Source: a virus (Duplodnaviria > Caudoviricetes). From it: a stretch of DNA of 64,000 nucleotides. The stretch lies in IMG/VR virus record IMGVR_UViG_2882837327_000005, positions 39,211 to 103,210 of that record; one strand, given 5' to 3'. The notes beneath the pieces are model-generated. The model was not told where the DNA came from. It worked only from the letters and a program-made list of their open reading frames with translations, and searched no databases. Position numbers and translations under genes: made by a program. This document shows positions 1-64,000 of this stretch, piece after piece. Within the stretch, counting starts at the first letter, position 1. Each line of letters opens with the position of its first letter.

Positions 1-147
1 GCAGACGCGCCCGCCTACGACCAGAACGCGGGCGGCACCCAGTCCGCGGGCCTGTACAGCTTCAGCGCGCATGCGGGCGGTGCGGGATCTCTGCCTCCGG
101 CCGCCAGGGCCCTGCTGGAGCCGCTGCGCGCGGTCTTCCTGGTATGA
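1..147 (+). CDS. 3' end of a probable head-tail connector protein (partial)
   Basis: Frame open from base 1 (...LPPAARALLEPLRAVFLV*); stop overlaps the next ATG (ATGA). Confidence 0.5.
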   Translation, partial: ADAPAYDQNAGGTQSAGLYSFSAHAGGAGSLPPAARALLEPLRAVFLV

Positions 148-770
148 ACCCCCAGGTTCGAATGGCGCGGCGCATGCTGCGACTTCAGCTGGCGCGCCGC
201 GGCATCCCGGTGCTGATCCGCACCGTGACGCAGTCAGGCGGCGGCATGGACCAGCTGCGGCACCCGCCGGCGGTGGATGGCGCCGTCGTCGACGGTGCCC
301 ACGCCCAGGGCGCGACGACGCTGCGCCTGCGCGCGGCGCGGCTGGATGGTCGCTTCCTGACCGGGGACGAAATCTGGGTGGGCGGCACGCTGCCCTGGCC
401 CCGCGTCAGCGCGGAGACCCCCATCGAGATCAACGGCCAAGTGGAGCTGCCGCTGAGCGTGCCACTGGCGGGCCCGCTGGCGAACGGTGAGACGGTCGTG
501 GGCTTCGGCTTCACCAGCGACCGCCGCACCAAAGGCAATGTCGAAAGCTACCCCCTCCGCCTCATCGATGGGGAGATGATCCTGGCCAGCGATCGCCAGG
601 TGCTGGTGGCAGCCGAGGACTGCCCCAAGCCTCCCGCCCCACAGGACCAGATCTTTTTCACTGAGGATGCGGCGGCCGGGCAGATGGACGGCGTCATCGT
701 CGCCGTGCGCACCAGCGCTGAGTTCGGCTTTGCCATCGGCTACATCATCCAGGCACGGCGGGCAGGCTGA
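144..770 (+). CDS. Probable head-closure/head-tail joining protein
   Basis: 208 aa, coupled to both neighbours, neck-module position. Confidence 0.5.
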   Translation: MNPQVRMARRMLRLQLARRGIPVLIRTVTQSGGGMDQLRHPPAVDGAVVDGAHAQGATTLRLRAARLDGRFLTGDEIWVGGTLPWPRVSAETPIEINGQVELPLSVPLAGPLANGETVVGFGFTSDRRTKGNVESYPLRLIDGEMILASDRQVLVAAEDCPKPPAPQDQIFFTEDAAAGQMDGVIVAVRTSAEFGFAIGYIIQARRAG

Positions 771-1267
771 TGGCGGACGACTTCGCCGTCTCTGTCGGTG
801 CCTTCGTGGCCAAGGCCAAGGAGCGCGGCCGCGTCGCTTTCGTGATGATCGGGCTCGAGGGCCTCAGCCGGGTGCAGGAGCTGACACCGGTGGACACTGG
901 CTGGCTGCGCGCCAACTGGCAGATCCAGCGCGACGGCGAGGAAATGCCGGCCATCCGCGAGGCCCTGCCGGCCGACGGCGAGAAGGCCACCAAAATGCTC
1001 GAGCGCCTGGCGCAGGAGAAAGCCCAGGGCGCTGGCCCGGCCGGGCAGCAGACCCTCGCCGTGCAGGATGCCCAGCTGGGCGAGACGTTGCGCATCGTGA
1101 ACCCGGTCATCTACGCGCGCCCGGTCGAATACGGCCGCGAGATCGAACGCCAGGACGGCAACACCACCAGCGTCAGCGGCGCCGGCATGGTGGCCCAGAC
1201 CGTGGCCGAAATTCCTGCCATCGCCGAGGCGGTCGTGACCGCCATCACCACCGGACAGCGGACATGA
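770..1267 (+). CDS. HK97 gp10-like neck/tail completion protein
   Basis: TPVDTGWLRANW and NPVIYARPVEYG motifs. Confidence 0.75.
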   Translation: MADDFAVSVGAFVAKAKERGRVAFVMIGLEGLSRVQELTPVDTGWLRANWQIQRDGEEMPAIREALPADGEKATKMLERLAQEKAQGAGPAGQQTLAVQDAQLGETLRIVNPVIYARPVEYGREIERQDGNTTSVSGAGMVAQTVAEIPAIAEAVVTAITTGQRT

Positions 1268-1683
1268 GCGATACCCTGCTGCGCATCCAGCGCGCCTTCG
1301 AGAACCGCGTGAAGCTGCTGGCTAATGAGCCGCTGGTGCAGTGGGAAGGCATGGCATTCGAGCCTCGCACGGGCAAGCCGTGGATCTCCACCAGGATGAC
1401 GGGCCGCGACGTCTCGCCCATGGGCAGCTTCCAGGTCACGCCGCACCTCTGGCGCGGCAGCTACACCATCCTGGTCAAGCACCCGGCCGATGAGGGCCTG
1501 CGCCCCGCCTATTCTCGGGCACTGGCCATCCGCGACTTCTTCCCGCGTGGCAGCCCGGACATCGCGGACGGCCCGGTGAAGATCACCATCACCAATGTCG
1601 GGCTGCCGCCTGACTTCGTCACCGCCGGCTGGCGCACTCAGCCCGTGGCCATCAGCTGGTTTTACGAGGAGCCGCCGCAGTGA
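1264..1683 (+). CDS. Tail terminator-like protein
   Basis: ATG at 1264 overlaps upstream stop; 139 aa; precedes the tail tube gene. Confidence 0.6.
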   Translation: MSDTLLRIQRAFENRVKLLANEPLVQWEGMAFEPRTGKPWISTRMTGRDVSPMGSFQVTPHLWRGSYTILVKHPADEGLRPAYSRALAIRDFFPRGSPDIADGPVKITITNVGLPPDFVTAGWRTQPVAISWFYEEPPQ

Positions 1684-1979
1684 TCGTCATGATCAAGAGC
1701 TATTTCCGTGAGGGTCGCTGGAGCTTCTACGAGGGCGAGACCTTCCACGCCGAGGCGATGTGCGACGAACGTGGCATCGCCATGGACGACTTCCAGAAGC
1801 ACGTCGCTCTGGGCGAGGTGGAGGTCACCGAGGACAACGATCCGGCGGCCGACCCGCTGGCCGACGACGTGCTGCTGGCCGTGGCCGGCGCGGCGATCCC
1901 TGGCGTCGCGCCCGAGCGCGATGAAGGCGCCGAACAGCCCCTTGCCGAGGATGCCCCTCCTTCGACCATGACGGAGTGA
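1680..1979 (+). CDS. Hypothetical acidic phage protein
   Basis: 99 aa ORF coupled to upstream stop (GTGA). Confidence 0.5.
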   Translation: MIVMIKSYFREGRWSFYEGETFHAEAMCDERGIAMDDFQKHVALGEVEVTEDNDPAADPLADDVLLAVAGAAIPGVAPERDEGAEQPLAEDAPPSTMTE

Positions 1980-2008
1980 GTGGGGCCGCTTAGCCATAGG
2001 AGATAGGC

Positions 2009-3229
2009 ATGTCGGGCAGTCTGGGTCGCGGTCTGAACCGCCGGATCAGCATCGGTCGCCAGACCGCTCTCAAGACGCGGGCGGCCACCAATGCGGGCGC
2101 GATCCTGCGCCGGATCTCGGCCGAGCCGAACTTCAATATCGACAATTTCACTTCGCCGGAGCTGCTGCTCAGCCAGCAGGTGCGTGAGACGCGCAACGGC
2201 CCTGGCCGCGGTTCCTTCGCCTATTCCAGCACGCTCGCGCCCGGCGCGCAGACGCCCTTCTTCGAGGGCATCCTGCGCAGGCAATTCGCCGTGTCGGGCA
2301 GCACGACCGCGAACACCGGCGTCACGGCCGCTGCTGGGCCTCCGGGCACCTTCACGCGCGCGGCGGGCTCCTGGATCACCGACGGCTTCCGCATCGGCAT
2401 GGTGGTGCGCTTCTCGGGCTTCACCACCACGGCCACGGCGAACAACGCCAGGAACTACCGGATCATCGGCCTCACCGCCACGGTGATGACCGTCGCCGGC
2501 ACGGGGAACGAGACCGTCGCGTCCAAGGCGGCGGGCGACAGCGTGACGGTGGTCGCGGTCGGCAAGAGCACCTTCATCCCGGCCAGCGGTCAGGTGGTGC
2601 CCTACTACACGATCGAGGACTATCAGTCGGATCTCGCGACCCCGACCGTGAAGGTCTACGAGGACGGCGTCGTGCAGACGGTGGGCATCAACATGCCCGC
2701 CACCGGCATGACCCAGTTCAGCGCGCAGATGCTGACCCGGGAGAAGAAGGACGAGGGGCCGAGCCCCTACTTCACCTCGCCCACGGCCGCCAGCACCGTC
2801 GCCAGCGTGGCCGGCAACACCGGCACCGTGCGCCTCAACGGCGCCGATATCGCCATCATCACCTCGCTGAATTTCCAGATTCAGGCCCAGACGGGTGGCG
2901 ATCCGGTCGTGGGGGACAACCGCCTGCCTGACATCTTCAGCGGCCCCGTGAGCGTGCAGGGTTCCGGATCCATGTACCTGCAGAGCGACGCCCTGGTCGG
3001 CATGCAGGCCAATGAGCTGGAGTTCGAGCTGGCGCTCTACCTGAAGAGCGATCCCAGCGTGAACTCGCACTTCATGGCTTTCGTCATGCCGCGCTGTCGC
3101 ATCACCGGCCTGCAGCAGTCGGATGGCCCGATGCAGCTGATGCAGAGCTTCCGCTTCCAGGCGCTCGAGCAGCTCACCGCCGGCGCCTACGAGGCCACCA
3201 CCATCCTGGTCCAGGACAGCTCGCTGTAA
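2009..3229 (+). CDS. Major tail tube protein
   Basis: 406 aa, AGGAG RBS, Thr/Gly-rich, upstream of chaperone and tape measure genes. Confidence 0.8.
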   Translation: MSGSLGRGLNRRISIGRQTALKTRAATNAGAILRRISAEPNFNIDNFTSPELLLSQQVRETRNGPGRGSFAYSSTLAPGAQTPFFEGILRRQFAVSGSTTANTGVTAAAGPPGTFTRAAGSWITDGFRIGMVVRFSGFTTTATANNARNYRIIGLTATVMTVAGTGNETVASKAAGDSVTVVAVGKSTFIPASGQVVPYYTIEDYQSDLATPTVKVYEDGVVQTVGINMPATGMTQFSAQMLTREKKDEGPSPYFTSPTAASTVASVAGNTGTVRLNGADIAIITSLNFQIQAQTGGDPVVGDNRLPDIFSGPVSVQGSGSMYLQSDALVGMQANELEFELALYLKSDPSVNSHFMAFVMPRCRITGLQQSDGPMQLMQSFRFQALEQLTAGAYEATTILVQDSSL

Positions 3230-3272
3230 GGCGAGCTTCCCCCCTTCCCCTGCCCCTACCCCGAGGTTCCTC

Positions 3273-3686
3273 ATGTTCGACCTGAACAAGCTCGACACCC
3301 TGACCGCGTCCGAAGAGGGCCGCTGGTGGCACCCCATCAACCCGAAGACCGGCGCCCAGATGAAGCTGCCCGACGGCCAGACCTTCGGCTTCCTGCTGGT
3401 CGGCGCCGCCGCCGACATCTTCCGGGATTCCGTGCGCCGCGCCACCGAGGCACGCCTGCTCATCGAGCAGTCCAATGCCCGCGTGAGCACGGAGCAGGAA
3501 GACAAACTGATGGCCGAGCATATGGCGCGCTGCACCAAGGCTTGGCCGCCGATGATGGTGGACGGGGTGGAGTTCCCCTGCACCTACGACAACGCGGTGA
3601 AGCTCTGGAGCGACCCCCGCTTCGCGTGGCTGCGGCCGGGCGCGCGCGCCTTCATGCAGAGCGATGCCCATTTTTTTCCCGAGTAA
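3273..3686 (+). CDS. Tail assembly chaperone (gpG-like)
   Basis: 137 aa between tube and tape measure genes; ends at a T7 slippery run. Confidence 0.8.
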   Translation: MFDLNKLDTLTASEEGRWWHPINPKTGAQMKLPDGQTFGFLLVGAAADIFRDSVRRATEARLLIEQSNARVSTEQEDKLMAEHMARCTKAWPPMMVDGVEFPCTYDNAVKLWSDPRFAWLRPGARAFMQSDAHFFPE

Positions 3687-4033
3687 CATCGGCCGCGCGC
3701 CACTGGGGTGAGCGGGCCTTCAAGCTCGAAGCGCCCCAGAAGGCCGGCGGCACCCTGCGCGACCACCTGCTGGCCGCGCAGCGCTCCGGCGCGGCCGTGC
3801 CAGAGCTGGATCTGCCGCCGCCGCCGCCCGAGCTGCATTTCGCGCTCCCTGCATTCCGTGACCTCTGCAACCGGCGCCCCTTCTCCCAGGGCGTGCCGTT
3901 GCCGCTGCCTGCCACCGAGATTCTGGCGTGGAGCCAGCTGACCGGCCAGCGGATGACGCAGCGCGACTTCACACTGGTCACGGTCCTTGACCATGCATGG
4001 CTGAAGGCCATTCGCTCCGAGGAGCCGCACTGA
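3671..4033 (+). CDS. gpT-like extension reached by -1 frameshift
   Basis: T TTT TTT at 3671-3677; -1 frame (FFSRVTSAARHW...) is open to the stop at 4033 that overlaps the tape measure ATG. Confidence 0.75.
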   Translation, partial: FFSRVTSAARHWGERAFKLEAPQKAGGTLRDHLLAAQRSGAAVPELDLPPPPPELHFALPAFRDLCNRRPFSQGVPLPLPATEILAWSQLTGQRMTQRDFTLVTVLDHAWLKAIRSEEPH

Positions 4034-7000
4034 TGCAGGACATTGCCGCGCTCGCCTTTGCGATCGACAGCTCCCAGGCCGTCACGGCGACCCAGGAGCT
4101 GGACAAGCTCACCCGGGGCGCCGGCAGCACCCAGGCCGCCTTCCGGCAGATGGCCGAGACCAGCAACGACAGCAGCAAGGCTCTCCGGGATCTCGCCAGC
4201 CAGGCGCATCTGACCGACAGCATGCTACGCCAGGCGGGCACGGGCCTGGATGCTCTCATCAACCGGATCCAGACGCTCTCCCGCGAGGTCGGCACCTTCC
4301 GCACCACCACCACGGAGCTGACCACCGCCCTGGGCCAGCTGCGCGCCGCGGGCGACCTGTTCGGCACCACGGCCTCGGGCATCGATGAGTTCGTGCGGGC
4401 CAGCCGCCAAATCGGGCTCAACTCCTACGAGACCGTGTCCAGCCTGCAGCGCATCACCCAGGCGCTGGAAGGCACCTCGGTGGCTGGCGAGCGCGCGCGG
4501 CGCGTCCTGCGCGAGTACGGGGTCAATGTGGACGGCCGTTCCCCTGATGACGGAGCGGCGGTGCTGCGCGAATTCGTCCAGGCGATGCGCGGCCGGCGCG
4601 CGGACGGGCTTCGGAATGACGAGGTGTTCGCTGTCCTGGGCCCGCAGAGCATCTCGAGCCTGGCCGCCCTGAACAACGACGCCTATGTCACCTCAGAGCA
4701 GCGCGCCCGGCGCGCCCAGGAGGGCGTCATCAGCCCGCTGACCCTTCGGGTGCGGGGATCGATCTCCGAGCGGGACGCCACCCTCCGCAACCAGATCGCG
4801 GAGCGCGAAGACCTCGAGCGCAACTACGGCGACTTCTGGGAGGATGCGGTCCCGAACTGGCTGGGTGGTGGCGCGGAGCGGCCCTCCGTGCTGCGCCAGC
4901 GCCGCGCATCGGGCCAGACCTCCAACGGCGATGCCTTCCGTATGGAAGTTCAGCCGGATGGTACCGTGCGCTGGCGGCAGGGCAGCTGGGGCCAGGCATT
5001 CCGCGGCGCGGTGCGCAACCAGCTGGGCCTCGGGTCCCAGGTGCGCGGCCCCGACCAGCTGAACGAGGAGATGGAGGCCTACCGGAACAGCGACCTCTAT
5101 GGCGCGGCCCAGTCCGACATCCTGCTGCGCTTCCAGCAGGAGGATGAGGCCAGGCGGGACACCGGATGGCTCAACCGGAACTTCAACTTCGGGGCCGAGG
5201 GCCGCTACTACTGGAACCGCTTCCAGGCTTATCGGGGGCAGTACGCGCCGCGGACCGACATGCGCCGGAACCCAGATCTCCAGCGCACGGTTAACTGGGA
5301 TCTCGACAGCGACACCCTGATCGCCCAGGGCGCCATGACCGATGTGCAGCAGCAACTGCAGCGCATGATGATCCCGGCCCTCCAGGGCTTCGGCAACATC
5401 GACGTCGCGGGCATGGAGCGCATGTCGCCCAGCGCGATCATGGACCGCCTGCGCAGCCGGGATCAGGGGTGGGCCAGTGAAGCCCTGCAGCGCCGGATCG
5501 ACGCCCTCAACAGCAACGCCTTTCAGCGCGACGGCCGCGGCTACGACGACCGGGATATGACCCGCCGCGTGACAGCCGGCGCCGGCAGCCGGAGCGACCT
5601 CTTCGGCCTGGACCCTGCTCGCCTGGGCATCCAGGGCACAGAGGTGCTCACCGACCAGGAGGCGCAGCAAAAAGCCCAGCTCATCGCCCAGGCCGTGCTG
5701 CGCATCCGGCAGCAGTACACTGGTCTGGAGGACCAAGCACGGGCGCTACAAGCGGCAGCCGATGACATCGATCGTGATCAGAGGGCGCGCACCGAGCAGC
5801 GGCAGGCCCAGGCCACACGCAATCTGCGTTTTACGGAAGATCAGCGGTCACGGCTTATCGACGTGAACCCGCAGAATCGCCTCTCGAACATCTACGAGAG
5901 CACCCGGGACCGGGTGATGAATGACACACGGGATCCGGTTCTGGCCAACACCGAGGCGCTGCGTGCACTGACCTCGGCCGTGACCGATCTCGAGCGTGCC
6001 ACCAATGAGGCTTTGCGCAACTCCGCTCTGGGTGTCGTGCGAGCCACGAATGCCTCTAACATGCTTCTGACCGATGCGCCGTATGTGCGGCAGCTGGGCC
6101 TCAGCATCGAGCAGGCGCAAGCATTCCAAGCCGACGCGCGCCAGCGTTTGAACATCTACGCCCCCGGCGCGCCTGTACCTGGAGTTCTTCCGGCGGCCGG
6201 CGCCACAGATGCACTCGGTGACTCAGCCACACGCTACAATGCTATGCCGGGTCGGCCGGCCCTGGGCAGCAGCTATCCCAGGCGGCCAGAAGATGCTGGA
6301 CCTTACGTGTGGGATCCCGAGAGGGGCCGCATGGTAAGTAACCCGTGGCATGCACTGCGTGGGGCCTTGCCGCCTGCCACGGGCCGAATGGCCGACTTCG
6401 GTACCCAAGCTCGGCCGAGTGTAGGGCCACCGCTGCCAACTGCGCCGGGGATGCTCCCGGAAATCAACGTTACCGCCCAAGCAATTGTGCGCCCTGGGGA
6501 AGCCGATCCCCGTGGTGATGTGCGGCAGGCTGCGATTGGTGGCTTCATCGACCCCACCCAGCAAGGCCTCGCATGGCTTTACGGGCGTCAGTATGGTGCT
6601 CGCGCGATGGACTTCAGCGCACGGTCCCAGGCTGAGCGGCTGTCCCAGAACAGCTTGGAAGGCAGCTTTGACAGTTTCCTGAGGGACGCATCGAGCAGCG
6701 AACGCCGTGGCATCATGCAACAGTTCGATCGAACCTTGCTGGACGCCATTCGTGCCTACCGTGAGCAGACTGAGGCACTAACTGCGGCAACTCCCTTGGA
6801 GCGCGAGCTCATTCAAGCACGGCAAAGGCAGCTTCGGGAGGAGACGCAGCTGCGTGGCGCGATGCAGGGCGCGAGTCTGGAAGAACAGCGCGCGCTTCGC
6901 GCTCGACTGGCAGTGCTGGGCATTGGCAGCGCAGAGGGAGGCGGCCTGTACGAGCGCCAGGCCCAATCACGGTCCCAATTTCAGCTGCGCGCAGACCTCA

Positions 7001-7833
7001 CGATGCAGCAGCGGACCTTGGATAACCGGGAGGAGGATGCTGCCCCGTGGTGGTACACCTCCAACAACCGAGAGGCCTATGCCAACCGATCCCGAGCCGT
7101 GCGCACAGCTCGAGAAGCCGGCGGCACCGAGGAAGATATCCTCCGGGCCTCCAACCTCGCCGACCGCGGCTCCGAAATGCAGCGGATGCTGCGCGAGACG
7201 GAGCAGCTACGCCAGGCATTCGTGGGAATGGGCCAAGCCGGCGCCCAAGCCCTGGAGCAGCTCATCCTCCGCGGCGGCAATGCCCGCGAGATCTTCGCGC
7301 AGCTGACCGCACAGGTGGCCAGCACCTTCTTCCGCCAGGCCAGCAGCAAATGGGGCGAGCAGCTGTTCGAGTATGTGGGGGGCAGCATGTTCGGCAGCGG
7401 CTCCTCGGGCAGCCGGGCGCCGGCAGGCGACAGCTCGTCCGGCTCCAGTGGCAGCAGTGGGCTCTGGAGCTTCTTCCGCAGCATCCTGCCCTTCGCCCAG
7501 GGCGGCATGACGGACGGCACGGGTCAGGTCGTCGAGCACGCCACCATGTTCGCCCTACCCAGCGGCGGCCGCGCGCTGGCCGGTGAGGCTGGGGACGGTG
7601 ATGCCATCCTGCCGCTGCGCCGCATGGCCAACGGCAGCCTTGGCGTGGCGTCCTCCGGCGGAGGTGGAGGCGGCGACATCTACGTCAACGTCAACAATCA
7701 CGGGGCTGGCGCGCAGACCTCCCCCGAGCAGGCACGCATGATCTCGAAGGAGATCCGTCGCGCGGTCGCGGAGCAGCAGACCCAACAGATGCTTGAGGAG
7801 CAGCGAGTGGGTGGGATGTTCAACCCGATCTGA
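4033..7833 (+). CDS. Tail tape measure protein
   Basis: ~1266 aa helical Ala/Gln/Arg-rich; N-term MQDIAALAFAIDS; lambda-like C-term FAQGG...LAGEAG..AILPLRR. Confidence 0.9.
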   Translation: MQDIAALAFAIDSSQAVTATQELDKLTRGAGSTQAAFRQMAETSNDSSKALRDLASQAHLTDSMLRQAGTGLDALINRIQTLSREVGTFRTTTTELTTALGQLRAAGDLFGTTASGIDEFVRASRQIGLNSYETVSSLQRITQALEGTSVAGERARRVLREYGVNVDGRSPDDGAAVLREFVQAMRGRRADGLRNDEVFAVLGPQSISSLAALNNDAYVTSEQRARRAQEGVISPLTLRVRGSISERDATLRNQIAEREDLERNYGDFWEDAVPNWLGGGAERPSVLRQRRASGQTSNGDAFRMEVQPDGTVRWRQGSWGQAFRGAVRNQLGLGSQVRGPDQLNEEMEAYRNSDLYGAAQSDILLRFQQEDEARRDTGWLNRNFNFGAEGRYYWNRFQAYRGQYAPRTDMRRNPDLQRTVNWDLDSDTLIAQGAMTDVQQQLQRMMIPALQGFGNIDVAGMERMSPSAIMDRLRSRDQGWASEALQRRIDALNSNAFQRDGRGYDDRDMTRRVTAGAGSRSDLFGLDPARLGIQGTEVLTDQEAQQKAQLIAQAVLRIRQQYTGLEDQARALQAAADDIDRDQRARTEQRQAQATRNLRFTEDQRSRLIDVNPQNRLSNIYESTRDRVMNDTRDPVLANTEALRALTSAVTDLERATNEALRNSALGVVRATNASNMLLTDAPYVRQLGLSIEQAQAFQADARQRLNIYAPGAPVPGVLPAAGATDALGDSATRYNAMPGRPALGSSYPRRPEDAGPYVWDPERGRMVSNPWHALRGALPPATGRMADFGTQARPSVGPPLPTAPGMLPEINVTAQAIVRPGEADPRGDVRQAAIGGFIDPTQQGLAWLYGRQYGARAMDFSARSQAERLSQNSLEGSFDSFLRDASSSERRGIMQQFDRTLLDAIRAYREQTEALTAATPLERELIQARQRQLREETQLRGAMQGASLEEQRALRARLAVLGIGSAEGGGLYERQAQSRSQFQLRADLTMQQRTLDNREEDAAPWWYTSNNREAYANRSRAVRTAREAGGTEEDILRASNLADRGSEMQRMLRETEQLRQAFVGMGQAGAQALEQLILRGGNAREIFAQLTAQVASTFFRQASSKWGEQLFEYVGGSMFGSGSSGSRAPAGDSSSGSSGSSGLWSFFRSILPFAQGGMTDGTGQVVEHATMFALPSGGRALAGEAGDGDAILPLRRMANGSLGVASSGGGGGGDIYVNVNNHGAGAQTSPEQARMISKEIRRAVAEQQTQQMLEEQRVGGMFNPI

Positions 7834-7949
7834 GCGGGGGGTAAGGCGGCGCCCCAAACTGAGCGCCGCCTCGGAAGTCCTGCGACCCCTCCGACCGCAG
7901 GCAAAGGCACCTTACGGTCTGCTATCTTGATTGCAAGCAAGCAAATGTT

Positions 7950-8486
7950 TCAGTTTCTGCGCGGCGTGGGTCTGCCTTGGCGTGTCGCGGCACTGGGAGG
8001 ATCGATTGGCCGGTCCAGCTGAGCGAAAGCTCTGTCATTGGCAGAGGCGGCAGACAGTGCTTCGCTGAAGCCCGCACTGGAAATCGTCCCGTTGTGGGGC
8101 CCTACTTCTAGAATGACACTGCCGCCGCCTCGTAATTCGCGGATGGCCGCTACTGTGAAGGGCTGAGGTGCCATGCACAGCGACTCCTCGAAGCACCTGC
8201 CCGCAAACACCTCACCAGTGCCGACGATCCGCGCCCTCCAGGTCTCAGGCCACTGAATACTGGTGCCGATCAACGCGCCTCCGGGCCGCAGCACTAAGCT
8301 CAGCCAGGCGAAGCCGACATCGCGCACTTCGATCGCGCACGTTTGCCGATCGAGGATGCGATCTTGCCGGCATTCGTGACGCCAAGTTGGGTTTGCGGCA
8401 CCGGTTCGTGGCATGACAGGTTGCGGGGCAGTGGGAACGCAGCCCATGAGAGCCACACAAAGCAGTAATAGATAACGGACCGTCAT
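7950..8486 (-). CDS. Putative lipoprotein (moron, antisense to tail operon)
   Basis: Signal peptide with lipobox LMGC; AT-rich upstream region. Confidence 0.6.
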   Translation of the reverse strand: MTVRYLLLLCVALMGCVPTAPQPVMPRTGAANPTWRHECRQDRILDRQTCAIEVRDVGFAWLSLVLRPGGALIGTSIQWPETWRARIVGTGEVFAGRCFEESLCMAPQPFTVAAIRELRGGGSVILEVGPHNGTISSAGFSEALSAASANDRAFAQLDRPIDPPSAATRQGRPTPRRN

Positions 8487-8636
8487 TCCAACCCTCTTAC
8501 AATTCAGATTTATTTGAGATAAACGTTCTATTGAATTGATAAATTAGATTTATTTTGATATATTATTAGTTGGGCCAGTTAGGTAATTGCCACCCAACTG
8601 GCCCGTTCCTTCCAACATTACTGAAAGGAGCGTCTC

Positions 8637-9389
8637 GTGGAGACCCACGAAACGTATACGCGCGCGCGCCCTACGCGCAAGCGCGAAGGCCCGCTCATGC
8701 CCGGAGACGAGGCCCTGCTCAGGACCTCTGATGGCAAGACCCTCAAGGTCGCTGTCCTCGAGGAAACTGACCTGGTCATCGCGCGGATGCCGCGCCAGGC
8801 CGAGAAGCCGCCCTGCTCCGAAAGGAGACGCGAGACCTCCCGTGAAAACGGGAAGCTCGGCGGCCGCCCCCGCACCGTCAGGGAGCCCACGGCCCCTCTA
8901 CCCGAGGAGCCAGAGGATGAGCCCGCACCCCGAGCCTTCCGGGCCGCTGACGTGCTGCCGGTAACGGACATGCTCCGTGCCGGCGTCTGGGAGACGGAGG
9001 CCCACTCGAACGCGAACTTCGGCGTTCTGGCCATCGTGCCCGGCTTCGACGCCCAGGCCGCCATGCTCGTGACCGACCACCATGTCGGTTCCCGGGCGCG
9101 GCCAGGCGCCATGGTCGGCATCTCCCTCGGCCCTGTCGATGACGGGCAGCTGGTGGTGGTCGAGCGCCGAGACGACCTGCACCGCCGCGAGCTCACGCTC
9201 CGGCTGCTGACGATCGAGAAGGACACCGTCCGTCTCTCGTTCCTCGGCGATGTGCCGCCCCAGGCGGCGCAGCTGGTCTGGCCCCGTGCCGTGACCAATA
9301 ACCTGGTAGCTGGCCTGCCCATCCCCCTGGATGGCGGCGAGCTCCGGATCCTCGGCAGGGTGACCATCACCTCGAGGATCGAGGGATGA
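8637..9389 (+). CDS. Hypothetical protein
   Basis: 250 aa, AAAGGAG RBS before GTG; contains RENGKLGGRPR. Confidence 0.6.
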   Translation: METHETYTRARPTRKREGPLMPGDEALLRTSDGKTLKVAVLEETDLVIARMPRQAEKPPCSERRRETSRENGKLGGRPRTVREPTAPLPEEPEDEPAPRAFRAADVLPVTDMLRAGVWETEAHSNANFGVLAIVPGFDAQAAMLVTDHHVGSRARPGAMVGISLGPVDDGQLVVVERRDDLHRRELTLRLLTIEKDTVRLSFLGDVPPQAAQLVWPRAVTNNLVAGLPIPLDGGELRILGRVTITSRIEG

Positions 9390-9607
9390 CACGCCCGCCT
9401 GCGGCCCGCGAGGGCCTGTGGGCGAGCGCCGCCGGCCCCCGCTTCGTGCAGATGCTGGGCCCACACCCCGACCTTCCCGACATGATCCTGATCTCCTGCG
9501 ACGAGCAGGAACTCACCGTGCCGGCGTCGGCCGTCCACGCGCTGCCGGAAGGCACGCGTGAACTCGTCCGCTGGGCCATGGAGCCCGCGCCCGACTGGGA
9601 CCGTTAA
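9386..9607 (+). CDS. Hypothetical protein
   Basis: 73 aa, coupled (ATGA), followed by a terminator. Confidence 0.55.
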   Translation: MTRPPAAREGLWASAAGPRFVQMLGPHPDLPDMILISCDEQELTVPASAVHALPEGTRELVRWAMEPAPDWDR

Positions 9608-9627
9608 CTCGGCCCCAGACGACAAGA

Positions 9628-9662
9628 AGCCCCTCAGCCAGTGATGGCTGGGGGGCTATTTT
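9628..9662 (+). terminator. Intrinsic terminator
   Basis: AGCCCCTCAGCCA-gtga-TGGCTGGGGGGCT then ATTTT. Confidence 0.7.
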
Positions 9663-9969
9663 GTTGACATTTCTGCCTTATCGTTCTATATTTGTTCCGA
9701 AACAGTCTGCTCTGTTTTCCTCCCCGGATTGGATTCCAGCTGTCGCCCTCGGACGACGCGGCCCTGCATTTTTCACATCATGAAATTTTGCGTGCCGTCC
9801 CAGCGCATCGCGATTTCCGCGATGAATCAACCGCATGCTAACTGCGACATTGAAATGTGAAGGTCGTGCGAGCACATCGCTCGCCCGGCCTCAATTTTGC
9901 TGCGTTATGCGAGCATTGATTTTCCAACGCGGGGATGCACACATGCGCCTCAGAAAGGGAAAAACTAGC

Positions 9970-10203
9970 ATGTCTACGGAGACCAAAGCCGCAACCGTCA
10001 CCTTCAAGGCCGAGTTTGATAGCGAGGCCAACATGTGGTGGGTGTCGGAGTGCTCCTATCCGGGTGTCAACGCCGAGGCGCCCACGCTGGACCGCTTGTA
10101 TAAGAAGGTCCAGGCCGTGGTCGCTGATCTGCGCGAGATCAATGGCGACACCGCGCCTGCCGGCATGATGCAGATGTCGGCGGAGATGCCGATGGCTGCC
10201 TGA
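9970..10203 (+). CDS. DUF1902/HicB-like antitoxin
   Basis: AEFDSEANMWWVSECSYPGVNAEAPTLDRL is a HicB-type N-terminal pattern; adjacent to hicA. Confidence 0.75.
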   Translation: MSTETKAATVTFKAEFDSEANMWWVSECSYPGVNAEAPTLDRLYKKVQAVVADLREINGDTAPAGMMQMSAEMPMAA

Positions 10204-10216
10204 TAGGCCGCCGCCA

Positions 10217-10411
10217 ATGGCGAGCTATGATCGGCAGATCGAGAAGCTTCTAAAGGACGCTGGATGTCAGTTCGAGCGTCCCGGAAAAGGAAGCCACAGC
10301 ATTTGGCGTAATCCCGCCACCAACCAGACCTTCGCCGTTTCCCATGACGTCAAAACCAAGGGAACGGCAAACAAGATCCTGAAGGACGCTGGCCTGCCCA
10401 AGGCCTTCTGA
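10217..10411 (+). CDS. hicA: HicA family mRNA interferase toxin
   Basis: 64 aa; GKGSH motif; C-term TANKILKDAGL. Confidence 0.9.
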   Translation: MASYDRQIEKLLKDAGCQFERPGKGSHSIWRNPATNQTFAVSHDVKTKGTANKILKDAGLPKAF

Positions 10412-10416
10412 CCCAG

Positions 10417-10449
10417 AGCCCCGGAGCCTCTTCGCTCCGGGGCTTTTTT
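10417..10449 (+). terminator. Intrinsic terminator after hicA
   Basis: AGCCCCGGAGC-ctcttc-GCTCCGGGGCT then T run. Confidence 0.85.
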
Positions 10450-10539
10450 GCATTTTCTGCACATAAGTCGGAGCCACCAGCGGGCCTTGCGCCCCCTGAT
10501 AGCCCGCGACCATGACGGAGACGGAGACCCCGCCCCGCC

Positions 10540-10968
10540 ATGACCGTCAACATTGGCCCCGTTACGATCTACCCGGATGGCACCGCCACCTGGAGCGGGG
10601 CCACGCCCAGCTACATCGGCACCCAGCCGGTGTGGCAGCCGCCGCGATCGCCCGACGCTCCGGTGGAGGGCGACGAGGCCCCCGAGCTCGTGAAGCACCG
10701 TTTCAACGACGGCTACGTCATGCGGTCGCCCAAGGGCCTGAACCACGTGACGATGAACGTGAACCTCAGCTTCTCGAACATCTACGCCGCGGAGAAGGAC
10801 GCCATCCTCGGCTTCCTGCGCGGGCGTGGTGGCTACCAGCCCTTCTGGTGGCAACAGCCCAACGAGCTCATGCGGCGATGGATCTGCGAGCGCTGGGCGG
10901 GCCGGCAGCTGGGCCCTGACCGCTGGCAGGTCACCGCCGCCCTCACCCGTGATTGGAGCCCCAGCTGA
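10540..10968 (+). CDS. Minor tail protein, lambda gpM-like
   Basis: FNDGY...GLN and FL...GG..PFWW patterns; first gene of M-L-K-I-J. Confidence 0.85.
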   Translation: MTVNIGPVTIYPDGTATWSGATPSYIGTQPVWQPPRSPDAPVEGDEAPELVKHRFNDGYVMRSPKGLNHVTMNVNLSFSNIYAAEKDAILGFLRGRGGYQPFWWQQPNELMRRWICERWAGRQLGPDRWQVTAALTRDWSPS

Positions 10969-12248
10969 TGGCTGTCCGTCATCGCCGCGCCCAGGAGCTG
11001 GCCGGCCAGGCCCTCATCGACCTCTACGAGCTGGACATCACCAAGTACGGCGGTGGCGTGCGGCGCTGGACCCCGGGGCCGGTGGGTGGCCCGGGCAGCA
11101 ATGGCATCTGGAATCCCTCGCCGAAGGCCAATGTCACCGGCTGGTCGTATGGTGCGCCGCCCTACAACCCCGCAATCTTCGACACGGCCACGAATGCCTG
11201 GGGCGCCAGCAATCCTGGTTGCGTCCTCGACGAGGGCAACGGCGTCGCCCAGTGGGCGAGCATCCCTGCCGACGAGGAGCGCGGCATCTGGTGGGCGAGC
11301 CCGTTCCAGGTCAATTCGGGCTTCTTCTTCCAGGCCCAGGCGCGCCTGCTCGCTTACCGCTGCCGCGCCTGCGTGTCCGTGGAGTTCTGGAATGGCGCCA
11401 CCCTCCTCACCACCCAGCGCAGCCTCTGGGCTGGCCTGACCGACCTCCCCAATATCGGGCGCGATTTCAAGAATTTCGCCCTGGTGTCAGTCTCGGGCCA
11501 GGTGCCGCCGAACACCACCCACATCATCTACGGGATCGTTACCACGCCCTATTCAGCCGGCTCGGCCGCTACCGACAGCGGTGTGTCCTGGGCGCGGACC
11601 AGCATTACCTTTGGGGCTCAGGCCTTCTCGGCCACCCCCATCGAGTTTGCGCCTGGCGCCAAGGTGGGCAGCGTCAGCTTCGGCGGGCTCGTCTACTCGC
11701 CGCTGCCTCTGCGCCTGGAGGGGATGGAGAAGACCGGGCGCGGCGCCGTGCCGCGCGTCACGGTGGTGATCCCTGACCAGAACGCCCTGATGACCGCCCT
11801 GCTCGTCACCTACAAGGATCTGAAGGGATGCAAGGTCAGCCGCAAGCAGGTGTTCCGCGGCGCGCTGGATGACGGGCCAGACGCCGACCCCACCGACTTC
11901 TATGGGCCCGAGGAATTCTACATCGACCGGGTATCCCGGCACTCGCCCGGCATCGAGGCTGCCCTCGAATGCGTCTCGCCGCTGGACATCCAGGGCCAGC
12001 GCCTGCCCGCGCGCCAGGTGATCCGCGACGTATGCGATTTCGACTACCGGTACTGGAACGGCAGCAGCTTCGAATACGGCTCCTGCCCCTACGCGGGCTC
12101 GGAGATGTTCGACTCTGCTAACCAGCCGACGACCACCGCGGCCCAGGACAAGTGCTCCCGCTCCCTGCTCGGCTGCCGAGCGCGCTACGGCACATCCACC
12201 CCGCTGCCGATGAGCGCCTTCCCCGGGGTGGGTAAGGTGAGGTTCTGA
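10968..12248 (+). CDS. Minor tail protein, lambda gpL-like, with an inserted domain
   Basis: IDLYELD N-term, EEFYIDR, C-terminal Cys cluster (CDFDY, CPY, DKC, GC), FPG end. Confidence 0.9.
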   Translation: MAVRHRRAQELAGQALIDLYELDITKYGGGVRRWTPGPVGGPGSNGIWNPSPKANVTGWSYGAPPYNPAIFDTATNAWGASNPGCVLDEGNGVAQWASIPADEERGIWWASPFQVNSGFFFQAQARLLAYRCRACVSVEFWNGATLLTTQRSLWAGLTDLPNIGRDFKNFALVSVSGQVPPNTTHIIYGIVTTPYSAGSAATDSGVSWARTSITFGAQAFSATPIEFAPGAKVGSVSFGGLVYSPLPLRLEGMEKTGRGAVPRVTVVIPDQNALMTALLVTYKDLKGCKVSRKQVFRGALDDGPDADPTDFYGPEEFYIDRVSRHSPGIEAALECVSPLDIQGQRLPARQVIRDVCDFDYRYWNGSSFEYGSCPYAGSEMFDSANQPTTTAAQDKCSRSLLGCRARYGTSTPLPMSAFPGVGKVRF

Positions 12249-12982
12249 TGTTCTCGGCCGACATCATCGCAGCCATCAAGGCTGACGCCGCCACGCGCTA
12301 CCCGAAGGAGAGCTGCGGCATCGTGACCGCCCGCGGCTATGAGCCGCAGCCCAACCTCAGCGATGAGCCGGAGGCGTTCTTCGTCATGCCGCGCTGCGTC
12401 GCCGCGCGCGCCGCCGCCGGCGAGGTGTTGGCCGTGGTCCATAGCCACAACGAGAACGGCTTCGACCACCCCTCCCGCGCCGATCAAGAACAGTGCCTCG
12501 CCATGGGCATTCCCTGGGGCCTGGTGCTGGTGGTCAATGGCAAGCCGGGTGAGCCCTTCTTCTGGGGCGAGGGTGTGGCGCGCCCGCCGATCATGCCCCG
12601 CGACTTCCGGTGGGGCCCGAGCGGCACGGACGGCTGCGGGGACTGCTTCGCCCTGGTGCGGGACTGGTACGCACTGGAGATGGGCCTCGAGATTCCGGAC
12701 GTGGCGCGCGACCAGGATTGGGAGCTGGACGACAAGATGGCCTATGTCGACGGCTATAAGCGGGCCGGCTTCACCCATGTGGGCGAGGAGCAGATCCAGC
12801 GCGGCGACGGCCTGTTGTTCTCCTTCGGCAGCCCGAAGCGGACCCCCAACCATGCGGGCGTCTACCTGGGCGACGGCACCATCCTTCACCACAAGCGCAA
12901 CTGCCTTGTGCAGCGGGAGAGCCTGGGCTTCCTGCGCGCCTCGCTGGTGGCAGTGCTGCGGCCGCCGGCGGTGCCCGCATGA
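12248..12982 (+). CDS. Tail tip protein, lambda gpK-like (JAB + NlpC/P60)
   Basis: YPKESCG, VVHSH, PSRAD; DCFALVRDWY; NHAGVYLG. Confidence 0.92.
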   Translation: MFSADIIAAIKADAATRYPKESCGIVTARGYEPQPNLSDEPEAFFVMPRCVAARAAAGEVLAVVHSHNENGFDHPSRADQEQCLAMGIPWGLVLVVNGKPGEPFFWGEGVARPPIMPRDFRWGPSGTDGCGDCFALVRDWYALEMGLEIPDVARDQDWELDDKMAYVDGYKRAGFTHVGEEQIQRGDGLLFSFGSPKRTPNHAGVYLGDGTILHHKRNCLVQRESLGFLRASLVAVLRPPAVPA

Positions 12983-13686
12983 ACACCATCCACCTGCACG
13001 GGCCCATGCGGAAGCAGTTCGGCGGTCCCTTCACCCTCGCGGTGCGCACGCCGGCCGAGGCCATCCACGCGCTGAACATGCAGCTTCCGGGCTTCGAGGA
13101 GGCCATCCGCAGCCGCAGCTGGCGCGTCGTGCGCGGCTCCCTGAAGAAGGGCCGATCCCTGCCCAGCGAGCAGCTGGGCGTGAACCTGGGCGGCGAGATG
13201 CACCTCGTGGCGGCAGCTGAGGGCGCGGGCGGGCGCGGCACTGGCAAGATCATCATCGGCGCCCTGCTGCTGGTGACTGCTGCAGTCCTGACCGCAGGCT
13301 TTGGCGGCGCGGCGGGTGGCGCGGCGGCTGGCGCGGGTGAAGCAGCAGGCGCGGGCGCGGCGACCGCTACCCAGAGTGCAACTGCGGCCGCGTTTGGCAC
13401 CGTGACCGGGAGCGGCCTTGGGACCACGCTCAACCTCGGCTCAGTCCTGGGCACATCGCTCTCCGTCTCCGCCGGCAAACTGGCCTTGTTCGGGGCTGCC
13501 ATGCTGTTCGGCGGTATCTCCCAGGCCCTGTCCTCCACGCCTAAGGCTGGGGACACGAAGCGCAGCTTCCTGTTCAACGGCTCGGTGAACCCGGCCGAAC
13601 AGGGCGTGCCGGTGCCGCTGGCATTCGGAAAGCCCCGCACCGGTGGCGTCATCATTGCAGTGGCCATGGAGACGACTGACTTCTGA
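12979..13686 (+). CDS. Tail assembly protein, lambda gpI-like
   Basis: IHLHG...AEAIHAL, Gly/Ala-rich middle, SFLFNG..N..EQGVPVPLAFG. Confidence 0.9.
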   Translation: MNTIHLHGPMRKQFGGPFTLAVRTPAEAIHALNMQLPGFEEAIRSRSWRVVRGSLKKGRSLPSEQLGVNLGGEMHLVAAAEGAGGRGTGKIIIGALLLVTAAVLTAGFGGAAGGAAAGAGEAAGAGAATATQSATAAAFGTVTGSGLGTTLNLGSVLGTSLSVSAGKLALFGAAMLFGGISQALSSTPKAGDTKRSFLFNGSVNPAEQGVPVPLAFGKPRTGGVIIAVAMETTDF

Positions 13687-13726
13687 CCGCTGGACGCCGC
13701 CGGAAACCGGCGACCATGCAGGATGA

Positions 13727-16700
13727 ATGCCAGACGGTTTCTCGTCCCATTCCCCGATTCATGGTGCTGGCGGCCTTGGCGGCGGCGGCTCGTCGGGTGG
13801 CCGCGAGGCCGAGAACACGCTGCGCGCGCGCAATATTCTGCGCGTCCTGTATCTCATCTCCGAGGGCCCGATCGCGGGCTGGCAGACCGACGAGGCGAGG
13901 AAGTCGATCTTCCTCACCGAAAACCAGACCCCGATCATCGCGGCCGACGGCAGCACCAATTTCGAGATGGTGGATGTCCAGTGGCGCCTGGGCGATGCGG
14001 GGGCGTCCTACATTGAGGGGTTCCCAAGTGCTGAGGACACCTTCGCCGGGCCTGGCCGTGTCACCGCCGACAACACCCCGCAGATCCGGACCGTCGATCT
14101 CACCAGCCGCGATAGGCTGAAGGTCGGCATCCAGCTGCCCGCGATGTACCACCAGGACGACAAGGGCAACGTCGATCCAACCTCCGTCAGCCTGCGCATC
14201 GAGTGGCGCCCGAGCAGCGGCGGACCCTGGCAGAGCCTGCAGAGCGACACCATCAGCGGCAAGTGCGTCTCGCCCTATTCGAAAGTCTACTCCTGGGCGA
14301 AGCCCTACAACGGCATCATCGACATCAGGGTCGTGCGGGAAACCCCCGATCCAGCTGACACGAAGACCGGCAACCTGATCGATTGGGTCAGCTACTCGGC
14401 CGTCCTCGACCAGAAGATGCTCTACCCGGGCTGCGCCTATGTCGCGCTGGCCTTCGACGCCGAGAAGTTCAACGGTCAGATCCCGCAGGTCACCTTCGCG
14501 CCGCTCGGGCTCTATTGCGACGTCCCGACCAACTACGACGCGGAGACGCGCACCTACAGCGGGCTGTGGAACGGCACCTTCAAGCAGGCCTGGACCCGCA
14601 ACCCGGCGTGGATCTTCTGGACACTGGCGACGAACCCGCGCTGGGGCGCAGGCCGCGCGCTGGCGGCTGGCCTGGTGAACCCCACCGCCGCCTACCAGGC
14701 CGCGGCGTCGCTGGTCGACCGCTGGACCCTCTACTCGATCGCCCAATACTGCGACGAGACCGTGCCGGACGGCTTCGGCGGCATGGAGCCGCGGTACCAG
14801 ACCGACCTTTGGATCAACAGCGACGACGAGGCCTACCGCGTCCTGCAGTCCATCGCCTCCTCCTTCCGGGCGATGATCTACTGGGGCGGGGGCAAGATCG
14901 TGCCCGTGGCCGACAGGCCCAGCGAGCCGAAGAAGCTCGTCACCCGCTCCAACATCATCGGCGACTTCCTCTACGAGGGTGCCTCGCAGCGGTCGCAGCA
15001 CTCCCTGGTGCGTGTGCGCTGGCGCGATCCCGTCACTGGCTACCGCGAGGCGGTGGAACTGGTGGACGACCCCGAGCTCATGCGGGCGGTCGGCTATCGC
15101 CCCATCGACTACGAGGCCGTGGGCTGCACCAGCCGAAGCCAGGCGCGCCGCATGGGCCGGTGGATCCTGTTCACCGAGAAGTACGAGGACCGTATGGTCC
15201 GGTGGACGGCGTCCCGCGACCACGCGAACGTTGTGCCCGGCGATATCGTCCTCATCCAGGATTCCAAGCTGGCCGGGCTGCAGCTGAGCGGCCGGCTGGC
15301 CTGCACGCCGACCTCGAACTCTCAACTGCAGCTTGATCGTTCGGTCACCTTCGAAGCCGGCAAGACCTACTCCTTCGCCGTGGTCTTGCCCTCGGGCGAC
15401 CTCAGCGCGCTGACGCCCCTCACGAACGGCCCGGGCACCACCGACCTGGTGCTGCTGCAGACGCCACTCGGTCAGGTGCCCATCGCGGAAGCGGTGTGGG
15501 TCATCACCGCCAGCGACCTGGCGCCGGTCCATTACCGGGTGCTGCACGTCAAGGAAGACGCCGAGGAAGGCACCTACGAGATCTCGGCCGCCCGCCACTA
15601 CCCGGGCAAGTACGACATGATCGAGCAGGGCCTCGCACTCGAGGACACCCCCTTCTCGATCGAGCGTGACCCCTATCGCGCCGTCCCGGTGCCGACGAAC
15701 CTCCAGGTTGAGGAATATGTCGGCGGCCAAGCCAACACCGCGCTGCTGCGCGTCATCTTCTCCTGGACCTCGGTGCAGGACACGTGGGTCACGGGCTATG
15801 AGGCCGAGGCCATCCGCGAGGGCGCGCTGCAGGCGGCGCAGCTGGTGGCCGGGGCCACCGTCGAATTCGCGGACCTCCAGCCGGGCAACTACACCTTCCG
15901 GGTGCGCTCGCTCGGCCGACAGGGCGCCACCTCCGCCTGGGCATACATCGATGCGGTCAATGTCGACGGCCGTGCCGACCCGCCGGCGCCGCCCACGGGC
16001 CTGACCGCCGAGGGCGGCATCCGGGCGAACGTCATCCGCTGGAACAGCGCAGCGTCGCGCCACCTGCGCGGCACGCAGGTGTGGGCCAGTTCCAACGCCA
16101 CCTTCTCGGCCGGCGGCCAGGTAGGCGAGGCCCCCTTCGGCAGCTTCATCCACAGCGGCCTGCTCCCGAACCAGACCTGGTTCTACTGGATCCGCTCCGT
16201 CGACACCTTCGGCCAGACCTCGGGGTGGGTGGGGCCGGTCCAGGCCACCACCAGCCTGCTGGTAGCTGCCGACCTGACGCAGGGCATCATCGACACGGCG
16301 GCGTTCGCCGCTGGCATCGCGCCTGTGATGCTGATCGATGACCTCACGGCCAGCGCCGCAAACGACACAGTCGCCTTCAACAAGGCGGACGGCCAGCTAT
16401 ACCGGCGAAACGGGGGCACCTGGGTCAACAGCGTGCCAGCGGTCGCCATCACCGGCTCGCTGAGCAGCGACCAGATCGAGGGCCTCGACGCCGCCAAACT
16501 GGCCGGCGAGATTGGCGAAACGCAGATCTCCGACGGGGCAATCTCCACGCCGAAGCTGGCGGCCGGCGCGGTCACGGCAGCCAACCTCGCCGCCGGATCA
16601 GTCACCACCTCAGCGCTCGCCGTCGGCAGCAGCAACGTCATCTGGAACTCCTGCAGCACGCTCACCATCGATGGCTGGTCGGTCTACGGTGAAAGCGGGC

Positions 16701-17626
16701 TCGTTGCCGCGCTCACCAGCCCGGCCAAACTTTCGTGGCCCGCCTATGACCTGGCGGGTCATGGTGCCGCAGGGACATATATCTCTGGTGCACCGAATGG
16801 CCCGAAGCTGTTCGTGCAGTGGGACCAAGAGATGGCGGTGGCGGCCGATCAGCGGGTCCAAGTCTCCGCCTTGGTCATCACGCATCGAAGCGAAGGGGCC
16901 TCCCTAGAGGTCATGTGGCTCGACATCTCAGGAAATCTCCTCGCGAGCAGCGTCACCAGCGTCCTGGCCAATACGACCTTCGAAGGCCGAAGCCTCGCCA
17001 ACTGGCAGCGCATCGGCGGAATTTTCACTGCTCCCTCTGGCGCAACCGGCGCTCGACTGCGGCTGCGGCTCCATACCGATGGAGGCACCGACCCCTACCT
17101 GTTCTGGACGCAGGCCATGCTGGCCCCGGCGCCGGCAAACGCGACGGAACTCGGAACATGGACCCCGGGAGGGGTAACCGCCATCAGCGGCGGTCAGATC
17201 CTGGCCGCGACGATCCAGGCGGCAGCCCTCGCCGCTGGTAGCGTCACGACCGACAAGCTGGCGGCCAACAGTATCGTTGCCGGCAAAATCGCCGCCGGCG
17301 CCATCAGTGCGACAGAGATCGCGGCGAATGCCATCAACGCCACGCATCTTGCAGCCACGACCCTTATCACCGCTACGGCCCAGATCGGGGACCTGACCGT
17401 CAGCACCCTCAAGGTCGTCGGGGAGGGCGTCACCAGCAACAGCTACACGGAGCAGACGCCCAGCGTCAGCGTCTCCCGAGGAACCCCTTACAACCACACC
17501 CAGATCGCGGATCTGTGGGTGGATGTGGCCGCGGACGGCCGAGTGCTCATTTTCGCCTCGGCCGGAGCCGCCTTCATTGCTGATTCGGGCGGCGGCGGTG
17601 GAGATGGCGGTGGTGGCAGTGAATAA
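13727..17626 (+). CDS. Central tail fibre/host specificity protein, lambda gpJ-like
   Basis: ISEGPI, WNGTFKQAWTRNPAW, YCDETVPDG, GCTSRSQARRMGRW; FN3-like segments. Confidence 0.95.
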   Translation: MPDGFSSHSPIHGAGGLGGGGSSGGREAENTLRARNILRVLYLISEGPIAGWQTDEARKSIFLTENQTPIIAADGSTNFEMVDVQWRLGDAGASYIEGFPSAEDTFAGPGRVTADNTPQIRTVDLTSRDRLKVGIQLPAMYHQDDKGNVDPTSVSLRIEWRPSSGGPWQSLQSDTISGKCVSPYSKVYSWAKPYNGIIDIRVVRETPDPADTKTGNLIDWVSYSAVLDQKMLYPGCAYVALAFDAEKFNGQIPQVTFAPLGLYCDVPTNYDAETRTYSGLWNGTFKQAWTRNPAWIFWTLATNPRWGAGRALAAGLVNPTAAYQAAASLVDRWTLYSIAQYCDETVPDGFGGMEPRYQTDLWINSDDEAYRVLQSIASSFRAMIYWGGGKIVPVADRPSEPKKLVTRSNIIGDFLYEGASQRSQHSLVRVRWRDPVTGYREAVELVDDPELMRAVGYRPIDYEAVGCTSRSQARRMGRWILFTEKYEDRMVRWTASRDHANVVPGDIVLIQDSKLAGLQLSGRLACTPTSNSQLQLDRSVTFEAGKTYSFAVVLPSGDLSALTPLTNGPGTTDLVLLQTPLGQVPIAEAVWVITASDLAPVHYRVLHVKEDAEEGTYEISAARHYPGKYDMIEQGLALEDTPFSIERDPYRAVPVPTNLQVEEYVGGQANTALLRVIFSWTSVQDTWVTGYEAEAIREGALQAAQLVAGATVEFADLQPGNYTFRVRSLGRQGATSAWAYIDAVNVDGRADPPAPPTGLTAEGGIRANVIRWNSAASRHLRGTQVWASSNATFSAGGQVGEAPFGSFIHSGLLPNQTWFYWIRSVDTFGQTSGWVGPVQATTSLLVAADLTQGIIDTAAFAAGIAPVMLIDDLTASAANDTVAFNKADGQLYRRNGGTWVNSVPAVAITGSLSSDQIEGLDAAKLAGEIGETQISDGAISTPKLAAGAVTAANLAAGSVTTSALAVGSSNVIWNSCSTLTIDGWSVYGESGLVAALTSPAKLSWPAYDLAGHGAAGTYISGAPNGPKLFVQWDQEMAVAADQRVQVSALVITHRSEGASLEVMWLDISGNLLASSVTSVLANTTFEGRSLANWQRIGGIFTAPSGATGARLRLRLHTDGGTDPYLFWTQAMLAPAPANATELGTWTPGGVTAISGGQILAATIQAAALAAGSVTTDKLAANSIVAGKIAAGAISATEIAANAINATHLAATTLITATAQIGDLTVSTLKVVGEGVTSNSYTEQTPSVSVSRGTPYNHTQIADLWVDVAADGRVLIFASAGAAFIADSGGGGGDGGGGSE

Positions 17627-17637
17627 GGGGAACCCGA

Positions 17638-17895
17638 GTGGCGATCGACGCTGAATACTATCGCTATTGTGCCGGCATCGCCCTCGTGCGCTGGAACGGC
17701 ACGGGATGGTCCCACGTCAGATGGATCCACGGGGGCTACCTGGGCGGCGGCGGACAGCGGCCAGTGGTGTTCGACAACCCCGGATCTGGAGCGAAGAACT
17801 ACGCGCTGTGGGTAGTGAACGGCCAACTCTCCACGATGAGTTCTGTGACCGTTAACAAGCCGATTCAGCTCGGCACCCAGTTGAATAAGCGGTGA
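17638..17895 (+). CDS. Small tail-tip-associated protein
   Basis: 85 aa directly after J with purine-rich RBS; ends in KR. Confidence 0.5.
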   Translation: MAIDAEYYRYCAGIALVRWNGTGWSHVRWIHGGYLGGGGQRPVVFDNPGSGAKNYALWVVNGQLSTMSSVTVNKPIQLGTQLNKR

Positions 17896-18380
17896 GCCCC
17901 ATGAGCGAGGAATCTGGTTTGGAGATGCTCGGCCCACCGTCGCCCGACGCATTAGCCGCATACCACGTCATCCACGACAGCGGCGTGATCCTCTCGCTCG
18001 GCTGCTCAGCGGCGCACCTGGTGCCGCTGTACATCTCCGGCACGCCGTATGAGCTGCTGCTGATCGACCATGCGACCTTCAACGCGGTGCGCGGGCGGCT
18101 CGAGGCCTTTCATGTGGCGGGAGGCGCGGTGCTGCAGCGTGTGGCGGCCCCGATAGCCTTGAGCGCCAGCTCCATAGCGGCGGACGGGGAGGCCCAGGCC
18201 GTCATCAGCGGAATCCCGGATGGGGCGGAGATCTCTGTCCGCGGGGCGGCTTCGGTGCCTTGGACACCGGTCATCGGCACCGCCGTAACTCTGACGAGCA
18301 CCGAGCCTGGCCAAATGCTCGTCACCGTGCGCCTGCCGCCGCCATATCTCGAATGGAGGGACGTGATCCATGCGGTTTGA
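17892..18380 (+). CDS. Hypothetical tail-associated protein
   Basis: 162 aa, coupled to neighbours. Confidence 0.55.
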   Translation: MSPMSEESGLEMLGPPSPDALAAYHVIHDSGVILSLGCSAAHLVPLYISGTPYELLLIDHATFNAVRGRLEAFHVAGGAVLQRVAAPIALSASSIAADGEAQAVISGIPDGAEISVRGAASVPWTPVIGTAVTLTSTEPGQMLVTVRLPPPYLEWRDVIHAV

Positions 18381-18744
18381 GTTGGGTCGGCCCGCGGCCG
18401 ATCTCCGTGTGGCCGAGGAGGCCAGAATCGACGCCGAGGCACACGCAGCCGCGGAGGCTGTGCGTCCCGCGATCAGTACCCGCATGGATGCGGCCAGGCT
18501 GGAACAGGCTCGAACCGCCGCGCTGTTGGCAGACGACTATGCCTCGACGGTGCCGCTGATCGCCGCGGTGCAGCTTTCGGGCACCCTCGCGCAAAAGGCA
18601 GCAGCGGTGCTGGCCGCCGCCGCGGATACCAACCGGCGTCTCACCATCATCGAAACCGCGCGGCTGGCGGCGAAGGCCCGACTGCGTGCGGCCGTGACCC
18701 CCGCGGAAATGCGCCTGGTGCGCCTCGAGATCTCCGTTGACTGA
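18370..18744 (+). CDS. Putative tail fibre assembly protein
   Basis: 124 aa Ala-rich helical protein with IETARLAAKA C-term. Confidence 0.45.
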   Translation: MRFELGRPAADLRVAEEARIDAEAHAAAEAVRPAISTRMDAARLEQARTAALLADDYASTVPLIAAVQLSGTLAQKAAAVLAAAADTNRRLTIIETARLAAKARLRAAVTPAEMRLVRLEISVD

Positions 18745-18838
18745 TCTTGATCCCGGCCTGACGAGGCGGAAATCGCCTCGGCCACGGTGATCTTCTGGTC
18801 CTAAGGGAGCCACTTGCGGAAATTGTGAGCCGGCGACC

Positions 18839-19219
18839 ATGCCAGAGATGACGCAGCAGGTGCGTCCGGCATGGGGTGCTACAGTGAGCCAGCCCGCAAC
18901 CTACGATCTCGTGTTCGATCCGGAGAGAGGCCTCACCGAAAGCTTCTTCCTTCATGACCAGGAAGGGCGGCCTCTCGATCTCGAGGGCGCTTCGGCGGAG
19001 ATGAGGATTTCCGACCAAGCCGGCATCCCCCTGCTTACCCTGACAGTTGGAGGCGGCCTGACCATCGAGACGGGAAGGTCTCGACTGTCGATCGGCCTGG
19101 GCCCCTCCGCAGCATCTGGATTGCGCCCGGGCATCCAGCGGTACGAATTGAATCTCGCACTGCGGTCTGGCGACCGGCCGCTCCTGGCTGGGCGCCTTCT
19201 GGTTCGGGAGGGGGCATGA
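18839..19219 (+). CDS. Hypothetical virion protein (true start may be GTG 18884)
   Basis: PLDLEGASAEMRI...YEL...G.L.V pattern of small proteins preceding phage spikes. Confidence 0.55.
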   Translation: MPEMTQQVRPAWGATVSQPATYDLVFDPERGLTESFFLHDQEGRPLDLEGASAEMRISDQAGIPLLTLTVGGGLTIETGRSRLSIGLGPSAASGLRPGIQRYELNLALRSGDRPLLAGRLLVREGA

Positions 19220-22200
19220 GCGACATTTATGTCGTACCCGACCGCCCGGATGCGACCCTGGCGACGCCGGGCGAGCGCGCAGACGCTTTGGTGGCGCTGA
19301 AGGCACGCGAGGCCGCCCAGAAAGCCGCCGTCACGGCGCAGTCGTCCGCAGCCACCGCTCTGGACGCCCAAGCGCAGACGGAAGCAGCTCTGCCCGGGGA
19401 GGTAGCCGCCCGTGCTGCCGGCGACGCCGCGCTCGGCGCCTCGATCTTCGATCTGGCGTCGGCGGTGCCAAGCATGGCGCCGGTGCAGTCCGTGGCGGGC
19501 CAGATGGGCGCCATCGACGACCAGACACTGCGCGTCGCACTCGGCATCGGCACTTTCCGCACGAGGCTTGCCGCTATTGTCGCCGCCATCCCCTTGGTGG
19601 TCACGTCGATCACCACGCTTGGCTTCAGCCAGATGGATGACCGAGGGGGGGCCGCATATCAGCGGGTTTCGAGCGCCACCCCTGGCGGTTTCACGGATGC
19701 TACTGGCGGGACCTGGGCGATTGTCGGGGAGAAGCTCACTCCCTATCAGTTTGGCGCCCTGGGCAACGGCGGGAATGACCGCACGGCGCTGCTGGACTGG
19801 TGGGCGGCCATTCATGTCGCGTCCACGCAATTCGGAGCACAGTACCCGGCCTCTCAGGCGCGCGTTGGCATCGTTCCGCCGGCGAGGTTCCGTGCCAGCC
19901 CTGTCCTGCAATTGAGTTCCGAAAGCACAGGCACCACGATCATCGGCAGCGGCCCGGCCAGCATGCTCGACGGCGTCGAACTGCATGTGGGCGGAAACCG
20001 CGCGCGCGTCAGCAACGTCGGCCTGACCGGTGCCTCCGCCTGGGGGCTCCGCCTCTACGGGCGATATCGCCGTCAAGCTCAGATCGACAACGTCTGGGTA
20101 CGCGACAAGCTGTATGCGTACTCCATCGAGGGGCCCGGGAGCGGCGACCTCTGGATCAATGTCAAGGCCGAGAAGTCGACCTGCGGCCTGCTCTGCGTCG
20201 ACACGCTGAATAGTCAATTCGTCAACTGCGAGTTCGACCAGCCGGTGGCGACCGTGGCGGGGCTGACCGGCGGCCTCGGCGGCGTCGGAATCAGGCAGTT
20301 GGCCGGTGGGCAGCTCAAGCTGTCCAACTGCTCGGCGGCCGGCATTCGCGCCTCGATGCTCATCACCTCCCAGACGAGGCGACAGAGCTACGAGTGCTAT
20401 TACTCACAGCTGACCCTGGCGGGGGTAGGGCGCTCGCGGATCCTGCCTATCCTCGGAGTGACCGATAACGGCAGCGGGCTAGCGAGGCTGCAGACCAGTC
20501 AGGCCTGGGCCGTAAGCAGCATCGCTGATCGGGGCGCCCGCTTCATCGGCCGATCGCCGCAGGGCGCGCGGCTGACCATTACCGGAAGCGGTGGCTCCAT
20601 CACGAGCCTGAAGGCCGGCTTCTCCGAGCTGCTGCCCCTCGTGGGCGATGTTCCGACTTCAATTGCATGGCAGGGCAGCGCCGCGGCAACGGCGCAGGCG
20701 ATCGCGGCGGCCATCACCACCGGTACCGCTACGCACTGTTGGGCCGCCCTGGCGGTGGGCGACGATCTGATCGTCGTTGCTGTCGACCAGTACCGGCCCA
20801 TGGACAACCTGACGCTGACCATTTCCGGGATCGGAGGGGCAGGCAGCGCTTCGGCCGCCTTCTCGACCATGGCGCACGCCGACATCGGCTTCTCCGTGTC
20901 GCAGAACAGCGCCGCTGGATCGATTACCTCGCTTCTGGCGGGCACCACCCAGCTGCTGAGCGCCCCGGTCTCCTGGGTCGAGGATGGGGTCACGCTGCCA
21001 CCGACATCAGCGGTTCAGACGGCGATCAATATCGCGGCCTCCATCAACGCCGGCCAGGCGGTCCATGGATACTTCGCATACGCGATTAGCGGGCGTGTCT
21101 GGCTTATGGCCCCAGTTGCTGATGGCTTGGCGGCACACTGGCGCAGCCTCACGCCGACGATCAGCGGCGGCTTGTCCATCTCTTTCCCCACCTACGCCGC
21201 GGTACAGACCACGGCCGCCGCGGATTTCGTGAAGGGCGACAGCCTCGGGATCAGCGGCAGCACGGGGTACGACGGCATCGCCGAGGTCCTGCAGCGCGAG
21301 GATGCCAGTACCTTCGGCATCTTCCTGACCGTTGCCGGCACCATGACGCCTGGCGGTTCCGCCTGGCACCCCAACCGGCTGATCGATGGCGACCGCAGCC
21401 TTCTCGTGACGTCGGGCCTGAGCGCCTACGACGGGACAGTGGACATCGTCGGCGCAGGCGACACATGGGTCGACATCAACCGCGCCTACACCGCCGATGC
21501 GACTGGCACCTTGGCCGCTTGGGGCAACGATCTCGAGGTCCTCGTCGACGACGGCGCGCTCAGGTGCAACGACCTGTTCTGGCACGGCGGGAACATCAAC
21601 TACACTTTCATCGCCTCGGGCTACAATTTCCGCTTCAAAGGAACGCGGCTCAAGTCGCACATTTGGTTTGATCCGCAGATCTCAACGATCCTCCACATTG
21701 CTCGCATCTCGATCGAGGGCGACATGCGGGGCCGGGACGCGGACGCCCTGACCGACACAAAGATCGGAGGCGCGATCAAAGGCTGGAGTGCCTTCGGGCA
21801 CCGTGACGACAGCGGGGCAGCATCCGCAGGCACCGGCTATCTGCTCTTTGCTGTGCCCGACGCGACGGCCGGACGGCAGAACAATCGGGCTGCCTCCTTC
21901 AACGCCCAGCGCATTCGTGAAAACGGCACCATCGAATGGACCGTAGGCGGCTTCAGCCAGACGCTTAACTATGCCCAGCTGAGTGTCTTTGGTCACCGAC
22001 TGAGAAGGCCAACAAACCTCCCGACGCCCACGAACACTATCGACGCCGTGGCAGCGGGCGCTGGTAGTCCAGCCCTGATAGCCGCTGTGGGGGAATCGAA
22101 CGCCGGCCTGGCCCTGGCTGCAGCCGGCGCGGGCGATCTCGACCTGCGGTCGGGCGGAGGCACCAGCCGCATTGCGCGGTTCAGATCTGCGCCCGGGGCG

Positions 22201-22491
22201 CCCGCCGGACCGAACTACCTCCAGGTCACGGCCGGCGCCAGCGGCAGCCCGGTGGTCGTCACCGCAAATGGCACCGACGCCAATCCGGCCCTCCACCTGG
22301 GAACCGTCGGCAATGAGGTGCGCTTCCTCGGCATCCCGCGCCTGCCGCTCTACCTTCGGTCAACGCTGCCGAGCCCGACTGGGGCTCCGCGCATCGTGGC
22401 CATCAGTGACCCGGCCGCCGGCAAGTCGCGCGTCGTCTTCGACGCTGGCAGTTGGCGCTACTTCGACGACAGCGTCGTCGCCCTGACCTGA
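19216..22491 (+). CDS. Tailspike/receptor-binding protein, probable beta-helix depolymerase
   Basis: 1091 aa; DDRGGAAYQR and TPYQFGALGNGGNDRTAL resemble the start of tailspike beta-helices. Confidence 0.7.
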   Translation: MSDIYVVPDRPDATLATPGERADALVALKAREAAQKAAVTAQSSAATALDAQAQTEAALPGEVAARAAGDAALGASIFDLASAVPSMAPVQSVAGQMGAIDDQTLRVALGIGTFRTRLAAIVAAIPLVVTSITTLGFSQMDDRGGAAYQRVSSATPGGFTDATGGTWAIVGEKLTPYQFGALGNGGNDRTALLDWWAAIHVASTQFGAQYPASQARVGIVPPARFRASPVLQLSSESTGTTIIGSGPASMLDGVELHVGGNRARVSNVGLTGASAWGLRLYGRYRRQAQIDNVWVRDKLYAYSIEGPGSGDLWINVKAEKSTCGLLCVDTLNSQFVNCEFDQPVATVAGLTGGLGGVGIRQLAGGQLKLSNCSAAGIRASMLITSQTRRQSYECYYSQLTLAGVGRSRILPILGVTDNGSGLARLQTSQAWAVSSIADRGARFIGRSPQGARLTITGSGGSITSLKAGFSELLPLVGDVPTSIAWQGSAAATAQAIAAAITTGTATHCWAALAVGDDLIVVAVDQYRPMDNLTLTISGIGGAGSASAAFSTMAHADIGFSVSQNSAAGSITSLLAGTTQLLSAPVSWVEDGVTLPPTSAVQTAINIAASINAGQAVHGYFAYAISGRVWLMAPVADGLAAHWRSLTPTISGGLSISFPTYAAVQTTAAADFVKGDSLGISGSTGYDGIAEVLQREDASTFGIFLTVAGTMTPGGSAWHPNRLIDGDRSLLVTSGLSAYDGTVDIVGAGDTWVDINRAYTADATGTLAAWGNDLEVLVDDGALRCNDLFWHGGNINYTFIASGYNFRFKGTRLKSHIWFDPQISTILHIARISIEGDMRGRDADALTDTKIGGAIKGWSAFGHRDDSGAASAGTGYLLFAVPDATAGRQNNRAASFNAQRIRENGTIEWTVGGFSQTLNYAQLSVFGHRLRRPTNLPTPTNTIDAVAAGAGSPALIAAVGESNAGLALAAAGAGDLDLRSGGGTSRIARFRSAPGAPAGPNYLQVTAGASGSPVVVTANGTDANPALHLGTVGNEVRFLGIPRLPLYLRSTLPSPTGAPRIVAISDPAAGKSRVVFDAGSWRYFDDSVVALT

Positions 22492-22502
22492 TTGGAGCCA
22501 TC

Positions 22503-22883
22503 ATGAACCCGACCCGCGTCGCTGAAGAACTGCTCATCCGCTTTGACGATGTCGGCGCGGTTCGGGGCGTGCACTTCAAGGAGATCGACGTCTACTGGAA
22601 GGCGGACGGGACCGTCGATTTCCGCCGTGATGTTGACCCGCGTCCCATTTCGTTGATGGAGGCCGTTGACCTGCTGGGAGAAGCCTCGGGGCCACTTGTG
22701 GCGCTGGCAACCGCGCAGAGAGCCGAGATTGAAGGTCAGCAGGCAGAAATCTTCGCGGTTCGCCAGGCGCTGACAGCCGAGCAGAGCCGCTCTCTTGGTT
22801 TGGAAGAGCAGATCGATTTTCTGATGCGGGAGCGAGAGGCATTGCAGGAGCGCCTGAGCTTGCTGTCGCCTGCGGCCGGGTAG
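22503..22883 (+). CDS. Hypothetical coiled-coil protein
   Basis: GGAG RBS, 126 aa. Confidence 0.55.
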   Translation: MNPTRVAEELLIRFDDVGAVRGVHFKEIDVYWKADGTVDFRRDVDPRPISLMEAVDLLGEASGPLVALATAQRAEIEGQQAEIFAVRQALTAEQSRSLGLEEQIDFLMREREALQERLSLLSPAAG

Positions 22884-23006
22884 CATGCGAGGGGAAGCCA
22901 CTCGACAACCTGCGCAGAGAGCCGAGATTGACCGCTTGCGGAAATTTCGGACCGACGACCATGCCGGAGGTGACGCAGCAGTTGCGTCGGGCATGGAGTA
23001 CTTGCC

Positions 23007-23375
23007 TTGACGAAAACCGCAGAAACGCTGCTCGGCTGGGCCATCGACAAGGCAGTGCCGCTCCTGATCACAGGCTTGATCGCGGGCGTCAGCTGGGTCG
23101 GCAACTCCGTGCTGGAGCAGCGGGCCCGGGCGAGCCTGTTCGACGCTCGCATGACGGCCTTCGAACGGCGCCTGGACTCCGAACTCCGCGCCGAGGTGGC
23201 GGCCACCAGGGCAAGGTCCGACGAGAACGATGTACGTCACGAGGCCCGCCTCAACGCGGTGGAAACGGCGCAGCGAGCGTCGGACCTGCTGGGTGCCGAG
23301 CTGAAGACCGAAATCCGAAACCTCAGCGCCGGGATCAACCGTGTCGAGGTGCTCATCAGGGAGACGCGGCGATGA
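23007..23375 (+). CDS. Membrane-anchored coiled-coil protein of the lysis region
   Basis: N-terminal hydrophobic helix; TTG start after GGAG. Confidence 0.55.
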   Translation: MTKTAETLLGWAIDKAVPLLITGLIAGVSWVGNSVLEQRARASLFDARMTAFERRLDSELRAEVAATRARSDENDVRHEARLNAVETAQRASDLLGAELKTEIRNLSAGINRVEVLIRETRR

Positions 23376-23602
23376 ACCCCGAACTGACGGGCGTGCTGCT
23401 CTGGGCCGTCCGAATGGGCCTGGTGGCGCTGGGCTCTGCCCTGGCGGCACACGGCGTGGGCGACAAGGACCTTTGGGAGCAGGTCGCCACCCAGGTTGCG
23501 GGGCCGGCCGTAGCCATGATCGGCATCGTGCTGTCCTACCGTGCGCGCAAGAAGCAGATCGCTGCCCCGCCGCCGCCTCGAGTGCGCGAGTGGCGGGAGT
23601 AA
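23372..23602 (+). CDS. Putative holin
   Basis: 76 aa, two hydrophobic segments, basic C-term, upstream of spanins and endolysin. Confidence 0.65.
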   Translation: MNPELTGVLLWAVRMGLVALGSALAAHGVGDKDLWEQVATQVAGPAVAMIGIVLSYRARKKQIAAPPPPRVREWRE

Positions 23603-23606
23603 GCCG

Positions 23607-23843
23607 ATGCCGACCGTAGTCAGCGCCATCTTCGGCACCACTCTGGGCCGATATGCCCTGGCCATCGTGGCCTTGGTCGCGGTCCTCACCTGGGCCCGCT
23701 GGGACGCGGCGCGCGACGCCGTGACCCAGCAGACCGCCACCTCCCTCCAACGCCAGGAGACCACCCGTGAAGGTGCTGATGCTGCTGCTCGCGATGCCGA
23801 GCGCACTGGCGCTGGCCGGCTGCTCGACGCCGGTCGTTTCTGA
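23607..23843 (+). CDS. Putative i-spanin (Rz-like)
   Basis: N-terminal TM helix then helical segment; overlaps a lipoprotein ORF. Confidence 0.55.
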   Translation: MPTVVSAIFGTTLGRYALAIVALVAVLTWARWDAARDAVTQQTATSLQRQETTREGADAAARDAERTGAGRLLDAGRF

Positions 23844-23997
23844 GCGGCCCTGCCCGCGCCTGACGGAGTTCCCGCTCGAGGTGCAACAGGCCGCTGCCGC
23901 TGAGCTGGCCGCGCCGCCGGCCAAACCCGCGTTGGATCGGATGATGGCCTCCATGGCCGCCGACCGCGCCTTCAATCGGAGCGTCTGCAAGCGATGA
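23767..23997 (+). CDS. Putative o-spanin lipoprotein (Rz1-like)
   Basis: LAGC lipobox, Pro/Cys content, overlaps the upstream gene in another frame. Confidence 0.6.
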   Translation: MKVLMLLLAMPSALALAGCSTPVVSERPCPRLTEFPLEVQQAAAAELAAPPAKPALDRMMASMAADRAFNRSVCKR

Positions 23998-24974
23998 GCC
24001 TGCTGTCTCGTATCGCCCTCGCCCTGCCGGCGATCTTCTACACGCCCACGATCGCGCCCGCCGCGCCGCAGCCGGACCCGGTGCCTATCGTCGCACCGCC
24101 GTCCGAGGCCGGCATCCGCACTGTGCGCATGGGTAGCAGCGGCACCGATGTCGCGTGGCTGCAGACGGCCCTGGGCGAGAAGCCCGACGGCATCTTCGGC
24201 TTCCGCACCCGCGACGCGCTGCTCGAATGGCAGGTCGAACAGAAGCTGGTCGCTGATGGTATCGCTGGACCGGCCACCTGGCGCGCGCTGGGGATCAAGG
24301 GCACCTCGGCGCCGGCGGTGTTCGAGCGCCCCATCGCGGCCAGCACCTCCGAGCTGCTGCTGCAGACCTCGATCGCCCGGGCGCTGCGCGCCGTGGGCAC
24401 CGTGGATCCTGCTGGCTGGGCCGCCGTCATCGCGAAGGAGATCCAGGGCGAGGGCATGCCGCGCGACGGCGAGCTCGCCGCCTGGCTGGCGAATGTGGTC
24501 AACGAGACAGGCGGCCTGTCGGTGCTGGTGGAGAACCTCTTCTACACCAAGCCCGAGCGCATCCGGGAGAATTGGCCGAAGCGCTTTCCGACCCTGGCCG
24601 ATGCCGAGCCCTTCGCGCGCAACGCCTATGGCCTAGCCGAGAAGGTCTATGGCGGGCGCATGGGCAACCGCCCGGCGGGCAGCGGCGACGGCTACGCGAA
24701 CCGCGGCCACGGCCTGTTCCAGACCACGGGCTACGACAACCTGTCCGCGCTGGCCAAGGCCCGGGGCATCACCCTCGACGAACTCCGACCGCAGCTGACG
24801 GAGCGGCAGGGCGCCGCCCACAGCGCCGTCTTCTACTGGCGGAGCAACAACTTCGGCGCCGTCTACCGCAGCGGCGGGGTCGAGGCCGCGCGCCGCCTCG
24901 CCAACGGCGGCACCATCGGCCTCGAGCACGTCCTCGAGCTCTACCCCACCATCAAGGCCGCGCTGGCGGGCTGA
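23994..24974 (+). CDS. Endolysin: peptidoglycan-binding domain + GH19-like domain
   Basis: GSSGTDVAWLQ...DGIFG...DGIAGPATW; NETGG, ENLFY, YGGRMGN, GDGY.NRGHG..Q.TG..N, NGG..GL. Confidence 0.88.
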   Translation: MSLLSRIALALPAIFYTPTIAPAAPQPDPVPIVAPPSEAGIRTVRMGSSGTDVAWLQTALGEKPDGIFGFRTRDALLEWQVEQKLVADGIAGPATWRALGIKGTSAPAVFERPIAASTSELLLQTSIARALRAVGTVDPAGWAAVIAKEIQGEGMPRDGELAAWLANVVNETGGLSVLVENLFYTKPERIRENWPKRFPTLADAEPFARNAYGLAEKVYGGRMGNRPAGSGDGYANRGHGLFQTTGYDNLSALAKARGITLDELRPQLTERQGAAHSAVFYWRSNNFGAVYRSGGVEAARRLANGGTIGLEHVLELYPTIKAALAG

Positions 24975-24984
24975 GGAGATCACC

Positions 24985-25350
24985 ATGCAGCAAGGTCGTC
25001 TGGGCAAGCCGCAGAGCCGCCTGAATGTCTCGGTCCCGGTGAACGGCGACACGTCCGATGCGGTCAACTGTGATGCCCAGCAGGGCGTGCTGCGCGGGCT
25101 GGTGACGCCTGGCGGCTTCACCGGCAACATCACCTTCGAGGCCGGGCCGCCGACAACCAATGGCGCGCCGCCTGCCAGCGACTGGGTTCCGATCTATGAC
25201 GCGGCCGGCAACCAGGTGACGGTCACGGCCGGCGCCAGCCGCTTCATCGGCTTCTTCGGCGACGTGATGGCGGGTGTGGCCTGGATCCGGGTCAAGTGCA
25301 GCGCTGCGCAGGCAGCCGGCGCCAGCATCCGCTTGGTATTCGCGAGATGA
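24985..25350 (+). CDS. Hypothetical virion-associated protein
   Basis: GAGGAG RBS, 121 aa beta-rich. Confidence 0.55.
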   Translation: MQQGRLGKPQSRLNVSVPVNGDTSDAVNCDAQQGVLRGLVTPGGFTGNITFEAGPPTTNGAPPASDWVPIYDAAGNQVTVTAGASRFIGFFGDVMAGVAWIRVKCSAAQAAGASIRLVFAR

Positions 25351-26648
25351 GCGTCAGCCTCCTGGGGCCGAACACGGGCTTCGGCCTGGGTAACTGGGCT
25401 GCCGCTGGCGGGCTCCTGGGGCCGAGCGGGCTGTGCACACTCGTGTCACCAGGCTGGATCGCTGGCGGCACCTTCTCCCGCGTTGGGTCGAAATGGGACG
25501 TCAGCCCAGCCGGTGTGCTGACAGAGTACGGCTCCAACGTGCCGGTGTTCGGTGGGGCCAACAACTGGCTGTCGATCGAAGGGCAGCGCACGAATTCTGT
25601 GCGGAACCCGCGCCACGAGGGCGCCGTGGCCGGTACGCCAGGAACGTCGCCGGCCAATGGAGCGGTTCTCACCGTCGCGGGCATCGCCTACTCGATCGTC
25701 GGAACAGGCGTAGAATACGGCTACCCGTATCTGGACATTGAGTGGGGCGGAACCGCGACGGCGGCCGGTTACCTGGGGTATCAGCCGGAGCCGAATAGCG
25801 GCGGCATCACAGCCTCACAGGGCCAGACTTGGACTGCGTCGTCGGGCATGCGCGTCGTCGGCGGCAGCCTCACCAATGTGACCAATACTCGCTTCCGCCT
25901 GCAGGAGCGTACCCCCAGCGCCGGATCCGCGATCGATACATTGTTCGCGCCGTCTTCCAGCATGCAGTTGGTATCGGCCAGCCGAACGCTGACCGATGCC
26001 GGAACCGTTGCCATCATCGCGGCCACTCTGTTCCAGGTCGCCATTGGGGCGACGATCGCTCTCCGGGCGCGCTTTTTCTACTTCGGTGCAGAGCAGGCTC
26101 TATTCGCTTCCTCGCCCGCCTTTCCTGCAGTGGGATCACCCGCACAGTCCACTCGAAATGCAGATCAGCTTGCGTTCACATTGGCCCAAGCCGGGTTGCA
26201 ATCCGATCGAGGCACAGTCCTTTTCAGCGGCGTGCTGCCTCAACTGGCCACTTCAGCTGCCAATCAAGGCCTATTCATCCTCCACGCCGGCGGGGACAGC
26301 AATCGCATCGCGGTGCAGAACCAGGCGAACACGAGCAACATTCGTCTGTTTAAGACGCTGGGCGGCACGACCACCAACCTGGATGTAGTGGCCGGGTTGG
26401 CGGCAGGTGCGCCGTTCAGCGTCGGCATGACCTTCGATGCCAACTCGATGCGGATCGTCGCTCGCAATGGGGCGGTGCAGACCTTGGCCGGCCCGATCCC
26501 GTCCGGGCTGACCACGGCGGTCATCGGAATGTCGAACGCCGCACTCACCACGGCGATGTTCGGCCGCGTCGGCTATGTCCGGACCCTGCCCTACGCGGTG
26601 TCTGATGGGCAGCTGCAGTCTCACGTCAACGGGATGCCACTCACATGA
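25347..26648 (+). CDS. Putative head spike/fibre protein with lectin-like domains
   Basis: LSIEGQRTN..RN and TRNAD motifs; ConA/LamG-like C-terminal pattern. Confidence 0.55.
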   Translation: MSVSLLGPNTGFGLGNWAAAGGLLGPSGLCTLVSPGWIAGGTFSRVGSKWDVSPAGVLTEYGSNVPVFGGANNWLSIEGQRTNSVRNPRHEGAVAGTPGTSPANGAVLTVAGIAYSIVGTGVEYGYPYLDIEWGGTATAAGYLGYQPEPNSGGITASQGQTWTASSGMRVVGGSLTNVTNTRFRLQERTPSAGSAIDTLFAPSSSMQLVSASRTLTDAGTVAIIAATLFQVAIGATIALRARFFYFGAEQALFASSPAFPAVGSPAQSTRNADQLAFTLAQAGLQSDRGTVLFSGVLPQLATSAANQGLFILHAGGDSNRIAVQNQANTSNIRLFKTLGGTTTNLDVVAGLAAGAPFSVGMTFDANSMRIVARNGAVQTLAGPIPSGLTTAVIGMSNAALTTAMFGRVGYVRTLPYAVSDGQLQSHVNGMPLT

Positions 26649-26956
26649 TCAAGCCGATCGCGGTGGATGTTGTCGGTGTCATCCACCGCCTAGGTGCCCA
26701 CATCGGCGTCGATGCCGAGACGGGCGCGCCAGTCTACGCCGTCACGGTGCGTCCCGGCTGGCACGTCAATGCGTCCTGGCCGGTCGACACGGTATTGCCC
26801 GCCGCCTGGGCGGACGCTCGCATCGATCCGGAGCCTGCAACGCCCACACGGCGCACCGCCGGACTGCCGGACGCGATGTTCTTCGAGACCTTCCACCGCT
26901 TCGCCGACGAGGTGGCCTTCCTGGCTGTCATCGGCGCCGACGACGGAGCCGCCTGA
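26645..26956 (+). CDS. Hypothetical protein
   Basis: 103 aa, coupled; PGWHVN motif. Confidence 0.55.
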   Translation: MIKPIAVDVVGVIHRLGAHIGVDAETGAPVYAVTVRPGWHVNASWPVDTVLPAAWADARIDPEPATPTRRTAGLPDAMFFETFHRFADEVAFLAVIGADDGAA

Positions 26957-27852
26957 TGAGCGCACAAGTCACCAAGGCACTTCTGCTGATACTGGCGCTT
27001 CTCGGGTGTGGCGTCATGCTCGGTGCCAACCCGCCGCCGCCCAGCTCCACGACGCTGTCAGACGCGGCGCGCTACTTGGTGCAGCACAACTGCCCCGATG
27101 GCCGCCCTGCCCTTTCGGACTGTGCGGCGACCCCGGCGCGCCCTGGCCCCCAGCCCTACCGCCGCGTGGACTGGTCAGGAGCCCAGATCAGCGACGCGGT
27201 GCTCATGCCTGATGGCACCGTGGTTCAGACCTTCGACTTCGCCAGCTCCTTCGAGGCCTTCGATGTCCGAGACCCCGGCGATGGCGGCGACGCCATCCGC
27301 GTGGGCCCCTGGGGAGTGGCCATCTACCTCACCCAAGATCCTGGTGGCGGTCGCCAGTACATGCAGGGGGTGGACTGCCCCGCCGGCGGTGGCTGGCTCC
27401 TGTGGCGCGATACGCCGCGCGGCAACTGGATGGAGGCCGAGGTCCAGGTCGCAATCACCCGCGCTGCCGACGAATGCCCACAGCGCTGGAACTGGAGTGC
27501 GACCCGATGGCGCCTCGCCGACATGGCCTGGTCGTGGCGGGATAACCGCGGCGGCACCGGCGAGGTGACCCGGGCCACCATAGTCTCCGAGCACTACGGC
27601 GGCCGGTATCGCGAGACGGCCGATCACATGGAGCGGTTCTTCTTCGCGGAACGCCTGGGCAAGGTGCGGTGGGAACGCTGGGAGCAGCGCGGCCGTAGCA
27701 CGCGCGGCGACCTCGATGCCATGGCCGCGCAGACCGCCACCCGCTGCCCCGCTGGGCCAGAACCAGCCCCTGGCCCCACTTGGCTACGGGTGGACTGCCG
27801 GCACTGGCTCAGCTTCGATCTGAGGCCAGGCCAGAGCATTCCCTGGCCGTAG
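26956..27852 (+). CDS. Secreted Cys/Trp-rich hypothetical protein
   Basis: ATG overlaps upstream stop; N-terminal signal peptide. Confidence 0.6.
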   Translation: MSAQVTKALLLILALLGCGVMLGANPPPPSSTTLSDAARYLVQHNCPDGRPALSDCAATPARPGPQPYRRVDWSGAQISDAVLMPDGTVVQTFDFASSFEAFDVRDPGDGGDAIRVGPWGVAIYLTQDPGGGRQYMQGVDCPAGGGWLLWRDTPRGNWMEAEVQVAITRAADECPQRWNWSATRWRLADMAWSWRDNRGGTGEVTRATIVSEHYGGRYRETADHMERFFFAERLGKVRWERWEQRGRSTRGDLDAMAAQTATRCPAGPEPAPGPTWLRVDCRHWLSFDLRPGQSIPWP

Positions 27853-27864
27853 CCGGGGTGGCCG

Positions 27865-28803
27865 TCAGGCGGCCCGGCCGAGGGTCGCCATCAGCTCCCC
27901 CCATTCCCGCTTCGACAACCCGGAAGCGGGTTGCTCCACCGCCTCGCCCGCCAGCAGGCGCCGCAGCACCGCCAGCATCTGCGCCGAGAGCGTGACGGCG
28001 CCGAGGCGGTAATCCCGGAAGGCCTCGGCGCACAGGGGCACCCAGGCCTCCAGCACCTCCAGCATCGCCTCCGCATAGACGCGGATCTCGTACTGGGCAT
28101 GCGCGTCCGCGCGCAGCGCCAGGAAGTGCATCAGGTTGTGGAGGTCGGTCTTCCAGTACCACTGCGTGTAGGTGTTGAGGGTCAGGTTCATGCGGGCCAG
28201 CTCGCGCGCCAGGCCGGCGCGGTCGGGGTCGATGGAGTTCCCCTCAGCATCCTCGTTCAGCATGTCCTGGTAGTGGTCGAAGTTGCGGCCGGCGTCCTCA
28301 CGCAGCAGGCGCAGAACATCGTCTGCCTCCTCGCCCTCCAGCACCGCACCACGGCCCTGCCGGTTCACGCTGCTCTGGGCGGCCAGCTGGGCAGGCGCCG
28401 GGATGTAGAATTCCCGGTCCAGCATGGAATACCGGGCCGAGTATTCGTTCACATTGGCGGTGCGGTGCCGGATCCACTGCCGGGCGACGAAGATCGGCAG
28501 CTTGATGTGAAGCTTGATCTCGCACATCTCGAACGGCGTGCTGTGCCGGTGGCGCATGAGGTAGCGGATGAGCCCGCGATCCTCATTGGCCGCCTTGGTG
28601 CCGCGCCCGTAGGAGACCCGGGCCGCCTGCACCACCGCCGCGTCGTCGCCCATGTAGTCGATGACCCGGATGAAGCCGTGGTCCAGCACCGGCCTGGGCA
28701 GGTGCAGCTGGTCGTCCAGGGCCCGGGCCACCGGGCGCGTAGTCATCATGCCGACGCCGCGGGCGTCCATGATCTCATGCTGTTGGTCGTCGCTCAGAGG
28801 CAT
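27865..28803 (-). CDS. thyX: FAD-dependent thymidylate synthase
   Basis: ThyX motif [14 protein letters not shown]; QAARVSYG; HAQYEIR. Confidence 0.97.
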
Positions 28804-29063
28804 GCTTCCTCCTCCGGAGGTAAGATCTGGATCTCACCGTGCCTGCGCAGGGTGACGAGCTCGCCGTTCTCTTGCCGCATGGGCTGGGGGTAGATCTCAG
28901 CCCACCCCTCGTCCGCGTCGGCTTCGATCACGTGGCTCAGCGGTTCCCCACCCAGCAGCACCCGGGCGTGGAAGGACCAATACGGATGCCAGTGCGGGGA
29001 ATTCTTCCGGGCAGACACCCGCCGTGGTGCCTCGCCGGCCCAGGGTGGCGGGGCCATGCTCAC
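28794..29063 (-). CDS. Hypothetical protein
   Basis: 89 aa, coupled in operon. Confidence 0.55.
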
Positions 29064-29434
29064 ATCCCCAGCGCGCGGCGGTACAGGTCGAGGAGCGTTT
29101 CCTGTTCCTCCACCTCCGCCGGTTCTTTTTTCCGCAGCGCAATGATCTGCCGAATCACCTTCGGCTCGAAACCGGCCGACTTGCTCTCGGCGTAGATGTC
29201 CTTGACGTCGCTGCCGATCGCCTTGCGCTCTTCCTCCAGCCGCTCGATCCTCTCCACGATACTGCGGAGACGGTCAGCGGCAACGCCGCCAACATCGCGC
29301 TCGCGGTCTTCCTGTTCCTTGGGCACGCCGGTGAACTCCTCGAGATCGGTTTGGGGTTTGCCCGCAGCCGCCTGGCGCGCCGCTTTCGCGCCCAGGACGT
29401 CACGGATGTGATTGGGGTCGGTGTTCCTGGGCAT
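29060..29434 (-). CDS. gapR: GapR-like (DUF2312) nucleoid-associated protein
   Basis: AADRLRSIVERIERLEEERKAIGSDVKDIYAESKSAGF...LYRRALGM. Confidence 0.9.
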   Translation of the reverse strand: MPRNTDPNHIRDVLGAKAARQAAAGKPQTDLEEFTGVPKEQEDRERDVGGVAADRLRSIVERIERLEEERKAIGSDVKDIYAESKSAGFEPKVIRQIIALRKKEPAEVEEQETLLDLYRRALGM

Positions 29435-29439
29435 GCGCC

Positions 29440-30795
29440 TCAGTCCTTGTAGGGGTCGCTGTCGCCCCTGCCGGCCATGGCCACGGCAAAGGGCGTCAGC
29501 TGGTGGGTGACCCGGATGCTGCCCGTGTGATGAGCGAGCACCTCGGGCAGGCGCCGGTAGGCCATGGGGCTCTCGTCGACATCACCGCCGTGGACGAGCA
29601 CGTCACGCTCGCGCAGCCAGTCCAGCATCTGCTCGCGGGTGAAGCGGCGGTGCGCCTCGCGGCGGCCATGGACGCGCCCGGCGCCATGGATCGTGGAGCG
29701 CAGCGCTGCCTGGGAGGCGGGGCCATCAACGCCTTCGATGATGACGGCGTTGTCGCCCATGCTGCCACCGACGAAGCCTTCCTGCCCCGGCCAGGCAGGA
29801 GTGGCGCCCTTGCGGACCACCCACATCTCGCGCCCGTGGTGGATCTCCTTCCAGGCGAAGTTGTGGTGGTTGTGCACGACCTTGGTGACAACAGCGCCGA
29901 TGATCCGCCGGACGCGGTCCACCACCCACTCACGCCCGGCATAGGCGTACTCGCCCGCCAGATGCATGGCGGCGAGGTAGCGCTGGCCCAGCTCCGAGTT
30001 CTCGTCCACCACCGCCGGGGGCACGAACATACCGTCCTGGCCGCCGGCCGCCTTGAGGTACTTGGTGGCAGAGGTGTGGCCGAGGCCCCGGCTGCCGAAA
30101 TGAACGCCGATCCAGACGAAGCCCAACTCGTCGCGGAACAGGTCGACATAGTGGTTGCCGCTGCCCACGGTGCCGAGCTGCTCGGCCGCCTTCGTCCGGA
30201 ATCTCTCAACATCGGCCGCGCGCCAGTGGTCGTCGTTGTCCAGCACCGGGTGCTGCACGCGCTCGGCGTTCGTGCGCCCGACCCCGAAGGAGACGGCCTT
30301 CACGATGTCGCCCAGGATCTCGGCGCGGCGCTCCGCGATGTCGCTGTACCGGGTGTCCAGGCGCACGGCCATGTTGCCGCAGCCGATGTCATAGCCCACG
30401 CCGGAGATCGAGATCTGGCCCTCATAGGCGATGACCCCGCCAACCGGCTGAGCATAGCCCAGGTGCCCGTCGGCGCAGAGGGCGCCCGCCAGAACGTTGC
30501 CCACGCTCATGCAGGTGCGCATCTGCTCGATGGTGCCCTGCTCATGGTCGCCGCACACCAGCAAAGGCGCGCTGGCGTAGCGCTCATCCTGCCCGGAGAC
30601 GCCGCGCGCCTCCTGGGCGGCAGCGGCGACGACCTCGGCGCGGGCGGTCGCGCGGAAGGTGCACCAGGCCGGCATGGAACGGCCTTCCTTGGTCTCGTGC
30701 GGGACGCGGGCGTCCGGTTCCAGGCCAGCTGCGATCGCGAGTTCGCGGGCGCGGGCCTCGAAGGCGTCCGGGCGTCGTATGATGGGGTCGCTCAT
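29440..30795 (-). CDS. rtcB: RtcB family RNA ligase
   Basis: DGHLGY, GYDIGCG, QLGTVGSGNHY, HFGSRG, NHHN, RKGA, GSMG, HGAGR, DESPMAY. Confidence 0.95.
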   Translation of the reverse strand: MSDPIIRRPDAFEARARELAIAAGLEPDARVPHETKEGRSMPAWCTFRATARAEVVAAAAQEARGVSGQDERYASAPLLVCGDHEQGTIEQMRTCMSVGNVLAGALCADGHLGYAQPVGGVIAYEGQISISGVGYDIGCGNMAVRLDTRYSDIAERRAEILGDIVKAVSFGVGRTNAERVQHPVLDNDDHWRAADVERFRTKAAEQLGTVGSGNHYVDLFRDELGFVWIGVHFGSRGLGHTSATKYLKAAGGQDGMFVPPAVVDENSELGQRYLAAMHLAGEYAYAGREWVVDRVRRIIGAVVTKVVHNHHNFAWKEIHHGREMWVVRKGATPAWPGQEGFVGGSMGDNAVIIEGVDGPASQAALRSTIHGAGRVHGRREAHRRFTREQMLDWLRERDVLVHGGDVDESPMAYRRLPEVLAHHTGSIRVTHQLTPFAVAMAGRGDSDPYKD

Positions 30796-30822
30796 GACGA
30801 GGGGCCTTTCAGGATGGAAGGG

Positions 30823-31647
30823 TCAGTTGGCCCGGCGGCGCGCCTTGGGGCGCTCAGCATCGGGAAGGAAGTAGGAGGGCACTTGAGGGGCTTCCTGCCC
30901 CGTGGCGCCGAGGAAACTGGTCATCACGCCAATGGCGCTGCGCGAGTGGGCTTCAGCGGCCACAAGGTGCTTGAAGATCTCCGGCGCGCTGTCCTGCAGG
31001 GCCATGGCCGCCTTGATCGCGGCAGCGGCATGCTCGGGCGAGGCCTTCCAGCCGTCGAGCTCTATCCCGGAATCCGCCAGAAGCGCGGCCACACGCGCCG
31101 CGCCGCCGGCAGCCCGCTCAATGCGGCCCTTCTCATACTCGAGCTTGTCGGCGACCCGGGCCTCAACCCGTTCGTTCACCGCAGCCTCGAACGCGCTGCT
31201 GTACAGCTTGACCTGCGCGCCTTGGGCCGCGCGCAGGAGAGCCGCGACGAAGTGCTTCGGCAGCACCGATGCCCGATCGTGGCGGGGCGCCTGGCGGGCG
31301 ACGGTGATCTTCAGATCCCCGGCGACCGTCATCAGGCCCCAGCCCACGGGGATCGTGCTCACATCGACCTTCAGATACTCAGGGACGATGATCCACCAGC
31401 AGTCGCAGTGCTGCGCGATGGCCTCGGCCTTCTCGGGGTTCAGCAGCTCGCGCTTCAGGTCGGACATGCTCACCTTGATCTCGAAGCCCTCGATGGCCAG
31501 CCCGCGGCTTGGCCACATGTTCATCATCACGGCGTCGGCATGGCGTTTCGTATGAGCGCCGGTGCCGTCCGCGACCTCGAACATGAGGACGCATTCCTGG
31601 CTGGGGTAGCGGCGGCGCAGCGCGTCGCGGATCATCTCGGCGTTCAT
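30823..31647 (-). CDS. PD-(D/E)XK-like (MmcB-like) phage protein
   Basis: FEV...AD...GFEIKVS.SD pattern. Confidence 0.6.
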   Translation of the reverse strand: MNAEMIRDALRRRYPSQECVLMFEVADGTGAHTKRHADAVMMNMWPSRGLAIEGFEIKVSMSDLKRELLNPEKAEAIAQHCDCWWIIVPEYLKVDVSTIPVGWGLMTVAGDLKITVARQAPRHDRASVLPKHFVAALLRAAQGAQVKLYSSAFEAAVNERVEARVADKLEYEKGRIERAAGGAARVAALLADSGIELDGWKASPEHAAAAIKAAMALQDSAPEIFKHLVAAEAHSRSAIGVMTSFLGATGQEAPQVPSYFLPDAERPKARRRAN

Positions 31648-32612
31648 GCCGCCGCCTCAGTCTTGGCGGCGCGATCAGCCTTCACCTTCTCCACCCAGGC
31701 CCGGATGGCCTGATAATGGACGCGGCACGAGAACGGGTATTCGTGGGTGCCGTAGTAGTCCTCCATCCCCAGCCGGTAGCAGAGGTCCGCCGCGTTCTCG
31801 GGGCCGCCATCGCTCAGGTGGCGTTCCAGAGCCTCCTTGATCTCCCGGCGCCCGGCGGCAGTGAAGATGCTCTCGGCGTCGTTGTAATCGAACTCCTGCC
31901 AGAGCCGCGCCCAGAGCTCCCACCCGTCCGGCACCTCGAAGAGGTCGGTCACGCCTTGCTTGCGCGCATCGAAGTCGCCAAAGCGCCGTTCCCTGCGCGG
32001 GATAGCGAGCGCCTGCGGCGGCTCGGGCAGGAAGTCGTCCTTGTTGGGGATGCCGACATCCTCTCCCGCCAGGCGTGCGCGTATTGCGGCCCTGGCTTCG
32101 TCTCGCCACTCCATCAGCGCCGGCGCGCGCTCCCGACGATATTCCTGCAGCTCTTGCCGGTAGCCGGAGGTTCGTCGACCGATGCCGTACCGCGGCCGGT
32201 GGCCATCCAGCATCTCCAGGGCGGGCTCATTGGCGGCCTGAATGATGAAGGCAGTCGTCGCCTCGGCCGAGAACTCCCGCTTGGCGCTGGACTTCTCCAT
32301 GAGGTAGCTGAACTCAATGCCATCAAGCCACTTCAGCGTGCTCTCCAGCGTCCTCATGGCCTGGTAATGCGTGACATTGAAGGTGCCGAGATCACCGGCA
32401 ATGGCCAGCGAGCCGGGCGTCCAAGTCACGCTGAAGGCGTAGTTGCTGTCCGCAAAGGTCTTCACCTTGGCCAGCTTCTGGGGGCCTTGCTGGCGGAACT
32501 GCACCGCCCGGTAGCGGGAGGCCATGTGCCAGGAAATGGACTGGCGCTCCGTCATCTCGTGGTTCTCGAACCAGGAGGCGATGCGCTTGTCGTCGGGGTC
32601 GGTCTTGGACAT
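31644..32612 (-). CDS. Hypothetical phage protein
   Basis: Start MSKTDPDD; PGSLAIAGDLGTF; stop overlaps next start. Confidence 0.6.
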   Translation of the reverse strand: MSKTDPDDKRIASWFENHEMTERQSISWHMASRYRAVQFRQQGPQKLAKVKTFADSNYAFSVTWTPGSLAIAGDLGTFNVTHYQAMRTLESTLKWLDGIEFSYLMEKSSAKREFSAEATTAFIIQAANEPALEMLDGHRPRYGIGRRTSGYRQELQEYRRERAPALMEWRDEARAAIRARLAGEDVGIPNKDDFLPEPPQALAIPRRERRFGDFDARKQGVTDLFEVPDGWELWARLWQEFDYNDAESIFTAAGRREIKEALERHLSDGGPENAADLCYRLGMEDYYGTHEYPFSCRVHYQAIRAWVEKVKADRAAKTEAAA

Positions 32613-32712
32613 CGGATGAGGGTTCCGAAAGTTCAGGGTGTCAGGCCGAGGGCCAGCAGCAAGCCCGCGACGGCGCCAAGCGCCATGCAGGCACGAAAGG
32701 CCAGGAGAACCA

Positions 32713-33213
32713 TCAGGCGGCCATCGCGGCGCGCGAGGTGGCGTTGATCTGGCGTCTGGCGCGGGAGGCGAAGTAGGAGCGCATGCCGGCCATGGCGCGG
32801 GTCTCGCTCTCGCCCCTCTCGCGAAGGGAGAGGAACACCCGTTCCTCCTCGAGGCTGAGGGGGCGGATGGCAGGATGCTGCACATCGTCGGCGCCGCCGT
32901 CTTCGGGTAACGGCAAGTCCCCTGTCAGCCGGAAGCTCTGGATCATCTCTTCGACATAGCTCGGGTTCAGGCCGATCTCGCGAGAGATGGTGGTCGGCCC
33001 CTTCCCGGCCTTGGCCCGCTCGACAATCCAGCCCTTCAGCTGATGGTCTTCCTTCGCCTTGGGCAGAACCTTGGCGTTGCGCAGGGCGCCGAGGCAGCGG
33101 GAGACAAGGGCCTGGGCGATGCAGAGGTCCTTGGCGATCTGGGATGGCAGGCGGCCCATCTCATACAGGTCGAGAACTTGGTCCCGAGTGACATCAAGAG
33201 GGGATCTGGGCAT
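32713..33213 (-). CDS. Putative DNA-binding protein with tandem HTH-like segments
   Basis: PSQIAKDLCI and PTTISREIGL; GAGGAG RBS. Confidence 0.5.
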   Translation of the reverse strand: MPRSPLDVTRDQVLDLYEMGRLPSQIAKDLCIAQALVSRCLGALRNAKVLPKAKEDHQLKGWIVERAKAGKGPTTISREIGLNPSYVEEMIQSFRLTGDLPLPEDGGADDVQHPAIRPLSLEEERVFLSLRERGESETRAMAGMRSYFASRARRQINATSRAAMAA

Positions 33214-33442
33214 GGGGCGTCTCCTCGCCGTACACGACGGCGTCGATTTCGGTGGGGCTGGCGCCCTGGCGCAGGCCATTGACGCGAAGGGCGGTGCGAA
33301 GGCGGCCGAGTTCGGCCAGCAGCACCGCAAGGTCGGTCTTCTCGACCATGACCGTGCCGCCTCCCAGCATGGGCGGCAGGAAGGGGGACGAGAGGCGCTG
33401 GATCGCCGCCTGGACGACATCCCGGGTGGCGGCGGCCATCAC
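33194..33442 (-). CDS. Hypothetical protein
   Basis: 82 aa, coupled. Confidence 0.5.
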   Translation of the reverse strand: MMAAATRDVVQAAIQRLSSPFLPPMLGGGTVMVEKTDLAVLLAELGRLRTALRVNGLRQGASPTEIDAVVYGEETPHAQIPS

Positions 33443-35121
33443 GCCACCCGCGCACCGCGCAGCGCGGCCAGGCGGTGAACCACATTACGCTCGGCCAGGA
33501 GGCGGGCCATTCGCTTCGGCACGCTGTTGCCGATGAGCCGCATGGATTCCGTCTTGGACAGCGCGCGGGCGACGCCGTCGATGACGATCTGCTTCGGCAG
33601 CTCCAGCTCGTGCGCGGCGGCGGCCTCATGGGGCTCGAGCATCCGCATGCCGATGTCGTGCAGGATGTACTGCTCGCCGGCGAAGCTGGCCGTGACCACC
33701 CCGAAGCGGGCCTTGGTCGTGACCGTATCCAGCGCCTGGGTGCAGGACTGCGAGACGCCGCCCTCGCCGTAGTATTTGGTCATGAAGGCGGCGACGGCGG
33801 CGATGTGGTTGCCGCCAGCGGTCAGGGTCGGCAGCGGATCCTGGGCCGAGAGCGAGGTACCGGTGCCGCGCAGGTGGGCGAAGTATGCCGCGCAGACCTG
33901 CTGCTGCGTCCCCCGGGTGGTCAGGGTCGAGAGCGGCTTGCTGACCGGGTTCCCGATGTTCCCCAGGTTGTGCTGCGCCATCCAGGCGGCCACGACCGCG
34001 TGCTTGCTGCTGCTGGCCACGACCGTGCCCAGAGGGGCCTGAATGTCGAGCGCGCGGGGCGCCTGGCCCGGCCGCTCGCCATAGCCCGTCTGGATCATCG
34101 TGGCGGCCGCCAGCTTCGGCGCGATGACGGCGAACTCTCCGCGCTGCGCCGTGGTCAGTGTCGGCAGCGGCCCCGTGCTGGGATAGGACCGCGGGGGCCC
34201 GCTGTGGGTCAGCGGGATAAAGAACGGCTGCGGGTGGTCCAGCACCTCGCGCCGCAGGCCGAAGGCGATGCGCTGGTGCGTGGCGTCCACCAGGGGCTTC
34301 GGGCGCTCGAAGATGCTGGGGATCGGGAGCGACCAGTCAATGATGCTGTAGGCCGGCACCCAGGGCAGCAGACCACCCTTCCCTTCCTCCGCATGGCTCT
34401 GCACCGGCCAGGCCGGCGAGCTGCCGTCGAAGCTGAGCACGGCGAACCACCGGCGCCGCGTCGTGGGCACGCCGAAATCGGCACAGCACAGGTCGCGGTC
34501 CTGATAGGTGGCGCCCAGGCGCTCGAGGTGCTTTACGAAGGCCCGGAAGCTGCGGCCGAGCCGCCGCTTGTCGCGGACCAGCTGCTGCTGCTGGCGGGGC
34601 ACGTGCTCGCCCTTCGCCGCTACGGTGTCGTCCAGCTTCAGGACGCGGCCGGTGGCCTTGTCGCGCTTGGCGATCAGCGGGCCCCAGCCCCGGATCTCGC
34701 GGACATTCTCCATCAGGACGATTTCCGGCCTGGTCTTCCCGACCCAGCGGCAGACCTGCCAGGCCAGCGACCGGACACGGGGGCTGCGCGGCGCGCCGCC
34801 CTTCGCCACGGAGTGGTCCCGGCAGTCTGGGCTTGCCCAGAGCACCTTCACCCGCCGCCCGCCAGTCGCCGCCACCGGGTCGATGTCGAAGATGTCGCCC
34901 TTCAGGTGCTTCGTGTGCGGGTGCAGCGCCTGGTGAGCGGCGATAGCCACTGCGTCATGGTTGACCGCCACATGCACCGGGCAGCCAGCCTCCTCGAGCC
35001 CCGCGCAAGCGCCGCCCAGCCCCGCGAACAGGACGACCGTGATCCCCTCGTCCAGCGGCCACTGGGCGGGGTTCGGTGCCGGCGGCCGACGGCGCCTGCG
35101 GAAGGACCCACCATCAGGCAT
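33439..35121 (-). CDS. DNA cytosine-C5 methyltransferase (orphan)
   Basis: LFAGLGG, ASPDC, MENV, PTTRRR, IGNSV. Confidence 0.92.
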   Translation of the reverse strand: MPDGGSFRRRRRPPAPNPAQWPLDEGITVVLFAGLGGACAGLEEAGCPVHVAVNHDAVAIAAHQALHPHTKHLKGDIFDIDPVAATGGRRVKVLWASPDCRDHSVAKGGAPRSPRVRSLAWQVCRWVGKTRPEIVLMENVREIRGWGPLIAKRDKATGRVLKLDDTVAAKGEHVPRQQQQLVRDKRRLGRSFRAFVKHLERLGATYQDRDLCCADFGVPTTRRRWFAVLSFDGSSPAWPVQSHAEEGKGGLLPWVPAYSIIDWSLPIPSIFERPKPLVDATHQRIAFGLRREVLDHPQPFFIPLTHSGPPRSYPSTGPLPTLTTAQRGEFAVIAPKLAAATMIQTGYGERPGQAPRALDIQAPLGTVVASSSKHAVVAAWMAQHNLGNIGNPVSKPLSTLTTRGTQQQVCAAYFAHLRGTGTSLSAQDPLPTLTAGGNHIAAVAAFMTKYYGEGGVSQSCTQALDTVTTKARFGVVTASFAGEQYILHDIGMRMLEPHEAAAAHELELPKQIVIDGVARALSKTESMRLIGNSVPKRMARLLAERNVVHRLAALRGARVA

Positions 35122-36064
35122 GGGCGGTGGCCACCGGAGCGTGGACCTCAGGCCGGCCGAACCCAATGGAGCGGCGCGCTTGGTCAGGGTTCTGGTTGGC
35201 CCATTCCTGGACGAACCAGAGCTGGCCACAGCCGCCGCCGATCGTGTCCTGGCCGGCGGGGTCGAAGACCCGGACATCAAAGCCGAGGCCCAGCAGCTTG
35301 TCGCCGAACCCGGTGGCCAGCCGGCGCTGGTGCTCATTCGTCGCGGGCAGGCCTTCCGACCTCTCGCAGACCACCGAGACCGTGGCGTTCCACACCGTGG
35401 GGTGGAAGAGCTTGGCAAGACGCTCGGCGTCGATGTCAGCGCTGTTCTCGTCGTGAGCGCAGTAGTTGAAGAACGGCCGGCGGCCGGTGGCCTGCGCCCA
35501 CTCCGCGCCGCGCAGCGCGATGTCCCAGAGGCCCAGCTTGCGCTGGAAAGGGATCAGCTTGTCCCGGGCTTCATCGGTGCTCTCGTGCACGGAGAACTGC
35601 AGCCCGACGGTAGGCACCCGGACGCTAATATCCACGACATCGGCGAAAGCCTTGCCGATATCGGGCGCCGAGGTCGAGATCAGCAGCGCCGCGCTGGGAT
35701 ACATGGCGTACAGCCGCTCGATGGCCGGGATCAGGCCGGCCAGGTTCAGCAACGGCTCGCCCATGGACATGAACATGATCTGCAGGCGCTTCATTTCGGC
35801 CGGCGCGACGCCCGTCTCGGCGATGCAGTGCTCGACCTGCGCCACGATCTCCTCGGCGCTGAGCGAGCGCGCGAAGAAATCGCCCGCGCCGCAGAAGCGG
35901 CAGCCCATCGGGCAGCCGCTCATGGTCGAGCAGCAGATGACGGTCCGGGTGGCATAGTCCGGGTAGCGGTAGAGTACCGCTTCGGCGACCGCCGTATCCT
36001 TGGTGAAGACGAACTTCGAGACGTTCTGCGCGGGATCCTGGATCTCGCGGATGCTGTTCCACAT
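35114..36064 (-). CDS. RlmN/Cfr-like radical SAM RNA methyltransferase, lacking the N-terminal domain
   Basis: TVICCSTMSGCPMGCRFC, MSMGEP, IGGGCGQL. Confidence 0.8.
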   Translation of the reverse strand: MWNSIREIQDPAQNVSKFVFTKDTAVAEAVLYRYPDYATRTVICCSTMSGCPMGCRFCGAGDFFARSLSAEEIVAQVEHCIAETGVAPAEMKRLQIMFMSMGEPLLNLAGLIPAIERLYAMYPSAALLISTSAPDIGKAFADVVDISVRVPTVGLQFSVHESTDEARDKLIPFQRKLGLWDIALRGAEWAQATGRRPFFNYCAHDENSADIDAERLAKLFHPTVWNATVSVVCERSEGLPATNEHQRRLATGFGDKLLGLGFDVRVFDPAGQDTIGGGCGQLWFVQEWANQNPDQARRSIGFGRPEVHAPVATAHA

Positions 36065-36123
36065 GGGGGGGCCTCGGGGGCAGGAAGGTTGCGTATGGGC
36101 TGAGTGACGCCGGCATGGGCCGG

Positions 36124-36447
36124 CTACAGGTTGTCCTGCAGCCGCCCGGTGCAGTGGGCGAGCCGCTCTGCCAGGCTCTTCAGCGCCTCGATCTCGCATG
36201 ACAGCTGATCCAGGAGGCTTTCCTCGCTGCTGCGCTTCTGGAGATCGCCAGCACCGCCGACAGGGGCGGGGCCGAAGGTCCTGTCCAGCTTGCGCTCCTG
36301 CTCGCTGACGTTGCTGCCAATGCGAGAGCTGATCTGGGAAAGCTCGCCGATGAGCGTGGCGAGACGCCCGGGCGGCCGGGGGGATTCATCTCCAGCGCCG
36401 GCGGAATAGCCGCCGAAGCCGCGCGGGAGGGTGCCCATGCCGCTCAT
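36124..36447 (-). CDS. Hypothetical protein
   Basis: 107 aa, coupled to tmk. Confidence 0.55.
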   Translation of the reverse strand: MSGMGTLPRGFGGYSAGAGDESPRPPGRLATLIGELSQISSRIGSNVSEQERKLDRTFGPAPVGGAGDLQKRSSEESLLDQLSCEIEALKSLAERLAHCTGRLQDNL

Positions 36448-37205
36448 GCTGCCACTCCCTGCCGGCGCGGGGGCACGCCGAGCATCGCCCCCGCCCGCTC
36501 CCTCCGCTCATCAGACGCGGCCTGGAAGGCGCGCATCACCGCGAGGTGGGTCTGGGCCGCATCCAGGTTCGTCACGTCGATGGTCCGCACCACGCGGCCG
36601 TCGATCTGGAGGGGCGCGCGAAACGCATTGACGATGCGGCGGCGCTCCGACGCGAACTTCTCATCGAGCTGGTCGCTGAGCCGGTTCTCCGAGGAAAGTG
36701 ACCAATTCGGCATCGCCGCCTTCCGCGCCCGCAGCCGAGCCTCAATGGCCTGCTCGTCGGCATCGAGGATGATGGTCAGGTCCGGCATGTGCCAGTCGCG
36801 GGAAGCGGCCAGGAAGACCTGCTCCACCACCCTGCCCTTGCCCGCCACCTGGTAGGCGAAGGTCGTGTCGATGTAGCGGTCACAGACTACGACGGGAGCC
36901 TGGAGCCCGGTCGGCAGCCGCCCATCCAGGAAGCCAGTCACGATGCGGTCCACCAGTGCCTTGTTGAGCAGGTGGGGCATGATCACGGAGCGCAGGTGCT
37001 CGCTGCGCGCCGCGGCCAGCAGATGCAGGGCCTCGAGCGGGGTGGCGGTCAGCAGGGCCTGCCGGGCGACGGCGCCCAGCCCGTCGTGACGCGGCTCGCC
37101 CGTCAGGAGCACGTTGAAGTTGGCGTTCTCCCGCAGCTTGTCGGCGAGCAGCTTCGCCTGCGTGGTTTTCCCGACGCCATCGGCGCCCTCGATCGTGATG
37201 AACAT
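36444..37205 (-). CDS. tmk: Thymidylate kinase
   Basis: FITIEGADGVGKTTQ, CDRYIDTTFAYQ, PDLTIILD. Confidence 0.92.
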   Translation of the reverse strand: MFITIEGADGVGKTTQAKLLADKLRENANFNVLLTGEPRHDGLGAVARQALLTATPLEALHLLAAARSEHLRSVIMPHLLNKALVDRIVTGFLDGRLPTGLQAPVVVCDRYIDTTFAYQVAGKGRVVEQVFLAASRDWHMPDLTIILDADEQAIEARLRARKAAMPNWSLSSENRLSDQLDEKFASERRRIVNAFRAPLQIDGRVVRTIDVTNLDAAQTHLAVMRAFQAASDERRERAGAMLGVPPRRQGVAA

Positions 37206-37317
37206 TCGCGCCTCGCGGATGTGATTTCGGACAAGAAGGGTCGCGCCGCGGCAGTCTGTTTTGCGGCAGATAACTGCCGCGGCGCCTTGCCGCGCTGGAG
37301 GAGCGCGACGTTCGATC

Positions 37318-37394
37318 TGGATGCGGAAGTTGGATTTGAACCAACGACCTCCTGGTTATGAGCCAGGCGCGCTACCGGACTGCGCTATCCCGCA
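37318..37394 (-). tRNA. Phage tRNA with CAT anticodon (Met-like, atypical identity elements)
   Basis: TGCGGGA-TA-GCGC-AGTCCGGTA-GCGC-G-CCTGG-CTCATAA-CCAGG-AGGTC-GTTGG-TTCAAAT-CCAAC-TTCCGCA-T-CCA cloverleaf. Confidence 0.92.
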
Positions 37395-37497
37395 ATGGCC
37401 CCCGGACGGCGTTTCGATCCCGCCCTCCAGGGTCCTGAGGCACCGGCCGGCTGACCCTCCGACCACCGACCCGCTCCTCATGAACGCAGTCGTAGAA

Positions 37498-37511
37498 CAC
37501 ATTAAAATGTG
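37498..37511. promoter_or_regulatory. Operator palindrome CACAT-N4-ATGTG
   Basis: CACATtaaaATGTG upstream of the tRNA/tmk operon. Confidence 0.7.
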
Positions 37512-37524
37512 CCGTCAATGTGAT

Positions 37525-37836
37525 TTATGTGTTTCGACTGCGAAAAACACATGCTGGGAGATGACGCCGGTACTTGGCGGCCAAGCGGTCGATCTGCTGG
37601 ATCTGGGCGGCCGAGAAGCGGGCCTCTCGGGCGCGCGCCAGCATGGCCATGCCGCGGATGAAGGGCCGATCAGTGGCGGCGAGGCGCCGCTCCACCTCAC
37701 CCAAGGCGCGGGCCTTCGCGACGGCCTCTGGCGGAGCCAGGAAGGTGCGCTGAGGCGAGGCTGCCGTCGCCTTTGGCTTGTCGCGATGGTCCCTCGGGCG
37801 CGCCTGCAGCGGCAGGACGCCGAACAGGCCGGTCAC
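37525..37836 (-). CDS. Hypothetical protein
   Basis: GTG overlaps upstream TGA; basic helical protein. Confidence 0.4.
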   Translation of the reverse strand: MTGLFGVLPLQARPRDHRDKPKATAASPQRTFLAPPEAVAKARALGEVERRLAATDRPFIRGMAMLARAREARFSAAQIQQIDRLAAKYRRHLPACVFRSRNT

Positions 37837-38087
37837 GCGCGCAGGTGGCTGTTGAGCTTCGCCACCGAGGCTTCGAGGTTGTAGCTGATCAGCACCGCGC
37901 CAGGCGCCAGCTTCGCGGCGAACTGGCAGGCGGCTTCGGTGGCCGGGAGGATGATGGAGTGGACGCCGGGCACCATCAGCGCCAGGCGAGGGATGCCCCA
38001 GGCTTGATCCGTGGCGTCGTGGATAGCGATGGTTTTCGCGGCGCCGGCGCTGAAGATCTGACGCAAGGCGTGGGGAAGGAATTCCAA
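37833..38087 (-). CDS. Hypothetical protein
   Basis: TTG start just after the ssb stop. Confidence 0.35.
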   Translation of the reverse strand: MEFLPHALRQIFSAGAAKTIAIHDATDQAWGIPRLALMVPGVHSIILPATEAACQFAAKLAPGAVLISYNLEASVAKLNSHLRA

Positions 38088-38091
38088 GCAA

Positions 38092-38598
38092 TCAGAACGG
38101 GATGTCGTCGTCCCGGTAATCCTTCTTGCCGTTGACGTAGTCCTGGTTGCTTTGGCGCTGGCGCCCTGCGTCAGGCTGCCTGCCTCCGGTTCCCCGGCCT
38201 CGATCCTCGCCTCCGTTGCCATGGCCTCCATCACCATCCCCCTCCTGACGCAGGTTGCCGCCGACGAGGGCCACCTGCCCCCGAAATTGGCGCAGCACGA
38301 TTTCGGTGGTGTAGCGCTCGACACCATCCTTGTCGGACCATTTACGGGTCTCGAGCTGGCCTTCGATGAAGACCTCATTGCCTTTTCGCAGGTAGCGCTC
38401 GGCCACGTCGCATAAGTGCTCGTTGAAGATCGCGACGGAGTGCCACTCCGTGCGCTCCTGCAGATTGCCCTCGCGATCCTTGAACTTTTCGCTTGTCGCC
38501 AATCGCAGGTTCACGACCCGGTTGCCGTTTTGAAGGGTCCGCGTCTCTGGGTCGCGACCAAGGCGCCCCAGGATCATGACCTTGTTGACGCCCGCCAT
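38092..38598 (-). CDS. ssb: Single-stranded DNA-binding protein
   Basis: MAGVNKVMILGRLGRDPE, TEWH, C-term DDDIPF. Confidence 0.97.
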   Translation of the reverse strand: MAGVNKVMILGRLGRDPETRTLQNGNRVVNLRLATSEKFKDREGNLQERTEWHSVAIFNEHLCDVAERYLRKGNEVFIEGQLETRKWSDKDGVERYTTEIVLRQFRGQVALVGGNLRQEGDGDGGHGNGGEDRGRGTGGRQPDAGRQRQSNQDYVNGKKDYRDDDIPF

Positions 38599-38660
38599 CA
38601 GATCACCCTGTCCATGGCCCTGCGGGTAGCATGCGGCGGCACGCGCCGCCTAGTGTAAAA

Positions 38661-38674
38661 CACATCTAAATGTG
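38661..38674. promoter_or_regulatory. Operator palindrome in the divergent ssb/early region
   Basis: CACATctaaATGTG inside a longer imperfect inverted repeat GTGTAAAA...TTTTTACAC. Confidence 0.75.
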
Positions 38675-38693
38675 TTTTTACACGGTTTTGACC

Positions 38694-38722
38694 TTGCAAT
38701 AATTCCTACGTTCTGTTACTTT
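38694..38722 (+). promoter_or_regulatory. Sigma70-like promoter of the early array
   Basis: TTGCAA-17 nt-TACTTT with extended TG. Confidence 0.6.
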
Positions 38723-38748
38723 GGAGGGGTTCGGAGGGCATTGCCCGA

Positions 38749-38810
38749 CCTCAGCCGCGCCATCTCGGTGCGGCGCGCCCAGCCGGCGGCGTGTTTCGCC
38801 GGCGAAGAGG
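38749..38810 (+). ncRNA. Variant type III hammerhead-like element 1 (G3-C8, G15.1-C16.1)
   Basis: CCTC-A-GCCGCGCC(atctc)GGTGCGGC-GCGCCCA-GCCGGCG(gcgtgttt)CGCCGGC-GAA-GAGG. Confidence 0.7.
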
Positions 38811-38818
38811 ACATACCA

Positions 38819-40006
38819 ATGCCCGACACCAACATCATGGACACGAACACCGGCCGCATCGGCGCACGCAGCGTCGATGTCAGCAGGGGCGCCCTGGACG
38901 GCTCTGTGAGCAGCCAGTGGTTCGCCCGGCCCGATGACCAGCGCTTCCTGACCCTCGAAGGCCTCTTGGCCTCCGTGGAGCAGCGCAGAGAGCGCAGCAT
39001 CGTGAACACCCTCGACACCCGTTCCATCGGGGTGCGGGGCAGCAGGGAGGATGAAACCCTCCTGCAGCTCATCACCCCGGACGGGATGATCGCCCCCAAC
39101 AACTGGTCCTTCGGCCAACTCTGCTCCCGCGTTGGCGCGCCTGCGGGCTTCCTGCGCACGCTTCGGCTGGCGCCGGCGGTCCTGCAGGAGCGTCTCGAGC
39201 GCTCGGATGCCGAGCAGCTGAAGTTCATGCGCACCATCAATCCCGACGGGACCGAGGTCGCTGAACTCCGCGCCGTCACCGGCGTGGATTATGGCCGGGT
39301 GTGGGACGAGGAGGTGGTTCGCGCTGTCATGGGCATCGCCAGCGATGGCACCTGGAAGGTTCCGGGCGTCATCAACTGGGGTAAGGGCACCTACGACCCT
39401 TCGGCGCCGGTCAGCAGCGAGAGCACCACGCTCTACGCCTCGGACCGCGACGTGTTCATGTTCCTGTGCCGCGACGAGTACCCGATCGAGGTCGGGAAGC
39501 TCCGCAACGGCGACCCTGACTACATGTTCCCGGGCTTCATCGTCTCCAACTCGGAGACGGGATCCCGGGCGCTGACCATCGAGACGATGTATCTCCGCGC
39601 CGTCTGCATGAACCGCAACCTCTGGGGTGTGGAGAACAAGCAGACCGTCCGGATGCGTCACTCCAAGGGGCTGCCCTCCCGCTTCGCGGCGGAGGCCGGC
39701 CCCACCCTGCGCCAGTTCAGCCAGGCCTCCGCGTCCGCGGTCGCACAGAAGGTGATCGCGGCGAAGGGCACCATCATCGGCAAGGACGATGATGAGGTGA
39801 AGGATTTCATCCGGAAGCAGGACTTCAGCATCAAGTCGACCGAGCAAATCATGGCCTCGGTCTACGGTGAGGAAGGCCATCCGGCCCGGTCCGTGTGGGA
39901 TGTCGTCCAAGGCATCACCGCGAAGGCCCGGGAGATCCGGCACCAGGATGAACGCGTGGACATGGAGCGCAAGGCCGGCGCGCTGATGAACAGGATCAAG
40001 GTCTGA
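38819..40006 (+). CDS. DUF932-like protein
   Basis: VSSQWFARPDDQRFL, TTLYASDRDVF, NSETG, VCMNRNLWG; ATG follows GAGGA of element 1. Confidence 0.75.
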   Translation: MPDTNIMDTNTGRIGARSVDVSRGALDGSVSSQWFARPDDQRFLTLEGLLASVEQRRERSIVNTLDTRSIGVRGSREDETLLQLITPDGMIAPNNWSFGQLCSRVGAPAGFLRTLRLAPAVLQERLERSDAEQLKFMRTINPDGTEVAELRAVTGVDYGRVWDEEVVRAVMGIASDGTWKVPGVINWGKGTYDPSAPVSSESTTLYASDRDVFMFLCRDEYPIEVGKLRNGDPDYMFPGFIVSNSETGSRALTIETMYLRAVCMNRNLWGVENKQTVRMRHSKGLPSRFAAEAGPTLRQFSQASASAVAQKVIAAKGTIIGKDDDEVKDFIRKQDFSIKSTEQIMASVYGEEGHPARSVWDVVQGITAKAREIRHQDERVDMERKAGALMNRIKV

Positions 40007-40040
40007 CACCCGGGCCCGGGGGCTTCACAGCTCCCGGGCC

Positions 40041-40102
40041 TTTCTCGTCACCCCATCACGGGGTGGCCCGCCGAGCGCCCCCGGATCGGGGCGCGAAAGG
40101 AA
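40041..40102 (+). ncRNA. Hammerhead-like element 2 (C3-G8, A15.1-U16.1, CUC triplet)
   Basis: TTTCT-C-GTCACCCC(atcac)GGGGTGGC-CCGCCGA-GCGCCCC(cggatc)GGGGCGC-GAA-AGGAA. Confidence 0.75.
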
Positions 40103-40109
40103 TGCGACA

Positions 40110-40445
40110 ATGCAAACCGAACAGGAAACACCCGCGGCACCGGCAGAGCCGGAGACCGAGGCGAACCCCTACCGGTTCGAAATGAGCTTCCAGCCCGCAC
40201 AGGCAGCCATCTATCTGCTCGCTCGGGTCGCCGATGGCGATTTCGTCGATTGCATCGAGGCCCGCGAGGCTCTCGCCCGCTGGAAGAGCTGTCTCGCCAC
40301 GGAAGCCAACGCCGACGCCATCGAACAGCTGTCCTCCGACGAGGTGGAGTTCGACGACCATGGCGTTGCCGTGGTCGAGGCCGACGGCGGCTACTGGATA
40401 CAGGGCTGGCTGTGGGTTGAGCAGGAGGCTGAGAATGCCGACTGA
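40110..40445 (+). CDS. Hypothetical acidic early protein
   Basis: 111 aa directly after element 2. Confidence 0.65.
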   Translation: MQTEQETPAAPAEPETEANPYRFEMSFQPAQAAIYLLARVADGDFVDCIEAREALARWKSCLATEANADAIEQLSSDEVEFDDHGVAVVEADGGYWIQGWLWVEQEAENAD

Positions 40446-40689
40446 CCTCACCGCCGAATGCCTGGCTGGCTACGACGCCCCGAAGGGCGCGGCCTGCCCC
40501 TATATGTTCAGCAGTTCATCCTGGCTCGCCTGGATGGCTGGCAGGCGGGTTGCCGGAATGTCCCGACCCACCGCGTGCCGATCCAGCCGCGGTTACTCCG
40601 TCCGCATTAAAACCGCTGGCGGCTCTCAGGTACTCGTCGCCTTCGCGGGCCCGGACCTCACCGAGATCACGATGGACCGGGCGCCATGA
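40435..40689 (+). CDS. Hypothetical protein
   Basis: AGGAGG RBS; MPTDLTAEC... Confidence 0.55.
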   Translation: MPTDLTAECLAGYDAPKGAACPYMFSSSSWLAWMAGRRVAGMSRPTACRSSRGYSVRIKTAGGSQVLVAFAGPDLTEITMDRAP

Positions 40690-40880
40690 AACGCGCCGAC
40701 GCCCTCAATGCGATCCGCGCCGCCGGCGCACAAGGCGACCAGCAAGCGTTCATGCGGCTCTACGTCGAGAACCGCGTCAGCAAAAGTGCGGCTGACGCTG
40801 CCTGGCGGGAGGGCCAGAATCTGGCCCGCTTCGTCAAACAGCGCGACGCCAAGGAGGTGTCTCGTGACCCAGTCGCCTGA
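40686..40880 (+). CDS. Hypothetical protein
   Basis: 64 aa, coupled (ATGA). Confidence 0.55.
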   Translation: MKRADALNAIRAAGAQGDQQAFMRLYVENRVSKSAADAAWREGQNLARFVKQRDAKEVSRDPVA

Positions 40881-41079
40881 CCTCTCCACCGTCGCCACCC
40901 GCACCCCGGCCACGACCTGGGACGGGAAGCACGACGTGCTCCCCTCCGCCCGGGCCCAGTTCCGGGGCAGCGATGTCCCGCCTGAGGCCTTCCGCGCTCC
41001 TGCCAACTTTGCGGCCAACGCCGCACTGGTCGGCCTGTGGAAGATCATCGGCGACTTCACGGTCCGGCACCGCCGCTGA
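40864..41079 (+). CDS. Hypothetical protein
   Basis: AAGGAGGT RBS before GTG 40864. Confidence 0.45.
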   Translation: MTQSPDLSTVATRTPATTWDGKHDVLPSARAQFRGSDVPPEAFRAPANFAANAALVGLWKIIGDFTVRHRR

Positions 41080-41085
41080 CGTGAA

Positions 41086-41337
41086 ATGACGAGGCCCCCT
41101 ATAGAGGTGCGCGTCACCCCATGGGTCAACGTCGAAGGAAACCCGCTCTGGCATGGCTCGCGTATCGCGGCTTACCGGATCTGGATCGAGTTCGACGGAC
41201 GCCACTGGTACCAGTGCCATGAGTGGGAAAACCGCCACGGCAACCGGGAGCGGTGGACCGACAGCTGGATCAACGGTCTCCGTGGCTTTCCGCCACATGC
41301 GACCGTCCCAGCCGCCAGCGATCCCCCGCCACCATAA
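41086..41337 (+). CDS. Hypothetical Trp-rich protein
   Basis: 83 aa; stop directly before a hairpin and element 3. Confidence 0.45.
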   Translation: MTRPPIEVRVTPWVNVEGNPLWHGSRIAAYRIWIEFDGRHWYQCHEWENRHGNRERWTDSWINGLRGFPPHATVPAASDPPPP

Positions 41338-41359
41338 CCGCCGCCCCTCCGGGGGCGGC

Positions 41360-41423
41360 TCCTCCGTCGCCCCATCCTGGGGCGGCGCGCCCAGCCGGCG
41401 GCGTGTCTCGCCGGCGAAGAGGA
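41360..41423 (+). ncRNA. Hammerhead-like element 3 (G3-C8)
   Basis: TCCTC-C-GTCGCCCC(atcct)GGGGCGGC-GCGCCCA-GCCGGCG(gcgtgtct)CGCCGGC-GAA-GAGGA. Confidence 0.7.
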
Positions 41424-41431
41424 ACACCACC

Positions 41432-41857
41432 ATGCCGATCGCGAAGCGGTGCAGAAAATGCACAGGTTCGAATTGCGGTGCGGAAGCCACAGCAAATTGG
41501 GATGTCGAGAGCCAAAGCTGGGTCCTGGGCACGCTCCACACCAACACCTGGTGTGACGCCTGCGAATACGATGACCCCGGTCTGGTCGATGTCGAAGTCA
41601 GCGAGAACCTGGTCGAGGACTTCCAGCTCGAGATCTGGCGCGGCGACGACAACGAAGGGCCCATCACCCGCATCGTTGTTGCCTGCGTGCTGTTCGACCC
41701 GGAGGAAGCTGGCATCTCCTGCCCGAAGCACGTCTTCGAGGAGGAAGCCGACATCACCCGGCTGCTGACCATCGCCCGACAGAGCGAGCGCAGCGACCCG
41801 TTCGACGACAAGCTCCCCAGCGACGAAGCCATCATCACGGCCGCGCTGAACCTCTGA
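41432..41857 (+). CDS. Zinc-ribbon hypothetical protein
   Basis: CRKC...WCDAC; ATG after element 3 RBS. Confidence 0.65.
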   Translation: MPIAKRCRKCTGSNCGAEATANWDVESQSWVLGTLHTNTWCDACEYDDPGLVDVEVSENLVEDFQLEIWRGDDNEGPITRIVVACVLFDPEEAGISCPKHVFEEEADITRLLTIARQSERSDPFDDKLPSDEAIITAALNL

Positions 41858-41881
41858 CCTGGGGCGGCCCTGCGCCGCCCC

Positions 41882-41939
41882 CCTCGTCGCCCCATCATGG
41901 GGTGGCCCGCCGAGCACCCCCGGATTGGGGTGCGAAAGG
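41882..41939 (+). ncRNA. Hammerhead-like element 4 (C3-G8)
   Basis: CCT-C-GTCGCCCC(atcat)GGGGTGGC-CCGCCGA-GCACCCC(cggatt)GGGGTGC-GAA-AGG. Confidence 0.75.
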
Positions 41940-41948
41940 ACCGAACCT

Positions 41949-43100
41949 ATGTTCGACAACGCTTTCAAGGACAATATCGTCGGCGCCGTGAGCTGCGATG
42001 CGCAGTTCCTCCGGGCGGCCTTGGATAAGGCCTTCCTGGCGGTGAATGCGAAGCTGAAGGTCCCTGCCCTGCACCATGTGCTGGTCAGGAACGACAAGCT
42101 CTACGCCACCGACATGGAGATGATGATCTTCGTCGATCTGCCCCCGGGCAGCTGCTCCGGCTCCGCGTTCCTGACTGACCCCGAGCGCCTCCTCGCCATC
42201 CTCAAGACTGCGGATGGCCGCATCACGGTCGAGGGCCGACGCCAGGATGTGAAGGACGGCGACGCCATCTGCTCCATCTTGGTGCGGGCCGGCGATGCGT
42301 CGATCTGGTCACCCAGTTGCCCGGTGGAAGACTTCCCGGCGCTCGATCGTCTCAAGGAGGCGAAGGAGCGACTTACCCTCACGGCCGAGCAACTCGCGCT
42401 CGCCTTCAGCTGCGTCGCCCCGGCGATCAGCACTGAGGCAACCCGCTACTATCTGAACGGCATCTGCTTCGACATGAGGAGCGAGCCGGCGGGATTCACG
42501 ATGGCGGCCACCGATGGCCACCGTCTCGCGACCTTCGACTTCCCTGTCGAGCCCAAGGTCGCCATGAAGCCCATCATCCCGAAGCTGGCCATCACGTCGC
42601 TGCAGAAGCTGCTCAAGGGCAGCCGCAGCGACGTGCTGCTGAAGATCGGCGACACAAGGGCAGAGTTCTCCTCTGCCGACTGGGCGCTGACGACGAAGCT
42701 CATCGACGGCAGCTTCCCCGAATACGGTCGGGTGGCTGCCACCAGCTTGGAAAGCAAGGGCACGGCCAATTGGGTCGTGTCCGCTGACAAGGCGGCCTTC
42801 GCCAGCACGCTGGCAAGGGTCCATATCCAGGGAAAAAGCGCCCCGGTGAAGCTCACCTCGTCCGGCGAGCTGGTCAGCGGCAATCAGGTTGATGGCCAGG
42901 CCAGCGCGCCCATCTCCGGCGCTCTTATCACGGGCGTCCCTCAGGATGTGGGCTTCAATGGGAAGTACTTCGCCGAGGCGCTGAAGAGCGCCCCGGGCGA
43001 CCGTATCTCCCTTTTCTTCCAGGATCCGGGTGGGCCCTTCTTGCTGAAGGTGCCCGGCCGGGATGACTGGAGCACTACGCTCATGCCCCTGCGGTTGTGA
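41949..43100 (+). CDS. dnaN: Phage-encoded DNA polymerase III beta clamp homologue
   Basis: ATDME, STEATRYYLNG, ATDGHRL, LIDGSFPEY, GFNGKYF, LMPLRL. Confidence 0.9.
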   Translation: MFDNAFKDNIVGAVSCDAQFLRAALDKAFLAVNAKLKVPALHHVLVRNDKLYATDMEMMIFVDLPPGSCSGSAFLTDPERLLAILKTADGRITVEGRRQDVKDGDAICSILVRAGDASIWSPSCPVEDFPALDRLKEAKERLTLTAEQLALAFSCVAPAISTEATRYYLNGICFDMRSEPAGFTMAATDGHRLATFDFPVEPKVAMKPIIPKLAITSLQKLLKGSRSDVLLKIGDTRAEFSSADWALTTKLIDGSFPEYGRVAATSLESKGTANWVVSADKAAFASTLARVHIQGKSAPVKLTSSGELVSGNQVDGQASAPISGALITGVPQDVGFNGKYFAEALKSAPGDRISLFFQDPGGPFLLKVPGRDDWSTTLMPLRL

Positions 43101-43128
43101 GCAACCGGCCGAGGGTCATCCCTCGGCC

Positions 43129-43185
43129 TCTCGTCGCCCCATCGCGGGGCGGCCCGCCGAGCGCCCCCGGATGGGGCGCGAAAGG
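43129..43185 (+). ncRNA. Hammerhead-like element 5 (C3-G8)
   Basis: TCT-C-GTCGCCCC(atcgc)GGGGCGGC-CCGCCGA-GCGCCCC(cggat)GGGGCGC-GAA-AGG. Confidence 0.72.
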
Positions 43186-43193
43186 ACAACCCC

Positions 43194-43697
43194 ATGCATC
43201 TTTCCGATGCCATCGCACTTGCGGTCGCGCAGCTGAAGGCTGAGCGCGAAATCGCGGTGGGCTGCTACTTCGCCCCCGGCGCATCCAGGGACGACCTGAG
43301 CAGCCTCGACGACACGGAGCGCGAGCATCTGGCCGGTCTCAATGCCGCTATCAGCGCGCTGGAAACGGCGTGGCCGGTGGCGGTCGAGAAGATCTCGGCC
43401 GGCGCCCACGCCATTGCTAGCCTGGCCGAGAGCCGGCTGGAGGACATGCACGCCGACGCCGAAAGCCGCCACGAGAAGCAGATTTTCCGCTGCACGAACT
43501 ATGTGGCCGCAATCGACCGCGTGCGCGAGTTTCGCGCGGGGCTGGAGCACGTCATGCCCGACCCGCCGCTCTGGGACTACGATGTCCGGGACAGCCTTCG
43601 GCACCATGCCGAGGAACACGGCGTCGACCTGGAAGCAGCGATGACCGCTCACAGCGACACGGGTGAATGCCCGTGCTGCGCCAATCCATCAAAATAG
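43194..43697 (+). CDS. Hypothetical early protein
   Basis: 167 aa after element 5; C-term CPCC. Confidence 0.65.
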   Translation: MHLSDAIALAVAQLKAEREIAVGCYFAPGASRDDLSSLDDTEREHLAGLNAAISALETAWPVAVEKISAGAHAIASLAESRLEDMHADAESRHEKQIFRCTNYVAAIDRVREFRAGLEHVMPDPPLWDYDVRDSLRHHAEEHGVDLEAAMTAHSDTGECPCCANPSK

Positions 43698-43717
43698 GAT
43701 CAAGAACCTATTTATAG

Positions 43718-43746
43718 TTGCAATCGTAGGTATTTATTGGTAATAT
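43718..43746 (+). promoter_or_regulatory. Sigma70-like promoter
   Basis: TTGCAA-17 nt-TAATAT in an AT-rich patch. Confidence 0.55.
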
Positions 43747-43793
43747 TACTTTGTTGGTGAGGAATTAACTTCATCGACATTGGAGAAATACCA

Positions 43794-44021
43794 ATGAAGA
43801 TCGCACTTCCGGCCATTGTGGTATTGGTCGTGGCGGCTTCCCCGCCGGTCGCGCCGGCTCCGATCAAGAGCCTGGACGCGCTGATGGACGAGTTTTCCTC
43901 CGAGTTGGAGAAGCTCGCCCAGATCGAGGACGACGATGCCTTCATGCAAGCCGTCCTCAGCTACCTCTCCCCGCTGCCCGGTCCGCCGGCCAGCTTGGGG
44001 GTGCCCATCTACCCGATGTAG
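43794..44021 (+). CDS. Small protein with signal-peptide-like N-terminus
   Basis: GGAG RBS, MKIALPAIVVLVVAA. Confidence 0.55.
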   Translation: MKIALPAIVVLVVAASPPVAPAPIKSLDALMDEFSSELEKLAQIEDDDAFMQAVLSYLSPLPGPPASLGVPIYPM

Positions 44022-44047
44022 CGCCCCACCGCCCAGCTACTGGGCGG

Positions 44048-44109
44048 TCCTCCGTCACCCATCATGGGTGGCGCGCTCAGCCGGCGGCGCGTTTCGTCGG
44101 CGAAGAGGA
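44048..44109 (+). ncRNA. Hammerhead-like element 6 (G3-C8)
   Basis: TCCTC-C-GTCACCC(atcat)GGGTGGC-GCGCTCA-GCCGGCG(gcgcgttt)CGTCGGC-GAA-GAGGA. Confidence 0.7.
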
Positions 44110-44119
44110 ACCCCACCCT

Positions 44120-44242
44120 ATGGCACCCATCGCCATCCGCCTGGCCGGCATTGTCGGCCGTGCTGTCTGCGCCGCGGCCATCGCCGTCATTGTGACCCGC
44201 AGCAGCCCCGCCCGCCGGCTGGCGCGGCGCGACAACACCTGA
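44120..44242 (+). CDS. 40-aa hydrophobic/basic peptide (not in ORF track)
   Basis: MAPIAIRLAGIVGRAVCAAAIAVIVTRSSPARRLARRDNT; ATG after element 6 RBS. Confidence 0.5.
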   Translation: MAPIAIRLAGIVGRAVCAAAIAVIVTRSSPARRLARRDNT

Positions 44243-44396
44243 TCGAAGCCGCCTCGGGCGGCTGCCGCCCTCCCCCAGGGTGGCCCGTTGAGACAGGGCC
44301 TGGGCACTTCCCTACCCCAACCCAGGATAGACCCATCAGCGGCAACTGAGGGCCTTGCCGGCGCATGCACCCCCGTGCGCCTGGTAGGGCCCTCCC

Positions 44397-44457
44397 CGTC
44401 CGCGGCGCTCACGACGAGCGCCGCCCGCCGACGCCCCCGGTTGAGGGGCAGAAGACG
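44397..44457 (+). ncRNA. Hammerhead-like element 7 (sequence-divergent; C3-G8 with G15.1-C16.1)
   Basis: CGTC-C-GCGGCGCTC(acgac)GAGCGCCGC-CCGCCGA-cGCCCC(cggttga)GGGGCa-GAA-GACG; C-A mismatch at the base of stem II. Confidence 0.55.
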
Positions 44458-44482
44458 CCCCGATCCGGGGATGGAGACATTC

Positions 44483-44773
44483 ATGGAACTCGTTCATGAC
44501 CTGATCGACCCTCGAGAGGTATATTCTCACATCGAGGATGACCGGGTTCGAGAAGCGTGCATCTACGGCCGCCGCAGTGATTACATCACCGTGCACCGGC
44601 AGCGCACGCGCCTGTATGACGCCAGCATCGCCCATCAGAGGCGGCTGGCGAACGATCCGAGAGTTACGGTTGAGGAGCGGCGCATGCTCCTGGAATACAC
44701 CCACTTCCTGCGGAATAATCTGCATGATCCGGACCTGTTCCTGCAGTTCTTGCGCCTCTTCTGGTTGACCTGA
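44483..44773 (+). CDS. Hypothetical protein
   Basis: GGAG RBS; MELVHDLID..., 96 aa. Confidence 0.6.
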   Translation: MELVHDLIDPREVYSHIEDDRVREACIYGRRSDYITVHRQRTRLYDASIAHQRRLANDPRVTVEERRMLLEYTHFLRNNLHDPDLFLQFLRLFWLT

Positions 44774-44801
44774 CTACCCCGCCCGGCCCCCTCCACCGGG
44801 C

Positions 44802-44858
44802 GGCCTCAGCCACCCCCACGGGTGGCGCGTTCAGCGCGGACCACTGCGCGAAGAGGCC
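44802..44858 (+). ncRNA. Hammerhead-like element 8 (G3-C8, U6)
   Basis: GGCCTC-A-GCCACCC(ccac)GGGTGGC-GCGTTCA-GCGCG(gaccac)TGCGC-GAA-GAGGCC. Confidence 0.65.
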
Positions 44859-45085
44859 TACCAGCGAACTCGAGCTGGCGTCGCTCCCCTATACTATTCC
44901 ATCACCAGGGTGAGTTCGGAGCCACCGGCCCCCTGCCCCAGCGAGGCAGGCGCCGCCGCGCACCGTAGCGCGCGGAGAAGGAAAGTCGCCTCGTTCTGGG
45001 CAGCCCGCATCCGTCGTGGACGGTCGCTCTGCAGAAAGCCCTGGAACCGCCGCTTGGCCGCGGCGCGCGAACGAGATCAATTGCC

Positions 45086-45122
45086 ATAGCCCCTGAGACC
45101 AGCCCGGTCTCAGGGGCTATTT
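45086..45122. terminator. Terminator hairpin between the early array and the convergent repressor gene
   Basis: Perfect 15-bp stem ATAGCCCCTGAGACC/GGTCTCAGGGGCTAT. Confidence 0.75.
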
Positions 45123-45872
45123 GTCTTCCAGGATGCTCGCCATGACGACGCGGCCCCGGATCTGGACGCGCATGCCCTCGCTGTCCCACCAGCCGCCGTC
45201 ATAGGGCCACTGCTTCATGGCGATCTGGCCGACATGCGCCTTGTTGTGGGAAGCGAAGACCAGCTTAACGCCGCCGTCGTCTTCCACCTGGATCTGGCGC
45301 ACCGTGACCTCGTGCTTCCCGCTGTCGTTCTTGCGGTGGACCAGCACCCGGTCGCCGTTGGCCAGCGGCCTGACGCCGGGCGTGCCGAAGCCCACGATCG
45401 CGACCACCGTGCCCGGGTGGTAGAAGCCGTTGGCGTGGTCGTCGGTGACGAGGACTGCCTCATCGATCTCGAGCGGCGGCGGGATGGCGAAGTTCTCGTC
45501 GGCACGGCCTGGCACCTCATAGCGCGGCCGCCACTGGCCCGAGGCGGCCTGCACCGTGACGGGAATCACCAGCGCCTGGCGCGAGCTGATGGGCGCCTCG
45601 CCCATGATCTCCGCGACCGTGGCGTTTGCGGCCTTGGCAAGCCGATCCAGCGTGCTGAGGCTCAGCATGCGGGTGTGGCCGTTCAGGAAGTTGTAGATGG
45701 CATTGGGCGTCGGAAGCCCGGCCTCCGTAGCCCAAGATGTTGGTGTGCGATCAGTTTCCGCCATGAAGGTTCGGAGAGCTTTCCGCTTCGCATCGCTGCG
45801 GTCCTCACGCTCCACGCGCGCCGCCGCCTTGCCGCGGGGTTGACGCCCGCTCATCTCGCCGCCAATTGCCAT
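45117..45872 (-). CDS. CI-like prophage repressor (start may be 45854)
   Basis: XRE-like HTH (WATEAGLPTPNAIYNFLNG) plus S24-like C-domain; divergent from a cro-like gene. Confidence 0.75.
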   Translation of the reverse strand: MAIGGEMSGRQPRGKAAARVEREDRSDAKRKALRTFMAETDRTPTSWATEAGLPTPNAIYNFLNGHTRMLSLSTLDRLAKAANATVAEIMGEAPISSRQALVIPVTVQAASGQWRPRYEVPGRADENFAIPPPLEIDEAVLVTDDHANGFYHPGTVVAIVGFGTPGVRPLANGDRVLVHRKNDSGKHEVTVRQIQVEDDGGVKLVFASHNKAHVGQIAMKQWPYDGGWWDSEGMRVQIRGRVVMASILEDK

Positions 45873-45880
45873 GTGTTTTC

Positions 45881-45894
45881 CACATAAAAATGTG
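45881..45894. promoter_or_regulatory. Operator palindrome at the cI/cro junction
   Basis: CACATaaaaATGTG. Confidence 0.75.
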
Positions 45895-45907
45895 ATAGAC
45901 CGGTGTG

Positions 45908-46183
45908 ATGCGACGCAATACCCCGACCGTCAGCGCCCTGCTGAAGCAGCTGGAGGACGAAGCCCTTGCAAGGGGCCTGTCCCGAGCCGAGCTCGCCGCC
46001 CAGGCCAACCTGCACGTCAACACCCTGCGGGGCTTCGGCCAGCAGAACGAGCCGCGACGGGGCGCGGGACGCACTCGCGTCAGGGAGCATCACTGGAATC
46101 CCACGCTGTCTACCATCCTGGCCATCGAGTCCGTATTGGTCCGAAAAGTGGTTCCGTCCTCTAAACCTGTGGTTAAAGCATAA
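45908..46183 (+). CDS. Cro-like HTH regulator
   Basis: GLSRAELAAQANLHVNTLR...WNPTLSTI. Confidence 0.7.
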   Translation: MRRNTPTVSALLKQLEDEALARGLSRAELAAQANLHVNTLRGFGQQNEPRRGAGRTRVREHHWNPTLSTILAIESVLVRKVVPSSKPVVKA

Positions 46184-46187
46184 CTCT

Positions 46188-46718
46188 GTGTCGGGTCCAG
46201 TCCGATTCAAGACAGGAGCCACTTTTCAGCCGCCCGGCGCGCCCGCGGCGCCGCGCCGGAAGCGTTCCTGGAACCGCCATCCTGAATCGGTGATGCAGTC
46301 GAACTGCGTGGAGATCTTCGACCGCGCGGTGCCGGCCGGCACTGCCTTCCTCTACGCGGTGCCGAACGGCGGGCGCCGCGACGGCCTCACAGGCGCCATC
46401 CTGAAGGCCGAGGGTGTGCGGGCCGGCGTGGCCGACCTGGTGCTGATGCTGCCCCGTGGCCGCAGCGTCTACATCGAGATGAAGGTGGGCGGCGGCCAGA
46501 GCATCAGCGGCGTGAAGGTGGCCAAGGGCTACCAGAGCGATACCCAGCAGGGCTTCCAGGCCACCGTGGAAGCCCTGGGCTTCCGCTACGTCATCTGCCG
46601 CTCGGAGGCGGAGTTCGAGGCGCTGCTGATCGAGGAGGGCGTGCCGCTGCGGTTCCGCACGCATGTCGCGGCACGCTCCTCGGCCAAGCCGAGAAGCTCA
46701 TCGGCCGAGATGTCGTAG
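46188..46718 (+). CDS. VRR-NUC domain nuclease
   Basis: AVPNGG, GVRAGVADL, IEMK, QS..Q..F; start uncertain. Confidence 0.8.
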   Translation: MSGPVRFKTGATFQPPGAPAAPRRKRSWNRHPESVMQSNCVEIFDRAVPAGTAFLYAVPNGGRRDGLTGAILKAEGVRAGVADLVLMLPRGRSVYIEMKVGGGQSISGVKVAKGYQSDTQQGFQATVEALGFRYVICRSEAEFEALLIEEGVPLRFRTHVAARSSAKPRSSSAEMS

Positions 46719-46900
46719 ATCTCGCACAGGCGCCGGGTCTGCCAGGCGCTGGGCATGGTGCGTCCATCCTCCACCTTCCACATGGCGACATAGCTGATCC
46801 CCAGGGCGGAGCCGACCTCCTTGAGGGACAGACCGCGCTTCTCGCGCAGCGCCCGTATCCTCGCGGCCAGTTCCGGCCAGGGGCTGCGTTTCGTGCTCAT
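46586..46900 (-). CDS. XRE family HTH regulator
   Basis: IRALREKRGLSLKEVG..LGIS....KVEDG..MPS. Confidence 0.8.
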   Translation of the reverse strand: MSTKRSPWPELAARIRALREKRGLSLKEVGSALGISYVAMWKVEDGRTMPSAWQTRRLCEIYDISADELLGLAEERAATCVRNRSGTPSSISSASNSASERQMT

Positions 46901-48105
46901 GCCGCGTCTCCTTCGTCTGCTGCTGGTGCCGCCGCCGCGCGCGCCATGAAGCGCTCGAAGCTGGCCATGTCCGGGAAGCCGTAGGGGAGAACCTCGGTGC
47001 CAAGGTGAGGCTGCAGCACCTTGGCGACGCGCCGCAAGACGGCCGGGTCACGCTCCCCATCGAGATCCTTCGGCCACCACCCCTCGTACTCGGCCGCCGC
47101 GGCGACCTTCATGGCCTTCTGGATCGCCGCCCGCTGCTTGGGGGTCACGTCCCAGTTGCCGGTCTGCTTGGGCGCACCAGGCGGCAGCGCCTTCTCGGCT
47201 GCATGGGCGGCGAGCACTGCCCTCCGGAAGTAGCTGAAGCTCCCAGGGGCATCGCCGCCGAATGCGAGCTTCGACGCCGTCAACTCGCGGACAACCCGCT
47301 CAGCCGTGACCTCGCTGACGCCCTGGCTGAGCCAGTTGATGACCTCCCGGAAATTGTAGCCACCTGTGCCAGGGAAGCCCGCAATCCTCGCCAGCTTCTC
47401 CCCCAACACCGCTCCCCTTGCGGCCATCGCAGCAGCGGATTCAGGCTCCGGCCCTGGTGCCTCGCGCGCGGATAGTGATTCCCCTTCGGAGTCCTGAGGG
47501 GGTTGGTTAGGAGTTATCTTAAGGGGAGATATACCTACGCGCGCGTTGGAGCCCCGGTGGGCTTCTCCGTGGGATACGTTTTGGGTTTCGGTGGCTTTTC
47601 GGTGGGTATCGCCGTGGGATACGTTTTGGGTATCCGTGGGAATTGATTGGGTATCGGTGGGTTTCCCGTTTGGGTATCGGTGGGTTTCCGCTGTGTGAGC
47701 CACCGCCACCGTCCGATCTGACACGAGCCGCAACGCCGGCCGCGCGGGCGATCCATCTTTGCGAGGCCTCCCGCCCAGTTTGGCATTCGCACGCTGGGCG
47801 GCGAGCTTCCGCTCGCTGATGCCGTGGAACACCTCCACGCGATAGCGGCCGCCCTCGTCTCGGTGCAGCACCTCGGCATCCCAAAGCACCTTGCCAGCGG
47901 CATGCACTTCCGAGAGCAGGCACCCTGCCAGTTTGGCCATCGCCTCACGCGGCTCGGCGCCTTCCGGCAGCGGCAGCCAGCCGTCACCATCGGCAGCCAG
48001 GGCCAGCGACAGCCAGAGGCTGCGCGCCGCCAGCGGCAGCGCCCGCAGCGCGGCCTCCGAAGACAGCCGGGCTACCAAGGCCTGAGGGGAATTCGCGCGG
48101 GCCAT
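46897..48105 (-). CDS. Phage replication initiator protein
   Basis: Directly downstream of dnaB; LAARSLW N-term, ANAKLGGRP, internal DNA repeats, SFSYF C-domain. Confidence 0.65.
   Translation of the reverse strand: MARANSPQALVARLSSEAALRALPLAARSLWLSLALAADGDGWLPLPEGAEPREAMAKLAGCLLSEVHAAGKVLWDAEVLHRDEGGRYRVEVFHGISERKLAAQRANAKLGGRPRKDGSPARPALRLVSDRTVAVAHTAETHRYPNGKPTDTQSIPTDTQNVSHGDTHRKATETQNVSHGEAHRGSNARVGISPLKITPNQPPQDSEGESLSAREAPGPEPESAAAMAARGAVLGEKLARIAGFPGTGGYNFREVINWLSQGVSEVTAERVVRELTASKLAFGGDAPGSFSYFRRAVLAAHAAEKALPPGAPKQTGNWDVTPKQRAAIQKAMKVAAAAEYEGWWPKDLDGERDPAVLRRVAKVLQPHLGTEVLPYGFPDMASFERFMARAAAAPAADEGDAA
47555..47690. repeat. Iteron-like direct repeats (putative phage ori)
   Basis: CCGTGGGATACGTTTTGGGT at 47567 and 47612; TTGGGTATCGGTGGGTTTCC at 47647 and 47670. 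Confidence 0.7.
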
Positions 48106-49625
48106 CAGCCATCATCCTCTGGCAGGTCGAAGAAGGCTGTCGTCGTGTCCTCGAAGCCGACGGTCTGCTCGAAGGTCTTGCCCTGGCGGCTTTTCGGGCA
48201 GGAGATCAGGGCCTTGCCCTTCGCATCATCCCGCCGGATGCGCCATTCCGAATGGCGTAGCTGAAAGGCCGCATCGTCCTCGTTCAGCTTCCGGAGCGGC
48301 TCATTCCGCAGCAGGTAGTAGTGCTCGCGGTACAAGAACATGATGACGTCGGCGTCCTGCTCGATGGTCCCGGATTCACGCAGGTCCGACATCTGGAGGC
48401 GCTTCTCCTCGCGGCTGTCGACGCCACGGTTGACCTGGCTCAGGGCGACCACGGGCACTTTCAGATCCTTGGCCAGCCGCTTGATGGCCCGGGTGATCTC
48501 GCCGATCGCTTCCGTGCGGCTGGCGGCCTTCTTTCCACCGATCGAAGGCGGCTCGGCCAGCTGCAGGTAGTCGATGAAAATGGCGTCGAGGCCGCCAGCC
48601 CGCTGAAACTGCCTGGCGCGTGAACGGATAGCCGCGATGGAGGAGCCCGCCTGCTGGTCCCAGTGGATTCCCATTGCGCGGAGCCGCCGGGCAGCATCCT
48701 CGACTGCGATTTGATCCTTCCGGCTGCTCTTGAGGCTGCGTCGGCTCCCATCCTGGAACTCGATATAGCCGTCGATGATGAGCTCCGCCGGCAGCCCGGA
48801 TTCCTGCGCGACCATGCGCTGGTATGTCTCGATCGCGTCCATTTCCAGGTTCGCGAAGTAAACTCGCTTTCCAGCGAGGCCGAGATTGCGCGCCATCGTC
48901 GCGCCAAGCGCGCTCTTACCAGCGCTGGATGGGGCCGCGATCACGTAAACCCGGGTCGGCCGCAGCCCACCGAGCCTCCGGTCCAGAGAGCGGATGCCAG
49001 TCGAGAGCCCGACTACCTCCCCGGGCTCGAGCCTCATTACCGCGGCAATGTGGCTCATGAACTGGTCATAGACCTGCGAATTGGTCAGCTGGTTCTCCGC
49101 GCCCGCTTGCTGCGCGCCCAGCTGAACCACGGACGTGTCGAGCCCATCCAGGATCTCGCGCGCGGTGGGCCCATGGGGGTCATAGGCCGCCGCCGCGGCC
49201 AACTCGCACGCCTCGATGGTCTCTCGCCGAAGCGCCATGTCGACCACGATGCCAGCGTATTCTCGGATGTTCACCGCGCCCACCGTCGCGCTCAGCAGCG
49301 TGGCGAGGTAGCGGGCGCCACCGACATCCTCCAGGCCCTGCTCCGCCTCGAACAGACCCTTCAAAGTGATCGCGTCGGCAGCCTTTCCGGCGCGGATGCG
49401 GTCAGCGATGGCTGCGTAGATCCGCGCGTGGGCGGCGTCGGCGAAGTGGTGGGCCTCCAGGATGTCGCCCACCCGGTCGAAGGCCCGGTTGTTCTGGAGA
49501 AGACCGCCCAGGACGGCCTGTTCGGCCTCCATACTGGCTGGCGGAAGGCGTAGCCCAAGCGTTGAGCCCGTAGGCTGGGAGGCATTTCCGAGAAGCGCGG
49601 CCCCAGGTCGCTGCTGCAGTGACAT
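48105..49625 (-). CDS. dnaB: Replicative DNA helicase
   Basis: EAEQAVLGGLL, APSSAGKS, IDYLQL, LSQVNR, SDLRESGTIEQDAD. Confidence 0.95.
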   Translation of the reverse strand: MSLQQRPGAALLGNASQPTGSTLGLRLPPASMEAEQAVLGGLLQNNRAFDRVGDILEAHHFADAAHARIYAAIADRIRAGKAADAITLKGLFEAEQGLEDVGGARYLATLLSATVGAVNIREYAGIVVDMALRRETIEACELAAAAAYDPHGPTAREILDGLDTSVVQLGAQQAGAENQLTNSQVYDQFMSHIAAVMRLEPGEVVGLSTGIRSLDRRLGGLRPTRVYVIAAPSSAGKSALGATMARNLGLAGKRVYFANLEMDAIETYQRMVAQESGLPAELIIDGYIEFQDGSRRSLKSSRKDQIAVEDAARRLRAMGIHWDQQAGSSIAAIRSRARQFQRAGGLDAIFIDYLQLAEPPSIGGKKAASRTEAIGEITRAIKRLAKDLKVPVVALSQVNRGVDSREEKRLQMSDLRESGTIEQDADVIMFLYREHYYLLRNEPLRKLNEDDAAFQLRHSEWRIRRDDAKGKALISCPKSRQGKTFEQTVGFEDTTTAFFDLPEDDG

Positions 49626-49870
49626 GCGATTGAAATTCCCCGAAATCCAAGCGCTTTTGTTGGACAGCCGAGGTCGTCGCGGCTAAGGTTTGAGCGCGCC
49701 ATCCCCGTTGGCGCCCACGCTGGCGGCACCACTGCCGCCGGATCGAACGCCTCCGCCGGCCAGGGCGGGGGCGTTTTCGCTTCCGACCCCCAGACCATAC
49801 GCACCGCCTCTGATCGTCACAAGGCGAATCTCGAAATGCTGTGCATTCCGTGTGTTAACTCGTGGTATTT

Positions 49871-49884
49871 CACATTGTAATGTG
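49871..49884. promoter_or_regulatory. Operator palindrome
   Basis: CACATtgtaATGTG between divergent dnaB and MTase genes. Confidence 0.7.
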
Positions 49885-49988
49885 TTATTGTTTTCTCAAG
49901 CCCTGGTAGGCTGACCGCACCTAGATCGCAAAATCTTGTGCCTGGAAGGCGTACCAAGGGCCGGGGCGGGAAGTTTGCCCTCCACCAC

Positions 49989-50052
49989 TCCTCCGTCACC
50001 CCATCGCGGGGTGGCGCGCTCAGCCGGCGGCGCGTCTCGCCGGCGAAGAGGA
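49989..50052 (+). ncRNA. Hammerhead-like element 9 (G3-C8)
   Basis: TCCTC-C-GTCACCCC(atcgc)GGGGTGGC-GCGCTCA-GCCGGCG(gcgcgtct)CGCCGGC-GAA-GAGGA. Confidence 0.7.
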
Positions 50053-50059
50053 CCGAATC

Positions 50060-50803
50060 ATGAACTCCGATTCAATCCGTGACGTGCTGGAAACCAGCTC
50101 CTTCAACGGGGCCAACCTGGTCCTGCCCGGCACGCTCACGCGTTCGGAATACCAGGCGGTAAACAAGGCCATCGAGGCCGCTGGCGGCAAGTGGGATAAG
50201 AAGGCCCGGGCGCACGTCTTCCCGAGGGATGCGCGCCAGGCTCTGGCGCCGGTACTCGCCGGGAGCGACCTGACCAAGCCACCGTCCCGGAAGAAAGAGC
50301 TTCAAGCCTTCTTCTCACCGCCCGGCGTGGTGGAGCGCGTTATCTCCCGCGCCGCCATCGGCCGGAGGGATCTGGTGCTGGAGCCCTCTGCCGGCCACGG
50401 CGCCTTGGCGCTTGCCGCGCAGGCAGCCGGCGGCCGGGTCGAGTGTTGCGACATCGACAGCGACCACGTCGACGAGCTCCGCCGTCTCGGGCTCAACGCC
50501 AGGATCTACGACTTCCTGAAACTGGCCCCGAACCCCGCTTATGACCGGGTGGTGATGAACCCTCCGTTCCGCAACCTGCAGGACGTGGATCACGTCACCC
50601 ATGCCCTCGGGTTTCTGAAGACCGGCTGCAGCCGCCTGGTGGCGGTGATGTCGCCAGGCTTCCAGTATCGGCAGACCAGGAAGGCGAAGGCCTTCAGAGA
50701 ACTGCTGGCGAGCCGTAACAGCCTCGTGGAGACCTTGCCCGAGCAAAGCTTCAAGATCGCAGGCACCAGTGTTTCAACGCTGCTCGTGACCATCACGGGC
50801 TGA
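50060..50803 (+). CDS. Amino (N6A/N4C-type) methyltransferase
   Basis: VLEPSAGHG (motif I) and VMNPPF (motif IV). Confidence 0.85.
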   Translation: MNSDSIRDVLETSSFNGANLVLPGTLTRSEYQAVNKAIEAAGGKWDKKARAHVFPRDARQALAPVLAGSDLTKPPSRKKELQAFFSPPGVVERVISRAAIGRRDLVLEPSAGHGALALAAQAAGGRVECCDIDSDHVDELRRLGLNARIYDFLKLAPNPAYDRVVMNPPFRNLQDVDHVTHALGFLKTGCSRLVAVMSPGFQYRQTRKAKAFRELLASRNSLVETLPEQSFKIAGTSVSTLLVTITG

Positions 50804-50829
50804 ACTTCCGCCCGGCCTTGGCCGGGCGG

Positions 50830-50892
50830 CCCTCCGTCGCCCCGATGCGGGCGGCGCGCTCAGCCGGCGGCGCGTTTCGTCGGCGAAGAGGG
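50830..50892 (+). ncRNA. Hammerhead-like element 10 (G3-C8)
   Basis: CCCTC-C-GTCGCCC(cgatgc)GGGCGGC-GCGCTCA-GCCGGCG(gcgcgttt)CGTCGGC-GAA-GAGGG. Confidence 0.7.
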
Positions 50893-50900
50893 AATACCCA

Positions 50901-51500
50901 ATGAACACCGCAACCGCCCTGGGCGACGACATCGTCGTCTACCGAAGCGACCGGATGGTTGGCAGCAGGATGTCGCTGGACGACGCCCGCGCCAATCTCC
51001 GGAGCGGCCTGCCAGGCGTCCTGGCGAGCCATATCGCGGCCTTTCACCCCGGCGCCGTCGTCGAATTCTGGACGGCACAGGGCGGCCGCCGATGGGTCGC
51101 CAACCTCACAGCCGACCTGGAGGGCTCGCCTCTGGAGCATTTCCAGAAACGAGCCCGGCCGATCACCACCTACATCCCAGATGCACCATGCGGCGACTGC
51201 CGCGGCCCGGATCGCGAGGATATCGACCCCGACGACGATGACCCCGACGATGACGAGGATGGCCGCATGACTTTCTTCGATGTGCACATCAACGCGCAGG
51301 ACATCATAGCCCCGCGCGCCATCCTCCGGATACGAGCCTACGACCATGACGACGCCAAGCGCCGCGTGCTCGAGAATTGGGGCGACTACGAGGAGGAGTG
51401 CTACGAGAACGCCATGGAGAGCGTCGAAATCCAATGCCAGGACGTCGAGTTCTCGGGTGACGAGGACATGATCGACGACATCCTCATGTCGGAGCACTGA
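50901..51500 (+). CDS. Hypothetical protein with very acidic C-terminal half
   Basis: 199 aa after element 10; DIDPDDDDPDDDED. Confidence 0.65.
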   Translation: MNTATALGDDIVVYRSDRMVGSRMSLDDARANLRSGLPGVLASHIAAFHPGAVVEFWTAQGGRRWVANLTADLEGSPLEHFQKRARPITTYIPDAPCGDCRGPDREDIDPDDDDPDDDEDGRMTFFDVHINAQDIIAPRAILRIRAYDHDDAKRRVLENWGDYEEECYENAMESVEIQCQDVEFSGDEDMIDDILMSEH

Positions 51501-51789
51501 AACGCCGCCGGGCCAGCCCCGGCGGCATAGCCGCCCCACTACCTGCCAAGGCGGCCCGTCGATACGGCAGGACAGGAGACAATCCATCTCCATCACAGAA
51601 CCAGGCCTCTCCGGCCTGCAGAGCCTTCTTCCCGCCATCTGGGATGAGGCCATCGCCTGGGTCGCGCTCGCGGCCAGCCTTGGGATCGACATCGTCTTGC
51701 TGACGATCATCCCCTGGCTCCTGGGCCTGATCCGGTAACCATGTGCCCCTGGGACGCGCTAACGCTGCGTCCTAGGGGCACATTTCTAT

Positions 51790-51818
51790 TTGCAATCCAC
51801 ATTTCAATGTGTTTTTGT
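51790..51818 (+). promoter_or_regulatory. Promoter-like TTGCAA with operator palindrome (51798-51811) in the spacer
   Basis: TTGCAAtc-CACATttcaATGTG upstream of the recombination operon. Confidence 0.65.
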
Positions 51819-51857
51819 CCGCTCCGTTCCCTGTAACCCCTGTGGTTGGAATCGGAT

Positions 51858-52751
51858 ATGGACCCCTCCACCTGCCGTGCCCTCGGCTTCCGCACCGATG
51901 GCATTTATGACCTCTCGCTGCTGGGCCTGCGGCCGGACGCCATCGAGCGCCGCCGAAGCTTCATCGGTGGCTCCGACGCCACGATTATTGCCAGCGGCGA
52001 TGCCGAGAAGATCAACACGCTGGCGCGCTTCAAGCGCGGTCTGGAACCGGCGGTAGATCTCTCCGACCTCATCCACGTGATGCTGGGCAATGTCACTGAG
52101 CCCTTCATCCTGGCGTGGGCGGAGCGGCAGCTGGGCATTTCCATGTCGCGCCGCGGCGAGGAGGCGGTCCACGCCCGCTTCGACTTCCTCCGCTGTACGC
52201 TGGACAGCTGGACGACCTTCCAGGGGCGTCAGATGTCGGTCCAGGTCAAGCACGTGAATGCCTTCTCCAGCGAGGAGCAGGCGCTCGCCTACTATACCCC
52301 CCAGCTGCAGCACGAGCTGATGGTGACCCAGGCCGACGCCGCGCTGATGCTGGTCATGGTCGGCACCCTGAAGTTCGGCTGGGCCGTGGTCGAGCCTGAC
52401 CCGGTGTTCCAGGCGCGCCTCCGCAATTCCGAGATGGCCTTCTGGCAGGCGGTCCGCGAAGGCCGGGACCCGGAAGTGGTCGTTCCGCAGCTCACCAAGG
52501 CCGAGAAGGCCGCCGGTCGCTTCGAGTTCGTCGACATGACGACCCACGCGGTCGGGAACGAGTGGGGCGATGCTGCCGCGCGCTTCCTGAAGCACAAGGA
52601 GGCGGCCGAGAGCTTCGAGAAGGCCAAGACCGACCTGAAGGCTCTGGTGCCGGCTACCGCGAAGCAGGCCACCGGCAGCGGCGTGAAGGTCACCGTCGAC
52701 AAGAAGAACGCCATGAAGGTCGAGGCATTCCCGGCCCAGGTGGCGGCATGA
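51858..52751 (+). CDS. YqaJ-like (lambda exonuclease family) protein
   Basis: RRSFIGGSDA, GNVTEP, CTLD, QVKH, YYTPQLQH. Confidence 0.85.
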   Translation: MDPSTCRALGFRTDGIYDLSLLGLRPDAIERRRSFIGGSDATIIASGDAEKINTLARFKRGLEPAVDLSDLIHVMLGNVTEPFILAWAERQLGISMSRRGEEAVHARFDFLRCTLDSWTTFQGRQMSVQVKHVNAFSSEEQALAYYTPQLQHELMVTQADAALMLVMVGTLKFGWAVVEPDPVFQARLRNSEMAFWQAVREGRDPEVVVPQLTKAEKAAGRFEFVDMTTHAVGNEWGDAAARFLKHKEAAESFEKAKTDLKALVPATAKQATGSGVKVTVDKKNAMKVEAFPAQVAA

Positions 52752-53269
52752 GCGTCATGATCCGAACCGCCGCCGTCGAGGCCATGATCGGGCGCGCCGC
52801 CGCCCGCATGTCCGGTGCCGCTCAGGTGGCGCGTGAGCTGGGCAGCGACGCCATGGCCGCTGGCTACGAGAACAGTATGGCCTTCATCCAGGCCGAGATG
52901 GCGGCGCTGCTGGACAGCATCGCCCCTCTCGCCCGGACCACGGAGCTGCCCCTGCTCGCGGCGCCGGATGGCACGCCGGCCCACTCTGCGGACGCGGTCG
53001 CGCCTGGCTCCCGCAAGCCGCATGTGCGCACCGACGTCGGGAATGCCGGCTGCCACTGGCAGGACGGCGAGCGAGAGCAGCTGCGCGAGGGTTGGCTGGC
53101 TGGCAAGTCGATCCCCGCCCTGGGCGTCGAGCTGAAGCGCAGCGAGCGCGCCATCCTGCACGAGGCCACGAAGGTGCTGGGCCTTGAGCGCCGGCCCGGC
53201 GACCGCGAGGCCATGCGCGCCTTCCGCGCCAGGCTGGCCGAGCCTACAGCGGAGGCCGCCCATGGCTGA
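52748..53269 (+). CDS. Hypothetical protein with HTH-like C-terminus
   Basis: W...E...L...W..GKS......LKRS..AI pattern; coupled. Confidence 0.55.
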   Translation: MSVMIRTAAVEAMIGRAAARMSGAAQVARELGSDAMAAGYENSMAFIQAEMAALLDSIAPLARTTELPLLAAPDGTPAHSADAVAPGSRKPHVRTDVGNAGCHWQDGEREQLREGWLAGKSIPALGVELKRSERAILHEATKVLGLERRPGDREAMRAFRARLAEPTAEAAHG

Positions 53270-54032
53270 GGATACGCCCGCCCCTGCGCTTTCGCCTTTC
53301 CCTCGCCAGTCCGATGCCCAGCATCTGCTGCTGCCCGCACTGTTCGCGGCCAAGGCCAAGTTCCGCCCCGTGACCAAGCGCAACATCGCGATCGTCCAGG
53401 AAGCGGAAGGCCAGCGCAGCTACAACTATGCGGATCTGGCCGCCTACATCGACGCGGTCTCTGAGGCCCTGCTCGAGCAGGACATCCTGATCGAGCAGGA
53501 GCCACGCACGACGCCGGGCGGGCGGCACTTCATGTGCACCACGCTGCTCCACGTCTCTGGCCAGTGGAAGGCGTCCTACCTTCCCATGTACTCGGTCACC
53601 GACGCCAACCCCCATGTCGCTGGCAGCCGTCTCACCTATGCTCGCCGCCACGGGCTGGCCCTGATGCTGGGCCTGTCGGTGCGCGACGATGACGACGATG
53701 GCGCCACGGCCAGCGCCCTGGCGCGTGAAGAGCAGCCGCAGCGCGCTCGGCGCCAGGCCGCGCAGCAGCAGAAGGCGGCCGAGGAGGCGCCGGCAGCTTC
53801 GCCCCCTGCCCTGCGCGAGCCCCAGGGCATCAACGAGCAGATCGCCCGCATCAAGGAAGATCTGAAGGCCGCGTTCGCCGCCGGCGGCCGCGATGCGGCG
53901 GACATCGCTTGGCAGAAGCATGCCCGCTTCATCCTGGCCCAGTCCGATGATCTGCAGGAGATCATCAAGGACGGCTACCACGCGGTGGTCAACGATGATC
54001 CGCCGGTGCCGGAGGCCCTCGATGCCTCGTGA
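53262..54032 (+). CDS. ERF family single-strand annealing protein
   Basis: YNYADL, LLHVSGQW, GSRLTYARRH, DDDDG. Confidence 0.88.
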   Translation: MAEDTPAPALSPFPRQSDAQHLLLPALFAAKAKFRPVTKRNIAIVQEAEGQRSYNYADLAAYIDAVSEALLEQDILIEQEPRTTPGGRHFMCTTLLHVSGQWKASYLPMYSVTDANPHVAGSRLTYARRHGLALMLGLSVRDDDDDGATASALAREEQPQRARRQAAQQQKAAEEAPAASPPALREPQGINEQIARIKEDLKAAFAAGGRDAADIAWQKHARFILAQSDDLQEIIKDGYHAVVNDDPPVPEALDAS

Positions 54033-54378
54033 TGCGCCCCTGCAGCGCGCGATGCTCGTGGACGAGGCCGATATCGAGGAGAGCCTCGCCTATCTGCGCG
54101 ACACCGCCGTTGAGTTCGGCGCCCTGAAGTCGCGCAAGCTGGTGCTGGAGCTCAAGCTGAAACGGGCCCGCGCCGCGCGCGTCGCCGCCTCGCAAGCCTC
54201 TTCGACCGATCGCCGCGAGGCGGAGGGCTGGTCCTCCAGCAAGGTGGACGAGATCATCGAGGAATCCGCCCAGGCCGAGGCGCGTTTCACCGAGATCGGC
54301 GCCATGCGGCAGTACCACGAGCTGCGCATCGAGGTCTGGCGGAGCCTGAACGCCAACAATCGGCGGGGGAACATATGA
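54022..54378 (+). CDS. Hypothetical phage protein
   Basis: Helical; C-term IEVWRSLNANNR. Confidence 0.6.
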   Translation: MPRDAPLQRAMLVDEADIEESLAYLRDTAVEFGALKSRKLVLELKLKRARAARVAASQASSTDRREAEGWSSSKVDEIIEESAQAEARFTEIGAMRQYHELRIEVWRSLNANNRRGNI

Positions 54379-54620
54379 CCCCAATCGCCGACGTCATGCG
54401 CCGGGCCTGCGAGGCTGTGACCGGCCGCCACGACCTGCCCGATCCCCTGCCCCCGGATCTGTCCCGCTCCATGCGCACCGCCGTGACGCTCGGCGAGACC
54501 GCCGCGCTGGCTGGCACCGCGGGCGAACACTTCGACGCCGTCCTGGCCGCCGCGCGCGAGGCCTTCCGCCTTAAGGCCGCCGAGATGTCGCTGACCCAGG
54601 CCGCACAGGAGAGCCTATGA
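54375..54620 (+). CDS. Hypothetical protein
   Basis: 81 aa, coupled. Confidence 0.5.
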   Translation: MTPIADVMRRACEAVTGRHDLPDPLPPDLSRSMRTAVTLGETAALAGTAGEHFDAVLAAAREAFRLKAAEMSLTQAAQESL

Positions 54621-55081
54621 AGAAGCCCAATCCGAAGGCGAAGGTGGCGACGCCGGTTGCTGGTAGCATGCGCCAGACGGAGCCCACGCCAGAAGCCCCG
54701 CCGCCCGCGCCGGTCGCCGCCGAGCCGTCGAGCGCTGAGGCCGTGCTGGCCGCGATCCATCGGAACGCCACCCAGACCCAGAAGGTGCTGGAGTCCTACC
54801 AGGCCTTCAACGACGTGATGCTGGCCAAGCAGCCGGGAGCCCCGGAAGGCGCTCTCTGGGTGCAGCTGCCTGGCGCGCCGGCTTTCGAGGTCAGCATCAC
54901 TCTGCCGGTCGATGTGCGAGGTCGCTTCTCCGAGCGTGAAGTGCAGCTGATCGAGGCCATGCTGGAGGACGTCACGCGCAACAGCATGCCGGTCATCGTT
55001 GAGCGTGTCCGTGACGACCTGAGGGGTGCGGTCGACGCCATGCTGCAGCAGGCCGGGCATCCGGTCGCGGGCAACGCCTGA
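54617..55081 (+). CDS. Hypothetical protein
   Basis: 154 aa, AGGAG RBS. Confidence 0.55.
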   Translation: MKKPNPKAKVATPVAGSMRQTEPTPEAPPPAPVAAEPSSAEAVLAAIHRNATQTQKVLESYQAFNDVMLAKQPGAPEGALWVQLPGAPAFEVSITLPVDVRGRFSEREVQLIEAMLEDVTRNSMPVIVERVRDDLRGAVDAMLQQAGHPVAGNA

Positions 55082-55084
55082 CCC

Positions 55085-55411
55085 ATGGCCGCCGCCGGCC
55101 GCCGCGCCGCCTCTCCCGACGCCCCCACGAGCCCCGTCGTGCTGCTGTTCCAGCGCGCGGCCGAGACCATGCGGCGGCCGTCCACCTGCCAGTTTCCCCT
55201 GTGGGGAGACGAGGAACGCCCGGAGAAGCGCGAGTTCTGCGGCAAGCCCCTGCGGCCGATCGAGGCCGGCGGCGGCCCGTACTGCCCTGCCTGCGCGCGG
55301 CGTTGCTACACCGTCCGCGCCTTCATCACGCTGCCCAAGCTGCGGGACTACCGCCAGGTCACAGCCGAGAGCGGCCCCATCGGGGTCGATGGAAAGAAGG
55401 AAAATGCCTGA
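55085..55411 (+). CDS. Protein resembling the GcrA C-terminal Cys domain
   Basis: TCQFPLWGD...FCG...PYCPAC..R.Y. Confidence 0.55.
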   Translation: MAAAGRRAASPDAPTSPVVLLFQRAAETMRRPSTCQFPLWGDEERPEKREFCGKPLRPIEAGGGPYCPACARRCYTVRAFITLPKLRDYRQVTAESGPIGVDGKKENA

Positions 55412-56547
55412 TGGCTGAAAGCTCTGCCATCTCCTGGACCGACGCGACGTGGAACCCCTGGATCGGCTGCACTCGGATCTCGCCCGCCTGCGACCACTGC
55501 TATGCGGCCGACTGGGCGAAGCGGCACAAGAAGGAAGACCTCTGGGAAGGGCGGCTGCATCGCACCTCCGTCCAGACCTGGACTCTGCCCCGGCGCCTCG
55601 AGCGCCAGGCGGTGAAGGACGGACGTCGCATCCGGTGCTTCGTGGCCTCGCTCTCCGACTTCTTCGACAACCAGGCCGACCCGGCGTGGCGCGAGGAAGC
55701 CTGGGCCGTCATGCGCGCGACGCCGCATGTGGACTTCCTCGTGCTGACGAAGCGCGCCCAGAACATCGCCAAGATGCTGCCTCCCGACTGGGGGCAGGGC
55801 TACCCCAATGTCGCTCTCGGCACGACGGTCGAGAATCAGGCGGAGGCAGACAGGCGCGTGCCGCAGCTGCTGGCGGTGCCGGCCCGGCTGCGTTTCCTGT
55901 CGTGCGAGCCATTGCTGGGGCCGGTGACGCTCGACGGCTGGTTGCCCGGGGAAAACGGATGCCAGAGCTGCGATGACGGCGAAGGCTATGGCAACCGTTG
56001 CTCACGGGGGGATATTCCGCGGGAGGAGCAGTGCCCGTGGCGCTGGGCGGTCCAGACCGTCACCGAGCACGGGCCGATGGATGAGCACGGCTGCCCTGCC
56101 AGCGTCAGCTGCGAAATCCAGACCATCGACTGGGTGATCGTCGGCGGCGAAAGCGGTCCGCAGGCACGCCCGATGCACCTCGACTGGGCGCGCAGCCTTC
56201 GCGACCAATGCGCGGCTGCCGGCGTACCTTTCCACTTCAAGCAGTGGGGTACTTGGTCGCCCGCTGCCTGGAAGCCTGAGCGCCTCACCGCCATGAACGA
56301 CGAGGAATACAAGGCCCACGCGACCGTATGCGGCGCGACCCATGTCCTGACCTACGGGACCGGTGTGCCGTCGTTCATCCGCGCCCTGGGCCATGCGCCC
56401 TGGAGCTGCGAGCGCGCTGACGAGGCGCCCGACGATCTCCGCCATCTGCCGCTGCAGCGCACCCATGAGCGGGCTCAGCAACTGCTCGATGGCGTCAGGC
56501 ACCTCGCGGTGCCTTCCCTCAACCCGACCGGAGCCCCCCTCCCATGA
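55411..56547 (+). CDS. DUF5131 (gp37/gp68-like) protein
   Basis: ISWTDATWNPWIGCTRISPACDHCYA, LTKR, FLSCEPLLG, WVIVGGESG, FKQWG. Confidence 0.9.
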   Translation: MAESSAISWTDATWNPWIGCTRISPACDHCYAADWAKRHKKEDLWEGRLHRTSVQTWTLPRRLERQAVKDGRRIRCFVASLSDFFDNQADPAWREEAWAVMRATPHVDFLVLTKRAQNIAKMLPPDWGQGYPNVALGTTVENQAEADRRVPQLLAVPARLRFLSCEPLLGPVTLDGWLPGENGCQSCDDGEGYGNRCSRGDIPREEQCPWRWAVQTVTEHGPMDEHGCPASVSCEIQTIDWVIVGGESGPQARPMHLDWARSLRDQCAAAGVPFHFKQWGTWSPAAWKPERLTAMNDEEYKAHATVCGATHVLTYGTGVPSFIRALGHAPWSCERADEAPDDLRHLPLQRTHERAQQLLDGVRHLAVPSLNPTGAPLP

Positions 56548-57617
56548 GCGAAGCGACCACCCCTGCCGTCATCCAGTTGACGGAGCCCAAGGACATCATC
56601 CTCGACGCGAAGAAGCGCGAGGATTTCTACAAGCAGATCACGGCGACCATCGCCGGCCAGGATGCCGATCTCGCCACCGAGAAGGGGCGGAAGGCCGTGG
56701 CCTCACTCGCGCACCAGGTCGCCAAGGCCAAGGTGGCCGTGGACAACGCTGGCAAGGCGCTGACCGAGGACGCCCGGAAGCAGGTCCAGGCCATCAACAC
56801 CGACCGCAACGCGGTCGTCGCCAAGCTGGAGGATCTGCAGAAGCTCGCCCGCCGTCCTCTGGACGAGTGGGAGGCCGCGGCGGCCAAGCGCAAGGCCGAG
56901 CGGGAGAGCATCCTCACGCAGCTCGCCCAGGCCACCCAGGTCGGTGCGCTGGATACTGCCGAGGTCCTGCGCCGCCGGCTGGCGATCGTCGAGGGCATCG
57001 GCCTGGACGCCACTGTCCTCGAGGATGCGACCGCTTTCGCCTCGAAGCTGAAGCAGGACGCTATCGACACGCTGACCGTCGCTATCACGCGCGCCGAAGC
57101 AGCCGAGAAGGCCCAGGCCGAGCTGGAGGAGCTGCGCCGCGTCCAGGCCGAGCGCGATGCGGCTGACCGGCAGCGGGAGCAGGAGGCGGCCGCCCAGGCC
57201 GCCGAAGCCGAGCGCCTGCGCGTGGAGCAGGAGCGTGAGGAGCTGGCCAAGCTGCGGCGGGCCGATGAGGAGCGGAAGGCCGCCGAGGCCGCCAATGCGC
57301 CGCCGGTGGCCGACGCGAAGCCCGGTTCTGAGCCGCCGGCCGCCGCGCCGGCTCCTAGTGTGGCGCCTCCTATCGCGGGCTGCTACGCGCCGGGCTTCGC
57401 GTCGGCCTATGTGCGCCCGCAGGCCCCGATCCCCCTGCCCCCGGCCAGCGGCCTCGGCGCCGTCGGCACGCTCGACCTGTCCGCACCGATCGCGGCCGAG
57501 ATGGCGGAGACCGCCGCCAGGGCCCTGCAGCGCGAGGTGGGATTCAGCCCCGCCGCATGCCTGCGGGTCGTCACCCTCATCCGGGACGGGAAGATCCCGC
57601 ACCTGACCTTCGGCTGA
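56544..57617 (+). CDS. Coiled-coil phage protein
   Basis: DLATEKGRKAVASLAHQVAKAK; RRPLDEWE; C-term GKIPHL. Confidence 0.65.
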   Translation: MSEATTPAVIQLTEPKDIILDAKKREDFYKQITATIAGQDADLATEKGRKAVASLAHQVAKAKVAVDNAGKALTEDARKQVQAINTDRNAVVAKLEDLQKLARRPLDEWEAAAAKRKAERESILTQLAQATQVGALDTAEVLRRRLAIVEGIGLDATVLEDATAFASKLKQDAIDTLTVAITRAEAAEKAQAELEELRRVQAERDAADRQREQEAAAQAAEAERLRVEQEREELAKLRRADEERKAAEAANAPPVADAKPGSEPPAAAPAPSVAPPIAGCYAPGFASAYVRPQAPIPLPPASGLGAVGTLDLSAPIAAEMAETAARALQREVGFSPAACLRVVTLIRDGKIPHLTFG

Positions 57618-58255
57618 TGGCTGCTCTGTTCCCAGACCTGCCGCACGACGCCGGCGCCGATGGCGCGAGCCCCGCAGTGCAGCGGCTCGCCGGGCGCTCG
57701 CCCAACAAGGCCGCGCGCGAGCGTCGCCATGCTGACGGCGTCGATGGCGACTTCTTCCGCACCCCGGCCATCGCCACCCGCGCGCTGCTGGAGCGGGAGG
57801 TGTTCCCGCGTGGCATCTGGGAGCCCGCCTGTGGTGATGGCGCCATCAGCCAGGTGCTGGAGGCCCTGGGCCACGACGTCATCAGCACCGACCTCTTCGC
57901 CCGCGGCTACGGCGTGGCGGGATGGGACTTCCTGCAGCAGCGGGCCCTGCCGCACGGCGTGGAGGCCATCATCACGAACCCGCCCTTCAAGCTGGGCACC
58001 AGGTTCGTCCAGCACGCGCTCGGCCTGGGCGCCAGGAAGATCGCCATGCTGTGCCGCGTCGCCTTCCTGGAAGGCCAGGAGCGCCGCGACACCATCTTCG
58101 CCCACCAGCAGCTGAGCCGGGTCTGGATCTTCTCCAGCCGGATCACGCTCTGGCGGGGCGACGACCCCAATCCCCAGGAGAAGGGCGGCGCCATGGCGTT
58201 TGCCTGGTTCGTCCTGGAGCGACACCACCACGGTGGGACCGTGGGCTTCATCTGA
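57617..58255 (+). CDS. Amino DNA methyltransferase
   Basis: DFFRTP, WEPACGDG, ITNPPF. Confidence 0.85.
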   Translation: MAALFPDLPHDAGADGASPAVQRLAGRSPNKAARERRHADGVDGDFFRTPAIATRALLEREVFPRGIWEPACGDGAISQVLEALGHDVISTDLFARGYGVAGWDFLQQRALPHGVEAIITNPPFKLGTRFVQHALGLGARKIAMLCRVAFLEGQERRDTIFAHQQLSRVWIFSSRITLWRGDDPNPQEKGGAMAFAWFVLERHHHGGTVGFI

Positions 58256-58278
58256 CCATCAACCGAAAGCCAGCCCCC

Positions 58279-58602
58279 ATGAACGCTACCACCCCGAGCC
58301 TCTCCCTCCTGGAAGCCCAGGCCCTGGCCTCCAACATGGCCCACCCCCGGGTCACGAAGGAGCACATCGAGGCCCAGATCATGACGGTCGACTATATCTA
58401 CGAGGGCCAGCTCACGATCTGCATCATCTCGATGAAGAACGGCTTCAGGCTCGTCGGCAAATCCGCGCCCGCCGATCCGGCCAACTTCAATGCCGAGGTG
58501 GGTCAGCGCTACGCCTACGAGGACGCCTTCCGGCAGGCCTGGCCCTTGGAGGGCTACCTTCTCTGCACCGTTCTGCAGACCCAGAAGGAAGCTGGCCAGT
58601 GA
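58279..58602 (+). CDS. Phage Gp49/66-like protein
   Basis: PRVT..HI, LTIC, NGF...G.SA..DP.NF, WPLEGYLL. Confidence 0.8.
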   Translation: MNATTPSLSLLEAQALASNMAHPRVTKEHIEAQIMTVDYIYEGQLTICIISMKNGFRLVGKSAPADPANFNAEVGQRYAYEDAFRQAWPLEGYLLCTVLQTQKEAGQ

Positions 58603-58874
58603 ACCGCCAGCAGCGCCGCGCCGCCTCCACGAAGCGCCGCACCGCCGAGAATCGCACCGACACGCTGGCCAGGCAGGTCGCGGAGATCATGCAGGCTGCC
58701 AATGTCCCCGATGAGGGCCGGATCGCCGTCATGGTCTCCCTGCTCTCCGCCCTGGTCCGTGCCCGCTCTGGCTCCCTGACGCAGCGCTGGGAGATGCTGG
58801 AAATGGTGACGAAGGCCCTGAGCGAAGCGGTGCTGGCGCCCGAGGAACAGAGCGATGAGCCTCTCGCAGCCTGA
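58599..58874 (+). CDS. Hypothetical protein
   Basis: GTG start NRQQRRA, coupled. Confidence 0.5.
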   Translation: MNRQQRRAASTKRRTAENRTDTLARQVAEIMQAANVPDEGRIAVMVSLLSALVRARSGSLTQRWEMLEMVTKALSEAVLAPEEQSDEPLAA

Positions 58875-59199
58875 CAGCGCGACACTGGCCCGGCTCGATC
58901 CCGAGGTTCGCAAGGCCCTCGAGATCGACTTCGCCTGGCGGCAGCATCGCGAGGAGACCGGCACCAAGCTCTATGGGCGGACGGGGCGCGCCCTGTTCGA
59001 CCGGATCTGCGGTGAACAGAACTGGCGCTGCTGCCATTGCGGGTTCCGCACCAACCTCGACGTGCCCGGGCGTCAGCCGACACGCGAGCACATCATCCCC
59101 CGCTCCCTCGGCGGGCCGAACACCTACGACAACCTCGCGCTCGCCTGCGCCCGGTGCAATGGCGAGCGTGGGTCGAACATGGACTGGCAGAAGCAATGA
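58855..59199 (+). CDS. HNH endonuclease
   Basis: CCHCG, TREHIIPRSLGG, NLALACARCN. Confidence 0.9.
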   Translation: MSLSQPDSATLARLDPEVRKALEIDFAWRQHREETGTKLYGRTGRALFDRICGEQNWRCCHCGFRTNLDVPGRQPTREHIIPRSLGGPNTYDNLALACARCNGERGSNMDWQKQ

Positions 59200-59498
59200 G
59201 AGCCCAGACCCAGCGAAAGCCCAACGCCGCGCCGCCGGTCGAGCCCATAGGCACGCACATGACGCGCGAGGCCGCGGCCGCATACTTCGCCTCGCTCGGC
59301 TTCACGCATATCACCGTGGCCTCACTGCACGCGCTGGCGTCCAAGCCGGCGGCCGATGGCCCGCGCTACTTCAGGTTCGGCCGGCTGACCTATTATTCGA
59401 AAGCGAGCCTGGACAGCTGGCTTCAAGGGCAGATCGAGAAGGCCGAGCAGAAGGCGGCCGAGAAGAATGCGCCTAAGAAGCGGGACCGGGCGGCTTAG
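59196..59498 (+). CDS. Excisionase-like DNA-binding protein
   Basis: MTREAAAAY...GPRYFRFGR...Y....LDSW; next to the integrase. Confidence 0.7.
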   Translation: MRAQTQRKPNAAPPVEPIGTHMTREAAAAYFASLGFTHITVASLHALASKPAADGPRYFRFGRLTYYSKASLDSWLQGQIEKAEQKAAEKNAPKKRDRAA

Positions 59499-60870
59499 CG
59501 GCCCAGGTGGCACGCCGCGCCAACGGCACATCCTTCAGCGGCTCATTCAGGCCCCAGGCCTCTGGTAAGGGCAGTTTCGTCTGTCTCGCGACCGCTTCGC
59601 CGAGAACCTCGGCCCATTTCTCCATCGCCGCCACGCGGCGATCCCACAGCTCCGACCGCTGATAGATACCCACGACGCCCGGCAAGGTTGCAGACGAGGC
59701 GTGGTTCAGGATCTTGTCGGCCACCACCACCTCGATGCCAGCATCCGCCATAGCCGTGGCGACGGAGCGGCGGAGGTCGTGAAGATGGCCCTCCTTCACC
59801 TTGCCTGTGGCAACCAGTGCCGCCTTGAGCGCAGGCCAGCCAGTGAACGGCTTCCCTGACCGCCCAGCGAAAACCAGCGGCGATACCTCCTGCTCGTCAG
59901 GCCTCTTGCTGGGCCCGGCCAGGCGCGGCGATATCGTGGCAATCAGGGCGACTGCAGGTGAGCTGAGGGGGACAAGGTGCTCGCGCCTGGCCTTTGTGCT
60001 GGTGGGCGGCTGAGCCCAATGGGGCCCCAGGGTGCTGCTGGTCAGGCGGAGATGCTCCCACAGCACGCGCGCGGCCTCATTCTCGCGGCATCCGGTGATG
60101 ATCATCAGCCGAGCCAGGGCGCCGGGCCGACCGAATGCGCCGCAGGCCACCCACAGCGAGGCCACCTCCTCAACCGACCAGTGCTGCCACCGCTTGGTAG
60201 GCTTGCCCGGCAGCTCGAACTTCGTCGGCCATCGCGCGGGTGAGGCCCAGGCCCGGGTCTCCAGATTGATGTGCTTGGCGATGCGCACGATCGCCGCCCG
60301 GATGTTGTTCGCCGCGCTCCATGAGCCCTGGCGGTCCAGGAGGGCCTGAAGCTCCGAGCCGGCGTCATACTCGGAGATCGCCAATGCTCCGAAGGTGGGG
60401 CGCAGGAGCCGCGCCTCGATCAGGAGCATCTCCTTCTCGTGTCGGGCCAGCTCGCCGCCGGCGATCTTCGTGTCCCGCTCCTGCTCGGTGCGGGAACGCC
60501 AGCTGTCCAGGAGAGTGCTGATGGGAATCGCGGCGGCCAGGCGCTTCGCCTCGGCATCGGCTTCGTCCTGGCGCCGCTTCTTCTCGGCCGCCAGCTCGTA
60601 CTTTTCCTCTTCGCCCAGGTCCCGGCCCTTGGCGGCGGCGCGTCGAATATCCTCCGCCTGCTCGCGGGCCAGCTCGGGGTGCAGCTCTGGGTAGGATCCC
60701 AGGGTCTGGAACCGCTGCTTGCCTTCTCCGCGGACACGGAACTTCACGATGTAGGAGATGCCTCGGCCGAGCCTGACCCCGAATCCGGGGGTCTTATCGT
60801 CCCAGAAGATCTCCCTGGCATCGCCCGGCCGCTTCAGCAGCTCCTCGAGGGTGCGGACGCCGATTCTCAT
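59473..60870 (-). CDS. int: Tyrosine integrase with arm-binding N-domain
   Basis: WDDKTPGFGVR, LGSYP; catalytic TGCR, TK, HDLRR, LNH, Y. Confidence 0.95.
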   Translation of the reverse strand: MRIGVRTLEELLKRPGDAREIFWDDKTPGFGVRLGRGISYIVKFRVRGEGKQRFQTLGSYPELHPELAREQAEDIRRAAAKGRDLGEEEKYELAAEKKRRQDEADAEAKRLAAAIPISTLLDSWRSRTEQERDTKIAGGELARHEKEMLLIEARLLRPTFGALAISEYDAGSELQALLDRQGSWSAANNIRAAIVRIAKHINLETRAWASPARWPTKFELPGKPTKRWQHWSVEEVASLWVACGAFGRPGALARLMIITGCRENEAARVLWEHLRLTSSTLGPHWAQPPTSTKARREHLVPLSSPAVALIATISPRLAGPSKRPDEQEVSPLVFAGRSGKPFTGWPALKAALVATGKVKEGHLHDLRRSVATAMADAGIEVVVADKILNHASSATLPGVVGIYQRSELWDRRVAAMEKWAEVLGEAVARQTKLPLPEAWGLNEPLKDVPLARRATWAAKPPGPAS

Positions 60871-60884
60871 TTCCAAGGCCCCCG

Positions 60885-60913
60885 GGCTACCACTGGCTAC
60901 CAATTGGCTACCA
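60885..60913. repeat. Three GGCTACCA direct repeats (likely integrase arm-type sites)
   Basis: Copies at 60885, 60895, 60906 between the int start and the tRNA. Confidence 0.6.
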
Positions 60914-61004
60914 CGCGGGGCCGAAAATCGGCAAACCCTGGACAGCCTCGGACGATCCTGGAAAGTCCCGAACGCCGCTAAGTGGCTGATATTTGAAGGG
61001 GAAA

Positions 61005-61079
<75 letters not shown>

Positions 61080-61144
61080 TCACGCGGCGGCCTTCTACCG
61101 CCCCCGCGCCCGGGCCGCAACCGCCCCCCGGCGAGAATTTCGGA

Positions 61145-63337
<2,193 letters not shown>

Positions 63338-63538
63338 GGCGTGATTCGTGAAATGTTCCTGTCGGTGGGGGTACACCAGCCGGCGCCCGCAGGCCAGTGC
63401 GACATTGTTATTTGCGACTCATTCGCATTTGCATTAAAACGACGCCATCGCAGACGGAGGTTCCCATGCGTTGCGCTCCGCTTTCGCCCTTCCTGCTGAT
63501 GCGGCCCACCCTCCAGAAGATCGAACAGGCCAAGCCCG

Positions 63539-64000
63539 ATGACGCCACAACCGACCGAACCCACGCTCGAAACCCTGGGGCCGGACGCGCTGTTCACCGT
63601 GGGCGTGCTGCGCGCCTGGGTGGCGCCGCTGATGCAGCCGGGAAAGGCGAACCCGGACTGGCGCGACATCTGCCGGATGATCCATCTGTGCAGCGAGGGC
63701 ATCCGCGCCTTCGACCGCATGATGGCGCTGCTGACCAACCACGCCCGGCGCCCCATCGAGGTGCGTTGCTGCGACTGCCCGCAGGTGGGCATCGATGAGC
63801 GGCACATGCTGCGCCTGATCGGCGCGCTGCAGATCGGCGACCGGGTGGAGGCGCTGGAGGTGCTGGTCGGCTGGATGCCCACCCAGATCGCGCAGATCGC
63901 GCTGCTCTATGCGGCGGGCTTCGCGGATTCGGTGGCCGAGGCCGGTCTGCGCCTGCCGCCGCCGATCATGCGGCCCGCGATCGGTGTGACGCTTCACTGA
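63539..64000 (+). CDS. Hypothetical host protein
   Basis: 153 aa with CCDC..V..DE motif. Confidence 0.55.
   Translation: MTPQPTEPTLETLGPDALFTVGVLRAWVAPLMQPGKANPDWRDICRMIHLCSEGIRAFDRMMALLTNHARRPIEVRCCDCPQVGIDERHMLRLIGALQIGDRVEALEVLVGWMPTQIAQIALLYAAGFADSVAEAGLRLPPPIMRPAIGVTLH

Follow-up and report, generated by a model that had tools for sequence, protein, structure and literature searches.

What is the folded RNA that recurs 5′ of the early genes in a Rhodovarius prophage, and does it cut itself? The RNA is 60 nt long and occurs in 10 copies (nine intact, one decayed) within the window, by which we mean the whole 64,000-nt stretch of DNA that was analysed. A preliminary description had read these copies as a variant hammerhead ribozyme family that divides the early transcript into gene-sized RNAs.

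Cassette and element positions

All ten + strand elements of the preliminary description are present where it had placed them, nine as robust copies and the one at 44396 as a decayed copy. Each belongs to a cassette that runs from the stop codon through a GC hairpin (P0), the 5′ strand of stem III (usually CCUC), one unpaired C or A, the stem I hairpin, a 7-nt core (S-C-G-Y-N-S-A), the stem II hairpin and GAA to the 3′ strand of stem III. This last strand is the Shine-Dalgarno (SD) sequence GAGG(A), and ATG follows 6–10 nt further; in most copies the SD is paired inside stem III, and its spacing to the start codon is fixed. The cores are as described: GCGYYCA in six copies (type A; 38748, 41360, 44048, 44803, 49989 and 50830) and CCGCCGA in four (type B; 40041, 41880, 43127 and 44396). 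The elements lie in two polycistronic early operons with strong terminators as boundaries, eight in the first and two in the second, always in the orientation of the genes; the locus thus matches the array definition of Perreault 2011, in which a single prophage transcription unit has several motifs in its intergenic spacers. The prophage genes include DUF932, clamp, DnaB, methylase and YqaJ-like genes, and many early genes have no known function. We scored the elements with two covariance models, R1, built from the six type A copies only, and R2; scores below are from R2 unless stated, and all features lie on the + strand.

Operon 1 opens with element 1 (38748..38811; type A, core GCGCCCA; 81.7 bits, with a supporting fold), which lacks an upstream hairpin. 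Its predicted scissile site is 3′ of A38753, its SD (GAGGA) lies within stem III, and ATG 38819 starts a DUF932 protein (Pfam DUF932). At the end of the DUF932 gene, a 12-bp P0 hairpin (40013..40040) abuts element 2 with zero gap (40041..40102; type B, core CCGCCGA, A15.1-U16.1; 71.9 bits, and 38.6 bits with R1; predicted site 3′ of C40046, ATG 40110). An 8-bp P0 (41340..41359) adjoins element 3 (41360..41423; type A; 86.5 bits; predicted site 3′ of C41365, ATG 41432), and a 6-bp P0 (41863..41879) adjoins element 4 (41880..41941; type B, stem III of 3 bp; 67.1 bits), for which cleavage is predicted 3′ of C41885 and ATG 41949 begins a sliding-clamp homologue (Pfam DNA_pol3_beta). The next two elements adjoin P0 hairpins of 7 bp (43109..43126) and 8 bp (44029..44047): element 5 (43127..43187; type B; 63.8 bits; predicted site 3′ of C43132, ATG 43194) and element 6 (44048..44109; type A; 78 bits; predicted site 3′ of C44053), whose ATG 44120 opens an ORF of 40 aa.

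Element 7 (44396..44458), a type B copy read by eye, retains the core CCGCCGA at a marginal model score (12 bits with R1, 24.8 bits with R2). Its stem III (CGUC/GACG) is not an SD; since the G10.1-C11.1 pair is gone and a separate hairpin and SD stand downstream, we count it as decayed. Element 8 (44803..44857; type A, core GCGUUCA; 50.2 bits), next to a 7-bp P0 (44780..44802), has a shortened stem II capped by the loop ACCA. Cleavage is predicted 3′ of A44808, and no start codon occurs inside 50 nt; about 230 nt without a clear ORF follow, and a strong intrinsic terminator (15 bp plus T run; 45086..45120) closes the operon. Operon 2 is opened, without P0, by element 9 (49989..50052; type A; 88.2 bits; predicted site 3′ of C49994), from which ATG 50060 starts a DNA methyltransferase-like product (PHROGs). 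A 9-bp P0 (50808..50829) and element 10 (50830..50892; type A; 76.4 bits; predicted site 3′ of C50835, ATG 50901) follow, and the operon ends at a strong intrinsic terminator (51741..51783). We rejected P0 itself as an intrinsic terminator, as it has no T run.

Fold, covariation and junction core

The nine robust window copies form a three-way junction with joiners of 1, 7 and 3 nt, and the type III hammerhead layout proposed for them is real: 29 copies preserve the structure, and each of the three helices covaries. These aligned copies come from two Rhodovarius genomes, the window's and a second one (G010), and a metagenome contig (L316) provides 4 extra. Among the 29 copies, 94.7% of cells pair and both sides are changed at 17 of the 19 pairs, giving a covariation score of 0.519 as compared with 0.146 for shuffles and at most 0.103 for slid controls. 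For the nine window copies taken alone, 98.2% of cells are paired and double changes occur at 11/19 pairs, a result matched by 0/500 shuffles; the compensatory changes claimed in all three stems are supported. Searched against the 64 kb, model R1 finds three type B copies (31–39 bits, E 1e-5 to 8e-8) and nothing else. The reverse strand yields far lower model scores than the + strand, and the second pair of stem I is a U.G wobble in 14 of the 29 copies. Conservation acts at the RNA level and is strand-specific. Stem III is short in places, with just 3 bp in two type B window copies and just 2–3 bp in many type B copies and in copies of a sister contig (L296).

Like type III hammerheads (RF00008), the elements have an open stem III, closed stems I and II and joiners of 1/7/3 nt. 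The junction letters C4, G5, A9, G10.1-C11.1, G12, A13 and A14 are invariant in 29/29 copies; seven of these eight letters are shared with the hammerhead consensus, and the invariance of GAA, G5 and A9 holds in all ten window copies as described. A Watson-Crick pair joins positions 3 and 8, as in RF00008, and the co-swap reported for it has no exception (G-C in 24 copies and C-G in 5; in L316, two of each). Position 7 is free to vary, and the unpaired position 17 is C (19 copies) or A (10) and never G, both as in hammerheads.

Unlike RF00008, position 4 is C in 29/29 copies and not U, position 6 is C (11) or U (18) and not A, the 3-8 pair is mostly G-C, swapped relative to the consensus C3-G8, and the consensus pair A-U occurs at 15.1-16.1 in only 5 copies, as against 24 with G-C (in the window, G-C 7 and A-U 3, as had been noted). 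Replacement of U4 and A6 in every copy, likewise claimed before, extends to all 33 robust copies, and within the window's family we found no copy bearing either letter. The coincidence of the SD with the 3′ strand of stem III is a further difference from RF00008, to which no match was obtained at the thresholds tried. As a separate observation, double-mutant scans would call the combined C4/Y6/swapped 3-8/G15.1-C16.1 core dead. Two other structural readings were dropped, a loop I-loop II kissing pair that fits type B alone, and a K-turn or k-junction, which requires the G8 that type A lacks.

Further members and sister phages

The preliminary description had predicted that standard motif searches would miss these elements, and indeed no Rfam hammerhead model (RF00008, RF00163, RF02275–7) matches, whether the gathering score is applied or the limit is relaxed to E<=10 over 13 kb or a 91-nt stretch; this miss is a weak test, as an active hammerhead variant of phage Bcep176 is likewise missed. 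The motif does not recur elsewhere in the 5.3-Mb genome, and a genome-wide REP-like repeat was dropped because the copies are confined to the prophage. Pattern scans of IMG/VR (with three patterns), GTDB genomes and JGI metagenomes gave, among the matches listed, no real member beyond G010, the others being chance matches as judged by covariance model or structural descriptor. Model searches of 100 relatives, 11 genus genomes and 150 family genomes returned G010 alone, once singletons at 33–36 bits were discarded for lying in apparent coding sequence. BLASTN of operon 1 against isolated phages gave nothing relevant, a related-locus search queried with the single DUF932 protein gave nothing, and RF00008 found no canonical type III hammerhead in the 100 relatives. 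The window's family is known from only three sources. DUF932 is the sole gene that the window and G010 have in common, so that their elements precede non-homologous genes; this, together with retention of the core in three copies without SD or without a following gene, argues for a generic role and not for SD masking alone.

Sister phages, located via the common DUF932 gene, carry the same stop-hairpin-leader-SD-ATG cassette 5′ of nearly every early gene. Canonical type II hammerheads (Rfam RF02276) form the leader in three sister contigs, with 12–24 units per contig of the form C-GAA-A(hairpin)U-C-(hairpin)-CUGANGA-G; the Rfam model Hammerhead_II places two units above the gathering score and 13 others at E<1. 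Their scissile C lies between the P0 and stem I hairpins, as does the predicted site here. Canonical type III hammerheads stand 15–30 nt 5′ of start codons in the sister phages L313, L314 and L315. Two intermediate families were detected with R3, the model of the window's own junction sequence T1, namely L296 (core CAGANGA, 7 copies, 27–47 bits) and L301 (core CAGUCGC, 21–35 bits); position 4 is A in both, and A6 is kept only in L296. Since the homologous place in the cassettes of sister phages is taken by type II or by canonical type III hammerheads, and intermediates are detected, the window's family is very likely hammerhead-derived. In L301, C at position 9 is able to pair with G12, the general base, and that branch at least is therefore probably without hammerhead chemistry. 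The leaders of L297, L299 and L302 have no three-way junction, so that a ribozyme is not essential for the cassette to work. These junction-free leaders and the type II leaders also contain the loop I motif AUYCC, and the junction sequence is fixed within each phage but differs between them (T1, T2, T3).

Predicted self-cleavage and its alternatives

As the best reading, we propose, with even confidence for and against, that the elements are a diverged type III hammerhead family serving as the standard 5′ leader cassette of early genes and self-cleaving to free the SD. Of the earlier claim of a variant hammerhead family, the layout, the 3-8 co-swap, the stems and the operon setting hold, and the hammerhead origin is very likely; cleavage is a prediction. 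Self-cleavage would fall 3′ of the unpaired base and would probably be slow or depend on certain ionic conditions, for example Mn2+. Stem III (4–5 bp) would then dissociate and expose the SD, leaving the upstream message to end in hairpin P0 with a 2′,3′-cyclic phosphate and the downstream message to start with a 5′-OH on stem I; all early mRNAs would thereby receive identical protected ends and an identical translation start context. More tentatively, an active ribozyme may have kept the hammerhead fold around a remodelled pocket (C4, Y6, swapped 3-8, G15.1-C16.1) and may couple cleavage to translation through SD release. The ends of its gene-sized products, 5′-OH and cyclic phosphate, could re-form stem III (CCUC with GAGG), so that the RtcB ligase of the prophage could join these products again or close them into circles.

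Published mutagenesis argues against strong activity of this altered core. In an exhaustive survey of single and double mutants of a type III hammerhead, all changes in the CUGA turn save the 3-8 swap gave low activity, and C3G/G8C is the sole core double change that restores activity in experiment (PMC9901934). The loss of activity in Mg2+ from A6C alone amounts to orders of magnitude (PMC7151607). As precedents, phage Bcep176 has an A6C variant that cleaves, with Mn2+ as its best ion; a viroid tolerates U4C; and cleavage persists with U15.1-A16.1 (PMC3088659, PMC7151607).

One alternative is that the junction is a hammerhead-derived, catalytically dead leader, only a structured 5′ UTR that masks the SD in stem III until temperature, ribosome standby or upstream translation opens it and that gives each cistron stable hairpins. 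We regard this as unlikely, though a serious contender: the core differs at just those positions with low activity in mutagenesis (PMC9901934, PMC7151607), and the C9 of L301, the junction-free hairpin leaders and the pairing of the SD in most copies all fit it. However, masking an SD requires no invariant junction, yet C4, G5, A9, G10.1-C11.1 and GAA are fixed while the stems drift, and the core persists in the three copies without SD or gene; a stem III as short as the 2–3 bp of many copies in type B and L296 would mask poorly, and sister phages have canonical hammerheads, presumably active ones, in this place. A ROSE-type thermometer or riboswitch was dropped, there being no Rfam match and 10–21 copies per phage before unrelated genes.

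Recognition by a protein is rather improbable. A phage or host endoribonuclease or an RNA-binding regulator would recognise the junction together with the A-U-Y of the conserved loop I and cut or regulate each early cistron, in the manner of RNase III processing of T7 early mRNA; co-evolution with such a protein would be expected to yield the phage-specific fixed junctions, the AUYCC motif recurs in sister leaders of other architecture, and the many early genes without known function leave room for one. No candidate protein was identified, however, the 7/8 invariant letters shared with the hammerhead are needless for protein recognition, and real hammerheads stand at this position in sister phages. 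That the elements are DNA-level repeats, recombination linkers for cassette shuffling between phages with no RNA role, is hardly credible: although they flank non-homologous genes in related phages that encode YqaJ/ERF-type recombinases, the G.U pairs can form on the + strand alone, orientation always follows the genes, compensatory changes preserve RNA helices as the sequence drifts, and the spacing of SD and start codon is fixed. Shuffling of cassettes may be a by-product instead of the function.

Among the closest known arrangements to the proposed cleaving leader is that of clustered type II hammerheads (RF02276; PMC3088659), in which almost all genes of an early operon in a temperate phage have one element 5′ of them and the scissile base lies between the 3′ hairpin of the upstream gene and the 5′ hairpin of the next. 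Type II units differ in being open at stem II, with P0 as stem III itself and the SD inside the CUGAGGAG box, and their cores are canonical, in contrast to the altered core here. Hammerhead arrays flanking prophage genes were described in 2011 (PMC3088659), so that of the novelty claimed in the preliminary description the core changes stand, whereas the ten-copy array does not. Like the present elements, the C6 hammerhead of Bcep176 is a natural phage variant (A6 to C), and at the site where a pattern placed it none of the Rfam hammerhead models gives a match; it cleaves and strongly prefers Mn2+ to Mg2+ (PMC3088659, PMC7151607). Unlike them, it is a single-copy type II element that keeps U4, C3-G8 and A15.1-U16.1. 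The logic proposed here also resembles that of other systems, with the difference that cleavage here is only predicted. In RiboJ-type synthetic insulators and in T7 RNase III processing, cutting of the leader gives a defined, hairpin-protected cistron end and an exposed ribosome-binding site; RiboJ was engineered from a canonical satellite hammerhead, and T7 relies on a host protein nuclease.

If the elements cleave, U4, A6 and 15.1-16.1 can all be changed together in a hammerhead core, a combination that natural surveys and saturation mutagenesis treat as non-functional; a ribozyme class would then be escaping motif searches, and the prophage would hold a natural counterpart of synthetic ribozyme insulators, with translation gated by cleavage. 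If they do not, they record a ribozyme turned into a purely structural leader. The phage lineage holds a living series from canonical type II and III hammerheads to CAGANGA and then to CAGUCGC and SCGYNSA; either way, it offers a compact natural series for testing the role of hammerheads in phage operons, a question that goes back to 2011.

Window elements and their leader cassette

All ten hammerhead-like elements that the preliminary description had placed on the + strand were located, six with the core GCGYYCA (type A; 38748, 41360, 44048, 44803, 49989 and 50830) and four with CCGCCGA (type B; 40041, 41880, 43127 and 44396). A covariance model had been proposed as a check, and a model built from type A copies only recovers three type B copies at 31–39 bits, with no further match in the 64-kb window. 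The copy at 44396 scores 12 bits with this model and 24.8 bits with a second one; by eye, its G10.1–C11.1 pair (hammerhead numbering) is lost, its stem III is not a Shine-Dalgarno sequence (SD), and downstream come a hairpin and an SD of its own. We counted it as decayed. In nine window copies, 98.2% of cells are paired and both sides change in 11 of 19 pairs, values of pairing and double change that none of the shuffles of this alignment attains. Searching the whole 5.3-Mb assembly limited the motif to 38.7–50.9 kb of the window.

This region is the early part of the prophage, with genes for a DUF932 protein, a sliding-clamp homologue, a DNA methyltransferase-like protein and a YqaJ/RecE-like exonuclease. 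Two + strand operons house the elements, operon 1 (about 38.7–45.1 kb) ending with a terminator at 45086–45120 and operon 2 (about 49.9–51.8 kb) with one at 51741–51783; DnaB helicase and CI-like repressor genes lie between them on the minus strand. In eight window copies, the 3′ strand of stem III is itself the SD (GAGGA or AGGA), and the ATG lies 6–10 nt downstream. A GC hairpin of 6–12 bp (P0) follows the upstream stop codon and abuts seven window copies without a gap; it is absent before the two operon-opening copies. Lacking a T run, P0 was ruled out as a terminator.

The operons contain and adjoin further features. A ~95-nt AT-rich island and a 75-aa gene (43698–44021) break up operon 1; because neither leader element nor P0 is found there, they appear to have been inserted later, together with a promoter of their own. 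Processing may release, as a small RNA, the ~230 nt without a convincing ORF (44858–45085) that separate the element at 44803 from the operon terminator. Inverted repeats of the ACACAT ... ATGTGT type mark AT-rich control regions (38655–38690, 45870–45900, 49850–49890 and 51780–51815) upstream of each early operon and beside the repressor gene; the sister contigs L296, L299, L301 and L303 show the same words where their operons begin, and the repeats are probably repressor operators. Tandem 45-nt repeats with shorter GGGTATC/GGTGGG words (47555–47690), inside a 402-aa minus-strand ORF beside dnaB, look like iterons of a replication origin. Past the last gene of operon 2 (51505–51738), a P0-like hairpin (51505–51526) precedes a different leader (51530–51585) with the type B core word CCGUCGA and without stem II; CUGCC in its loop is able to pair with downstream GGCAG. 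Next come an SD (AGGAGA) and, starting at 51586, a hydrophobic frame of 50 codons that lacks an ATG, GTG or TTG start.

Core conservation among further copies

A model search of 100 relatives gave matches in one genome only, G010, where two 10-kb contigs hold 20 matches in addition to a weak one; four more copies, at 55–71 bits, come from the metagenome contig L316 (Logan ERR12084931). The G010 units share the window anatomy, with P0 abutting and the ATG 4–9 nt past stem III in 18 of 21. Only DUF932 is common to the element-led genes of G010 and the window, which makes the element a generic leader rather than a regulator of particular genes.

Helix and junction counts were derived from 29 aligned copies of the window and G010, the four L316 copies being extra. 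Pairing extends to 94.7% of cells, both sides change in 17 of 19 pairs, and the covariation score is 0.519 vs 0.146 for shuffles and ≤0.103 for slid partners. Positions 3/8 are G/C in 24 copies and C/G in 5, so that the joint swap seen earlier in the window covaries without exception. The departure from the hammerhead consensus at U4 and A6 extends likewise to all 29 copies, with C at position 4 throughout and U (18) or C (11) at position 6. G5, A9 and G12-A13-A14, claimed as invariant, are present in 29/29, as is G10.1–C11.1. Position 7 varies between U (19 copies), C (8) and A (2) and position 17 between C (19) and A (10), and pair 16.1–15.1 is C–G in 24 and U–A in 5. The likeness to the hammerhead thus comprises seven of eight invariant junction letters, the free position N7 and a covarying 3–8 pair, whereas U4, A6 and, mostly, A15.1–U16.1 are replaced.

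The core is kept in three copies without SD or without a downstream gene, namely the window copy at 44803 and a tandem pair at an end of the G010 contig C80. Masking of the SD therefore cannot be the whole function.

Leaders at the same position in sister phages

DUF932 homologues of 53–70% identity were found on contigs with 40–110 nt spacers between early genes. All sister contigs share the cassette of stop, hairpin, leader, SD and ATG; the leader type varies. Four contigs (L303, L313, L314 and L315) carry 12–24 units each of the form C-GAA-A[hairpin]U-C-[hairpin]-[C/A/U]UGANGA-G, all of them on the gene strand. In a scan of L313, L314 and L315, Rfam Hammerhead_II, a model whose stem II has just 2 bp, scores 38.7 and 37.5 bits for two units, above its gathering score of 37, and gives 13 more matches at E<1. 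Within this layout P0 serves as stem III, and the CUGAGGAG box contains the SD. Canonical type III hammerheads (CUGACGA ... GAAAC) occur in L313, L314 and L315 as well, 15–30 nt upstream of start codons.

Contig L296 carries seven type III-like units with the core CAG[A/C]NGA, which differ from the consensus by A at U4 (7/7), by C6 additionally in one copy, by a G–C 15.1–16.1 pair and by a 2-bp stem III. In contig L301, 14 units have the core CAGUCGC and a further one has CCGCUGC. The covariance model of the window family detects the L296 units at 27–47 bits and the L301 units at 21–35 bits, and the three families are therefore homologous; the model gives zero matches to the C-GAA units of L303, L313, L314 and L315 or to the leaders of L297, L302 and L299, which have no three-way junction and no Rfam match. 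All three families sit where relatives carry true hammerheads, and the predicted scissile base, between P0 and the stem I hairpin, falls at the same place as in the sister hammerheads.

Among the remaining leaders, a second undescribed family occupies L297 (6.6–13.6 kb), L302 (5.1–13.1 kb) and some L299 spacers, with about 11–13 copies per contig. Its layout is GCCCCC, an inner hairpin GGGY-N3-GCCC, GUCGA or GUGGA plus 2–4 nt, GGGGGC and SD; it has the word CCGUCGA in common with type B cores, and the window leader at 51530–51585 resembles it. A third type (L299, 2.8–10.5 kb) consists of a P0 hairpin, CACC, the hairpin GCCGGC-AAUCCC-GCCGGC and then UCGCAAAGAGG; the motif AUYCC in its loop is also found in stem I of the type II hammerheads and the window family. 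At more distant DUF932 loci of 48–51% identity (L309, L310 and L312, in G475, G427 and G385), another conserved leader precedes DUF932 and the next gene, with a long hairpin CGUGACGGG ... CCCGUC(G/A)CG followed by GAGA and ATG.

Probable origin and possible catalysis of the variant family

Rfam 15 has no entry for any of the three variant families. The hammerhead of phage Bcep176, an A6C variant of weak activity (PMC3088659), was placed by pattern (CUGCUGA ... GAAA in the gp32–gp33 spacer), but no hammerhead model matched it, whether the entire phage was searched at E≤1 or a 151-nt stretch at E≤10. Because hammerhead models also miss this element, the Rfam negative for the window elements is uninformative. 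Perreault et al. 2011 further report several hammerheads flanking single genes in prophages, natural U3–A8 covariation, a weakly active U15.1–A16.1 variant and a viable viroid U4C variant (PMC3088659). C6 moves the metal preference to Mn2+, >10,000-fold in one construct (Naghdi et al. 2020, PMC7151607). In a type III hammerhead whose single and double mutants were all assayed, C3G and G8C rescue each other, and every other change of the CUGA turn leads to low activity without rescue (Roberts et al. 2023, PMC9901934). Each window deviation is therefore either known from an earlier example or identical to the sole tolerated swap; the U4C and A6Y pair is, however, expected to be weak in Mg2+.

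From the sequence comparisons, descent of the window family from hammerheads is very likely; that the elements self-cleave has about an even chance. Catalysis is favoured by catalytic and metal-site letters that stay invariant while stems drift, in three sources whose DUF932 proteins are 62–66% identical, by the fit with the functional logic of the cassette and by the canonical hammerheads of sister phages at the same position. Replacement of U4 and A6 argues against it, as do C9 in the L301 family, which should tie up G12, and the junction-free leaders in the same niche; a hammerhead descendant without catalysis is a rather unlikely reading. A site that depends on a protein is improbable. A role at the DNA level is highly improbable, since the second pair of stem I, U·G in 14 and C–G in 13 of the 29 copies, fixes the strand and the RNA level.

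The prophage carries an intact RtcB RNA ligase gene on the minus strand (29440–30795; Pfam RtcB, 218.6 bits). RtcB substrates bear a 2′,3′-cyclic phosphate and a 5′-OH, the same ends that hammerhead cleavage leaves; tRNA repair may equally be its role, and a tRNA gene (37321–37394) and a radical-SAM gene (35114–36199) lie near rtcB.

The ten-copy array, regarded as new in the preliminary description, is an arrangement already known. The new points are a coherent multi-copy family whose core is S-C-G-Y-N-S-A, with G15.1–C16.1, a stem III 3′ strand that doubles as SD, and a gradation of cores, canonical to variant, inside one phage lineage.

What the first reader, a model, noticed from the sequence alone, without database searches (positions are those of the whole stretch)
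40011..50900. Hairpin-ribozyme-RBS cassette: Shine-Dalgarno locked in stem III
Seen: in eight of ten copies the 3' strand of stem III is the purine-rich RBS (GAGGA/AGGA) just before the next ATG (38819, 40110, 41432, 41949, 43194, 44120, 50060, 50901), and the 5' strand is an anti-SD. A GC-rich hairpin sits between the upstream stop codon and the element (e.g. 41340, 41860, 43107, 44028, 44779, 50808). Inference: cleavage would release the short anti-SD strand and switch on translation, leave the upstream mRNA with a protective 3' hairpin, and give the downstream mRNA a structured 5'-OH end, a poor substrate for 5'-monophosphate-dependent RNase E. This would be a natural counterpart of engineered ribozyme translation switches. 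The repeats could also act as homology for shuffling gene cassettes.
Basis: partly seen in the sequence, partly recalled or inferred. Interest (0 to 1): 0.85.

Follow-up and report, generated by a model that had tools for sequence, protein, structure and literature searches.

The report
Hammerhead-like RNA modules masking phage ribosome sites
Ten copies of a roughly 60-base RNA three-way junction, built like a hammerhead self-cutting ribozyme but with an unusual core, sit between the early genes of a prophage. Each pairs the next gene's ribosome-binding site into one of its stems; whether they really cut themselves is untested.

Summary
The window has ten copies of a 55-64 nt element, all on the + strand (38749-50893), in two early operons of a prophage. 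The host's nearest relative with copies is labelled Rhodovarius.

- **Start sites:** eight copies lie 6-9 nt before an ATG.
- **Stem pairing:** their closing stem pairs CCUC (anti-SD) with GAGG/AGGA (the SD).
- **Upstream hairpin:** seven copies are preceded by a GC hairpin that abuts the element.
- **Relatives:** a related Rhodovarius prophage has 20 more copies. Across 29 copies all three helices covary (99% of cells paired against 76% in shuffles).

The junction has hammerhead geometry: 7-, 3- and 1-nt strands, invariant G5, A9, G10.1-C11.1 and G12A13A14, a 3-8 pair seen as G-C or C-G, and C or A at the cleavage position.

It departs from the hammerhead consensus at U4 (always C), A6 (always C or U) and usually 15.1-16.1 (G-C). 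Rfam does not detect it.

I read it as a divergent hammerhead-derived intercistronic module. Self-cleavage, and therefore the proposed translation switch, is plausible but unproven. Published mutagenesis argues against fast Mg-dependent cleavage.

Earlier notes of this scan report canonical hammerheads carrying ribosome sites in other phages. The new part here is the variant core.

The parts
38749..38812 (+). Copy 1 (type A), first element of operon 1. P1 is CCUC/GAGG, position 17 is A38753, the core strand is GCGCCCA, and the ATG is at 38819 (DUF932-like gene).
   Evidence: CM 85-90 bits; fold; Pfam hit for the gene
40012..40041 (+). GC hairpin after the stop codon of the DUF932-like gene, abutting copy 2.
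   Evidence: -28.5 kcal/mol for the 42 nt upstream, 0 nt from P1
40042..40103 (+). Copy 2 (type B). Position 17 is C40046, the core strand is CCGCCGA, GAA is followed by AGGAA, and the ATG is at 40110.
   Evidence: CM 66 bits; alignment
41340..41359 (+). GC hairpin before copy 3.
41361..41424 (+). Copy 3 (type A). Position 17 is C41365, the core strand is GCGCCCA, and the ATG is at 41432.
   Evidence: CM 88-92 bits; the minimum-energy fold is the three-way junction
41861..41881 (+). GC hairpin before copy 4.
41882..41941 (+). Copy 4 (type B). P1 is CCU/AGG, position 17 is C41885, the core strand is CCGCCGA, and the ATG is at 41949 (sliding-clamp-like gene).
   Evidence: CM 65 bits; Pfam DNA_pol3_beta domains
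43109..43126 (+). GC hairpin before copy 5.
43127..43187 (+). Copy 5 (type B). Position 17 is C43132, the core strand is CCGCCGA, and the ATG is at 43194.
   Evidence: CM 65 bits
44028..44048 (+). GC hairpin before copy 6.
44049..44110 (+). Copy 6 (type A). Position 17 is C44053, the core strand is GCGCUCA, and the ATG is at 44120 (40-codon ORF).
   Evidence: CM 77-82 bits
44397..44459 (+). Copy 7, divergent. P1 is CGUC/GACG (not an SD), position 17 is C44401, and the core strand is CCGCCGA. A separate GGAG precedes the ATG at 44483.
   Evidence: CM 25 bits, E 5e-4; read by eye
44779..44803 (+). GC hairpin before copy 8.
44804..44858 (+). Copy 8, last of operon 1. P1 is CCUC/GAGG, position 17 is A44808, and the core strand is GCGUUCA. 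No start codon follows.
   Evidence: CM 47 bits
45086..45120 (+). Intrinsic terminator (15-bp stem followed by a T run) that ends operon 1.
49990..50053 (+). Copy 9 (type A), first element of operon 2. Position 17 is C49994, the core strand is GCGCUCA, and the ATG is at 50060 (methyltransferase-like gene).
   Evidence: CM 88-91 bits; Pfam weak MTS hit
50808..50829 (+). GC hairpin before copy 10.
50831..50893 (+). Copy 10 (type A). Position 17 is C50835, the core strand is GCGCUCA, and the ATG is at 50901.
   Evidence: CM 74-82 bits

Best explanation
Each element is an RNA module that punctuates two polycistronic early phage transcripts.

**What is shown**
- It folds into a three-way junction that descends from, or is built like, a type III hammerhead ribozyme.
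- Stem III is a short helix between an anti-SD (CCUC) and the next gene's SD (GAGG).
- Stems I and II are stable hairpins of 7-9 bp.
- The junction strands are [G/C]-C-G-Y-N-[C/G]-A, then GAA, then a single C or A.

**What I infer**
- The RNA cleaves itself after that single C or A. Cleavage is probably slow or conditional, for instance favoured by Mn2+ as in the natural C6 hammerhead of phage Bcep176.
- The upstream message would then end in its GC hairpin plus CCUCC with a 2',3'-cyclic phosphate. That end should resist 3' exonucleases.
- The downstream message would begin with a 5'-OH directly in stem I, with no single-stranded 5' end. That is a poor entry site for RNase E.
- The 4-bp stem III would fall apart and free the SD.

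The net effect would be one transcript converted into separately stabilised and separately translated cistrons. The same module marks cassette boundaries, between which gene content differs in related phages.
For: **Structure**
- Across 29 copies from two prophages, 99.3% of cells form pairs, against 76% in shuffles and 44-53% in slid controls.
- 17 of 20 pairs show changes on both sides.
- Frequent U-G pairs in stem I (14 of 29 at one position) place the structure on the sense strand.

**Hammerhead geometry and core**
- The junction strands are 7, 3 and 1 nt long.
- G5, A9, G10.1-C11.1 and G12-A13-A14 are invariant in 29 of 29 copies.
- Position 7 is free (U, C or A), as in hammerheads.
- Positions 3 and 8 are G-C in 24 copies and C-G in 5, with no mismatch. 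This matches the C3-G8 pair, whose swap keeps activity (PMC9901934).
- Position 17 is C in 19 copies and A in 10, never G.
- The three type B copies differ from CUGANGA / GAA / A15.1-U16.1 / H17 only at U4C and A6C.

**Precedent**
- Clustered hammerheads flank single genes in prophages and cleave in vitro and in vivo (PMC3088659).
- A natural A6C hammerhead is active and prefers Mn2+ (PMC7151607).
- A U4C viroid hammerhead remains viable (PMC3088659).

**Selection on the core**
- The stems have diverged into many different sequences while the junction letters stay fixed.

**SD link**
- All 26 copies with an adjacent ATG have a purine-rich P1 3' strand.
- Three of the four copies without an adjacent ATG keep the helix but with non-SD letters.
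- The modelled SD unpaired probability is 0.31 before and 0.55 after removal of the 5' strand.

**Hairpin**
- It is present 0-1 nt before P1 in 25 of 30 copies. It is absent from the four operon-first copies and weaker (-13.5 kcal/mol) before one internal copy.

**One transcript**
- There are no promoter-like or terminator-like sites at the cassette boundaries, and one strong terminator at 45086-45120.
Against: **The core breaks consensus at functionally important positions.**
- C4 and Y6 occur in 29 of 29 copies.
- 15.1-16.1 is G-C in 24 of 29 aligned copies, and also in the weak tenth window copy.
- Comprehensive single and double mutagenesis of a type III hammerhead found low activity for every change in the CUGA turn except the C3G/G8C swap, with no rescue (PMC9901934).
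- A6C alone lowers Mg-dependent rates by orders of magnitude (PMC7151607).

**Rfam reports no hammerhead**, even in a 600-nt search at E up to 10. This weighs little, because the proven Bcep176 hammerhead is also missed.

**No loop I to loop II Watson-Crick contact** stands out from shuffles.

**SD masking is modest** in the folding model, and nil for type B copies.

**Narrow distribution.** The family was found in only two prophages of one genus, so the conservation partly reflects duplication and perhaps gene conversion.
Confidence: 0.45

Rival explanations
1. The element is a non-catalytic structured leader. It is either a former hammerhead or a convergent three-way junction that no longer cleaves. 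It acts as a fixed translation attenuator or insulator: it holds the SD in a short helix, gives every cistron the same local context, and, together with the upstream hairpin, blocks exonucleases and translational read-across between cistrons.
For: - SD/anti-SD pairing is maintained and covaries.
- Core changes at positions 4, 6 and 15.1-16.1 are of the kind that abolish activity in mutagenesis (PMC9901934).
- Rfam finds no hammerhead.
- No loop-loop pseudoknot signal was seen.
Against: - A purely structural junction does not need invariant G5, A9, G10.1-C11.1 and GAA, a single non-G nucleotide at position 17, and a covarying 3-8 pair. These are exactly the hammerhead catalytic set.
- The stems drift freely while these letters do not.
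- A 3-5 bp helix is a weak attenuator: the SD is still 31% unpaired in the model.
Confidence: 0.3
2. The element is a processing site cut by a protein. A host or phage endoribonuclease would recognise the hairpin plus three-way junction and cut between cistrons, as RNase III does between the early genes of phage T7.
For: - The conserved junction letters could be a protein recognition surface.
- The hairpin stacked on P1 and stem I gives a long quasi-continuous helix.
- The operons hold many small genes of unknown function.
Against: - No nuclease candidate was identified.
- The match to hammerhead strand lengths and core letters would then be a coincidence.
- The helices are shorter than typical RNase III substrates (established knowledge, not tested here).
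Confidence: 0.12
3. The element is a ligand- or ion-sensing switch that does not cleave. The junction would bind a metal ion or small molecule, and its folding would tune SD access for a whole set of early genes at once.
For: - The junction is invariant while the stems vary.
- The SD lies in the closing helix, as in many riboswitch expression platforms.
- The A9/G10.1 site of hammerheads is a known divalent-metal site (PMC7151607).
Against: - No alternative (antiterminator-like or anti-anti-SD) pairing was seen.
- Ten copies in front of unrelated genes is unusual for a riboswitch.
- No Rfam riboswitch match was found.
Confidence: 0.06
4. The feature acts only at the DNA level. The repeats would be recombination linkers or a small selfish repeat that spreads between genes, with no RNA function.
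For: - The conserved unit extends from the stop codon (TGAC-YA-CCCCGCC...) to the start codon.
- The two prophages share the elements but only one of the genes that follow them.
- Subfamilies with the same stem II occur within one phage.
Against: - Compensatory changes with G-U pairs, a strict single orientation on the coding strand, and the fixed SD-to-ATG spacing all point to selection on the RNA.
- Recombination may well be an added consequence rather than the function.
Confidence: 0.04

Closest known systems
Clustered hammerhead ribozymes that flank single genes in prophages (Agrobacterium tumefaciens, Azorhizobium caulinodans, Clostridium scindens; Perreault et al. 2011, PMC3088659)
   Same: - Many copies lie in one phage operon, between genes.
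- The fold is a three-way junction with 7/3/1-nt junction strands, GAA, the 3-8 pair and a non-G cleavage-site nucleotide.
- The proposed role is processing of polycistronic RNA.
   Different: - The core reads [G/C]CGYN[C/G]A instead of CUGANGA.
- 15.1-16.1 is mostly G-C.
- Rfam models do not detect it.
- Activity is untested.
- The SD is built into stem III, and a hairpin abuts every internal copy.
Natural C6 hammerhead of Burkholderia phage Bcep176 (PMC3088659, PMC7151607)
   Same: - It is a phage intergenic hammerhead with a pyrimidine at position 6.
- It is also invisible to Rfam in my searches.
- It shows that such cores can still cleave, with a preference for Mn2+.
   Different: - Bcep176 is type II, a single copy, and keeps U4 and A15.1-U16.1.
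- It lies at the end of an operon, not before a start codon.
Engineered hammerhead devices in bacteria that mask an RBS in a ribozyme stem or insulate a 5' UTR (aptazyme riboswitches, RiboJ); recalled from the literature, not read here
   Same: The logic is the same: the SD is paired inside a ribozyme helix or behind a ribozyme, and cleavage removes the upstream RNA and exposes the SD.
   Different: Those devices are synthetic, use consensus cores and are single units. This one is natural, multi-copy and of unproven activity.
RNase III processing sites between the early genes of phage T7 (established knowledge, not tested here)
   Same: Intercistronic structured sites cut one long early transcript into messages whose 3' ends are protected by a hairpin.
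   Different: In T7 a host protein does the cutting at long hairpins. Here the structure is hammerhead-like and would act on itself.
Self-cleaving ribozymes in the 5' UTRs of fungal and plant RNA viruses that are required for translation initiation (PMC13725137)
   Same: Ribozyme cleavage just upstream of a coding region is tied to translation of that region.
   Different: That is eukaryotic cap-independent translation in RNA viruses, with consensus type I hammerheads and no SD pairing.

Membership tests
Hammerhead ribozyme | Three helices around a junction whose single strands are 7 nt (I to II), 3 nt (II to III) and 1 nt (III to I) | tested here: met
   This holds in 27 of 29 aligned copies. 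One has an extra U beside position 17 and one an extra G after A9. All three helices covary.
Hammerhead ribozyme | Core strand C3-U4-G5-A6-N7-G8-A9 | tested here: not met
   G5, A9 and a free N7 are met in 29 of 29 copies. Position 4 is C in 29 of 29 and position 6 is C (11) or U (18). Positions 3 and 8 are swapped to G and C in 24 of 29.
Hammerhead ribozyme | C3-G8 form a Watson-Crick pair that can covary | tested here: met
   G-C in 24 copies, C-G in 5, no mismatch. The swap is active in vitro (PMC9901934).
Hammerhead ribozyme | G12-A13-A14 between stems II and III | tested here: met
   GAA in 29 of 29 copies, and in the weak tenth copy by eye.
Hammerhead ribozyme | A15.1-U16.1 pair next to the core | tested here: not met
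   A-U in 5 of 30 copies (the three type B copies, L031:2254-2313 and L032:10167-10222). The rest have G-C.
Hammerhead ribozyme | Cleavage-site nucleotide 17 is unpaired and not G | tested here: met
   C in 19 copies and A in 10.
Hammerhead ribozyme | Match to the Rfam hammerhead covariance models (RF00008, RF00163, RF02275-7) | tested here: not met
   No hit at the gathering score, or at E up to 10 in 15 kb or 600 nt. None in the relative's contigs. The test is weak, because the experimentally active Bcep176 hammerhead is also missed.
Hammerhead ribozyme | Tertiary contact between stems I and II (loop-loop or pseudoknot) | tested here: inconclusive
   Watson-Crick complementarity between the loops is no better than in shuffles. 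Non-canonical contacts cannot be assessed.
Hammerhead ribozyme | Site-specific self-cleavage giving 2',3'-cyclic phosphate and 5'-OH ends | not testable with these tools
Hairpin ribozyme (one possible reading of the finding's title) | Two internal loops A and B in adjacent helices, with N*GUC facing AGAA | tested here: not met
   The element is a three-way junction with no internal loops. The GUC after position 17 is paired inside stem I and varies to GCC and GCU with its partner. The title more likely means the module order: hairpin, then ribozyme, then RBS.

The most novel reading that the evidence does not exclude
These elements would be an unrecognised, catalytically competent hammerhead subclass with a rewired U-turn: C4, pyrimidine 6, usually G3-C8 and G15.1-C16.1. 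Its cleavage might be metal-selective. It would serve as a natural ribozyme-RBS switch that turns one early phage transcript into separately stabilised, translation-ready cistrons. That would give a concrete, testable function for bacterial and phage hammerheads.
Probability: 0.3. Interest if true: 0.8.

Novelty: new variant of a known kind. Interest (0 to 1): 0.6.

Why it matters
The function of bacterial and phage hammerheads is still described as unclear (PMC6765202, PMC7151607).

This locus offers 30 natural copies in which the next gene's SD is one strand of stem III, and in which the upstream message gets its own terminal hairpin. That makes a specific prediction that reporters and end-mapping can test.

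The core combination (C4, Y6, swapped 3-8, G-C at 15.1-16.1) is conserved under clear selection but lies outside what the standard models detect.
- If it is active, the known sequence space of the hammerhead active site is wider than thought, and searches are missing family members.
- If it is inactive, it would be an example of a ribozyme fold kept for a non-catalytic role.

Tried and rejected
- **Hairpin-ribozyme reading.** Rejected: there are no loops A and B, and the GUC is paired.
- **Rfam.** Searches at the gathering score and at E up to 10 on the window, on a 600-nt piece and on the relative's contigs found nothing relevant.
- **Wider distribution.**
  - Pattern scans of viral contigs, of one genome per species and of metagenome contigs gave only chance matches once re-scored with the model or inspected. 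The exception was the Rhodovarius MAG.
  - Model searches of 150 relatives and 150 genomes of the class gave only that MAG plus weak single hits that look like chance.
- **Neighbour-gene approach.** DUF932 homologues in 48 of 400 genomes of the family carry neither this element nor an Rfam hammerhead within 1.5 kb.
- **Other look-ups.**
  - The clamp-like protein has no relative in viral contigs.
  - No cultured phage shares the region.
  - Canonical type III hammerheads were not found above the cut-off in 150 genomes of the family.
- **Loop I to loop II pseudoknot.** No signal.
- **Intrinsic-terminator reading of the upstream hairpins.** Rejected: no T run follows them.
Full report
**1. What is there**

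Direct-repeat search, folding and a covariance model agree on ten copies of a 55-64 nt element. All are on the + strand, at 38749, 40042, 41361, 41882, 43127, 44049, 44397 (weak), 44804, 49990 and 50831. Searching the whole 5.28-Mb genome with the model found no copy elsewhere, although only a subset of first-look candidates was scored.

The copies lie in two + strand operons of a prophage:
- The operons sit among replication genes: SSB and DnaB on the - strand, a YqaJ-like exonuclease, a clamp-like protein and a DUF932-like protein.
- Each operon starts after a copy of a conserved palindrome, at 38654 and 49864.
- Operon 1 ends at a strong terminator at 45086-45120. No promoter-like or terminator-like sites mark the individual cassettes.

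**2. Structure**

The element is a three-way junction:
- **P1:** 3-5 bp, CCUC with GAGG in most copies.
- **Then one unpaired C or A.**
- **P2:** a 7-9 bp hairpin.
- **Then a 7-nt strand.**
- **P3:** a 5-8 bp hairpin.
- **Then GAA, and the P1 3' strand.**

A second prophage supplies 20 more copies, all on one strand of contigs L031 and L032. It sits in a MAG of the same genus, labelled 'uncultured Rhodovarius sp.'.

On the 29 strong copies:
- 99.3% of cells are paired, against 76% in shuffles and 44-53% when the partners are slid.
- 17 of 20 pairs have changes on both sides.

The alignment was fitted to the model, and many copies are paralogues, so cells overstate the number of events. Even so, there are about a dozen different P2 sequences and eight or more different P3 sequences. 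U-G pairs are common in P2, so the structure belongs to the sense strand, most simply the mRNA.

**3. The SD link**

- 26 of 30 copies have an ATG 2-9 nt after the model end. Their P1 3' strands are GAGG (20), AGGA (4), GGAC (1) and GGAA (1).
- Of the four copies without an adjacent start, three keep P1 with unrelated letters: GGUC/GACC, GGGU/ACCC and CGUC/GACG.

So P1 is selected as a helix in its own right. Where a gene follows, the SD is used as one strand and the complementary anti-SD is kept opposite it.

In a nearest-neighbour model the SD is 31% unpaired in the intact RNA and 55% unpaired once the RNA 5' of stem I is removed. The three type B copies show no change. The mask is real but partial.

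**4. The hairpin**

A GC hairpin of -17 to -28 kcal/mol ends 0-1 nt before P1 in 25 of 30 copies. It is absent from the four operon-first copies, and one internal copy has a weaker one. Its stems also differ between copies with compensation. None has a T run. This fits a structure that serves the 3' end of the upstream cistron.

**5. What it resembles**

The junction has hammerhead type III geometry (7, 3 and 1 nt). Its letters are as follows:

| Position | Letters in 29 copies |
|---|---|
| 3 | G 24, C 5 |
| 4 | C 29 |
| 5 | G 29 |
| 6 | C 11, U 18 |
| 7 | U 19, C 8, A 2 |
| 8 | C 24, G 5 |
| 9 | A 29 |
| 10.1-11.1 | G-C 29 |
| 12-14 | GAA 29 |
| 17 | C 19, A 10 |

- Positions 3 and 8 always pair, like the hammerhead C3-G8 pair. 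The G/C swap is the one core change that keeps activity in comprehensive mutagenesis (PMC9901934).
- The free position coincides with hammerhead N7.
- The type B copies differ from the consensus only at U4C and A6C.
- A rough, after-the-fact estimate for nine or more matches at eleven fixed core positions by chance is about 1e-4, before counting the matching strand lengths.

I therefore regard hammerhead ancestry, or a very close convergence, as likely.

- C4 and Y6 are universal, and 15.1-16.1 is G-C in 25 of 30 copies.
- The same mutagenesis study found low activity for all other single and double changes in the CUGA turn, with no rescue (PMC9901934).
- A6C alone slows Mg-dependent cleavage by orders of magnitude, though it stays active with Mn2+: 0.3 per min at 1 mM for the natural Bcep176 C6 hammerhead (PMC7151607).
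- A U4C viroid hammerhead is weakened in vitro yet viable (PMC3088659).
- Rfam finds no hammerhead here. However, it also misses the proven Bcep176 hammerhead, which I located at about 12150-12240 of L191. The negative result carries little weight.
- No RNA data could be obtained.

**7. Distribution and cassettes**

The family was found only in the two Rhodovarius prophages. It is not tied to the DUF932 gene, whose homologues elsewhere lack it.

The two prophages share flanking replication genes and the overall layout. Of the genes that follow an element, however, only DUF932 is shared, at 66% identity. The conserved unit runs from the stop codon to the start codon.

**8. Reading**

- **Most likely (0.45):**
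- **Main rival (0.30):** the fold is kept without catalysis, as an RBS-masking and insulating leader.
- **Lesser rivals:** protein-mediated processing (0.12), ion or ligand sensing without cleavage (0.06), and a DNA-only role (0.04).

**9. Known context**

Clustered prophage hammerheads and their presumed role in processing polycistronic RNA were described in 2011 (PMC3088659). The function is still called unclear (PMC6765202).

Earlier notes of this scan, which are unchecked AI notes, report canonical hammerheads whose stems carry the SD in other phages. The arrangement is therefore not unique to this window. What is new here is the conserved variant core and the regular hairpin, junction and SD module.

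Noticed in passing
window 29440-30795 (-): An intact RtcB RNA ligase gene (Pfam RtcB, E 2e-64) lies in the same prophage. RtcB joins 2',3'-cyclic-phosphate (or 3'-phosphate) ends to 5'-OH ends, which are the ends a hammerhead leaves. It could equally serve tRNA repair, since the window also has two tRNA genes (37321-37394 and 61008-61079, - strand).
   Followed up: partly
window 44262-44340 (+): A decayed eleventh copy. The stem I hairpin (GCCGCCCU...AGGGUGGC) and the core strand CCGUUGA are kept. The P1 5' strand and the GAA are missing, and stem II is replaced or expanded. It lies in the 230-nt gap before copy 7.
   Followed up: partly
window 37491-37516, 38654-38679, 45874-45899, 49864-49889, 51791-51816: A 26-nt family with a CACAT-N5-ATGTG palindrome lies in the intergenic regions where operons diverge or begin. 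It is probably a shared operator or promoter element of the early and replication region.
   Followed up: no
window 44859-45085 (+): About 230 nt lie between the last element (no start codon after it) and the operon terminator. If the element cleaves, this piece would be released as a separate small RNA. Only weak ORFs are present there.
   Followed up: no
L032 (reverse strand) 10167-10222 and 10046-10106: In the related prophage, two elements stand in tandem about 60 nt apart, with non-SD closing stems and no start codon after either. They are possibly a leader or an excised mini-RNA.
   Followed up: no
L191 (Bcep176) about 12150-12240 (+): The published, experimentally active C6 hammerhead of phage Bcep176 is not reported by the Rfam hammerhead models, even in a 400-nt search at E up to 10. 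Rfam scans are blind to at least some natural core variants.
   Followed up: yes
window 47555-47644 (+ coordinates): A tandem 45-nt direct repeat (82% identity) lies inside the 402-codon - strand ORF of unknown family next to DnaB.
   Followed up: no
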